Source: Dendrobates tinctorius | Taxonomy: Eukaryota | Direction: 5' to 3' | Length of the DNA: 64,000 bases | Assembly (NCBI RefSeq): GCF_039654945.1 | Contig: NW_027361869.1 | Coordinates: 8,184,001-8,248,000, forward strand | Part shown: piece by piece, positions 1-64,000 of the stretch | Layout of the letters: each line of letters begins with the position of its first letter | How positions within the stretch are numbered: the stretch's first letter is position 1 | Position numbers and translations under genes: made by a program | Notes under the pieces: generated by a model | The model's database searches: none | Told to the model about the DNA's origin: nothing | What the model saw: only the letters and a program-made list of their open reading frames with translations

Positions 1-180
1 TGGATGATATAGTAACTGACCCAAGCTAGCAGGAGGACATGCAAAGTGAGGACAGCAGCATAGGGGGAGGGAGGCATAGCGCCCCAACAGCCAGGAAGAA
101 GCAGTGTGGTTGCCGCAGACAGAAGGCCGGCGACTATTAACAGTAACACCAACATGATGGAAGTTGCCTGTCCATCTGTT

Positions 181-320
181 AGGCCTTCTCAAGTCTAGTT
201 GTTTTTTAATACTCTGCCCATAACCCCAAAAAAGGTCATTTGCACCACCTGCCATGCCAGCATCAGCAGGGGTAGCAAAACTACCAGCCTCACCACCACG
301 AGCATGATCAGGACCATGGT
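181..320 (+). pseudogene. Degenerate BED zinc-finger fragment of a hAT-type transposase
   Basis: Reads RPSQV*LFFN...VICTTCHASISRGSKTTSLTTTSMIR, matching the BED pattern vW.fF...C..C...isrG...TtsM.rH; the W codon is TAG and the His region is disrupted. Repeated at 57516-57655. Confidence 0.6.
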
Positions 321-381
321 TGGTAGCAAAGCCGGCAGTATTAAAGGTCAGGAATTCGCTCTTCTTGAGGGAGGATTGGGT

Positions 382-397
382 GGCTCTGAAAAGAGCC
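382..397 (-). terminator. H3 3' stem-loop with downstream purine-rich HDE
   Basis: Minus strand AAA-GGCTCTTTTCAGAGCC-ACCCA...AAGAAGAGC. Confidence 0.97.
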
Positions 398-428
398 TTT
401 GTGTTGCAGTCAGGTGGGCAGGACAGAT

Positions 429-1000
<572 letters not shown>

Positions 1001-1310
1001 CACTGTACAGAGAAGGCTCAACCTGACTCACAGTTCAGCTATCACCCACTGCTCTGATACACAGGGTCACATCCAATCTCCAGGCGGCTTCTACAGCGGA
1101 AGCTCCGATTCTATATTCCCAGTACCCAGAGCGGTACAGCAGCTCCTCTATAATCAGTCACTGACGCTCCAACTCTCACATCGGAGTTATAACCTCACAC
1201 CACTCTTACTAAGATGTGGGTTACAGGTGGTGATAATTAGGATGATGGAAGTAACGTGATTTCTGCTGCACATCGGCCCCTTCCCTCCATTACACAGAAC
1301 TGTCACCTGA

Positions 1311-1815
1311 AGGCACCGATCATACAGCTCTGCGGGGAGGAGGTGGAGGCACTGATCATACAGCTCTGCGGGGACAGGGTGGTGGCACTGATCATACAGC
1401 TCTGCGGGGAGGAGGTGGAGGCACTGATCATACAGCTCTGCGGGGACAGGGTGGTGGCACTGATCATACAGCTCTGCGGGGAGGAGGTGGAGGCACTGAT
1501 CATACAGCTCTGCGGGGAGGAGGTGGAGGCACTGATCATACAGCTCTGCGGGGACAGGGTGGTGGCACTGATCATACAGCTCTACGAGGACAGGGTGGTG
1601 GCTCAGATCATACAGCTCTGCGGGGACAGGGTGGTGGCACCGATCATACAGCTCTGCGGGGACAGGGTGGTGGCACTGATCATACAGCTCTACGAGGACA
1701 GGGTGGTGGCACCGATCATACAGCTCTGCGGGGACAGGGTGGTGGCACTGATCATACAGCTCTACGAGGACAGGGTGGTGGCACCGATCATACAGCTCTG
1801 CGGGGACAGGGTGGT
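1311..1815 (-). repeat. Homogeneous 36-bp minisatellite (~14 copies) of the H1 cleavage-site/HDE segment
   Basis: Minus-strand unit GCCACCACCCTGTCCCCGCAGAGCTGTATGATCAGT, continuous and in register with the H1 stem-loop. Confidence 0.97.
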
Positions 1816-1831
1816 GGCTCTGAAAAGAGCC
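1816..1831 (-). terminator. H1 3' stem-loop; first HDE at 1791-1800
   Basis: Minus strand AAA-GGCTCTTTTCAGAGCC-ACCACCCTGTCCCCG-CAGAGCTGTA. Confidence 0.97.
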
Positions 1832-1858
1832 TTTGTGTAAAATAACTGGGTCCGCAAC

Positions 1859-2476
1859 TTATTTCTTGGCCGCGGGCTTCTTGGCTTTCTTAGCCGGACT
1901 CTTGGCAGCTTTAGGTTTGGCCGCCTTTTTAGCCGGACTCTTCGTCGCCTTCTTAGGCTTGGGAGCGGCTTTCGACTTCTTGGGGCTCTTGGCCGCTTTC
2001 TTGGCAGCTGCGGGCTTCTTGGCCTTTTTCGGGCTCTTCTTGGCCGTGGTCAGAGCCTTCTTGGGCTTCTTCGGAGATTTGGCGGCTTTCTTAGCAGCAA
2101 CGGGTTTCTTGGGCTTGGCTGCTGACTTCTTGGCCACTTTAGTCTCCTGCTTCTTGTTGAGTTTGAAGGACCCGGAGGCGCCGCTGCCCTTCACCTGGAG
2201 GAGGGTGCCCTTGGTGACCAGAGACCTGACGGCCAGCTTCAGGCGGCTGTTGTTCTTCTCTACATCGTACCCTCCGGCAGACAGCGCCTTCTTCAGGGCG
2301 GCCAGAGACACCCCACTGCGCTCCTTAGAGGCTGACACGGCTTTCACGATCAGCTCGGAGACGCCAGGACCGGAGGATTTCTTGCTGCTCTTGGCGGCGG
2401 ATTTCTTTGGCTGCTTCTTGGACTTGGCAGCCGGTTCTGCGGGAGGGGGAGCGGCGGCTGGCGCGGTCTCTGCCAT
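1859..2476 (-). CDS. H1: Linker histone H1 (somatic, replication-dependent)
   Basis: 205 aa [10 protein letters not shown]..., globular domain [15 protein letters not shown]...[14 protein letters not shown]-rich tail with SPKK motifs. Confidence 0.98.
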
Positions 2477-2547
2477 CCTGTGCTACGGAGCCAAAACACA
2501 AAAATCTCCCGATAGGAAAACACTAAGGCCGGAGCTGGAGGAGTCTG

Positions 2548-2638
2548 TTATATGTACAGGCTTACTGTGCACTGATTGGCTGCTGAGCTACACCGTCCTG
2601 AGCATCTATTGGCTGACACTGCATACATGCCCCGCCTC
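2548..2638 (-). promoter_or_regulatory. H1 promoter
   Basis: TATAA (2548-2552), CCAAT (2575-2579, 2608-2612), GC box (2631-2636) upstream of the minus-strand ATG. Confidence 0.7.
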
Positions 2639-5600
2639 TTCCCAGCTGAGAACGAGTGAAGCTCCGCTCTCCCCTTGTGCTTCCCTGCCCGGAATAAAAG
2701 CCCTTTACCGGCTGACACCGGACAGCAGAGCGCGCTTCCTCCGCCGCTTCTTCTTCGCCATCTTCTCCACCGACCGTCTGTAGCTGTCACTAGCAGAGAC
2801 GCCGGGGAAGAGCGGAGAGGAGGTCCCGGGATCATCGCCGTCGTCCTCCAGATCTGCACATCGCTGTGTATCCGGGAAGATACATCTGCTGGGGGAACTC
2901 GTTCCTCCTGTTCCCGGCTCCTGTCACCATCACAGGGATCTTTACTACAATGTCTATCGTACAGGACGCTGATTGTACGATGTGGGGACGACCTGGAGCT
3001 GCTGAGAGCCCAGAAGGGTAACACAGGCGATGGCTCCGCTGACTGCCGCCTCCCTGACCTGTGACCTCCCTGTACCCCGTATGTGCGGAGTATTGGGGGT
3101 GACAGATGCTCCACATCAGGAGATGATCCACATCGGCGGCTGATTGCAATGACCTGCTAAAATCTGGTCTCACCCATTGTGGAGCTGTGACCGCTGAGGC
3201 CTGTAATGGTGGAAGAGAACTGATAAGGGGCAGCTTCATAATGCGACTCACTCCCCAACCAGACGCATCTCCGGGGAGAAAACTGTGAGATATTCCTGGA
3301 TTTATGTGACCCAACTATTGTGCAAAAGGGGAATATTGGGAGAAAAGAGGAGACACAAAATGCAATTTCTACACACAGAGCACAGCTGTATAGGGATGAG
3401 GTGGTGGCACTGATCATAAAGCTCTGCAGGGATGATGTGGTGGCACTGATGATACAGGTGTGCAGGGACGAGGTGGTGGCACTGATCATACAGCTCTGCA
3501 GGGACGAGGTGGTGGCACTGATCATACAGCTCTGCAGGGATGAGGTTGTGGCACTGATCATACAGCTCTGCAGGGATGAGGTTGTGGCACTGATCATACA
3601 GCTCTGCGGCGACAAGGTGGTGGTACTGATCATACAGCTCTGCAGAGAGGAGGTGGTGGCACTGATCATACAGCTCTGAAGGGAATGTGTGGTGGCACTG
3701 ATCATAAAGTTCTGCAGTGACGAGTTGGTAGCACTAATCATACTGCTTTTCAGGGAGGAGGTGGTGGCACTGATCATACAGCTCTGCAGGAATGAGGAGG
3801 TGGCACTGATCATACAGCTCTGCGGGGACAAGGTGGTGACACTGATAATACACCTCTGCGGCGACAAGGTGGTGGCACTGATCATACAGCTCTGCGGGGA
3901 CAAGGTGTTGGTACTGATCATACAGCTCTGCAAGGACCAGGTGGTGGCACTTATCATACAGCTCTGCAGAGAGGAGGTGGTGGCACTGATCATACACCTC
4001 TGCGGCGACAAGGTGTTGGTACTGATCATACAGCTCTGCAAGGACCAGGTGGTGGCACTTATCATACAGCTCTGCAGAGAGGAGGTGGTGGCACTGATCA
4101 TGCAGCTCTGCTCGGACAATGTGGTGGCACTTATGTTACAGCTTTGCGGGGACAAGGTGGTGGCAGTGATAATACAGCTCTACAAGGATGAGGTGGTGGT
4201 GCTAATCATACAGCTCTGCAGGGAGGAGGTGGTGGCACTGATCATACAGCTCTACGGGGACAAGATGGTGGCACTGATCATAAAGCTCTGAGGGGATGAC
4301 GTGGTGGCACTGATCAAATAGCTCTGCAGGGATTCGGTGGTGGCACTGATCGTACAGCTCTGCAAGGAGTTGGCGGTGGCACTGATCATACAACTTTGCG
4401 GCGACAAGGTGGTGGCACTGATCATACAGGTCTGCAGGTAAAAGGTGGTGGCACTGAACATACAGCTCAGCGCGGACAAGATGGTAGCACTGATCAGACA
4501 GCTCTACATGGAGGAGGTTGTGGCACTGAACATACTGGTTTGCAGGGATGAGGTAGTGGCACTGATCATACAGCTGTGCCTGGATGAGGTGGTTGCACTG
4601 ATCATACAGCTCTGCAGGGAAAAGTTGGTGACACTGATCATACACCTCTGCAGCAACAAGGTGGTGGTACTGATCATACAGCTCTGCGGGGACAAGATGG
4701 TGGCACTGATCATAAAGCTCTGCAGGGATGATGTGGTGGCACTGATCATACAGGTCTGCAGGGATGAGGTGGTAGCACTCATCATACATCTCTGCAGGGA
4801 CGAGGTGGTGGCACTGGTCAAATAGCTCTGCAGGGATTAGGTGGTGGCACTGATCTTACAGCTCTGCAAGGAGTAGGCAGTGGCACTGATCATACAGCTC
4901 TGCGGGGACTAGGTGGTGGTACTGATCATACAGCTCTGTGCTGACCAACTGATGGCACTGATCATACAGCTTTGCGGTGACAATGTGGTGGCACTGATTA
5001 TACAGTTCTGCGGCGACAACGTGGTAGTACTGATCATACAGCTCTGCATGGAAAGGTGGTGGCACTCCACAAGCAGCTCTGCAGGGAAACGGTGGTGGCA
5101 CTGAACATACAGCTCAGCGCGGACAAGGTGGTGGCACTGATCAGACAGCTCTACAGGGAGGAGGTGTTGGCACTGTACATACTTGCTTGCAGGGATGAGG
5201 TAGTGGCACTGATCATACACCTCTGCAGGGATGAGGTGATGGCACTGAAGATACAGCTCTGCAGGGATGAGGTGGTTGCACTGATCATAAGGCTCTGCAG
5301 GTACAAGGTTGTGTCACTGATCTTAAAGCTCTGCAGGGATGAGGTGGTGGCACTGATCATACAGTTCTGCGGGGATCAGGTGGTGGCACTGATCATACAG
5401 CTCTGTGTGGATAAGATGGTGGCAATGATAATACAGCTCTGCAGGGAGGAGTTGGTGGCACTGATCATACAGCTCTGCAAGGATGAGGTGTTGGAACTGA
5501 TCATACAGCTTTGCGGGGACAATGTGGTTGCACTGATTATAAATCTCTTTAGGGATAAGTTGGAGGCACTGATCATGCGGTTCTGCAAGGATGAGGTTGT

Positions 5601-7275
5601 GGCACTGATCATACAGCTGTGCGGGGACAAGGTGGTGGTACTGATCATACAGCTCTGCAGGGAGGAGGTGGTGGCGCTGAACATACAGCTCTGCAGGGAA
5701 AAGGTGGTGGCACTGAACATACAGCTCAGCTTGGACAAGGTGGTGGTACTGATCAGACAGCTCTACAGGGAGGAGGTGGTTGCACTGATCATACACCTCT
5801 GTGGGGAGGAGGCGGTGGCACTGATCATAAGGCTCTGTAGGGACAAGGTTGTGTCACTGATCTTACAGCTCTGCAGGGATGAGGTGGTGCACTGATCATA
5901 CAGTTCTGCGGGGAGGAGGTAGTGGCACTGATCACACAGATCTGCAGGGAGTAGGTGGTGGCACTGATCATACAGCTCTGTGTGGATAAAATGGTGGCAC
6001 TGATCATACAGCTCTGCAGGGAGGAGTTGGTGGCACTGATCATACAGCTCTGCAGGGAAGAGGTGGTGACACTGATCATAAAGCTCTGCAAGGATGATGT
6101 GTTGGCACTGATCATACAGTTTTGCGGGGACAATGTGGTTGCATTGATTATATATCTCTTTAGGGATAAGTTGGAGGCACTGATCATGCGGTTCTGCAGA
6201 GATGAGGTTGTGGCACTGATCATACAGCTCTGCAGGGATGAGGTGGTGGCACTGATCATACAGCTCTGCAGGGAGGAGGTGGTGGCACTGATCATACAGC
6301 TCAGCAGGGAGGAGTTGGTGGCACTGATCATACAGCTCTGCAGGGAAGAGGTGGTGACACTGATCATACAATTCTGCAAGGATGAGGTGTTGGCACTGAT
6401 CATACAGCTTTGCGGGGACAATGTGGTTGCACTGATTATATATCTATTTAGGGATAAGTTGGAGGCACTGATCATGCGGTTCTGCAGGCATGAGGTTGTG
6501 GCACTGATCATACAGCTCTGCGGGGATAAGGTGGTGACACTGATCATTCACCTCTGCGGCGACAAGGTGGTGGTACTGATCATACAGCTCTGCAGGGAGG
6601 AGGTGGTGGCACTGATCACACAGCTCTGAAGGGAATAGGTGGTGGCACTGATCATACAGTTCTGCAGTGACGAGGTGGTGGCACTAATCATACATCTTTG
6701 CAGGGATGAGGTAGTGGCACAGATCATACAGCCCTGCAGGGACGAGGTAGTGGCACTGATCTTACAGCTCTGCTGGGACAAGGTGGTGACACTGATCATA
6801 CACCTCTGTGGCGACAAGTTGGTGGTACTGATCATAGAGCTCTGCAAGGGCCAGGTGGTGGCACTGATCATAAAGCTCTGCAGGGAAAAGTTGGTGGCAC
6901 TAATCATACAGCTCTGTAGGGACGAGGTGTTGGCACTTATCATACAGCCGTGCACAGACAAGGTGGTTGCACTGATCATACATCGTTACGGGGACAATGT
7001 GGTTGCACTGATTATACATCTCTTTAGGGATAAGTTGGAGGCACTGATCATCCATTTCTGCAGGGATGAGGTTGTGGCACTGATCATACAGCTCTGCAGG
7101 GATGAGGCAGTGGCAGTAATCATACAGCTCTGCAGGGGCGAGGTGGTGGCACTGATCATACTTCTTTGTGGTGACTAGGTGGTGGTACAGATCATACAGG
7201 TCTGCAGGGATGTGTTGGCAGTACTGGTCATACTGCTCTGCAGGGAATAGATGGTGGCACTGATCATACAGTTCT

Positions 7276-7527
7276 GATGATATTGGAGACTGCGGACAGA
7301 CAGTCACTGGCGTTCTGTATTACAGAGGGGTAAGGTCAGGGGAAGACGTATACAGTTGTGTGTCATCAGCATAAAGATGGTACCGAAAGCCAAATTTGCT
7401 GATGGTCTGTCCAATTGGGGCTGTATAGAGAGAGAAGAGATGGGGGCCAAGGACTGAGCCCTGAGGTACCCAGACAGCAAGAGGAAGAGGAAATGAAGTG
7501 GAGCCAGAGAACAAAACACTGAAGAAC
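7276..7527 (-). mobile_element. L2-clade LINE RT fragment, copy 1 of 4
   Basis: Translates [40 protein letters not shown]; similar to but distinct from the RT at 38858-39361. Confidence 0.9.
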
Positions 7528-7670
7528 TCTGCAGGGACGAGGTGGTGGCACCGATCATACAGGTCAGCAGGGACGAGGTGGTGGCACTCATTATAGAACT
7601 CTGCAGGGATGAAGTGGTGGCACTGATCATACAGCTCTGCGGGGGAGGAGGAGGTGGCACTGATCATACA

Positions 7671-7868
7671 GGCCAAAAATGGGGGACGGGGTATAGCATG
7701 CAGATGGAGAGCACATTGATGCTGGAAAGAGCCTTTGTGTGGCAGTCAGGTGAGCAGGACAGATCTAAGCTCTCTCCCCACGGATCCAGCGGGCTAGCTG
7801 GATATCTTTGGGCATGATGGTGACCCTCTTAGCGTGGATCGCGCACAGATTTGTGTCCTCAAACAGCC
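7671..7868 (-). pseudogene. Collapsed-cluster relic 1: array-edge flank fused to H3 3' fragment
   Basis: 7671-7727 matches 50186-50249; 7726-7868 matches H3 ~390-532 ([33 protein letters not shown] plus half stem-loop). Confidence 0.93.
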
Positions 7869-10800
7869 AAGATGGTGAACTGATCATACAGCTCTGTAGT
7901 GACGAGGTGGTGGCACTGATCATGCAGTTCTGCAGGGATGAGGTTGTGGCACTGATCATACAGCTCGGCAGGGATGAGGTAGTGGCACAAATCATACAGC
8001 TCTGCAGGGAGGAGAGGAGGTAGTGGCACAGATCATACAGCCCTGCAGGGATGAGGTGGTGGCACTGATCATACACCTCTGCGGCGACAAGGTGGTGGCA
8101 CGGATCCTACAGCTCTGCGAGGACCAGGTGGTGGCACTGATCGTAAAGCTCTGCAGAGGTGGTGGTGGCACTGATTAGACAGCTTTGCAGGGAGTAGGTG
8201 GTGGCACTGATCATACAGCTCTGCGGGGACAAAGTGGTGGCACTTATGTTACAGCTTTGCGGGGAAAAGGTTGTGGCACTGATCATACAGCTCTGCAGGG
8301 AGGAGTTGGTGGCACTGATCATACAGCTCTGTGCTGACCAACTGGTGGCACTGATCATGCAACTTTGCGGTGACAAGGTGATGGCACTGATTATACAGTT
8401 CTGCGGTGACAAGGTGCTGGCACTGTTCATACAGGTCTGAAGGGAAAAGGAGGTGACACTGAACATACAGCTCAGCGCGGACAAGGTGGTGGCACTGATT
8501 ATACAGTTCTGCGGTGACAAGGTGGTGGCACTGATCAAACAGCTCTGCAGGGATTAGGTGGTGGCACTGATTATACAGCTCTGTGCTGACCAACTGGTGG
8601 CACTGATCATGCAACTTTGCGGTGACAAGGTGATGGCACTGATTATACAGTTCTGCGGTGACAAGGTGGTGGCACTGATCATACAGGTCTGCAGGGAAAA
8701 GGTGGTGGCACTGAACATACAGCTCAGCACGGACAAGGTGGTGGCACTGATCAGACAGCTCTACAGGGAGGAGGTTTTGGCACTGAACATCCTGGTTTGC
8801 AGGGATAAGGTAGTGGCTCTGATCATACAGCTCTGCAGGTATGAGGTGGTGGCACTGAAGATTCAGCTCTGCAGGGATGAGGTGGTTGCAATGATCATAC
8901 AGCTCTGTGGGGACAAGGTTGTGTCACTGATCTTACAGATCGGCAGGGAGTATGTGGTGGCATTGATCATTCAGCTCTGTGTGGATAAGATGGTGGCACT
9001 GATAATGCAGCTCTGCAGGGAAGAGGTGGTGACACTGATCATACAGCTCTGCAAGGACGAGGTGTTGGCACTGATCATACAGCTTTGCGGGGACAATGTG
9101 GTTGCACTGATTATACATCTCTTTAGGGATAAGTTGGAGGCACTGATCATGCAGTTATGCAGGGATGAGGTTGTGGCACTGATCATACAGCTCTGCAAGG
9201 ACGAGGTGTTGGCACTGATCATACAGCTTTGCGGGGACAATGTGGTTGCACTGATTATACTTCTCTTTAGGGATAAGTTGGAGGCACTGATCATGCAGTT
9301 ATGCAGGGATGAGGTTGTGGCACTGATCATACAGCTCTGCAGGTATGAGTTAGTGGCACTGATCATACAGCTCTGAAGGGATGAGGTAGTGGCACAGATC
9401 ACACAGCTCTGCAGGGATGAGGATGTGGCACTGATCATACAGCTCTGCGGGGACAAGGTGGTGACACTGATAATATACCTCTGCGGCGACAAGGTGGTGG
9501 TACTGATCATACAGCTCTGCAGAGAGGAGGTGGTGGCACTGATCATACAGCTCTGAAGGGAATAGGTGGTGGCACTGATCATAAAGTTCTGCAGTGACGA
9601 GTTGGTGGCACTAATCATACTGCTTTGCAGGGAGGAGGTGGTGGCACTGATCATACAGCTTTGCGTGGACAAGGTGGTGGCACTGATCATATAGCTCTGA
9701 GGGGATGACGTGGTGGACTGATCAAATAGCTCTGCAGGGATTAGGTGGTGGCAATGATCATACAGCTCTGCAAGGAGTAGGCGGTGGCACTGATCTTACA
9801 GCTCTGTGCTGACCAACTGGTGGCACTGATCATACAACTTTGTGGTGACAAGGTGGTGGCACTGATTATACAGTTCTGCGGCTACAAGGTGGTGGCACTG
9901 ATCATACAGCTCTGAAGTGACGAGGTTGTGGCAATGATCATGCAGTTCTGCAGGGATGATTCAGTAGCACAGATCATACAGCCCTGCAGGGATGAAAGGG
10001 TGGCACTGATCATAGAGCTCTGCAGGGAAAAGTTGGTGACACTGATCATACACCTTTGTGGCGACAAGGTGATGGTACTGATCATACAGCTCTGCAAGGA
10101 CCAGGTGGTGGCACTGATCATAAAGCTCTGCAGGGATGAGGTGGTGGCACTGATCATACAGCTCTGCAGAGAGGAGGTGGCGGCACTGATCATACACCTC
10201 TGCGGGGACAAGGTGGTGACACTGATTATACACGTCTGTGGCGACGAGGTGCTGGTACTGATCATACAGCTCTGCAGGGAGGAGGTGGTGGCACTGATCA
10301 TACACCTCTGCAGCAACAAGGTGGTGGTACTGATCATACAGCTCTGCGGGGACAAGATGGTGGCACTGATCATAAAGCTCTGCAGGGATGATGTGCTGGC
10401 ACTGATCATACAGGTCTGCAGGGATGAGATAGTGGCTCAGATCATACAGCTCTACAGGGATGAGGAGGTGGCACTGATCATACACCTCTGCGGGGACAAG
10501 GTGGTGACACTGATTATACACGTCTGTGGCGACAAGGTGCTGGTACTGATCATACAGCTCTGCAGGGAGGAGGTGGTGGCACTGATCATACAGCTCTGAA
10601 GGGAATAGGTGGTGGCACTGATCATAAAGTTCTGCAGTGACGAGGTGGTGGCACTAATCATACTGCTTTGCAGGGAAGAGGTGGTGGCACAGATCATACA
10701 GCTCTGCAGAGAGGAGGTGGTGGCACTGATTATACAGCTTTGCAGGGAGGAGATGGTGGCACTGATCATACAGCTCTGCAGGGAGTAGGTGGTGGCACTG

Positions 10801-11612
10801 ATCATACAGCTCTCCCGGGACAATTTGATGGCACTGATCATACAGCTCTGCTCGGACAAAGTGTTGGCACTTATGATACAGCTTTGTGGGGACAAGGTGG
10901 TGGCACTGATCATACAGCTCTGCAGTGACGAGGTCGTGGCACTGATCATGCAGTTCTGCAGGGATGATTCAGTAGCACAGATCATACAGCCCTGCAGGGA
11001 TGAAGTGGTGGCACTGATCATACAGCTCTGCAGGGAAAAGTTGGTGACACTGATCATACACCTCTGTGGCGACAAGGTGGTGGTACTGATCATACAGCTC
11101 TGCAAGGACCAGGTGGTGGCACTGATTATAAAGCTCTGCAGGGATGAGGTGGTGGCACTGATCATACAGCTCTGCAGAGAGGAGGTGGTGGCACTGATTA
11201 TACAGCTTTACAGGGAGGAGATGGTGGCACTGATCATACAGCTCTGTGTGGACAATTTGATGGCACTGATCATACAGCTCTGCTCGGACAAAGTAGTGGC
11301 ACTTATGATACAGCTTTGCGGGGACAAGGTGGTGGCACTGAACATATAGCTCAGCGTGGACAAGGTGGTGGCTCTGATCTTAAAGCTCTACAAGGATTAG
11401 GTGGAGGTACTAATCATACAGCTCTGCAGGGAGGAGGTGGTGGCACTGATCATACAGCTCTGCGGGCACAAGATGGTGGCACTAATCATAAAGCTCTGCA
11501 GGGATGAGGTGGTGGCACTGATCATACAGCTTTGCGTGGACAAGGTGGTGGCACTGATCATGTAGCCCTGAGCGGAGGACGTGGTGGCACTGATCATACA
11601 GCTCTGCAAGGA

Positions 11613-11783
11613 AAAAATAACTCAAAGATGGATGGGAATGAGAAATCCCACAGGATAAAAAAGATGCTACATGAATGATAAAAATAATAACAATGATAAT
11701 AATAAATGGCACAATTTTTATTTTTTTAAATAAAGATGCCTTTATTAAAATATTGACACAACAATTAAGTGCATTAAAAAAAA

Positions 11784-11825
<42 letters not shown>

Positions 11826-12132
11826 GTATACAATCACATTAGCCAAAACCAATCCATATCAAAAAGGCTTAATTAATGAACCAGGTACAAAAATGCATAT
11901 ATATAGTGACACAAGGATAATTACATAAAAAGAAAATAAATTTATGTATAATGAATGTGCCCAAAGTGCAGAGGTGCAGCTGTGCAAAAAATTCAAATCG
12001 CACTAAGGCGTGTGCAACAAAACACAAAGTGTAAAATACCTGTAAGCCGATTGACTCTATGTGAGTTGTATAAGAACATGCCCCGACGGGCGTTTCGGAA
12101 ATAAATCTCCTTCGTCAGGTGGATAGATACGC
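11613..12132 (-). mobile_element. AT-rich insert, probable Penelope-like element terminal fragment, copy 1 of 3
   Basis: Flanked by 9-bp duplication CTGCAAGGA; contains a hammerhead-like motif, (TA)n and minus-strand AATAAA. Confidence 0.7.
12081..12124 (-). ncRNA. Minimal type I hammerhead ribozyme-like motif
   Basis: Minus strand CCAC-CTGACGA-AGGAGATTTATTTCC-GAAAC-GCCC-GTC-GGGG: CUGANGA box, stem II, GAAA box, GUC triplet; stem I imperfect. Confidence 0.65.
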
Positions 12133-15100
12133 CTGCAAGGAGTAGGCGGTGGCACTGATCATACAGCTCTGCGGGGACTAGGTGGTGGCACTGATCATAC
12201 AGCTTTGCGGTGGCAATGTGGTGGCACTGATTATACAGTCTGCGGCGACAAGGTGGTGACACGGATCATACAGCTCTGCATGGAAAGGTGGTGGCACTGA
12301 ACAAACAGCTCTGCAGGGAAAAGGTGGTGGCACTGATGAGACAGCTCTACAGGGAGGAGGTGGTGGCACTGAACATACTTGATTGCCGGGATGAGGTAGT
12401 GGCACTGATTATACAGCTCTGCAGGGATGAGGTGGCGGCACTGAAGATACAGGTCTGCAGGGATGAGTTGGTTGCACTGATCATAAGGATCTGCAGGGAC
12501 AAGGTTGTGTCACTGATCTTAAAGCTCTGCAGGGATGAGGTGGCACTGTTCATACAGTTCTGCAGGGAGGAGGTGGTGGCACTGATCATACAGCTCTGTG
12601 TGGATAAGATGGTGGCAATGATCATACAGCTCTGCAGGGAGGAGGTGGTGGCACTGATCATACAGCTCTGTGTGGATAAGATGGTGGCAATGATCATACA
12701 GCTCTACAGGGAGGAGGTGGTGGCACTGAACATACTTGTTTACAGGGATGAGGTAGTGGCACTGATCATACAGCTCTGCAGGGATGAGGTGGTGGCACTG
12801 ACGATACAGCTCTGCAGGGATGAGGTGGTTGCACTGATCATAAAGCTCTTTGGGGAGGAGGCGGTGGCACTGATCATAAGGCTCTGCAGGGACAAGGTTG
12901 TGTCACTGATCTTACAGCTCTGCATGGATGAAGTGGTGGCACTGATCATACAGTTCTGCAGGGAGGAGGTGGTGGCACTGATCATACAGCTCTTCAGGGA
13001 GGAGGTGGTGGCACTGATCACACAGCTCTGCAGGGAGTAGGTTGTGGCACTGATAATACAGCTCTGTGTGGCTAAGATGGTGGCACTGATCATACAGCTC
13101 TGCAGGGAGGAGTTGGTGGCACTGATCATACAGCTCTGCAGGGAAGAGGAGGTGACACTTATCATACAGATCTGCAAGGATGAGGTGTTGGCACTGATCA
13201 TACAGCTTTGCGGGGACAATGTGGTTGCACTGATCATACACCTCTGCGGTGACAAGGTGGTGGTACTGATCATACAGCTCTGCATGGAGAAGGTGGTGGC
13301 ACTGATCATACAGTTCTGCAGTGACGATTTGGTGGCACTAATGGTACAGCTCTGCAGGGATGAGGTAGTGGCACAGATCATACAGCTCTGCGGGGACAAT
13401 GTGGTGACACTGATCATAGAGCCCTGCAAGGGCCAGGTGGTGGCACTGATCATAAAGATCTGCAGGGAAGAGTTGGTGGCACTGATCATACAGCTCTGCG
13501 GGGACAATGTGGTGACACTGATCATAGAGCCCTGCAAGGGCCAGGTGGTGGCACTGATCATAAAGATCTGCAGGGAAGAGTTGGTGGCACTGATCATACA
13601 GCTCTGCAGGGACGAGGTGTTGGCACTTATCATACAGCCTTGCGCAGACAAGGTGGTGGCACTGATCATACATCTTTACGGGGACAATGTGGTTATACTG
13701 ATTATACATCTCTTTAGGGATAAGTTGGAGGCACTGATCATGTGGTTCTGCAAGGATGAGGTTGTGGCACTGATCATACAGCTCTGCAGAGAGGAGGTGG
13801 TGGCACTGATCATACAGCACTGTGTGGACAATTTGATAGCACTGATCATACATCTCTGCTCGGACAAAGTGGTGGCACTTATGATACAGCTTTGCGGGGA
13901 CAAGGTGGTGGCACTGATCTTATAGCTTTGCAAGGATGAGGTGGAGGTACTAATCATACTGCTCTGCAGTGAAGAGGTGGTGGCACTGATTATACAGCTC
14001 AGCGCGGACAAGGTGGTGGCACTGATCAGACAGCTCTACAGGAAGGAGGTGGTGGCACTGAAAATACTTGTTTGCCGGGATGAGGTAGTGGCACTGATTA
14101 TACAGCTCTGCAGGGGTGAGGTGGTGGCACTGAAGATACAGTTCTGCAAGGATGAGGTGGTTGCACTGATCATAAGTCTCTGCAGGGACAAGGTTGAGTC
14201 ACTGATCTTAAAGCTCTGCAGGGATGAGGTGGTGGCACTGATCATACAGTTCTGCGGGGAGGAGGTGGTGGCATTGATCATACAGCTCTGCAGGGAGGAG
14301 GTGGTGGCACTGATCACACAGCTCTGCAGGGAGTAGGTGGTGGCACTGATCATACAGCTCTGTGTGGATAAGATGGTGGCAATGATCTTGCAGCTCTGCA
14401 GGGAGGAGTTGGTGGCACTGATCATACAGCTCTGCAAGGATGAGGTGTTGGCACTGATCATACAGCTTTGCGGGGACAATGTGGTTGCACTGATTATATA
14501 TCTCTTTAGGGATAAGTTGGAGGCACTGATCATGCGGTTCTGCAGGGATGAGGTTGTGGCACTGATCATACAGCTCTACGGGGACAAGGTGGTGGTACTG
14601 ATCATACAGCTCTGCAGGGAGGAGGTGGTGGCGCTGTACATACAGCACTGCAGGGAAAGGTGGTGGCACTGAACATACAGCTCAGCGTGGACAAAGTGGT
14701 GGTACTGATCAGACAGCTCTACAGGGAGGAGTTGGTGGCACTGAACATACAGCACTGCAGGGAAAGGTGGTCGCACTGAACATACAGCTCAGCACGGACA
14801 TAGTGGTGGTACTGATCAGACAGCTCTACAGGGAGGAGGTGGTGGCACTGAACATACTTGTTTGCAGGGATGAGGTAGTGTCACTGATCTTACAGCTCTG
14901 CAGGGATGAGGTGGTGGCACTGAAGATACAGCTCTGCAGGGATGAGGTGGTTGCACTGATCATACAGCACTGTGGTGAGGAGGCGGTGGCACTGACCATA
15001 AGGCTCTGCAGGGACAAGGTTGTGTCACAGATCTTACAGCTCTGCAGGGATGAGGTGGTGGCACTAATTATACAGTTCAGCAGGGAGGAGGTAGTGGCAC

Positions 15101-18100
15101 TGATCATACAGCTCTTCAGGGAGGAGGTGGTGGCACTGAAAACACAGCTCTGCAGGGAGAAGTTGGTGGCACTGATCATACAGCTCTGCAGGGAAGAGGT
15201 GGTGACACTGATCATACACCTCTGCGGCCACAAGGTGGTGGTACTGATCATACAGCTCTGCAGGGAGGAGGTGGTGGCACTGATCACACAGCTCTGAAGG
15301 GAATAGGTGGTGGCACTGATCATACAGTTCTGCAGTGACGAGGTGGTGGCACTAACCATACAGTTCTGAAGTGACGAGGTGGTGGCACTAATCATACAGC
15401 TATGCAGGGATGAGGTAGTGGCACAGATCGTACAGCTCTGCAGGGAAGAGGTGGTGACACTGATCATACAGTTTTGCAAGGATGAGGTGTGGCACTGATC
15501 ATACAGCTTTGCGGGGACAATGTGGTTGCACTGATTATATATATATATCTTTAGGGATAAGTTGGAGGCACTGATCATGCGGTTCTGCAGGGATGAGGTT
15601 GTGGCACTGATCATACAGCTCTGCGGGGACAAGGTGGTGACACTGATCATACACCTCTGCGGCGACAAGGTGGTGGTACTGATCATACAGCTCAACAGGG
15701 AGGAGGTGGTGGCACTGATCATACAGTTCTGCAGTGATGAGGTGGTGGCACTAATCATACAGTTCTGCAGTGACGAGGTGGTGGCACAGATCATACAGCC
15801 CTGCAGGGACGAGGTGGTGGCACTGATCTTATAGCTCTGCGGGGACAAGGTGGTGACACTGATCATACACCTCTGCGGCGACATGGTGGTGGTACGGATC
15901 ATACAGCTCTGCAGGGAGGAAATGGTGGCACTGATCATGCAGCTCTGCTCGGACAAAGTGGTGGCACTTATGTTACAGCTCAGCGTGAACAAGGTGGTGG
16001 CACTGATCTTAAAGCTCTACAAGGATGAGGTGATGGTTCTAATCATACAGCTTTGCAGGGAGGAGGTGGTGGCACTGATCATACAGCTCTGCGGGGACAA
16101 GATGGTGGCACTGATCATAAAGCTCTGCAGGGACGAGGTGGTGGCACTGATCATACAGCTTTGCGTGGACAAGGCGGTGGCACTGATCATATAGCTCTGA
16201 GGGGATGACGTGGTGGCACTGATCAAATAGCTCTGCAGGGATTAGGTGGTGGCAATGATCATACAGCTCTGCAAGGAGTAGGCGGTGGCACTGATCATAC
16301 AGCTCTGCGGGTACTAGGTGGTGGTACTGATCATACTGCTCTGTGCTGACCAACTGGTGGCACTGATCATACAACTTTGTGGTGACAAGGTGGTGGCACT
16401 GATTATACAATTCTGCGGCTACAAGGTGGAGGCACTGATCACACAGGTCTGCAGGGAAAAGGTGGTGGCACTGAACATACAGCTCAGCACGGACAAGGTG
16501 GTGGCACTGATCAGACAGCTCTACAGGGAGGAGGTTGTGGCACTGAACATACTAGTTTGCAGGGATGAGGTAGTGGCACTGATCATACAGCTCTGCAGGT
16601 ATGAGGTGGTGTCACTGAAGATACAGCTGTGCAGGGATGAGGTGGTTGCACTGATCATGCAGCTCTGTGGGGAGGAGTTGGTGGCACTGATCATGCAACT
16701 CTGCAAGGACGAGGTGTTGGCACTGATCATACAGCTTTGCGGGGACAATGTGGTTGCACTGATTATACATCTCTTTAGGGACAAGTTGGAGGCACTGATC
16801 ATGCAGTTCTGCAGGGATGAGGTTGTGGCACTGATCATACAGCTCTACAGGGATGAGATAGTGGCTCAGATCATACAGCTCTGCAGGGACGAGGAGGTGG
16901 CACTGATCATACACCTCTGCGGGGACAATGTGGTGACACTGATTATACACGTCTGTGGCGACAAGGTGCTGGCACTGATCATACAGCTCTGCAGGGAGGA
17001 GGTGGTGGCACTGATCATACAGCTCTGCAGGGAGGAGGTGGTGGCACTGATCATACAGCTCTGAAGGGAATAGGTGGTGGCACTGATCATAAAGTTCTGC
17101 AGTGACGAGGTAGTGGCACTAATCATACAGCTCAGCAGGGAGGAGGTGGTGGCACTGATCATACAGCTCAGCAGGGAGGAGGTGGTGACACTGATTATAC
17201 AGCTCTGCAGGGATGAGGTAGTGGCACAGATCCTACAGACCTGCAGGGACAAGGTGGTGGCACTAATCATACAGCTTTGCGGGGACAATGTGGTTGCACT
17301 GATTATACATCTCTTTAGGTATAAGTTGGAGGCACTGATCATGCGGTTCTGAAGGGATGAGGTTGTGGCACTGATCATACAGCTCTGCAGGGATGAGGTA
17401 GTGGCACAGATCATACAGCTCTGCAGGGATGAGGTAGTGGCACAGATCATACAGCTCTGCAGAGAGGAGATGGTGACACTGATTATACAGCTTTGCAGTG
17501 AGGATATGGTGGCACTGATCATACAGCTCTGCGGGGACAATTTGATGGCACTGATCATACAGCTCTGCTCGGACAAAGTGTTGGCACTTATGATACAGCT
17601 TTGTGGGGACAAGGTGGTGGCACTGATCATACAGCTCTGCAGTGACGAGGTCGTGGCACTGATCATGCAGTTCTGCAGGGATGATTCAGTAGCACAGATC
17701 ATACAGCCCTGCAGGGATGAAGTGGTGGCACTGATCATACAGCTCTGCAGGGAAAAGTTGGTGACACTGATCATACACCTCTGTGGCGACAAGGTGGTGG
17801 TACTGATCATACAGCTCTGCAAGGACCAGGTGGTGGCATTGATCATAAAGCTCTGCAGGGATGAGGTGGTGGCACTGATCATACAGCTCTGCAGAGAGGA
17901 GGTGGTGGCACTGATTATACAGCTTTAGAGGGAGGAGATGGTGGCACTGATCATACAGCTCTGTGGGGACAATTTGATGGCACTGATCATACAGCTCTGC
18001 TCGGACAAAGTAGTGGCACTTATGATACAGCTTTGCGGGGACAAGGTGGTGGCACTGAACATATAGCTCAGCGTGGACAAGGTGGTGGCTCTGATCTTAA

Positions 18101-18329
18101 AGCTCTATAAGGATTAGGTGGAGGTACTAATCATACAGCTCTGCAGGGAGGAGGTGGTGGCCCTGATCATACAGCTCTGCGGGGACAAGATGGTGGCACT
18201 AATCATAAAGCTCTGCAGGGATGAGGTGGTGGCACTGATCATACAGCTTTGCGTGGACAAGGTGGTGGCACTGATCATGTAGCCCTGAGCGGAGGACGTG
18301 GTGGCACTGATCATACAGCTCTGCAAGGA

Positions 18330-18492
18330 AAAAATAACTCAAAGATGGATGGGAATGAGAAATCCCACAGGATAAAAAAGATGCTACATGAATGATAAAA
18401 ATAATAACAATGATAATAATAAATGGCACAATTTTTATTTTTTTAAATAAAGATGCCTTTATTAAAATATTGACACAACAATTAAGTGCATT

Positions 18493-18535
<43 letters not shown>

Positions 18536-18861
18536 GTATACAATCACATTAGCCATGTGTTTATGGATAATGGAAAACCAATCCATATCAAAAATTCTTA
18601 ATTAATGAACCAGGTACAAAAATGCATATATATAGTGACACAAGGATAATTACATAAAAAGAAAATAAATATATGTATAATGAATGTGCCCAAAGTGCAG
18701 AGGTGCAGCTGTGCAAAAAATTCAAATCGCACTAAGGCGTGTGCAACAAAACACAAGGTGTAAAATACCTGTAAGCCGATTGACGCTACGTGAGTTGTAT
18801 AAGAACATGCCCCCACGGGCGTTTCAGAAATAAATCTCCTTCGTCAGGTGGATAGATACGC
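18330..18861 (-). mobile_element. Penelope-like insert, copy 2
   Basis: Near-identical to 11613-12132 with the same CTGCAAGGA duplication; hammerhead triplet is GTG. Confidence 0.7.
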
Positions 18862-19798
18862 CTGCAAGGAGTAGGCGGTGGCACTGATCATACAGCTCTG
18901 CGGGGACTAGGTGGTGGTAATGATCATACAGCTCTGTGCTGACCAACTGGTGGCACTGATCATACAGCTTTGCGGTGACAATGTGGTGGCACTGATTATA
19001 CAGTTCGGCGGCGACAGGGTGGTGACACTGATCATACAGCTCTGCATGGAAAGGTGGTGGCACTGAACAAACAGCTCTGCAGGGAAAAGGTGGTGGCACT
19101 GAACATACAGCTCAGCGCGGACAGGGTGGTGGCACTGATCAGACAGCTCTACAGGGAGGAGGTGGTGGCACTGAACATACTTGTTTGCCGGGATGAGGTA
19201 GTGGCACTGAACATACAGCTCAGCGAGGACAAGGAGGTGGTACTGATCAGACAGCTCTACAGGGAGGAGGTGGTGGCACTGAACATACTTGTTTACAGGG
19301 ATGAGGTAGTAGCACTGAACATACAGCTCTGCAGGGATGAGGTGGTTGCACTGATCATACAGCTCTTTGGGAAGGAGGCGGTGGCACTGATCATAAGGCT
19401 CTGCAGGGACCAGGTTGTGTCACTGATCTTACAGCTCTGCATGGATGAGGTGGTGGCACTGATCATACAGTTCTGCAGGGAGGAGGTGGTGGCACTGATC
19501 ATACAGCTTTGCGGGGACAATGTGGTGGCACTGATTATATATGTCTTTAGGGATAAGTTGGAGGCACTGATCATGCGGTTCTGCAGGGATGAGGTTGTGG
19601 CACTGATCATACTGCTCTGCGGGGACAAGGTGGTGACACTGATCATACACCTCTGCGGCGACAAGGTGGTGGTACTGATCATACAGCTCTGCAGGGAGGA
19701 GGTGGTGGCACTGATCACACAGCTCTGAAGGGAATAGGTGGTGGCACTGATCATACAGCTCTGCAGGGAATAGATGGTGGCACTGATCATAGAGTTCT

Positions 19799-20050
19799 GA
19801 TGATATTGGAGACTGCGGACAGACTGTCACTGGCGTTCTGTATTACAGAGGGGTAAGGTCGGGGGAAGACGTATACAGTTGTGTGTCATCAGCATAAAGA
19901 TGCTACCGAAAGCCAAATTTGCTGATGGTCTGTCCAATTGGGGCTGTATAGAGCAAGAAGAGATGGGGGCCAAGGACTGAGCCCTGAGGTACCCAGAAAG
20001 CAAGAGGAAGAGGAGATGAAGTGGAGCCAGCGAACAAAACACTGAAGAAC
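19799..20050 (-). mobile_element. L2 RT fragment, copy 2
   Basis: Same boundaries and sequence as 7276-7527. Confidence 0.9.
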
Positions 20051-20192
20051 TCTGCAGAGACGAGGTGGTGGCACCGATCATACAGGTCAGCAGGGACGAG
20101 GTGGTGGCACTCATTATAGAGCTCTGCAGGGATGAAGTGGTGGCACTGATCATACAGCTCTGCGGGGAGGAGGAGGTGGCACTGATCATACA

Positions 20193-20406
<214 letters not shown>

Positions 20407-23400
20407 TCATACAGCTCTGCATTGACGAGGTGGTGGAACTGTTCATGCAGTTCTGCAGGGATGAGGTTGTGGCACTGATCATACAGCTCTGCAGGGAGGA
20501 GAGGAGGTAGTGGCACAGATCATACAGCCCTGCAGTGACGAGGTGGTGGCACTGAACATACTTGTTTGCCGGGATGAGGTAGTGGCACTGATTATACAGC
20601 TCTGCAGGGATGAGGTGGCGGCACTGAAGATACAGGTCTGCAGGGATGAGTTGGTTGCACTGATCATAAGGATCTGCAGGGACAAGGTTGTGTCACTGAT
20701 CTTAAAGCTCTGCAGGGATGAGGTGGTGGCACTGTTCATACAGTTCTGCAGGGAGGAGGTGGTGGCACTGATCATACAGCTCTGTGTGGATAAGATGGTG
20801 GCAATGATCATACAGCTCTACAGGGAGGAGGTGGTGGCACTGAACATACTTGTTTACAAGGATAAGGTAGTGGCACTGATCATACAGCTCTGCAGGGATG
20901 AGGTGGTGGCACTGACGATACAGCTCTGCAGGGATGAGGTGGTTGCACTGATCATACAGCTCTTTGGGGAGGAGGCGGTGGCACTGATCATAAGGCTCTG
21001 CAGGGACAAGGTTGTGTCACTGATCTTACAGCTCTGCATGGATGAAGTGGTGGCACTGATCATACAGTTCTGCAGGGAGGAGGTGGTGGCACTGATCATA
21101 CAGCTCTTCAGGGAGGAGGTGGTGGCACTGATCACACAGCTCTGCAGGGAGTAGGTTGTGGCACTGATAATACAGCTCTGTGTGGCTAAGATGGTGGCAC
21201 TGATCATACAGCTCTGCAGGGAGGAGTTGGTGGCACTGATCATACAGCTCTGCAGGGAAGAGGAGGTGACACTTATCATACAGATCTGCAAGGATGAGGT
21301 GTTGGCACTGATCATACAGCTTTGCGGGGACAATGTGGTTGCACTGATCATACACCTCTGCGGTGACAAGGTGGTGGTACTGATCATACAGCTCTGCATG
21401 GAGAAGGTGGTGGCACTGATCACACAGCTCTGAAGGGAATAGTTGGTGGCACTGATCATACAGTTCTGCAGTGACGATTTGGTGGCACTAATGGTACAGC
21501 TCTGCAGGGATGAGGTAGTGGCACAGATCATACAGCTCTGCGGGGACAATGTGGTGACACTGATCATAGAGCCCTGCAAGGGCCAGGTGGTGGCACTGAT
21601 CATAAAGATCTGCAGGGAAGAGTTGGTGGCACTGATCATACAGCTCTGCGGGGACAATGTGGTGACACTGATCATAGAGCCCTGCAAGGGCCAGGTGGTG
21701 GCACTGATCATAAAGATCTGCAGGGAAGAGTTGGTGGCACTGATCATACAGCTCTGCAGGGACGAGGTGTTGGCACTTATCATACAGCCTTGCGCAGACA
21801 AGGTGGTGGCACTGATCATACATCTTTACGGGGACAATGTGGTTGTACTGATTATACATCTCTTTAGGGATAAGTTGGAGGCACTGATCATGTGGTTCTG
21901 CAAGGATGAGGTTGTGGCACTGATCATACAGCTCTGCAGAGAGGAGGTGGTGGCACTGATCATACAGCTCTGTGTGGACAATTTGATAGCACTGATCATA
22001 CATCTCTGCTCGGACAAAGTGGTGGCACTTATGATACAGCTTTGCGGGGACAAGGTGGTGGCACTGAACATATAGCTCAGCATGGACAAGGTGGTGGCTC
22101 TGATCTTATAGCTTTGCAAGGATGAGGTGGAGGTACTAATCATACTGCTCTGCAGGGAAGAGGTGGTGGCACTGATTATACAGCTCAGCGCGGACAAGGT
22201 GGTGGCACTGATCAGACAGCTCTACAGGAAGGAGGTGGTGGCACTGAAAATACTTGTTTGCCGGGATGAGGTAGTGGCACTGAATATACAGCTCTGCAGG
22301 GGTGAGGTGGTGGCACTGAAGATACAGTTCTGCAAGGATGAGGTGGTTGCACAGATCATAAGTCTCTGCAGGGACAAGGTTGAGTCACTGATCTTAAAGC
22401 TCTGCAGGGATGAGGTGGTGGCACTGATCATACAGTTCTGCGGGGAGGAGGTGGTGGCATTGATCATACAGCTCTGCAGGGAGGAGGTGGTGGCACTGAT
22501 CACACAGCTCTGCAGGGAGTAGGTGGTGGCACTGATCATACAGCTCTGTGTGGATAAGATGGTGGCAATGATCATGCAGCTCTGCAGGGAGGAGTTGGTG
22601 GCACTGATCATACAGCTCTGCAAGGATGAGGTGTTGGCACTGATCATACAGCTTTGCGGGGACAATGTGGTTGCACTGATTACATATCTCTTTAGGGATA
22701 AGTTGGAGGCACTGATCATGCGGTTCTGCAGGGATGAGGTTGTGGCACTGATCATACATCTCTGCGGGGACAAGGTGGTGGTACTGATCATACAGCTCTG
22801 TAGGGAGGAGGTGGTGGCGCTGAACATACAGCACTGCTGGGAAAGGTGGTGGCACTGAACATACAGCTCAGCGTGGACAAAGTGGTGGTACTGATCAGAC
22901 AGCTCTACAGGGAGGAGTTGGTGGCACTGAACATACAGCACTGCAGGGAAAGGTGGTGGCACTGAACATACAGCTCAGCACGGACATAGTGGTGGTACTG
23001 ATCAGACAGCTCTACAGGGATGAGGTGGTGGCACTGAAGATACAGCTCTGCAGGGATGAGGTGGTTGCACTGATCATACAGCACTGTGGTGAGGAGGCGG
23101 TGGCACTGACCATAAGGCTCTGCAGGGACAAGGTTGTGTCACAGATCTTACAGCTCTGCAGGGATGAGGTGGTGGCACTAATTATACAGTTCAGCAGGGA
23201 GGAGGTGGTGGCACTGATCATACAGCTCTTCAGGGAGGAGGTGGTGGCACTGAACACACAGCTCTGCAGGGAGAAGTTGGTGGCACTGATCATACAGCTC
23301 TGCAGGGAAGAGGTGGTGACACTGATCATACACCTCTGCGGCCACAAGGTGGTGGTACTGATCATACAGCTCTGCAGGGAGGAGGTGGTGGCACTGATCA

Positions 23401-23912
23401 CACAGCTCTGAAAGGAATAGGTGGTGGCACTGATCATACAGTTCTGCAGTGACGAGGTGGTGGCACTAACCATACAGTTCTGAAGTGACTAGGTGGTGGC
23501 ACTAATCATACAGCTTTGCAGGGATGAGGTAGTGGCACAGATCGTACAGCTCTGCAGGGAAGAGGTGGTGACACTGATCATACAGTTTTGCAAGGATGAG
23601 GTGTGGCACTGATCATACAGCTTTGCGGGGACAATGTGGTTGCACTGATTATATATATCTTTAGGGATAAGTTGGATGCACTGATCATGCGGTTCTGCAG
23701 GGATGAGGTTGTGGCACTGATCATACAGCTCTGCGGGGACAAGGTGGTGACACTGATCATACACCTCTGCGGCGACAAGGTGGTGGTACTGATCATACAG
23801 CTCAACAGGGAGGAGGTGGTGGCACTGATCATACAGCTCTGAAGGGAATAGGTGGTGGCACAGATCATACAGCTCTGCAGGGAATAGATGGTGGCACTGA
23901 TCATACGGTTCT

Positions 23913-24164
23913 GATGATATTGGAGACTGCGGGCAGACAGTCACTGGCGTTCTGTATTACAGAGGGGTAAGGTCGGGGGAAGACGTATACAGTTGTGTGT
24001 CATCAGCATAAAGATGGTACCGAAAGCCAAATTTGCTGATGGTCTGTCCAATTGGGGCTGTATAGAGAGGGAAGAGATGGGGGCCAAGGACTGAGCCCTG
24101 AGGTACCCAGACAGCAAGAGGAAGAGGAGATGAAGTGGAGCCAGCGAACAAAACACTGAAGAAC
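23913..24164 (-). mobile_element. L2 RT fragment, copy 3
   Basis: Same boundaries; YADD motif retained. Confidence 0.9.
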
Positions 24165-24270
24165 TCTGCAGGGACGAGGTGGTGGCACCGATCATACAGG
24201 TCAGCAGGGACGAGGTGGTGGCACTCATTATAGAGCTCTGACGGGATGAAGTGGTGGCACTGATCATACA

Positions 24271-24484
<214 letters not shown>

Positions 24485-24808
24485 TCATACAGCTCTGCAT
24501 TGACGAGGTGGTGGAACTGTTCATGCAGTTCTGCAGGGATGAGGTTGTGGCACTGATCATACAGCTCTGCAGGGAGGAGAGGAGGTAGTGGCACAGATCA
24601 TACAGCCCTGCAGTGACGAGGTGGTGGCACTGATCATACAGTTCTGCAGGGACAAGGTGGTGACACTGATCATACACCTCTGCAGCGACAAGGTGGTGGT
24701 ACTTATCATACAGCTCTGCGAGGACCAGGTGGTGGCACTGATCATAAAGCTCTGCAGAGAGGAGGTGGTGGCACTGATTAGACAGCTTTGCAGGGAGGAG
24801 ATGTTGGC

Positions 24809-25605
24809 TGTTGTGAGTTCATTTTCCCCTTCACTACTGAGGCCCGATGAACTCCCTCTTCTGGTAAAGAAAGGTAGTGAGCCTGATTATCAAACACCTG
24901 AGCCTAATGATGATGACTGGCTGAGTGGAGTTACTGACTGGATATAAGGCCGCCGACGCCCTTCTGCCCTGCGGGTGATTTCTCTGTGGGATCCTTGGAA
25001 ACCAGTCTGAATTCCTGGTCTTCTAAAGCTAAGTTTTCTGCTCGGCTTTTTGCATTTGTGCTTTGACTTTGTTTTGCTTTGTTTTTCTGGATTTCTGCCA
25101 TTCCCTGCTGGGGTGAGCTGAATTCCTTTAGCTCTGTCTTCTGAAAATACCTGAGTGCTGATTTAGTTTTTGAAGCCTAGCTGCTTCAGGGTCTTTTTCC
25201 ATATCAGCTTGTTGGCTTATGTCTTTGATATGGTTTTGGCAGATTGCAGACAGCAACCTTCCTTTCCTGTTCTGTTTAGTTAGCTTGGGCCCCATCGTTT
25301 GCTCAGCCTATCTTTCTATCTGTGTGAGTGTTTTTTCATCTTGCTTCACCGTCATTATATGTTGGGGGCTGCCTTTTACTTTGGGGTCTGCTCTGGGGCA
25401 GTTTAGATTTCCTTTTCTGTCTTTAGGCTATTTAGCTCTCCGGCTGTGATCGAGGGGTCTAGGGCACCGTAGGAACCCCCCACGGCTGCTGCTAGTTTTG
25501 TTGATAGGTTCATGGGTCTGCAATCTGATAGTTGCCAACTTCTCTGGTTTTCTGGACGTAGCTTCTATTTTTGTGTCTGCCTCCTACGCTGACTCAATCA
25601 TAACA
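24809..25605 (+). mobile_element. Solo LTR (797 bp) of the Gypsy element at 30815-36598
   Basis: TGTTGTG...CATAACA ends, flanked both sides by GTTGGC, near-identical to both LTRs of the full element. Confidence 0.96.
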
Positions 25606-28011
25606 GTTGGCACTGATCATACAGCTCTGCAGGGAGTAAGTGGTGGCACTGATCATACAGCTCTGCGGGGACAAAGTGGTGGCACTTATGTTACAGCTTT
25701 GCGGGGACAAGGTCGTGGCACTGATCATACAGCTCTGCAGGAAGGAGTTGGTGGCACTGAACATACAGCTCAGCGTGGACAAGGTGGTGGCACTGATCTT
25801 AAAGCTCTACAAGGATGAGGTGGTGGTACTAATCATACAGCTCTGCAGGGAGGAGGTGGTGGCATTGATCATACAGCTCTGCGGGGACAAGATGGTGGCA
25901 CTGATGATAAAGCTCTGCAGGGATGATGTGGTGGCACTGATCGTACAGGTCTGCAGGGATGAGGTGGTAGCACTCATCATATAGCTCTGCAGGGACAAGG
26001 TGGTGGCACTGATCATACAGCTTTGCGCGGACAAGGTGGTGGCACTGATCATATAGCTCTGAGGGGATGACGTGGTGGCACTGATCAAATAGCTCTGCAG
26101 GGATTAGGTGGTGGCAATGATCATACAGCTCTGCAAGGAGTAGGCGGTGGCACTGATCATACAGCTCTGCGGGTACTAGGTGGTGGTACAGATCATACTG
26201 CTCTGTGCTGACCAACTGGTGGCACTGATCATACAACTTTGTGGTGACAAGGTGGTGGCACTGATTATACAATTCTGCGGCTACAAGGTGGTGGCACTGA
26301 TCACACAGGTCTGCAGGGAAAAGGTGGTGGCACTGAACATACAGCTCAGCACGGACAAGGTGGTGGCAATGATCAGACAGCTCTACAGGGAGGAGGTTGT
26401 GGCACTGAACATACTAGTTTGCAGGGATGAGGTAGTGGCACTGATCATACAGCTCTGCAGGTATGAGTTGGTGTCACTGAAGATACAGCTGTGCAGGGAT
26501 GAGGTGGTTGCACTGATCATGCAGCTCTGTGGGGAGGAGTTGGTGGCACTGATCATGCAGCTCTGCAAGGACGAGGTGTTGGCACTGATCATACAGCTCT
26601 ACAGGGATGAGATAGTGGCTCAGATCATACAGCTCTCCAGGGACGAGGAGGTGGCACTGATCATACACCTCTGCGGGGACAATGTGGTGACACTGATTAT
26701 ACACGTCTGTGGCGACAAGGTGCTGGTACTGATCATACAGCTCTGCAGGGAGGAGGTGGTGGCACTGATCATACAGCTCTGAAGGGAATAGGTGGTGGCA
26801 CTGATCATAAAGTTCTGCAGTGACGAGGTGGTGGCACTAATCATACAGCTCAGCAGGGAGGAGGTGGTGGCACTGATCATACAGCTCAGCAGGGAGGAGG
26901 TGGTGACACTGATTATACAGCTCTGCAGGGATGAGGTAGTGGCACAGATCCTACAGACCTGCAGGGACAAGGTGGTGGCACTGATCATACAGCTTTGCGG
27001 GGACAATGTGGTTGCACTGATTATACATCTCTTTAGGTATAAGTTGGAGGCACTGATCATGCGGTTCTGAAGGGATGAGGTTGTGGCACTGATCATACAG
27101 CTCTGCAGGGATGAGGTAGTGGCACAGATCATACAGCTCTGCAGGGATGAGGTAGTGGCACAGATCATACAGCTCTGCAGAGAGGAGATGGTGACTCTGA
27201 TTATACAGCTTTGCAGTGAGGATATGGTGGCACTGATCATACAGCTCTGCGGGGACGATTTGATGGCACTGATCATACAGCTCTGCTCGGACAAAGTGTT
27301 GGCACTTATGATACAGCTTTGTGGGGACAAGGTGGTGGCACTGATCATACAGCTCTGCAGTGACGAGTTCGTGGCACTGATTATGCAGTTCTGCAGGGAT
27401 GAGGTAGTGGCACCGATCATACAGCTCTGCAGGGATGATTCAGTAGCACAGATCATACAGCCCTGCAGGGATGAAGTGGTGGCACTGATCATACAGCTCT
27501 GCAGGGAAAAGTTGGTGACACTGATCATACACCTCTGTGGCGACAAGGTGGTGGTACTGATCATACAGCTCTGCAAGGACCAGGTGGTGGCATTGATCAT
27601 AAAGCTCTGCAGGGATGAGGTGGTGGCACTGATCATACAGCTCTGCAGAGAGGAGGTGGTGGCACTGATTATACAGCTTTACAGGGAGGAGATGGTGGCA
27701 CTGATCATACAGCTCTGTGGGGACAATTTGATGGCACTGATCATACAGCTCTGCTCGGACAAAGTAGTGGCACTTATGATACAGCTTTGCGGGGACAAGG
27801 TGGTGGCACTGAACATATAGCTCAGCGTGGACAAGGTGGTGGCTCTGATCTTAAAGCTCTATAAGGATTAGGTGGAGGTACTAATCATACAGCTCTGCAG
27901 GGAGGAGGTGGTGGCCCTGATCATACAGCTCTGCGGGGACAAGGTGGTGGCACTGATCATGTAGCCCTGAGCGGAGGACGTGGTGGCACTGATCATACAG
28001 CTCTGCAAGGA

Positions 28012-28172
28012 AAAAATAACTCGAAGATGGATGGGAATGAGAAATCCCACAGGATAAAAAAGATGCTACATGAATGATAAAAATAATAACAATGATAATA
28101 ATAAATGGCACAATTTTTATTTTTTTAAATAAAGATGCCTTTATTAAAATATTGACACAACAATTAAGTGCA

Positions 28173-28207
<35 letters not shown>

Positions 28208-28550
28208 TATAGATATATATTAGAGTATACAATCACATTAGCCATGTGTTTATGGATAATGGAAAACCAATCCATATCAAAAATTCTTAATTAATGAACC
28301 AGGTACAAAAATGCATATATATAGTGACACAAGGATAATTACATAAAAAGAAAATAAATATATGTATAATGAATGTGCCCAAAGTGCAGAGGTGCAGCTG
28401 TGCAAAAAATTCAAATCGCACTAAGGCGTGTGCAACAAAACACAAAGTGTAAAATACCTGTAAGCCGATTGACGCTACGTGAGTTGTATAAGAACATGCC
28501 CCCACGGGCGTTTCGGAAATAAATCTCCTTCGTCAGGTGGATAGATACGC
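28012..28550 (-). mobile_element. Penelope-like insert, copy 3
   Basis: Near-identical to copies 1 and 2 with the same CTGCAAGGA duplication. Confidence 0.7.
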
Positions 28551-29882
28551 CTGCAAGGAGTAGGCGGTGGCACTGATCATACAGCTCTGCGGGGACTAGG
28601 TGGTGGTAATGATCATACAGCTCTGTGCTGACCAACTGGTGGCACTGATCATACAGCTTTGCGGTGACAATGTGGTGGCACTGATTATACAGTTCGGCGG
28701 CGACAGGGTGGTGACACTGATCATACAGCTCTGCATGGAAAGGTGGTGGCACTGAACAAACAGCTCTGCAGGGAAAAGGTGGTGGCACTGAACATACAGC
28801 TCAGCGCGGACAAGGTGGTGGCACTGATCAGACAGCTCTACAGGGAGGAGGTGGTGGCACTGAACATACTTGTTTGCCGGGATGAGTTAGTGGCACTGAT
28901 TATACAGCTCTGCAGTGAGAGGTGGTGGCACTGAAGATACAGCTCTACAGGGATGAGGTGGTTGCACTGATCATAAGGATCTGCAGGGACAAGGTTGTGT
29001 CACTGATCTTAAAGCTCTGCAGGGATGAGGTGGTGGCACTGATCATACAGTTCTGCAGGGAGGAGGTGGTGGCACTGATCATACAGCTCTGTGTGGATAA
29101 GATGGTGGCAATGATCATACAGCTCTGCAGGGAGGAGTTGGTGGCACTGATCATACAGCTCTGCAAGGATGAGGTGTTGGCACTGATCATACAGCTTTGC
29201 GGGGACAATGTGGTTGCACTGATTATATATCTCTTTAGGGATAAGTTGGAGGCACTGATCATGCGGTTCTGCAGGGAAAAGGTGGTGGCACTGAACATAC
29301 AGCTCAGCGAGGACAAGGAGGTGGTACTGATCAGACAGCTCTACAGGGAGGAGGTGGTGGCACTGAACATACTTGTTTACAGGGATGAGGTAGTAGCACT
29401 GATCATACAGCTCTGCAGGGATGAGGTGGTTGCACTGATCATACAGCTCTTTGGGAAGGAGGCGGTGGCACTGATCATAAGGCTCTACAGGGACCAGGTT
29501 GTGTCACTGATCTTACAGCTCTGCATGGATGAGGTGGTGGCACTGATCATACAGTTCTGCAGGGAGGAGGTGGTGGCACTGATCATACAGCTTTGCGGGG
29601 ACAATGTGGTTGCACTGATTATATATGTCTTTAGGGATAAGTTGGAGGCACTGATCATGCGGTTCTGCAGGGATGAGGTTGTGGCACTGATCATACTGCT
29701 CTGCGGGGACAAGGTGGTGACACTGATCATACACCTCTGCGGCGACAAGGTGGTGGTACTGATCATACAGCTCTGCAGGGAGGAGGTGGTGGCACTGATC
29801 ACACAGCTCTGAAGGGAATAGGTGGTGGCACTGATCATACAGCTCTGCAGGGAATAGATGGTGGCACTGATCATAGAGTTCT

Positions 29883-30134
29883 GATGATATTGGAGACTGC
29901 GGACAGACTGTCACTGGCGTTCTGTATTACAGAGGGGTAAGGTCGGGGGAAGACGTATACAGTTGTGTGTCATCAGCATAAAGATGGTACCGAAAGCCAA
30001 ATTTGCTGATGGTCTGTCCAATTGGGGATGTATAGAGCAAGAAGAGATGGGGGCCAAGGACTGAGCCCTGAGGTACCCAGAAAGCAAGAGGAAGAGGAGA
30101 TGAAGTGGAGCCAGCGAACAAAACACTGAAGAAC
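29883..30134 (-). mobile_element. L2 RT fragment, copy 4
   Basis: Same boundaries; YADD motif retained. Confidence 0.9.
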
Positions 30135-30276
30135 TCTGCAGAGACGAGGTGGTGGCACCGATCATACAGGTCAGCAGGGACGAGGTGGTGGCACTCATTA
30201 TAGAGCTCTGCAGGGATGAAGTGGTGGCACTGATCATACAGCTCTGCGGGGAGGAGGAGGTGGCACTGATCATACA

Positions 30277-30490
<214 letters not shown>

Positions 30491-30814
30491 TCATACAGCT
30501 CTGCATTGACGAGGTGGTGGAACTGTTCATGCAGTTCTGCAGGGATGAGGTTGTGGCACTGATCATACAGCTCTGCAGGGAGGAGAGGAGGTAGTGGCAC
30601 AGATCATACAGCCCTGCAGTGACGAGGTGGTGGCACTGATCATACAGTTCTGCAGGGACAAGGTGGTGACACTGATCATACACCTCTGCAGCGACAAGGT
30701 GGTGGTACTTATCATACAGCTCTGCGAGGACCAGGTGGTGGCACTGATCATAAAGCTCTGCAGAGAGGAGGTGGTGGCACTGATTAGACAGCTTTGCAGG
30801 GAGGAGATGTTGGC

Positions 30815-33800
30815 TGTTGTGAGTTCATTTTCCCCTTCACTACTGAGGCCCGATGAACTCCCTCTTCTGGTAAAGAAAGGTAGTGAGCCTGATTATCAAA
30901 CACCTGAGCCTAATGATGATGACTGGCTGAGTGGAGTTACTGACTGGATATAAGGCCGCCGACGCCCTTCTGCCCTGCGGGTGATTTCTCTGTGGGATCC
31001 TTGGAGACCAGTCTGAATTCCTGCTCTTCTAAAGCTAAGTTTTCTGCTCGGCTTTTTGCATTTGTGCTTTGACTTTGTTTTGCTTTGTTTTTCCGGATTT
31101 CTGCCATTCCCTGCTGGGGTGAGCTGAATTCCTTTAGCTCTGTCCTCTGAAAATACCTTAGTGCTGATTTAGTTTTTGAAGCCTAGCTGCTTCAGGGTCT
31201 TTTTCCATATCAGCTTGTTGGCTTATGTCTTTGATATGGTTTTGGCAGATTGCAGACAGCAACCTTTCTTTCCTGTTCTGTTTAGTTAGCTTGAGCCCCA
31301 TTGTTTGCTCAGCCTATCTTTCTATCTGTGTGAGTGTTTTTTCATCTTGCGTCACCGTCATTATATGTTGGGGGCTGCCTTTTACTTTGGGGTCTGCTCT
31401 GGGGCAGTTTAGATTTCCTTTTCTGTCTTTAGGCTATTTAGCTCTCCGGCTGTGATTGAGGGGTCTAGGGCACCGTAGGAACCCCCCACGGCTACTGCTA
31501 GTTGTGTTGATAGGTTCAGGGGTCTGCAGTCTGATAGTTGCCAACTTCTCTGGTTTTCTGGACGTAGCTTCTATTTTTGTGTCTGCCTCCTACGGTGACT
31601 CAATCATAACAGAATCACCTGCCATACCGCAGATCCTAGGGTACTCAATAGCAGGAAAGAATTGTAAAAAAAAAAAAAAAAAAGTGTGTATATTTTTTCC
31701 TCTATATCTCTGAGGCCGTAGGGGGATTTTTTTTTTTTCTCTCAATGGAGATAAAGCAATTGTCTGATCGTGTGGAGCAGCTCGCTGCGGAAGTGCGTGG
31801 AATTTCCGCCTACCTTGCTCATTCACATGCTGCTGAACCAAAGATTCCTACACCTGATGTATTTTTTGGGGATCGGTCTAAATTTTTGAATTTCAAAAAT
31901 AATTGTAAATTATTTTTTGCCTTGAAGCCTAACTCGTCAGGGAGCTCCGCGCAGCAGGTTAAAATTGTCATCTCTTTGCTGCGTGGCGATCCCCAGGATT
32001 GGGCGTTTTCTTTGAAACCAGATGATCCTTTTCTGACTAATGTGAACGCATTTTTTCAAGCCTTGGGGTTGTTGTATGACAAACCTAATGCCATTGATCA
32101 GGCTGAAAAGACCCTGCTGGCATTGAACCAGGATCGAGATTCTGCAGAATTGTACTGTCAAAAATTCCGAAAATGGGCAGTACTTACTACCTGGAATGAT
32201 AATGTCTTGGCTGCTCTCTTTCGGAAGGGGTTTTCAGAAGCCGTAAAAGATACTATGGTGGGATTTCCTGTTCCCTCTGGTCTTGACGATTCTATGTCAT
32301 TAGCTATTCAGGTTGATCGGCGTTTGCGCGAACGCAAAACTGCACGAGAGGTGTTGCCACCTGTTGAACAAATGTCTGAACCTATGCAATGTGATAGAGT
32401 TTTGTCCAGAGAGCAGCGTCAGGAGTTCAGAAGGCGTAATAAGTTGTGTTTTTTTTTCTGTGGAGATGCCTCGCATGTTATTTCTGTCTGCCCTAAACGA
32501 GAGAAACGCTTTGCACACACGTTTTCTGTTGGTAGTGTTCAACCTAAGTTTCTTCTGGCTATTACTCTGATCTGCTCCCTGTCCACATTTTCCGCCAAGG
32601 CTTTTGTGGATTCGGGAGCAGCCCTAAACCTAATGGACTTGGATTTTGCTAAACGTTGTGGATTTCCGATGACACCTCTGCAGACGCCTATCCCTTTGAG
32701 GGGGATTGATGCTACTCCTTTGGCTAAAAATAAACCTCAGTTTTGGACCCAGGTGGTAATGCGGGTCGCCCCAGACCATCAAGAAAATTGCAGATTTTTG
32801 GTGTTGCATAATCTGCATGATACTATTGTTCTGGGGTTTCCCTGGTTACAAATTCATAATCCAGTTTTGGATTGGAAATCTGTGTCTATGGTGAGTTGGG
32901 GTTGTCGGTGTGCCTTTAGTGAGGCTCCGGTGTTTTCCACCTCTCCTCAGTCGCATGATGTTCCTGATTATTTGGCGGACTTTTATGATGTATTTAGTGA
33001 GAATGAGTCTGCGTCTCTGCCTCCTCATAGGAGTTATGACTGTGCAATTGAACTGAGCCCGGGGTGTAAATTTCCCAAGGGTCGGCTCTTCAATTTATCT
33101 GTACCCGAGCATGAGGCTATGCGATCCTATATTAAGGAGGCGTTGGAGAAGGGTCATATTAGACCATCCTCGTCACCCTTAGGTGCCGGTTTTTTTTTTG
33201 TAGCCAAAAAGGATGGATCATTAAGACCTTGTATTGATTATCGTGCCCTCAACAAAATTACTGTTAAATATCAGTATCCGTTACCCCTGATTTCTGATAT
33301 ATTCTACAGAGTTAAAGGTGCTTGCTGGTTTACCAAGCTTGACCTCGGGGGGCGTATAATCTTATTCGCATTAAGCATGGGGATGAATGGAAGACGGCGT
33401 TTAATACTCCGGAGGGACATTTTGAGTACCTGGTGATGCCTTTTGGGCTCACTAATGCCCCTTCTGTCTTCCAGTGCTTCATGAACGATATTTTCCGAGA
33501 TTTTGTCGATAAATTTTTGATTATCTATCTGGATGATATTTTGATCTTCTCCAAGGACTGGGATTCTCATGTGGAACATATTCGGACTGTGTTCCGTATC
33601 TTGAGGGAGAATTCCCTGTATGTCAAAGGATCTAAATGCCTTTTTGGAGTACAGAGGATTTCTTTTTTGGGATTTATTTTGTCCCCGTCAACTATTGAAA
33701 TGGACCCGGCCAAGGTACAGGCCATTTACGATTGGGTTCAGCCCACTTCTTTGAAGGCCCTCCAGAAGTTTTTGGGTTTTGCTAATTTTTATCGGAAATT

Positions 33801-36598
33801 TATAGCAAAATTTTCTAGTATTGCCAAGCCATTGACTGATTTGACTAAGAAGGGTGCTGATGTGTTAAATTGGTCTCCGGAGGCTGTTTCTTCCTTTCAG
33901 GAGCTGAAGCGAAGATTCACCTCCGCCCCGGTTTTGCGGCAACCTGATGTCTCACTTCCGTTCCAGGTAGAGGTGGATGCTTCTGAGATTGGTGCAGGAG
34001 CTGTTTTGTCCCAAAAGGATCCTGTAACATCTAAAATTAATCCCTGTGCTTTCTTTTCCCGAAAGTTCTCTCCATCTGAACGTAACTATGATGTGGGGAA
34101 TCGGGAACTGTTGGCCATGAAAGGGGCATTTGAGGAGTGGAGACATTGGTTGGAGGGAGCTAAGCATCAAGTCGTGGTCCTCACTGACCACAAGAATTTG
34201 ATTTACCTAGAGTCGGCTAAGCGCTTGAGCCCTAGACAGGCTAGGTGGGCTTTGTTTTTTTACACGTTTTGATTTTGTGGTTTCTTTTCTTCCTGGAACT
34301 AAGAATGTCAAGGCAGACGCCCTCTCTAGGAGCTTCTTTGCTGATTCTCCTGTGGTGACCAAGCCTGCTACCATCTTAGGCGAAGGGGTAGTTCTTTCTG
34401 CCATCTTGCCCGATTTGAGACGTGCTCTGGAAGAGTTCCAGGAGGACAAACCTGAGCGTTGTCCCAGTGGAAAGTTGTATGTTCCTGATCAGTGGAAGAA
34501 GAGAGTGATGTCTGAAGTTCATTGCTGTGCTTTGGCTGGTCATCCAGGTATTTTTTTTACTAGACATCTGGTGAGTCGATCTTTTTGGTGGCCCTCCTTG
34601 TCTCGTGATGTCAGGAATTTTGTGCAGTCCTGTGGGACGTGCTCCCGGTCTAAATCGTGTTCTCGCTCTAGTGGGTTGTTGATGCCTTTGCCTGTCCCCA
34701 AGAGGCCATGGACCCATATTTCAATGGATTTCATCTCTCATATGCCTGTCTCTCAAAGGATGACTGTTATTTGGGTGATTTGTGATAGGTTCTCTAAGAT
34801 GGTTCATCTTGTACCACTCCCTAAGTTGCCGTCTTCCTCTGAGTTGGTGCCCCTGTTTTTGCAACAGGTGGTTCGCTTGCAAGGGATTCCTGAGAACATT
34901 GTATCTGACAGAGGAGTTCAGTTTGTGTCTAGATTTTGGAGAACTTTCTGTTCCAAGCTGGGAATTCAGTTGTCCTTCTCCACTGCTTTTCACCATCAGA
35001 CCAATGGGCAGACAGAGAGAACAAACCAGACCTTTGAGTCATATTTGAGATGTTTTATTTCTGCTGATCAGGATGATTGGGTTTCATTTTTGCCCTTGGC
35101 CAAATTTGCTTTAAATAATGGAGCTAGTTCTGCCACTTTGATGTCACCTTTTTTTGTAACTTTGGGTTTCATCCTCGATTTTCTTCAGGGCAGGTGGAGC
35201 CCTCTGCCTGCCCAGGTGTTGACACTGTGGTGGAGAGAATGCACCAGGTCTGGGACCAAGTGGTGGATAAGTTATCTCTCTCCCAGGAAAAGGCCCAGCG
35301 GTTTTCCAACCGACATAGGACCATTGGTCCCCAGTTTAAGGTTGGTGATATGGTGTGGTTATCATCAAAAAATATTGCTATGAAGGTGGCTCCTCCTAAG
35401 TTTAAGCCTAGATTTATTGGACCTTACAAGATTTTGGAGATTATTAATCCGTTCTCTTTTCGTTTGGCTCTTCCTGTCACATTTAAAATCCATAATGTGT
35501 TCCATAAATCTTTGTTGAAGAGGTTTGTTGAACCTGTTGTTCCGGGGGTGGCACCTCCAGACCCTGTATTGGTTGAAGGTAACATGGAATATGAGGTAGA
35601 GAAAGTACTGGATTCCCGTCTGGCTAGACGGAGACTCCAGTATTTGGTTAAGTGGAAGGGTTATGGTCAGGAGGATAATTCCTGGGTCTCTGCCTCTGAT
35701 ATTCATGCCAAAAGATTGGTGCGTGCCTTTCATCGGTCTCACCCGGATCGCCCTGGTGGCATGGATGAGGGTTCGGTGACCCCTCCTCAAGGGGGAGGTA
35801 CTGTTGTGAGTTCATTTTCCCCTTCACTACTGAGGCCCGATGAACTCCCTCTTCTGGTAAAGAAAGGTAGTGAGCCTGATTATCAAGCACCTGAGCCTAA
35901 TGATGATGACTGGCTGAGTGGAGTTACTGACTGGATATAAGGCCGCCGACGCCCTTCTGCCCTGCGGGTGAATTCTCTGTGGGATCCTTGGAGACCAGTC
36001 TGAATTCCTGCTCTTCTAAAGCTAAGTTTTCTGCTCGGCTTTTTGCATTTGTGCTTTAACTTTGTTTTGCTTTGTTTTTCTGGATTTCTGCCATTCCCTG
36101 CTGGGGTGAGCTGAATTCCTTTAGCTCTGTCTTCTGAAAATAACTGAGTGCTGATTTAGTTTTTGAAGCCTAGCTGCTTCAGGGTCTTTTTCCATATCAG
36201 CTTGTTGGCTTATGTCTTTGATAGGGTTTTGGCAGATTGCAGACAGCAACCTTTCTTTCCTGTTCTGTTTAGTTAGCTTGGGCCCCATCGTTTGCTCAGC
36301 CTATATTTCTATCTGTGTGAGTGTTTTTTCATCTTGCTTCAGCGTCATTATATGTTGGGGGCTGCCTTTTACTTTGGGGTCTGCTCTGGGGCAGTTTAGA
36401 TTTCCTTTTCTGTCTTTAGCCTAATTAGCTCTCCGGCTGTGATCGAGGGGTCTAGGGCACCGTAGGAATCCCCCACGGCTACTGCTAGTTGTGTTGATAG
36501 GTTCAGGGGTATTCAATCTGATAGTTGCCAACTTCTCTTTTTTTCTGGACGTAGCTTCTATTTTTGTGTCTGCCTCCTACGGTGACTCAATCATACCA
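30815..36598 (+). mobile_element. Full-length Ty3/Gypsy LTR retrotransposon, Tf1/sushi chromovirus type
   Basis: 797-bp LTRs at 30815-31611 and 35802-36598 (TG...CA), polypurine tract AAGGGGGAGG before the 3' LTR, GTTGGC on both flanks, order gag-PR-RT-RH-IN-chromo. Confidence 0.97.
31745..35940 (+). pseudogene. Frameshifted gag-pol polyprotein
   Basis: Zn knuckle [15 protein letters not shown], protease AFVDSGA, RT YLDD, RNase H VDAS...TDHKNL, integrase SMDF/VSDRG/NGQTERTN, chromodomain YEVEKVLDSR...YLVKWKGY; split over four ORFs. Confidence 0.93.
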
Positions 36599-37857
36599 GT
36601 TGGCACTGATCATACAGCTCTGCAGGGAGTAGGTGGTGGCACTGATCATACAGCTCTGCGGGGACAAAGTGGTGGCACTTATGTTACAGCTTTGCGGGGA
36701 CAAGGTGGTGGCACTGATCATACAGCTCTGCAGGGAGGAGTTGGTGGCACTGAACATACAGCTCAGCGTGGACAAAGTGGTGGCACTGATCTTAAAGCTC
36801 TACAAGGATGAGGTGGTGGTACTAATCATACAGCTCTGCAGGGAGGAGGTGGTGGCACTGATCATACAGCTCTGCGGGGACAAGATGGAGGCACTGATGA
36901 TAAGGCTCTGCAGGGATGATGTGGTGGCACTGATCGTACAGGTCTGCAGGGATGAGGTGGTAGCACTCATCATACAGCTTTGCGTGGACAAGGTGGTGGC
37001 ACTGATCATATAGCTCTGAGGGGATGACGTGGTGGCACTGATCAAATAGCTCTGCAGGGATTAGGTGGTGGCACTGATCATACAGCTCTGCAAGGAGTAG
37101 GCGGTGGCACTGATTCAACAGCTGTGCGAGGAGTAGGCAGTGGTACTGATCATACAGCTCTGTGCTGACCAACTGGTGGCACTGTTCATGCGGTGACAAG
37201 GTGGTAGCACTGATTATACAGTTCTGCGGCGACAAGGTGGGGGCACTGATCATACATGTCTGCAGGGAAAAGGTGGTGGCACTGAACATACAGATCAGCG
37301 CGGACAAGGTGGTGGCACTGATCAGACAGCTCTACAGGGAGGAGGTTGTGGCACTAAACTGGTTTGCAGGGATGAGGTAGTGGCACTGATTATACAGCTC
37401 TGCAGTGAGAGGTGGTGGCACTGAAGATACAGCTGTGCAGGGATGAGGTGGTTGCACTGATCATACAGCTCTGCAGGGAGTAGGCGGTGGCACTGATCAT
37501 ACAGCTCTGCGGGGACTTGGTGGTGGTACTGATCATACAGCTCTGTGCTGACCAACTGGTGGCACTGATCATACAACTTTGTGGTGACAAGGTGGTGGCA
37601 CTGATTATACAGTTCTGCGTCTACAAGGTGGTGGCACTGATCATACAGGTCTGCAGGGATGAGTTGGTGGCACTGATCATGTAGCCCTGAGGGGATGACG
37701 TGGTGGCACTGATCAAATAGCTCTGCAGGGATTAGGTGGTGGCACTGATCTTACAGCTTTGCGGGGACAATGTGATGGCACTGATTATATATCTCTTTAG
37801 GGATAAGTTGGAGGCACTGATCATGCGGTTCTGCAGGGATGAGGTTGTGGCACTGAT

Positions 37858-40800
37858 AATGATAATAATAATAATAATAATACAAAATTTTATTTTTATA
37901 GCGCCGACATATTCCGCAGCACTTTACATTTCAAAGGGGATTTGTACAGACAATAGACATTACAGCATAACAGTAATCACATACAGTAGATTATAACAAA
38001 TACCAAGAGGAAAGAGGGCCCTGCTCGCAAGTTTACAGTCTATGAGGAAAGAGGTAGACACGAAAGGTGGGTGGTAACAGTTGCCCTGATTGTAGGAACC
38101 AGCCATACTGTTAGGTATGTGACAGTACGGACACAGAGGGCTAATGGATGCATAAAACATGTGAGAACATGATGCGGGAAAACTGCTTATGGTAAAACTT
38201 TTGGCTGTGCCACACGGGGATAGATTAGGTTAATGTGTTGAGGCGATAGACCAGTCTGAATAAATGCGTTTTCAGGGCACGCTTAAAATTGTGGGGATTG
38301 GGGACTAATCGTATTGACCTGGGAAGTGCATTCCAAAGAATTGGCGCTGCACGTGTAAAGTCATGGAGACGGGAGTGGGAGGTTCTGACTATTGAGGATG
38401 CTAACCTCAGGTCATCAGCAGAACGGAGGGCGCGGGTAGGGTGGTATACTGAAACAAGGGAGGAGATGTAGGGTGGTGCTGAGCCATGGAAGGCTTTGTG
38501 GGTGAGGGTAAAAGGTTTATACTGAATTCTGGAGTGGATGGGTAGCCAGTGTAATGACTGGCACAAGGTAGAGGCATCGGTGTAACGATTGGTGAGGAAT
38601 ATAATCCTGGCTGCAGCATTCAAGACAGATTGGAGGGGGGAGAGTTTGGTAAGAGGGAGACTGATTAGAAGAGAGTTACAATAGTCGAGAGGAGAATGAA
38701 TAAGGGAAACAGTAAGAGCTTTTGCAGAGTCAAAAGTAAGAAAAGGTCGAATTCTAGAAATGTTTTTGAGGTGCAGATGACAAGAGCGAGCCAGTGATCG
38801 AATGTAGGGGGCAAAGGAAAGCTCGGAATCAAGTATGACCCCAAGACAGCGGGCCTTTTACTGGGGAGTAATAGTGGAACCACACACAGAAATAGCAATG
38901 TTGGGTATAGGTACATTAGTAGAGGGAGGAAACATCAGGAGTTCAGTCTTTGACAGGTTCAGTTTCAGATATAGTGAGGACATGATATTAGACACAGTGT
39001 TTAGACAATCGCCGGTGTTTTCTAGAAAGGCTGGCGTGATGTCAGGAGAAGAAGCGTATAATTGGGTGTCATCAGCATAGAGATGGTACTGGAAACCAAA
39101 TCTACTGATTGTTTGACCAATAGGGGCAGTGTACAAGGAGAAGAGGAGAGGGCCTAGAACCGATCCTTGGGGGACCCCAACAGTAAGGGGAAGGTGAGAG
39201 GAGGAGGAACCGGCAAAAGATACAGTAAAGGAGCAGTCAGAGAGATAGGAGGAGAACCAGGAGAGAACGGTGTCCTTGAGGCCAATGGAACGGAGCATAG
39301 TGAGGAGGAGCTGATGATCCACAGTGTCGAATGCTGCAGAGAGATCCAAGAGAATTAGCATGGAGTAATGACCATTTGATTTAGCTGTTAGCAGATCATT
39401 ATAGACTTTAGTGAGGGCAGTTTCAGTGGAGTGTACAGAACGGAAATCGGATTGGAGAGGGTCGAGAACAGAGTTTTCTGAGAGATAGCGGATAAGACGG
39501 GAGTGGATCAGGCGTTCCAGGAGTTTAGAGATGAAGGGAAGATTAGAGACAGGTCTATAGTTAGCGGCACAGTTTTGGTCGAGGGATGGTGTTTTAAGTA
39601 GTGGATGTTTGATGGCAAACTTAAATGTGGAGGGAAAAATACCTGAAGAGAGAGGTTAAATAGTTTAGTTAGGTGAGGGGTGACAGCAGGGGAAAGGGAC
39701 TGGAGGAGATGTGACGGAAATGGGTCACTGGTGCAAGTAGTTGGGCGAGAAGATGCAAGGAGCCTGCTTACTTCTTCTTCTGTGACTGGTTCAAAATCAG
39801 AGAGTGAGCTAGATGCAGTGGGGGAGGGAGGACAGTGCATGGTATGAGGTGATTGGGAGATAATTTCCTGTCGGATCTGGTCAATTTTTTCTTTGAAGTA
39901 ATTGGCCAGATCGTCAGCTCGGAGCTCCGAGGTTGGGGCCTGTACTCTTGGGTTGAGAAGAGAATGAAAAGTGTCAAAGAGACGTTTCGAGTTATTGGAC
40001 AGTGAGGTGATGAGGGTGTTGAAATAGGTTTGTTTGGAGAGGTGAAGGGCAGTGTTGTATGTTCAAAGCATAAACTTATAATGGATGAAATCTTCGTGTA
40101 GATTGGATTTTCTCCACAGACGTTCGGCGCACCTGGAGCACCGCTGCAGGAAACGTGTTTGGGAAACGTGTTTGCACCGTGTGCCAGGGTTGTCGCCGTC
40201 TGTGTTGTGGTGTTCTAGTTATAAGGGGTGCAAATTCATCCAGGGCACTTTGAAGTGTTTCATTGTAATGCTTCAATGCAGAATCAGGGCATGAGAGGGA
40301 GGAGATAGGGGCCAATGAAGACTGCAAGTTCTTCGTAAGTTTCTGGGTGTTAATGGCCTGTATGTTTCTATAAGTCTGGACAGTGGGGGTGACCTGAGCA
40401 GCCTGGCAGTTCTTGATAGAGAATGAAAGAAGATTGTGGTCAGAGAGCGGGAGAGGGGAGTTTGCAAAATCATCCACTGCACAAAGCCGAGAGAAGACCA
40501 AGTCGAGGGAGTTTCCGACTTCATGCGTTGGAGAATTAGTAAGCTGCGAAAGGCCAAATGAGGAGGTTAGAGATAAAAGGTGAGCAGCAGATGGTGAGAG
40601 GGGAAGAGCAATGGGAATGTTGAAATCTCCCATGATGAGGGTAGGGATGTCACAGGAGAGAAAATGTGGAAGCCAAGTGGCAAAATGATCCAGGAACTGA
40701 TGGGAGGGGCCGGGAGGACGATACACCACCGCCACTCGCATGGAGAAGGGGGTGTAGGGTCTGACGGCATGGACCTCAAAAGAAGGGAAGACAAGTGAGG

Positions 40801-41560
40801 GTACTTGAGGGATAACCTGAAAGGTACATTTTGGTGATAGGAGCAGACCAACGCCTCCACCTGCTCTACTGTCTGATCTTGGGGTATGAGAGAAGTGTAG
40901 CCCCCCGTATGAAAGAGCAGCAGCAGCGGTAGTGTCTGACTGCTGGATCCAGGTTTCAGTAAGAGCCAGAAGGTTAAGAGAATTAGAAAGGAAGAAGTCA
41001 TGGATGAAGGAGAGTTTGTTACAAACTAAGCGAGAATTCCAAAGTGCACAATTAAGAGAGACAGATGGCATGCAGGGAATATTAATAAGATTAGAGGGGT
41101 TTCTAAGTGTAGCAGTTGGGGGGTTTGACTTTCTATAACATGGGGGACCAAGGTTGGGAGCAATGTCTCCTGCGACTAGGAGAAGGAGGATAGAAAGAGT
41201 GAGCAGATTGTTAAGTGATTTGTGAGAGCGTCTCTGATGTTGAATGGTGGGACTGACTGGATCTGTGCAATTTAACAATGTGAAAAGAGCGTGAGTGCTA
41301 TACATAGGAGAGGAAAGGAGCGAGGGGCCGATATGGATGGAGTGTAGAGAGTTAATGCAAGGGCGGTGGATGTGTGTGAATGCAGCGGCCAGGATATAAA
41401 TTATACAAATGCTTATGGTATATATTTGATGTGCTCCAAATGTACAGGGAGTAGATGTATATAAATGTCTTACCTGTCTCCTGCCCTGTCTAACTGCCAT
41501 GCTATAACTGACAGTAGTACTTTGATTCATGTACTTCGATTACATGTGCATAAATGCCAC
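37858..41560 (-). mobile_element. L2-clade LINE (~3.7 kb) with disrupted APE-RT ORF2
   Basis: APE motifs (LTETW, VVYRPP, MGDFN, LDL, SDH) in 40076-41530; [22 protein letters not shown] in 38858-39361; (TAT)n tail at ~37858-37881; CACTGAT duplicated on both sides. Confidence 0.95.
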
Positions 41561-44500
41561 CACTGATCATACAACTCTGCGGGGACAGGGTGGTGGTACT
41601 GATAATACAGCTCTGCAGGGAGGAGGTGGTGGTGCTGAACATACAGCTCTGCAGGGAAAAGGTGGTGGCACTGAACATACAGCTCAGCGTGGACAAGGTG
41701 GTGGTACTAATCAGACAGCTCTACAGGGAGGAGGTGGTGGCACTGAACATACTTGTTTGCAGTGATGAGGTAGTGGCACTGATCATACAGCTCTGCAGGG
41801 ATGAGGTGGTGGCACTGAAGATACAGCTCTGCAGTGATGAGGTGGTTGCACTGATCATACAGCTCTGTGGGGAGGAGGCGGTGGCACTGATCATAAGGCT
41901 CTGCAGGGACAAGGTTGTGTCACTGATCTTACAGCTCTGTAGGGATGAGGTGGTGGCACTGATCATACAGTTCTGCGGGGAGGAAGTGGTGGCACTGATC
42001 ATACAGCTCTTCAGGGAGGAGGTGGTGGCACTGATCATACAGCTCTTCAGGAATGAGGTAGTGGCACAGATCATACAGCTCTGCAGAGAGGAGGTGGTGG
42101 CACTGATTATACAGCTTTGCAGGGATGAGGTAGTGGCACAGATCCTACAGACCTGCAGGGACAAGGTGGTGGCACTGATCATACAGCTCTGCAGTGACAA
42201 GGTGGTGACACTGATCATACACCTCTGCGGCGATAAGGTGGTGGTACTGATCATACAGCTCTGCAAGGACCAGGTGGTGGCACTGATCATACAGCTTTGC
42301 GGGGACAATGTGTTTGCACTGATTATACATCTCTTAAGGTATAAGTTGGAGGCACTGATCATGCGGTTCTTCAGGGATGAGGTTGTGGCACTGATCATAC
42401 AGCTCTGCAGGGATGAGGTAGTGGCACAGATCATACAGCTCTTCAGGAATGAGGTAGTGGCACAGATCATACAGCTCTGCAGAGAGGAGGTGGTGGCACT
42501 GATTAAACAGCTTTGCAGGGATGAGGTAGTGGCACAGATCCTACAGACCTGCAGGGACAAGGTGGTGGCACTGATCATACAGCTCTGCAGGGACAAGGTG
42601 GTGACACTGATCATACACCTCTGCGGCGATAAGGTGGTGGTACTGATCATACAGCTCTGCAAGGACCAGGTGGTGGCACTAATCAAACAGCTCTGCAGAG
42701 ACGAGGTGGTGGCACTGATTATACAGCTCTGCAGGGAGGAGATGGTGGCACTGATCATACAGCTCTGCAGGAAGTAGGAGGTGGCACTGATTATACAGCT
42801 CTGTGTGGATAAGATGGTGGCACTGATCATACAGCTCTGCAGGGAGGAGTTGGTGGCACAGATCACACAGCTCTGCAGGGACGAGGAGGTGGCACTGATC
42901 ATGCAGCTCTATAGGTAAGAGGTGATGTCACTGATCATACTGCTCTGCAGGGAAGAGGTGGTGACACTGATCAAACAGCTCTGCAAGGACGAGGTGTTGG
43001 CACTGATCATACAGCTTTTCGGGGACAAAGTGGTTGCACTGATTATACATCTCTTAAGGTATAAGTTGGAGGCACTGATCATGCGGTTCTTCAGGGATGA
43101 GGTTGTGGCACTGATCATACAGCTCTTTAGGGATGAGGTAGTGGCACAGATCATACAGCTCTGCAGAGAGGAGGTGGTGGCACTGATTATACAGCTTTGC
43201 AGGTAGGAGATGGTGGCACTGATCATAAAGCTCTGCAGGGAGTAGGTGGTGGCACTGATCATACAGCTCTGCGGGGAGAATTTGATTGCACTGATCATAC
43301 AGCTCTGCGGGGAGAATTTGATTGCACTGATCGTACAGCTCTGCTCGGACAAAGTGGTGGCACTTATTATACAGCTTTGTGGGGACAAGGTGGTGGCACT
43401 GATCATACAGCTCTGCAGTGGCTAGGTTGTGGCACTGATCATGCAGTTCTGCAGGGATGAGGTAGTGGCACAGATCATATAGCTCTGTAGGGATGAGGTA
43501 GTGGCACAGATCATACAGCTTTGCAGGGAGGAGATCGTGGTACTGATCATAAAACTTTGCAGGGAGTAGGTGGTGGCACTGATCATACAGCTCTGCGGGG
43601 ACAATTTGATGGCACTGATCATACAGCTCTGCTCGGACAAAGTGGTGGCACTTATGATACAGCTTTGTGGGGACAAGGTGGTGGCACTGATCATACAGCT
43701 CTGCAGTGACTAGGTTGTGGCACTGATCATGCAGTTCTGCAGGGATGAGGTGGTGGCACTGATCATACAGCTCTGCAGGGAAAATTTGGTGACACTGATC
43801 ATACACCTCTGCGTCGACAAGGTGGTGGTACTGATCATACAGCTGTGCAAGGACCAGGTGGTGGCACTGATCATAAAGCTCTGCAGAGAGGAGGTGGTGG
43901 CACTGATTATACAGCTTTGCAGAGAGGAGATGGTGGCACTGATCTGTGGGGACAATTTGATGGCACTGATCAAACAGCTCTGCTCAGACAAAGTGGTGGC
44001 ACTTATGATACAGCTTTGCGGGGACAAGGTGGTGGCACTGAACATATAGCTCAGCGTGGACAAGGTGGTGGCTCTGATCTTAAAGCTCCACAAGGATGAG
44101 GTGTAGGTACTAATCATACTGCTCTGCAGGGAGGAGGTGGTGGCACTGATCATACAGCTCTGCGGGGACAAGATGGTGGCACTGAACATGAAGATCTGCA
44201 GGGATGATGTGGTGGCACTGATGATACAGTTCTGCAGAGATGAGGTGGTAGCACTCCTCATACAGCTTTGCAGGGACGAGGTGGTGGCACTGATCATACA
44301 GCTTTTCATGGACAAGGTGGTGGCACTGATCAAACAGCTCTGCAAGGACGAGGTGTTGGCACTGATCATACAGCTTTGCGGGGACAATGTGGTTGCACTG
44401 TTTCTACATCTCTTTAGGTATAAGTTGGATGCACTGATCAGGGATGATGTTGTGGCACTTATCATACAGCTCTGCAGGGATGAGGTAGTGGCACAGATCA

Positions 44501-47500
44501 TACAGCTCTGCAGAGAGGAGGTGGTGGCACTGATTACACAACTTTGCAGGGAGGAGATGGTGGCACTGATCATACAGCTCTGCTCGGACAAAGTGGTGGC
44601 ACTTATGATACAGCTTTGTGGGGACAAGGTGGTGGCACTGATCATACAGCTCTGTAGTGACGAGGTTGTGGCACTGATCATGCAGTTCTGCAGGGATGAG
44701 GTAGTGGCAGCGATCATACAGCTCTGCAGGGATGATTCAGTAGCACAGATCATACAGCCCCGCAGGGATGAGGTGGTGGCACTGATCATACAGCTCTGCA
44801 GTGAAAAGTTGGTGACACTGATCATACACCTCTGCGGCGACAAGGTGTTGGTACTGATCATACAGCTCTGCAAGGACCAGGTGGTGGCACTGATCATAAA
44901 GCTCTGCAGAGAGGAGGTGGTGGCACTGATTATTCAGCTTTGCAGGGAGCAGATGGTGGCACTGATCATACAGCTCTGTGGGGACAATTTGATGGCACTG
45001 ATCATACAGCTATGCTCGGACAAAGTGGTGGCACTTATGATACAGCTTTGCGGGGACAAGGTGGTGGCACTGAACATATAGCTCAGCGTGGACAAGGTGG
45101 TGGCTCTGATCTTAAAGCTCTACAAGGATGAGGTGGAGGTACTAATCGTACAGCTCTGCAGGGAGGAGGTTGTGGCACTGAGCAAACAGCTCTGCATGGA
45201 AAGGTGGTGGCACTGAACATACAGCTCAGCGTGTACAAGGTGGTGGCACTGATCAGACAGCTCTACAGGGAGGAGGTTGTGGCACTGAACATACTGGTTT
45301 GCAGGAATGAGGTAGTGGCACTGATCATACAGCTCTACAGGTATGAGGTGATGGCACTGAAGATACAGCTCTGCAGGGATGAGGTGGTTGAACTGATCTT
45401 GCAGCTCTGCAGGGAGTAGGTGGTGGCACTGATCATAAAGCTCTGCGGGGACAATTTTATGGCACTGATCATACAGCTCTGCTCGCACAAAGTGGTGGCA
45501 CTTATCATACAGCTTTGTGGGGACAAGGTGGTGGCACTGATCATGCACTTCTGCAGGGATGAGGTAGCGGCACCGATCATACAGCTCTGCAGGGATGATT
45601 CAGTAGCACAGATCATACAGCCTGCAGGGATGAGGTGGTGGCGTGTCACTGATCATACAGCTCTGCAGGGAAAAGTTGGTGACACTGATCATACACCTCT
45701 GCGGCGACAAGGTGGTGGTACTGATCATACAGCTCTGAAGGGAATAGGTGGTGGCACAGATCCTACAGACCTGCAGGGACAAGGTGGTGACACTGATCAT
45801 ACGTCTCTGCGGCGACAAGGTGGTGGTAATGATCATACAGCTCTGCAAGGACCAGGTGGTGGCACTAATCATACAGCACTGCAGAGACGAGGTGGTGGCA
45901 CTGATTATACAGCTCTGCAGGGATTAGATGGTGGCACTGATCATACAGCTCTGCAGGCAGTAGGAGGTGGCACTGATTATACAGCTCTGTGTGGATAAGG
46001 TGGTGGCACTGATCATACAGCTCTGCAGGGAGTAGTTGGTGGCACTGATCATGCAGCTCTGCAGGTAAGAGGTGGTGTCACTGATCATACAGCTCTGCAG
46101 GGACAATGTGGTTGCACTGATTATACATCTCTTTAGGTATAAGTTGGAGGCACTGATCATGTGGTTCTGCAGGGATGAGGTTGTGGCACTGATCATACAG
46201 CTCTGCTCGGACAAAGTGGTGGCACTGATCATACAACTTTGCGGTGACAAGGTGGTGGCACTGATTTACAGTTCTGTGGCGACACGGTGGTGGCACTGAT
46301 CATACAGGTCTGCAGGGAGGAGGTTGTCGCACTGAACATACTGGTTTTCAGGGATGAGGTGGTGGCACAGATCATACAGCTCTGCAGAGAGGAGGTGGTG
46401 GCACTGATTATACAGCTTTGCAGGGAGGAGATGGTGGCACTGATCATACAGCTCTGCGGGGACAATTTGATGGCACTGATCATACAGCTCTGCTCGGACA
46501 AAGTGGTGGCACTTATGATACAGCTTTGTGGGGACAAGATGGTGGCACTGATCATACAGCTCTGCAGTGACGAGGTTGTGGCACTGATCATGCAGTTCTG
46601 CTGGGATGAGGTAGTGGCACAGATCATACAGCTCTGCAGGGATGTTTCAGTAGCACACATCATACAGCCCTGCAGGGATGAGGTGGTGGCACTGATCATA
46701 CACCTCTGCGGCGACAAGGTGGTGGTACTGATCATACAGCTCTGCAAGGACCAGGTGGTGGCACTGATCTTAAAGCTCTGCAGGGATGAGGTGGTGGCAC
46801 TGATCATACAGCTCTGCAGAGAGGAGGTGGTGGCACTGATTATACAGCTTTGCAGGGAGGATATGGTAACATTGATCATTCAGCTCTGTGTGGATAAGAT
46901 GGTGGCACTGATCATACAGCTCTGCAAGGACGAGGTGTTGGCACTGATCATACAGCTTTGCGGGGACAATGTGGTTGCACTGATTATACATCTCTTTAGG
47001 GATAAGTTGGAGCCACTGATCATGCAGCTCTGCAGGGATGAGGTTGTGGCACTGATCATACAGCTCTGCAGGGATGAGTTAGTGGCTCAGATCATACAGC
47101 TCTGCAGGGATGAGGTAGTGGCACAGATCACACAGCTCTGCAGGGACGAGGAGGTGGCACTGATCATACAGCTCTGTGGTGAGGAGGCGGTGGCACTGAT
47201 CATAAGGCTCTGCAGGGACAAGGTTGTGTCACTGATCTTACAACTCTGCAGGGAGTAGGTGGTGGCATTGATCATTCAGCTCTGTGTGGATAAGATGGTG
47301 GCACTAATCATGCAGCTCTGCAGGTATGAGGTGGTGTCACTGATTATACAGCTCTGCAGGGAAGAGGTGGTGACACTGATCATACAGCTCTGCAAAGACG
47401 AGGTGTTGGCACTGATCATACAGCTTTGTGGGGACAATGTAGTTGCACTGATTATACATCTCTTTAGGGATAAGTTGGAGCCACTGATCATACAGCTCTG

Positions 47501-50500
47501 CAGGGACGAGGAGGTGGCACTGATCATACAGCTCTGTGGAGACAAGGTGGTGGCACTGATAATACACCTCTGCGGCGACAACGTGGTGGTACTGATCATA
47601 CAGCTCTGCAGAGAGGAGGTGGTGACACTGATCATACAGCTCTGAAGGGAATAGGTGGTGGCACTGATGATACAGCTCTGTAGGGATGAGGTGGTTGCAC
47701 TGATCATACAGCTCTATGGGGAGGAGGCGGTGGCACTGATCATAAGGCTCTGTAGGGACAAGGTTGTGTCACTGATCTTACAGCTCTGCAGGGAGTAGGT
47801 GGTGGCATTGATCATTCAGCTCTGTAGGGAAGAGGTGGTGACACTGATCATAAAGCTCTGCAGGGATGAGGTAGTGGCACAGATCACACAGTGCTGCAAG
47901 GACCAGGTGGTGGCACTGATCATACAGCTATGCAGGGACGAGGAGGTGGCACTGATCATACAGCTCTGCGGGGACAAGGTGGTGACACTGATAATACACC
48001 TCTGAGGCGACAAGGCACTGATCATACAGCTCTGCAGGGACAAGGTGGTGGTACTGATCATACAGCTCTGCAGAGAGGAGGTGGTGGCACTGATCATACA
48101 GCTCTGAAGGGAATATGTGGTGGCACTGATCATAAAGTTCTGCAGTGACGAGGTGGTGGCACTAATCATACTGCTTTGCAGGGAGGAGGTGGTGGCACTG
48201 ATCATACAGCTCAGCAGGGAGGACGTGGTGGCACTGATTATACAGCTCAGCAGGGACAAGGTGGTGGCACTGATCATACAGCTTTGCGGGGATAATGTGG
48301 TTGCACTGATTATACATCTCTTTAGGGATAAGTTGGAGGCACTGATCATGCAGTTCTGCAGGGATGAGATAGTGGCTCAGATCATACAGCTCTGCAGGGA
48401 CGAGGAGGTGGCACTGATCATACACCTCTGCGGCCACAAGGTGGTGGTACTAATCATACAGCTCTGCAGTGACGAGGTCGTGGCACTGATTATGCAGTTC
48501 TGCAGGGATGATGTAGTGGCACCGATCATACAGCTCTGCAGGGATGATTCAGTAGAACAGATCATACAGCCCTGTAGGGATGAGGTGATGGCACTGATCA
48601 TACAGCTCTGCAGGGAAAAGTTGGTGACACTGATCATACAGCTCTGCTCGCACAAAGTGGTGGCACTTATGATACAGCTTTGTGGGGACAAGGTGGTGGC
48701 ACTGATCATGCAGTTCTGCAGGGATGAGGTAGTGACACCGATCATACAGCTCTGCAGGTATGATTCAGTAGCACAGATCATACAGCCTGCAGGGATGAGG
48801 TGGTGGCACTGATCATACACCTCTGCGGCGACAAGGTGGTGTTACTGATCATACAGCTCTGCAAGGACCAGGTGGTGGCACTAATCATACAGCTCTGCAG
48901 AGACAAGGTGGTGGCACTGATTATACAGCTCTGCAGGGAGGAGGTTGTCGCACTGAACATACTGGTTTGCAGGGATGTGGTGGTGGCACAGATCATACAG
49001 CTCTGCAGAGAGGAGGTGGTGGCACTGATTATACAGATTTGCAGGGAGGAGATGGTGGCACTGATCATACAGCTCTGCAGGGAGTAGGTGGTGGCACTGA
49101 TAATAGAGCTCTCCCGGGATAATTTGATGGCACTGATCATACAGCTCTGCTCGGACAAAGTGGTGGCACTTATGATACAGCTTTGTGGGGACAAGATGTT
49201 GGCACTGATCATACAGCTCTGCAGTGATGAGGTTGTGGCACTGATCATGCAGTTCTGCAGGGATGAGGTAGTGGCACCGATCATACAGCTCTGCAGGGAT
49301 GTTTCAGTAGCACAGATCATACAGCCCTGCAGGGATGAGGTGGTGGCACTGATCATACAGCTCTTCAGGGAAAAGTTGGTGACGCTGATCATACACCTCT
49401 GCGGCGACAAGGTGGTGGCACTGATTATACAGTTCTGCGGCGACAAGGTGGTGGCACTGATCACACAGGTCTGCAGGGAAAAGGTGGTGTTATTGAACAT
49501 ACAGCTCAGCGCGGACAAGGTGGTGGCACTGATCAGACAGCTCTACAGGGAGGAGGTTGTGGCACTAAACATACTGGTTTGCAGGGATGAGGTTGTGGCA
49601 CTGATCATACAGCTCTGCAGGGAGGAGGTGGTGGCACTGATCATACAGCTCTGCAGGGAATAGGTGGTGGCACTGATCGTACAGCTCTGCTGGGACAAGA
49701 TGGTGGTACTGATCATAAAGCTCTGCAGGGATGATGTAGTGGCACTGATCATACAGGTCTGCAGAGACGAGGTGGTGGCACTGATCATACAACTTTTCGT
49801 GGACAAGGTGGTGGCACTGATCAGACAGCTTTGCGTGTACAAGGTGGTGGCACTAATCAGGTAGCCCTGAGGGGATGACGTGGTGGCACTGATCAAAAAG
49901 CTCTGCAGGGATTAGGTGGTGGCACTGATCATACAGCTCTGCAAGGAGTAGGTGGTGGCACTGATCATACAGCTTGCGTTGACAATGTGGTGGCACTGAT
50001 TATACAGTTCTGCGGCGAAAAGGTGGTGGCACTGATCATACAGCTCTGCATGTAAAGGTGGTGGCACTGAACATACAGCTCTGCAGGGAAAAGGTGGTGG
50101 CACTGAACATACAGGTCAGCAGGGACGAGGTGGTGGCACTCATTATAGAACTCTGCAGGGGTGAAGTGGTGGCACTGATCATACAGGCCAAAAATGGGGG
50201 ACGGGGTATGGAGTATGGCATGCGGATGGAGAGCACATTGATGCTGGAACCAGCGCGTCGCCTATCACGCTCCCCCATCAGTACATAGGTTTTCATCTGT
50301 GCTTTTTTTTTTTTTTAGTAATTACAGAAAAGCAGGAGGATTTGTGGTTTATTGGCTTAATTAATTTTCTTCTGTTACATAATATTTGTTCAGTGAACCT
50401 GCGGATAATTACACTACACTAATGTGGGGTTAACCCTCTGTGTAGCTCTAGGACTTTTCACCAATGATGGCAATTAGCTCGATCTGCACGTGCCGCAATC

Positions 50501-51237
50501 TCCTCAGTCACTTACAGTATTATCGGGACTCCCAGCTGTTTCTGCACTGATTACAGGGGGCTATAAGCAGCAGATGTTCTCGAGGAGCCCGATGTGAGAT
50601 GAAGGTGGCGCATCTATGAACACTGGTAAATAAGAGGGGATCAGCAGGAACAAGGCAAGTAAGAGGTTAAACAGAGGAGGAAAGGCGTCTATGTACATCG
50701 CTGAAGGCTGAGGGCGGCGCTTAACCGAGGATTCCCGCTCATTGTCTGATCGCAGGATCCGTTTGGGGATTTGAACTTCCCGCTCTTCTTCCGCCGAGGA
50801 TTATTAGCGGACATCACAATCCGGTCACACAGAGAACCGCGCAGAGTCCGGCCCTCCAGAGCCGCCATCACGGGATCGCCCTCCGGGAGGAGCAGCAGTC
50901 ACTGATGTGGACAATCACCGGCCGCCATCCCCCGATACTCCGGGACGTGATAACCGCATGTAATCTCCACAGCAGAGTCAGGGGCCCGAGTATCAAGACA
51001 TTCACTAATGAGGGACATTTCCTGTGACTATTCGAGGACTCCTCTCCCCACACAGGTCTGAGGCTTCATGTGATAACCCAGACATGGGCATCCTCAGTGT
51101 TTTGTGTTGAACCCCGGAATCAAGTGTGTATGGGCACCAACCTACAAACTGGTGGCGGCAGCCCGTGGTGCCTAACGTCAGTCCCATGTGAGCACGCAGA
51201 GATCAGCGGCGTCAGCTCTTGTGGCGACGGTGTGGGT

Positions 51238-51253
51238 GGCTCTTAGAAGAGCC
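51238..51253 (-). terminator. H2A 3' stem-loop; HDE AAGAGCTG at ~51213-51220
   Basis: Minus strand AAA-GGCTCTTCTAAGAGCC-ACCCA. Confidence 0.96.
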
Positions 51254-51286
51254 TTTGGTGTTGTGGACAGAGATCGGCGGCAGCGC

Positions 51287-52374
<1,088 letters not shown>

Positions 52375-52408
52375 TCTGCTCAGTCTGCTGCTCCGCCATC
52401 ACCCCAAA

Positions 52409-52424
52409 GGCTCTTCTAAGAGCC
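52409..52424 (+). terminator. H2B 3' stem-loop; HDE CAGAGCTGT at 52441-52449
   Basis: AAA-GGCTCTTCTAAGAGCC-ACCACCCCATCTCCAT-CAGAGCTGT. Confidence 0.96.
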
Positions 52425-54127
52425 ACCACCCCATCTCCATCAGAGCTGTGGCTGCTCCTGTGTCCTTTCCCGTCTCCCCGAGTTGTCTGCTCCACCGCCT
52501 GGGTCTCTGCGTCTAGTGACGGGAAGTGACAGGTGAAGGAAGTAGGGATGATGAATGCTACCAAGGAGATTGTGAGAACCGAGGACCTTCTAAATAATAA
52601 CCTGGTCACTTCTCCATAAGTTGCTCTGTGTTCAGGGACTACTCTTTAACCCCTTGCTCCACAGATCTTGATATTCTGGGGTCTCATTCATTTGGTATAA
52701 CATGATTCGGTTTAGTTCATGATACACCATGATGACTAATAACACTTTCTAAGCCGGGATGCTTTGAGACTGAATTTTCTCCCCCATGCAGCACCAGACA
52801 GTGAGCTGACGATTTTCCTCTCTGCACTTAGTTCATGATTCTCGTGTTTTTCCTCAAATAACAGGAGACATTTGTAGTCGGTGCAGTTTTATCTAGAGAT
52901 TATGCTGGAGTCTTCACTGTAAAGGGAAGCGGTGACGACATTTTAGAAGCAGCGGGAAATTCAAACCCCCTAACCGTCCTGTGTTCAGCCAATCCGCAGA
53001 GGGAGGGGAGGAGCTAATGTTCCCAATGGTTGACACGTTTGCAGTTCCCGCTTTTTCTGTTCTTTGTCTCCATATAACGCGCGGTCCCAGGACGGAGCGA
53101 TGTCGGGGAATCTGCAGGTGTTGAGAGGTCGCTGGTCGCTTACATCCCATACAGGAGTCTGCAGCTGTTCCTGGTTAGAGAATGAATCCGCGTTAGGCAG
53201 ATGCTGTGATGCCCCGTGTGTCTGACCTGCAGGCGATCACATCTCCCTTTCTCGTCATAATCAGTATTGTGGAGACAATATATTGGCTAGAGATGTATCC
53301 TACAAGAGACATTTCAGGGGAGACCAATTCTGCTCTTCCAAGCAGATCCCACCTGCAGCTCCAGGCAGGAGGTCTGTGATGGGAAATGTGCGATCATGTA
53401 GAGAAGATTGCCGAGAGCTCAGTGCACAATACATTACACTGTGATGTGAGGATCCTCTAGGTCAGACATGTCATGACATCATCTCCCATCACATCCTCCT
53501 CACAGATGTTTTTTAAATAATTACTGCAGGATATGGGGCGATATTGGCGGCTGGGATCAGTCAGGATCACTGCTGAGCTCTGATTTTCAGCCTTTTCTGT
53601 CATTATGTTAATAATTGTTTTTCCTAATTAATTGTAGCTGACAGCAGGTCCCTACTCTGCAGCAATGTGAGCTATGATGTGGTGGAAAAAAGAATCATTG
53701 CCAGGGGAAGAAGAAAACACAAATATAAGGACAATAGTGTCATAATTGCCCGAAGTAATGATGACTCCTATCATAGCACAAATGTCCCTAATGCGGGAAT
53801 ATAAGACCTGAATAAAGGCAGAGAGGGCTTAGCCCTGGGGTTAATATAAATGTAATATTCTCTATGAAAACCGGAGATCCTGTGATTACTGAGGACTGAG
53901 CCTTATATCAGGCAGTGTATCTACCGGTGTGAGATCCCCTGGGCGGCTGCCTGTAATATCTGTGGTTACAGTCTGTTCTGTCCTCCTGACATATACTGGG
54001 GCCGTGTCTGCTCCCCTCTATTTGTGCTGCCCATTTATCTATAGGCTGAATCTGGAATAATTCTCATCACAGGGGAAGAAGTGACATTATATTACAAGCT
54101 GGAAAGAAAAGGGAAACTGAACAATGA

Positions 54128-54269
54128 GCGGGAAATTCAAACTCTCCAACAGTTCTGTGCTCAGCCAAACAGCAGAGGAAGGGAGGAGCTCATGTGGATT
54201 CTGTAAGCCCCGCCCTGGGGCGCGTCATCTCTGCAGTTCTCTCTCTGGTCCGTCTCTCCTGTATATAAA
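54128..54269 (+). promoter_or_regulatory. H4 promoter
   Basis: GCGGGAAATTCAAA (E2F/CHR-like), GC box, GGTCCG (H4 site II core, 54247-54252), TATATAAA (54262-54269). Confidence 0.8.
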
Positions 54270-54290
54270 GGAGGGGTCGTTCGGTTTTAG

Positions 54291-54629
<339 letters not shown>

Positions 54630-54659
54630 TTGTATTCTTTTCTGTGCTGATAACCCAAA

Positions 54660-54675
54660 GGCTCTTTTCAGAGCC
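54660..54675 (+). terminator. H4 3' stem-loop
   Basis: AAA-GGCTCTTTTCAGAGCC-ACCCA, GAGAGGCT downstream. Confidence 0.96.
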
Positions 54676-56321
54676 ACCCACATCTTCTACCTGAGAGGCT
54701 ACGATTTCCTATTCCTGCAATCTGGTGCCTGTAAGTATACTAGTTGTCACAGCCTGGCATGTGTCTTGCACTTTCCTCCTTCCATACTGGAGCTGGCACC
54801 GCGGACTTGGGGTGATGTGGTTTATTCTCCTTGATCTATAATATACAGCTGCCAGGTTCTGGGGGCATACAGTATATCCGCACTGTGCAGCACAGACATC
54901 TCTGCACCACAGTACATACCTCGCTGTGATGTGGTCACTACAGAGCAGAAATCCAAGTTCTGCCGTGAGATGAACGTGATTCTGCTACAGGTCTTCCTGA
55001 TCAGATCAGTGTGTGTGTCAGGAGGCAGCGAATACTCCCGGGGATTGTCGCTGGATAGATGCGCCTCCCCCAAAGGCTCCTATCAGAGCCGCACACATGT
55101 GTTCTACAATTCCTGATATTTGATGACTGCGGTGATGGAGTCTGGTCAGATCCTATTTCTCAGGATTGGTGTAAATCCAGTGAGGAGCGGTCACATCCTG
55201 TACCGGTAACTGCTCCCCCTTGTTAGTGGCGGCTCCCCGGTATGTCCAGCGCCTGCATCTCATCACTACCACCCTCCTCATTTACCATCTACATGTGGCC
55301 ACTGATTGTGACCTCCTGACTGCTCCTAATAACATGGACTGGAGCTACAGCCGGCAGCGGTCTCCTGTGCTCGGGCTGATGGATGAAGCCGCTCCCTCCC
55401 CGCAGCCGGACATTAGCGGCTCGTTCCCCTCATGACGGGGAGGTTTCTGGTGTCTTATCCTATTTATCAGTAGTCGGAGCCAGAAGAGAGAACAGAGTCC
55501 GCACCCCGAATGTACAGCGCCGTCATCCGAGCCTGGCGGACCATAGCGAGGACTGGAGATGAGGCGGCTCCGGAGCCTGTGTATTTCTGAGTGCGGAGAG
55601 CGCCATCCCTCCAGAGGAGAAAAAGTCTCGCATACAAGATAACTGCATAAATGTGGTTGGTGAGATAATGAGCAGCGGCCACCGTTCTGGGGATTGAGGG
55701 GTTAATACAATCTCACTTTACCACATGATCTGCAGGTATAATGGCCGCTTACTCCTGACAGTGATTGGGAAATGATGTCTCTTCCACAAGCAGAGAACAG
55801 TCACTGAAGGGTTAATGATCGAGGGCCGAGAGCACGACTGAGCGGGAGATTCAAACCATCAAACGGTTATAAAGCTCCGCCCACAGGAACCGACCAATCG
55901 ATAGACGTGCTTCCTCCTCCGTTTAACTCCTTATTGCCCTTCTACCTGCTGCTCCTCATGTACACGTGTTCTCCCGGCAGCGCTCAGCACATCGGGCTCC
56001 TCCTGGTAGAACATGTGCGGATTGTATCATCCGATCTGTGCTAGATGCGGCCTCCTGTGATCAGTGCGGACCCCACACGGAGACGCCCAGATATAACGTT
56101 ACCGGGTCTCCGTGTGGGGTCCGCTCCGATCACTGCTGGAAGTGGAGTTGAGACTGATCAGCCCTGGAGCTGCAGGCAATGTATACACACCCCGTACGGT
56201 GCTGCACATCCTCCATACCACCTACTGGGTGGTATACAGCACTACAAAGCCTACGTGTGCTGTATACTCCCCATCTAGTGCTGCAGACACAAATCCGAGA
56301 GCATCTGTTCTATATAAGCCT

Positions 56322-56518
56322 GAATCATGGAATGTTCCAGCTCAGTGCAAGATTCATTAAATCCTCCCAGACGGATGTCTGTCCAGCCTCTGTTTGAAGA
56401 CTTCCATTGAAGGAGAACTCAACACCTCCAGTGGCAGCCTGTTCCACTTATTGATCATCCTCACTGTCAAAAAGTTCTCTTTAATATCTAATCCGTGTCT
56501 CCTCCCATTCAGAATCAT
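56322..56518 (-). mobile_element. Old CR1 3'-end fragment
   Basis: 56359-56512 aligns by eye with 62595-62749 of the young CR1. Confidence 0.85.
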
Positions 56519-56519
56519 C

Positions 56520-56890
56520 TACAGAATACCCCCATATAGTGCTGTAAACCCCAAATAGCTATTGTATGTATAGGCTCACATAGTGCTGGATACCCTCCAT
56601 ATAGTGACATGAGCATAAGGTAGTGCTGATACCTACATATTGCTGAATACTCTGCACAAAGTGCTGTGGGCCCTCCATATTGTTCTATATAACATCATAT
56701 GTGGCTGTATACCCCCATATAGTGCTGTAAGCTGCCAAATACTGTTGTATACGGACACATTGTGCAGTATACCCTTCAAGTAGTATTATATATCTCCATA
56801 TAGTGCTGATAATCCAACATATAGTATTTTATAGTTGAATATCCTGTATCCATACAGTGCTGTATACTCCCCATATATTCGTGCACACCC
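56520..56890. repeat. Degenerate ~30-bp tandem repeat (CCCCATATAGTGCTGTATA core)
   Basis: Recurring TAGTGCTG/CCATAT motifs; similar units at ~56180-56290. Confidence 0.6.
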
Positions 56891-57515
56891 TCATGTATTA
56901 TGGATTCACGGCAAGGCCTGCCCTGCTACCAAGTCATATGCACCCCAATAACTCCAATCCCCCCTTGGAATAAAATATAGAGGGCCTTTTAAAAAATGTC
57001 TCATTAAAAAAAGAACCAGATCTCCTAGACTTGTAATGCCCATACACTAAGTGTGTTGGCTGGCAAACATGTTGCCCTGTGGGTTACACCTCAACCTTTT
57101 CCATAACCAGTATTTTACGCCCAGCAAAACCACCCACCCTTGTTCGTGTGAGGACTCCTGGAGTGGACCCTCTGGGCCATGATTCCAACCCACCCTGGGC
57201 GAGCTGACCTGGTAAGGACCACCCAGGGATACAGGAAGCATCAGAACGCCCTGGGAAATAAAGTACCATGACTGCTGGAACCAGGTGGCAGGCTCGAAGG
57301 AGGCACAAGAGACAGTGTTTAGCAGGATGAAGTGGTGGATGATATAGTAACTGACCCAAGCTAGCAGGAGGACATGCAAAGTGAGGACAGCAGCATAGGG
57401 GGAGGGAGGCATAGCGCCCCAACAGCCAGGAAGAAGCAGTGTGGTTGCCGCAGACAGAAGGCCGGCGACTATTAACAGTAACACCAACATGATGGAAGTT
57501 GCCTGTCCATCTGTT

Positions 57516-57655
57516 AGGCCTTCTCAAGTCTAGTTGTTTTTTAATACTCTGCCCATAACCCCAAAAAAGGTCATTTGCACCACCTGCCATGCCAGCATCA
57601 GCAGGGGTAGCAAAACTACCAGCCTCACCACCACGAGCATGATCAGGACCATGGT
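57516..57655 (+). pseudogene. BED zinc-finger hAT transposase fragment (second copy)
   Basis: Matches 181-320; the relic probably extends upstream to ~57000. Confidence 0.6.
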
Positions 57656-57716
57656 TGGTAGCAAAGCCGGCAGTATTAAAGGTCAGGAATTCGCTCTTCT
57701 TGAGGGAGGATTGGGT

Positions 57717-57732
57717 GGCTCTGAAAAGAGCC
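57717..57732 (-). terminator. H3 3' stem-loop
   Basis: GGCTCTTTTCAGAGCC on minus strand. Confidence 0.97.
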
Positions 57733-57763
57733 TTTGTGTTGCAGTCAGGTGGGCAGGACAGAT

Positions 57764-58243
<480 letters not shown>

Positions 58244-58645
58244 CTATTCACGCTTCATGAGGACACGTCCCCTGCATTCCATTGGTTATTTTGTAGAATG
58301 TGAGCAGCGAATAGCGTTTGATGTCCGCGACCAATCACTGTACAGAGAAGGCTCAACCTGACTCACAGTTCAGCTATCACCCACTGCTCTGATACACAGG
58401 GTCACATCCAATCTCCAGGCGGCTTCTACAGCGGAAGCTCCGATTCTATATTCCCAGTACCCAGAGCGGTACAGCAGCTCCTCTATAATCAGTCACTGAC
58501 GCTCCAACTCTCACATCGGAGTTATAACCTCACACCACTCTTACTAAGATGTGGGTTACAGGTGGTGATAATTAGGATGATGGAAGTAACGTGATTTCTG
58601 CTGCACATCGGCCCCTTCCCTCCATTACACAGAACTGTCACCTGA

Positions 58646-59042
58646 AGGCACCGATCATACAGCTCTGCGGGGAGGAGGTGGAGGCACTGATCATACAGCT
58701 CTGCGGGGACAGGGTGGTGGCACTGATCATACAGCTCTGCGGGGAGGAGGTGGAGGCACTGATCATACAGCTCTGCGGGGAGGAGGTGGAGGCACTGATC
58801 ATACAGCTCTGTGGGGACAGGGTGGTGGCACTGATCATACAGCTCTACGAGGACAGGGTGGTGGCACTGATCATACAGCTCTGCGGGGAGGAGGTGGAGG
58901 CACTGATCATACAGCTCTGCGGGGAGGAGGTGGAGGCACTGATCATACAGCTCTGCGGGGACAGGGTGGTGGCACTGATCATACAGCTCTACGAGGACAG
59001 GGTGGTGGCACCGATCATACAGCTCTGCGGGGACAGGGTGGT
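58646..59042 (-). repeat. H1-proximal 36-bp HDE minisatellite (~11 copies)
   Basis: Same unit as 1311-1815; 108 bp (3 monomers) shorter. Confidence 0.96.
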
Positions 59043-59058
59043 GGCTCTGAAAAGAGCC
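59043..59058 (-). terminator. H1 3' stem-loop
   Basis: GGCTCTTTTCAGAGCC on minus strand. Confidence 0.97.
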
Positions 59059-59085
59059 TTTGTGTAAAATAACTGGGTCCGCAAC

Positions 59086-59701
59086 TTATTTCTTGGCCGC
59101 GGGCTTCTTGGCTTTCTTAGCCGGACTCTTGGCAGCTTTAGGTTTGGCCGCCTTTTTAGCCGGACTCTTCGTCGCCTTTAGGCTTGGGAGCGGCTTTCGA
59201 CTTCTTGGGGCTCTTGGCCGCTTTCTTGGCAGCTGCGGGCTTCTTGGCCTTTTTCGGGCTCTTCTTGGCCGTGGTCAGAGCCTTCTTGGGCTTCTTCGGA
59301 GATTTGGCGGCTTTCTTAGCAGCAACGGGTTTCTTGGGCTTGGCTGCTGACTTCTTGGCCACTTTAGTCTCCTGCTTCTTGTTGAGTTTGAAGGACCCGG
59401 AGGCGCCGCTGCCCTTCACCTGGAGGAGGGTGCCCTTGGTGACCAGAGACCTGACGGCCAGCTTCAGGCGGCTGTTGTTCTTCTCTACATCGTACCCTCC
59501 GGCAGACAGCGCCTTCTTCAGGGCGGCCAGAGACACCCCACTGCGCTCCTTAGAGGCTGACACGGCTTTCACGATCAGCTCGGCGACGCCAGGACCGGAG
59601 GATTTCTTGCTGCTCTTGGCGGCGGATTTCTTTGGCTGCTTCTTGGACTTGGCAGCCGGTTCTGCGGGAGGGGGAGCGGCGGCTGGCGCGGTCTCTGCCA
59701 T
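59086..59701 (-). pseudogene. H1: Histone H1, second copy, with 2-bp frameshift in the C-terminal tail (181 aa product ending at 59156)
   Basis: GCCTTTAGG at ~59174-59182 versus GCCTTCTTAGG in copy 1; may be a consensus error. Confidence 0.7.
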
Positions 59702-60605
59702 CCTATGCTACGGAGCCAAAACACAAAAATCTCCCGATAGGAAAACACTAAGGCCGGAGCTGGAGGAGTCTGTTATATGTACAGGCTTACTGTGCACTGA
59801 TTGGCTGCTGAGCTACACCGTCCTGAGCATCTATTGGCTGACACTGCATACATGCCCCGCCTCTTCCCAGCTGAGAACGAGTGAAGCTCCGCTCTCCCCT
59901 TGTGCTTCCTTGCCCGGAATAAAAGCCCTTTACCGGCTGACACCGGACAGCAGAGCGCGCTTCCTCCGCCGCTTCTTCTTCGCCATCTTCTCCACCGACC
60001 GTCTGTAGCTGTCACTAGCAGAGACGCCGGGGAAGAGCGGAGAGGAGGTCCCGGGATCATCGCCGTCGTCCTCCAGATCTGCACATCGCTGTGTATCCGG
60101 GAAGATACATCTGCTGGGGGAACTCGTTCCTCCTGTTCCCGGCTCCTGTCACCATCACAGGGATCTTTACTACAATGTCTATCGTACAGGACGCTGATTG
60201 TACGATGTGGGGACGACCTGGAGCTGCTGAGAGCCCAGAAGGGTAACACAGGCGATGGCTCCGCTGACTGCCGCCTCCCTGACCTGTGACCTCCCTGTAC
60301 CCCGTATGTGCGGAGTATTGGGGGTGACAGATGCTCCACATCAGGAGATGATCCACATCGGCGGCTGATTGCAATGACCTGCTAAAATCTGGTCTCACCC
60401 ATTGTGGAGCTGTGACCGCTGAGGCCTGTAATGGTGGAAGAGAACTGATAAGGGGCAGCTTCATAATGCGACTCACTCCCCAACCAGACGCATCTCCGGG
60501 GAGAAAACTGTGAGATATTCCTGGATTTATGTGACCCAACTATTGTGCAAAAGGGGAATATTGGGAGAAAAGAGGAGACACAAAATGCAATTTCTACACA
60601 CAGAG

Positions 60606-63600
60606 CACAGCTGTATAGGGATGAGGTGGTGGCACTGATCATAAAGCTCTGCAGGGATGATGTGGTGGCACTGATGATACAGGTGTGCAGGGACGAGGTG
60701 GTGGCACTGATCATACAGCTCTGCAGGGAGTAGGTGGTGGCATTGATCATACAGCTCTGTGTGGATAAGATGGTGGCACTGATCATGCAGCTCTGCAGGG
60801 ATGAGGTTGTGGCACTGATCATACAGCTCTGCAAGGACCAGGTGGTGGCACTGATCATACAGCTCTGCGGCGACAAGTTGGTGGTACTGATCATACAGCT
60901 CTGCAGAGAGGAGGTGGTGGCACTGATCATACAGCTCTGAAGGGAATGTGTGGTGGCACTGATCATAAAGTTCTGCAGTGACGAGTTGGTAGCACTAATC
61001 ATACTGCTTTTCAGGGAGGAGGTGGTGGCACTGATCATACAGCTCTGCAGGAATGAGGAGGTGGCACTGATCATACAGCTCTGCGGGGACAAGGTGGTGA
61101 CACTGATAATACACCTCTGCGGCGACAAGGTGGTGGCACTGATCATACAGCTCTGCAAGGACCAGGTGGTGGCACTTATCATACAGCTCTGCAGAGAGGA
61201 GGTGGTGGCACTGATCATGCAGCTCTGCTCGGACAATGTGGTGGCACTTATGTTACAGCTTTGCGGGGACAAGGTGGTGGCAGTGATAATACAGCTCTAC
61301 AAGGATGAGGTGGTGGTACTAATCATACAGCTCTGCAGGGAGGAGGTGGTGGCACTGATCATACAGCTCTGCGGGGACGAGATGGTGGCACTGATCATAA
61401 AGCTCTGAGGGGATGACGTGGTGGCACTGATCAAATAGCTCTGCAGGGATTAGGTGGTGGCACTGATCGTACAGCTCTGCAAGGAGTAGGCGGTGGCACT
61501 GATCATACAACTTTGCGGCGACAAGGTGGTGGCACTGATCATACAGGTCTGCAGGTAAAAGGTGGTGGCACTGAACATACAGCTCAGCGCGGACAAGATG
61601 GTAGCACTGATCAGACAGCTCTACATGGAGGAGGTTGTGGCACTGAACATACTGGTTTGCAGGGATGAGGTAGTGGCACTGATCATACAGCTCTGCAGGT
61701 ATGAGGAGGTGACACTGAAGATACAGCTGTGCCTGGATGAGGTGGTTGCACTGATCATACAGCTCTGCAGGGAAAAGTTGGTGACACTGATCATACACCT
61801 CTGCAGCAACAAGGTGGTGGTACTGATCATACAGCTCTGCGGGGACAAGATGGTGGCACTGATCATAAAGCTCTGCAGGGATGATGTGGTGGCACTGATC
61901 ATACAGGTCTGCAGGGATGAGGTGGTAGCACTCATCATACATCTCTGCAGGGACGAGGTGGTGGCACTGGTCAAATAGCTCTGCAGGGATTAGGTGGTGG
62001 CACTGATCTTACAGCTCTGCAAGGAGTAGGCGGTGGCACTGATCATAAAGCTCTGCGGGGACTAGGTGGTGGTACTGATCATACAGCTCTGTGCTGACCA
62101 ACTGATGGCACTGATCATACAGCTTTGCGGTGACAATGTGGTGGCACTGATTATACAGTTCTGCGGCGACAACGTGGTAGTACTGATCATACAGCTCTGC
62201 ATGGAAAGGTGGTGGCACTGCACAAGCAGCTCTGCAGGGAAACGGTGGTGGCACTGAACATACAGCTCAGCGCGGACAAGGTGGTGGCACTGATCAGACA
62301 GCTCTACAGGGAGGAGGTGTTGGCACTGTACATACTTGCTTGCAGGGATGAGGTAGTGGCACTGATCATACACCTCTGCAGGGATGAGGTGATGGCACTG
62401 AAGATACAGCTCTGCAGGGATGAGGTGGTTGCACTGATCATAAGGCTCTGCAGGTACAAGGTTGTGTCACTGATCTTAAAGCTCTGCAGGGATGAGGTGG
62501 TGGCACTGATCATACATAGAATCATAGAATCGTAGAGTTGGAAGGGACCTCCTGGGCCATCTGGTCCAACCCCCTGCTCAAAGCAGGATTCGCTAAATCA
62601 TCCCAGTCAGATGTCTGTCCAGCCTCTGTTTGAAGACTTCCATTGAAGGAGAACTCACCACTTCTCGTGGCAGCCTGTTCCACTCATTGATCACTCTAAC
62701 TGTCAAAAAGTTTTTTCTAATATCTAATCTGTGTCTCCTCCCATTCAGTTTCATCCCATTGCTTCTAGTCTTTCCTTGTGCAAATGAGAATAAAGTTGAT
62801 CCTTCTACAATGTGACAGCCCTTTAGATATTTGTAGACAGCTATTAAGTCTCCTCTCAGTCTTCTCTTTTGCAAACTAAACATTCCCAAATCCTGCAACC
62901 TTTCCTCATAAGACAGGGTTTGCAGACCGGTCACCATTCTGGTCGCTCTTTTCTGAACTTGCTCCAGTTTGTTGATGTCTTTTTTAAAATGTGGTGCCCA
63001 AAACTGGACACAATATTCCAGATGAGGTCTGACCAAAGAGGAGTAGAGGGAAATAATGACTTCACGTGATCTAGACTGTATGCTTCTGTTAATACAGCCT
63101 AGAATTGCATTTGCCTTTTTTGCTGCTGCATCACACTGTTGACTCATATTCAGTCTGTGATCTATTAGTATACCCAAGTCTTTTTCACATGTGCTGTCAC
63201 TTAGCCCTATTCCTCCCATTCTATATATGCTTTTTCCATTTTTATTGCCCAGATGTAGTACTTTGCATTTCTCCCTGTTAAAAACCATTCTGTTAGTTGC
63301 TGCCCACTTCTCCAGTTTATTTAAATCTTTTTGAATCCTCTCTCTCTCTTCTCTAGTATTAGCTATCCCTCCTAGCTTTGTGTCATCAGCAAATTTAATC
63401 AGTTTACCCTCAATTCCTTCATCTAAATCGTTGATAAAGATGTTGAACAATACAGGGCCCAGGACAGAGCCCTGTGGTACCCCACTTGAGACATTCTTCC
63501 AACTGGATGTGCAGCCATTTACGACCACTCTTTGGGTCCGATCACTAAGCCAGTTATGAATCCACCTAACAGTTGCCTTGTCCATTCCATACTTAATCAT

Positions 63601-64000
63601 TTTTTCAATAAGGATTGTATGAGAGACTTTGTCAAATGCTTTGCTGAAGTCAAGATATACTATATCTACAGCATTTCCTTGATCCACCCAATCAGTGATA
63701 CCGTCATAGAAGGAAATTAGAAGGAAATTAAGTTCTGCGGGGATCAGGTGGTGGCACTGATCATACAGCTCTGTGTGGATAAGATGGTGGCAATGATAAT
63801 ACAGCTCTGCAGGGAGGAGTTGGTGGCACTGATCATACAGCTCTGCAAGGATGAGGTGTTGGAACTGATCATACAGCTTTGCGGGGACAATGTGGTTGCA
63901 CTGATTATAAATCTCTTTAGCGATAAGTTGGAGGCACTGATCATGCGGTTCTGCAAGGATGAGGTTGTGGCACTGATCATACAGCTGTGCGGGGACAAGG
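60606..64000 (-). repeat. Start of the next large 36-bp satellite array
   Basis: Collinear with 3381-~5630 apart from monomer indels and the CR1 insertion. Confidence 0.97.
62517..63730 (-). mobile_element. Young 5'-truncated CR1 LINE with uninterrupted RT C-terminal ORF (62593-63687)
   Basis: [32 protein letters not shown] motifs; (GATTCTAT)-type tail at 62517-62535; absent at the paralogous site ~5363. Confidence 0.96.

Follow-up and report, generated by a model that had tools for sequence, protein, structure and literature searches.

A 36-bp satellite of a dendrobatid histone gene locus and its probable origin from the H1 3' processing signal

Background

Several satellite families are known to originate from functional pieces of genes, among them PcP190 of frogs, which is derived from 5S rDNA, and satellites derived from tRNA and snRNA genes. 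In the newt, Gall, Diaz and co-workers reportedly described, in 1981, histone gene clusters, the satellite tracts between them and the read-through of these tracts on lampbrush chromosomes. The unit of the newt satellite, which we take to be about 220 bp long, has, to our knowledge, no reported relation to the histone 3' signal. PMC5615363 refers to the long satellite tracts between the histone clusters of Notophthalmus and to their read-through on the lampbrush loops. Amphibian oocyte histone locus bodies, which are located at the histone loci, contain U7 snRNP (PMC12046345).

The canonical metazoan histone 3' signal, which is present once per gene, consists of a stem-loop (RF00032), the ACCCA cleavage context and the U7-binding HDE. 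As printed, the 5' end of human and mouse U7 begins ...GUGUUACAGCUCUUUUAG (PMC7026596). In mouse extracts, no cleavage is observed without a stem-loop when U7 pairing amounts to about 10 bp, and SLBP-independent cleavage requires approximately 15-16 bp of such pairing (PMC7026596). HDE-like motifs that are repressed by U7 snRNA have also been described in human LTR12/HERV1 repeats and in lincRNAs; the LTR12-type motif (15 nt, AAGAGCTGTAACACT, with at most 2 mismatches) is dispersed and experimentally U7-dependent (PMC11417402).

Here we analyze a 64-kb stretch of DNA from Dendrobates tinctorius (hereinafter, the window), in which a tandem repeat adjoins the 3' end of an H1 gene. As in the newt, the histone gene groups of this frog are located amid tens of kb of one satellite that is placed for read-through but, unlike the newt satellite, the frog unit is 36 bp long and is itself the processing signal. 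Compared with the canonical signal, the first unit of the repeat possesses every sequence part, whereas the later units retain ACCA and the HDE at the same spacing but lack the 5' stem arm; moreover, they form tandem series of hundreds to thousands, where the canonical signal occurs once in each gene. The monomers resemble the LTR12 motifs in being numerous, repeat-borne complements of the U7 5' end that lie outside normal histone 3' ends. They differ from these motifs in that they are tandem, appear to come from a real histone site, offer 9 contiguous pairs and are known from sequence alone; furthermore, the monomer sequence CAGAGCTGTATGATC fails to match the LTR12-type motif (5 mismatches of 15 compared to the 2 allowed). 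As in PcP190-type satellites, a short gene-associated segment seems to have been amplified in tandem and then subjected to unequal exchange, the difference being that the source in the frog would be an RNA 3'-processing signal rather than an RNA-coding segment. A search of the full-text literature detected no report of this repeat, nor of any satellite that originated from a histone processing signal; the single match to the monomer sequence in full text was an abalone primer, which was discarded.

Results and discussion

Histone genes, stem-loops and mobile elements in the window

The window contains parts of two histone gene groups, with H3 and H1 genes at the left end and the rest at the right end. 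The left part includes an H3 gene (429-839, minus strand) and a replication-type H1 gene encoding a 205 aa protein (1859-2476, minus strand), the likely source gene of the array described below, which was identified by its ORF and by protein matches. The best protein matches of this H1 are dendrobatid H1s (91-94% identity over 46-55% of the query), the closest ones coming from Ranitomeya variabilis (94%) and Phyllobates terribilis (91%); the exact H1 protein was absent from the cluster collection searched, and the ESM Atlas yielded no assignment beyond 'Chordata'. The right part includes genes for H2A (51287-51691, minus strand), H2B (about 51997-52374, plus strand) and H4 (54318-54629, plus strand), followed by the H3 gene (57764-58174, minus strand) and the H1 gene (59084-59701, minus strand) of the second unit. 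The middle of the H2B gene is masked by a run of 136 Ns at 52096-52231, within the coding region. The second H1 copy differs from the first by a 2-bp deletion near 59177 (equivalent to 1951-1952), which shifts the frame and replaces the C-terminal tail, such that the product is 181 aa long and ends in GDEESG instead of the 205 aa of the first; this copy is either a pseudogene or an assembly error.

The Rfam histone stem-loop model scores at or above the gathering threshold at both H1 genes, both H3 genes and H4. A pattern search for the full stem-loop, allowing up to 3 mismatches, identified seven in the window, one per gene, and none outside these gene-associated sites.

The region 3392-50186 is, in effect, one satellite array that stretches from the upstream region of H1 to the downstream region of H2A and is broken by an LTR retrotransposon, LINE pieces and a relic of an H3 3' end. 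The retrotransposon is of the Ty3/gypsy type (31745-35940, plus strand), with gag-protease-RT-integrase ORFs in several broken frames, and LINE ORFs for reverse transcriptase and endonuclease are inserted in the satellite at 38225-41530 and at 62593-63687 (both minus strand). One LINE fragment is repeated as short copies at about 7320-7676, 19827-20256, 23941-24334 and 29911-30340, spread by block duplications. The H3 relic (7700-7880, minus strand) lies in the bulk satellite with monomers on either side and consists of the last 35 or so codons, the 3' UTR and a truncated stem-loop (AAAGGCTCTTTCCAG...); it suggests that the array has swallowed, or lost by deletion, whole gene units.

The H1 3' end and the adjacent array

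The first-pass annotation of this locus, which was made from the sequence alone, stated that the H1 stem-loop runs straight into a 36-bp repeat. TRF, the minus-strand sequence and Rfam agree with this description, in that the stem-loop at 1831-1816 passes unbroken into the 36-bp array at 1823-1312, and the array therefore starts inside the loop and the 3' arm of the stem-loop. On the minus strand, the H1 3' end reads ACACAAAGGCTCTTTTCAGAGCC-ACCACCCTGTCCCCG-CAGAGCTGTATGATCGGTGCC-ACCACC... The stem-loop itself, GGCTCTTTTCAGAGCC (1816-1831, minus strand), is the sole complete hairpin of the array and is recognized both by RF00032 (Histone3; 35.9 bits, with a gathering score of 34, at 1790-1836, minus strand) and by RNA folding, which yields a 6-bp stem and a 4-nt loop. 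In the fold of a 146-nt H1 3' RNA, it is the only significant hairpin (z = -1.2 for the whole fold). The core of the first monomer (1791-1815, minus strand) follows, with the ACCA cleavage context, a spacer and the HDE, including AGAGCTGTA at 1799-1791 (minus strand). Judging from this anatomy, the first monomer, next to the intact stem-loop, is presumed to be the working H1 processing signal.

TRF delineates the H1-adjacent array at 1312-1823 (minus strand; 14.2 copies of 36 bp, score 821, 90% matches, no indels), with the subtypes ACCACCCTGTCCCCG, TCCACCTCCTCCCCG and ...CCTCGTAGAGC. Each unit holds, as previously noted, ACCACC and then CAGAGCTGTA 15 nt after the start of ACCA; GCC is followed by ACCACC in the first unit as well as in the majority of monomers, and positions 1-6 are conserved at 81-94%. 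The octamer that had been assigned to every unit as the loop end and 3' stem arm is indeed present in the form TC(A/G)GTGCC, but near H1 it varies between TCAGTGCC, TCGGTGCC and, once, TCTGAGCC, and the octamer TCAGAGCC is found only in the true stem, never in the other H1-adjacent units. The complete 16-nt hairpin is confined to the first unit; the later monomers keep just TCAGTGCC, without the 5' arm of the stem, and therefore units 2 to n cannot bind SLBP.

The second H1 gene has the same arrangement, i.e., a stem-loop (59058-59043) and an array of 11.2 copies (58646-59058, minus strand), as detected by TRF, Rfam and pattern search. In the two H1-adjacent arrays taken together, positions 17-30 are invariant in 25 of the 25 monomers, and all 7 subtype-defining differences are located elsewhere, which has a probability of about 0.03 if the differences are randomly placed. 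This pattern is a hint of constraint near H1, from a sample that is small because the two arrays are copies of each other.

Similarity to other histone 3' ends and complementarity to U7

The single-copy 3' signal of H2B (52409-52449, plus strand), which consists of the stem-loop, ACCACCCCATCTCCAT and then CAGAGCTGT, serves as an internal outgroup for the monomer. Its layout had been reported to match that of the satellite unit, and the quoted order, GGCTCTTCTAAGAGCC-ACCACCCCATCTCCAT-CAGAGCTGT, was recovered in full, with GCC-ACCACCCCATCTCCAT-CAGAGCTGT at 52422-52449. The monomer, rotated to a TCAG start, was then compared with the 3' ends of the window's four other histone genes using 5000 shuffles, and ordered alignments were obtained in each case (z = 7.1 for H2B, 6.3 for H4, 5.3 for H3 and 5.1 for H2A); for the bulk consensus, p does not exceed 0.0006 for any of the four. 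The distance from the stem to the start of the HDE is 17 nt in H1 and 18-20 nt in H2B, H2A, H3 and H4, and an AGAGC(T) core is common to all five HDEs in the window, which suggests that the 5' end of the U7 of this frog is conserved.

The proposed pairing of the repeat with U7 is upheld for the mammalian molecules: UACAGCUCU is present in human and mouse U7 as printed (PMC7026596, PMC11417402), and AGAGCTGTA is its perfect 9-nt complement, with contiguous Watson-Crick pairs (PMC7026596). With human/mouse U7, the H1 unit and the bulk consensus have the same RNAduplex energy, -14.0 kcal/mol, a value that is matched or beaten by 0.2-0.4% of the shuffles; the corresponding values for the single-copy HDEs are -18.2 (H2B), -14.9 (H2A), -10.6 (H3) and -9.9 kcal/mol (H4).

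These comparisons bear on two other accounts of the origin of the repeat. A match of 9 nt can arise by chance and satellites are frequent in amphibian histone-cluster spacers, such that an unrelated 36-bp satellite carrying AGAGCTGTA might simply have been inserted beside H1; however, the ordered and correctly spaced alignment with four independent histone 3' ends indicates that the repeat is not an unrelated satellite of this kind, and the start of the array exactly within the H1 stem-loop, as well as a U7 duplex stronger than those of 99.6-99.8% of the shuffles, point in the same direction. We consider such an insertion highly improbable, and coincidental resemblance was rejected on the strength of the four alignments. 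The satellite could also have come from another histone 3' flank, e.g., an H2B-like one, and been grafted onto H1 later, by recombination or gene conversion in the common CAG(A/T)GCCACCACC stretch, in which case the H1 HDE would be a replacement. H2B likewise contains ACCACC ... CAGAGCTGT and matches the monomer in 26 of the 36 aligned positions, but the monomer scores 28-34 against the H1 flank compared to 15 against H2B, a comparison that is partly circular given that the H1 flank is the first monomer. Near-identical histone stem-loops could mediate such an exchange, and the bulk arrays lie on the upstream side of H1, rather than on its downstream side, and downstream of H2A; nevertheless, the array is continuous with H1 only, in both units of the window and in the contig from a related species described below, and no repeats were found in the 3' flanks of H2B, H2A, H3 and H4 in the window. 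A graft from elsewhere thus appears unlikely. The proposal of the first-pass annotation that the satellite was born by tandem amplification of a functional histone processing site is supported by the continuity with H1 and by the ordered alignments, and the derivation from a histone 3' processing signal, most simply that of H1 itself, is well supported. The qualifier "functional" applies to the source site only, the amplified copies being without sign of use.

Extent, turnover and decay of the satellite

The repeat had been located at 1311-1831 and an array is indeed present there, but the family spreads far beyond this segment. A consensus scan that allowed up to 12 mismatches detected 970 non-overlapping monomers, which account for 34.9 kb, or 55% of the 64-kb window; all 970 read in the sense direction of H1, H3 and H2A, and 919 of the 969 spacings between neighbors are exactly 36 bp. 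Among the additional blocks, the bulk satellite upstream of H1 (3392-30814, minus strand; 624 monomers) has the sense consensus ACCACCTCGTCCCTGCAGAGCTGTATGATCAGTGCC, encompasses TRF arrays at 3392-29883, 30134-30277 and 30479-30814, and contains the LINE and H3 relics. A segment at 36601-37857 (minus strand; TRF, 32 monomers) is located between the LTR retrotransposon and a LINE insertion, and the bulk segment at 41561-50186 (minus strand; 240 copies by TRF, 231 monomers) is located some 1 kb beyond the 3' end of H2A and has the HDE-sense orientation. Apart from the second H1-adjacent array (58646-59050 in the scan), the remaining blocks, at 60617-62516 and 63734-64000, belong to the bulk satellite of the second unit (60617-64000, minus strand; TRF, 58 monomers), with the LINE at 62593-63687 inside. 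The family thus displays the features of a satellite, namely long head-to-tail arrays, high copy number, turnover by unequal exchange, and decay.

The flanks of the two units, 1-3400 and 57336-60625, are 99.8% identical over about 2.9 kb, with 5 substitutions and a single 2-bp deletion, whereas the H1-adjacent arrays are three whole monomers (the second array being the shorter) and about 10 substitutions apart within about 0.5 kb; the arrays therefore turn over faster than their surroundings. The second H1-adjacent array shows a 108-bp higher-order period (TRF), and block duplications in the bulk array, with offsets of 6.0, 6.7, 8.1, 9.7 and 10.1 kb, have carried the LINE relics along.

The most decayed sites of the monomer are the CpG at positions 8-9 (C in 50% and G in 41%, with TG and CA variants common) and position 14, the CpG decay being as expected for methylated repeat DNA. 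The nonamer AGAGCTGTA is intact in 38% of the 945 bulk monomers, compared to 41-55% for the 9-mers within positions 21-32, of which TCAGTGCCA is the best kept (54.5%). In the monomer profile, per-base conservation is 83-96% at positions 17-25 and 84-98% at positions 26-36. By both measures, 9-mer and per-base conservation, selection on the U7 site is not apparent in the bulk monomers.

The satellite yields ORFs of 100-400 codons on both strands and in many places within 3157-50186, because the 36-bp unit corresponds to 12 codons and is stop-free in several frames. Such ORFs may be miscalled as proteins and mislead gene prediction; the 13.6-kb H1 gene model in Ranitomeya variabilis may be an artefact of this kind. 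Motif-based searches for histone 3' ends will likewise be confounded by the repeat.

Potential activity and transcription of the amplified copies

The representation of the satellite in sequencing runs was assessed from the depth of unstranded Logan contigs over the region 1735-3390, which includes about 2.5 monomers; such contigs, which carry no transcript ends, indicate presence rather than transcription. Run X15 looks like an RNA library: at the 5' end of H1, the depth collapses from about 24,000 to 38, and the H1 coding depth is approximately 100-500 times that of the spacer. In the same run, the depth of the monomers is 36,000-48,000 versus about 130 for the unique spacer, i.e., a ratio of about 275-370; given that the window contains about 485 monomers per spacer copy, this ratio implies no per-copy enrichment of the satellite over the spacer and can be accounted for by carried-over DNA or by transcription at a uniformly low level. 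Runs labelled 'RNA?' also contain satellite words whose summed depth is high, which would be compatible with transcription.

A different interpretation of the arrays is that they are a used U7 snRNP platform, in which HDE-sense read-through from H1 or H2A would be bound by U7 snRNP and would provide fail-safe cleavage/termination sites, a local reservoir or sponge of U7, or a scaffold for the histone locus body. All 390 exact 9-nt complements of U7 are on the strand of read-through from H1, H3 and H2A, with none on the plus strand, and the H1-adjacent arrays show no variation in the HDE region. Among the 945 bulk copies, by contrast, the HDE core has eroded at least as quickly as the remainder of the monomer. 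The predicted duplex energy of -14.0 kcal/mol falls within the range of the genuine HDEs of the cluster (-9.9 to -18.2 kcal/mol), and in each monomer the spacing between ACCA and the HDE downstream is normal; yet pairing of 9 bp without a stem-loop is a combination that is not cleaved in mammalian extracts, and these in vitro data suggest that cleavage at the amplified copies is unlikely (PMC7026596). U7 can act on repeat-borne HDE-like motifs in human cells (PMC11417402); in amphibian oocytes, U7 snRNP is a component of the 'spheres' at the histone loci, and lampbrush chromosomes show read-through transcription of satellites (PMC12046345, PMC5615363). Against a comparable role here, the satellite lacks per-copy enrichment over the unique spacer in the runs, and the structure of the arrays is that of an ordinary unequal-exchange satellite with transposon insertions. 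We therefore regard a used platform as unlikely. Quite doubtful, too, is the more specific idea that HDE-sense satellite RNA, produced by read-through from H2A or H1 in oocyte lampbrush chromosomes or in S phase, concentrates U7 snRNP at the histone locus; if true, the RNA would serve the histone locus body as a scaffold or reservoir, or would form a zone of fail-safe cleavage and termination between genes, and a cis-acting processing signal would have turned into an architectural repeat. The amplified copies are probably neutral satellite DNA.

Related species and a scenario for the origin of the satellite

A 576-nt contig from a related species (organism A, run X1, record 3) extends from the H1 coding region across the stem-loop and into the first unit, as far as the equivalent of position 1774; because this contig spans the junction, the H1/repeat junction is common to both species. 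In gene tables, the spacing between H1 and the next histone gene is about 1.04-1.06 kb in Phyllobates and R. variabilis compared to 1.02 kb here, a similarity that lends weak support to the presence of a similar array in these frogs. Summed over the monomers, at 1735-1846 in runs X1 and X9, contig depth relative to the spacer is about 870-fold in organism A (X1), about 300-fold in the window's species and about 10-fold in organism B (X9), although contig depth is a poor measure of amplification and diverged monomers may drop below the 82% likeness threshold. These values suggest that amplification differs between relatives and is perhaps lineage-specific within the group. Another Logan contig, L001, on which an H1 gene has a single-copy, unrelated 3' flank, was set aside given that its H1 is only distantly related. 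Scans of metagenomes with monomer patterns returned either nothing or three single, chance-like matches on contigs of 11-14 kb.

The monomers themselves retain some indication of polarity. The H1-adjacent monomers and the H2B flank have in common a C at position 7, where 96% of all monomers have T, which fits the H1-adjacent type being nearer to the ancestor. The monomer octamer TCAGTGCC matches TCAGAGCC of the true stem in 7 of 8 positions; it could be a copy of the stem arm or, equally possibly, a microhomology that already existed downstream and primed the initial duplication.

The best explanation, to which we assign a probability of about 75%, is a satellite derived from the H1 flank, with seed arrays, bulk expansion and neutral copies. 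Under this scenario, a 36-nt piece of the H1 3' flank, comprising the loop end, the 3' arm and the ACCA cleavage context and ending shortly after the U7-binding HDE, would have been tandemly duplicated, founding the satellite family. The ancestral single-copy H1 flank would read ACCACCCTGTCC..CAGAGCTGTATGATC and, if H1 is the source, the single-copy H1 flank of a satellite-free outgroup would read ACCACCCTGTCCCCGCAGAGCTGTATGATC. The short seed array behind each H1 gene would change its number of units by unequal exchange, and an early variant, with C to T changes at positions 7 and 14, would have expanded to arrays of tens of kb that fill the spacers between the histone gene groups. The bulk arrays would enlarge further via multi-kb block duplication and accept transposon insertions. 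The U7-complementary 9-mers in the copies would be an inherited by-product only, and the copies are most likely neutral, methylated repeat DNA and inefficient U7 substrates.

Conclusions

The origin of a satellite is seldom traceable to a known functional element. At this locus, the seed copy has remained joined to its gene and illustrates clearly how a tandem family originates and expands. The result is also a natural experiment, in which the histone genes of a frog lineage are found amid thousands of potential U7 snRNA sites. If these sites are transcribed, the availability of U7, termination between the histone genes or the assembly of the histone locus body could change.
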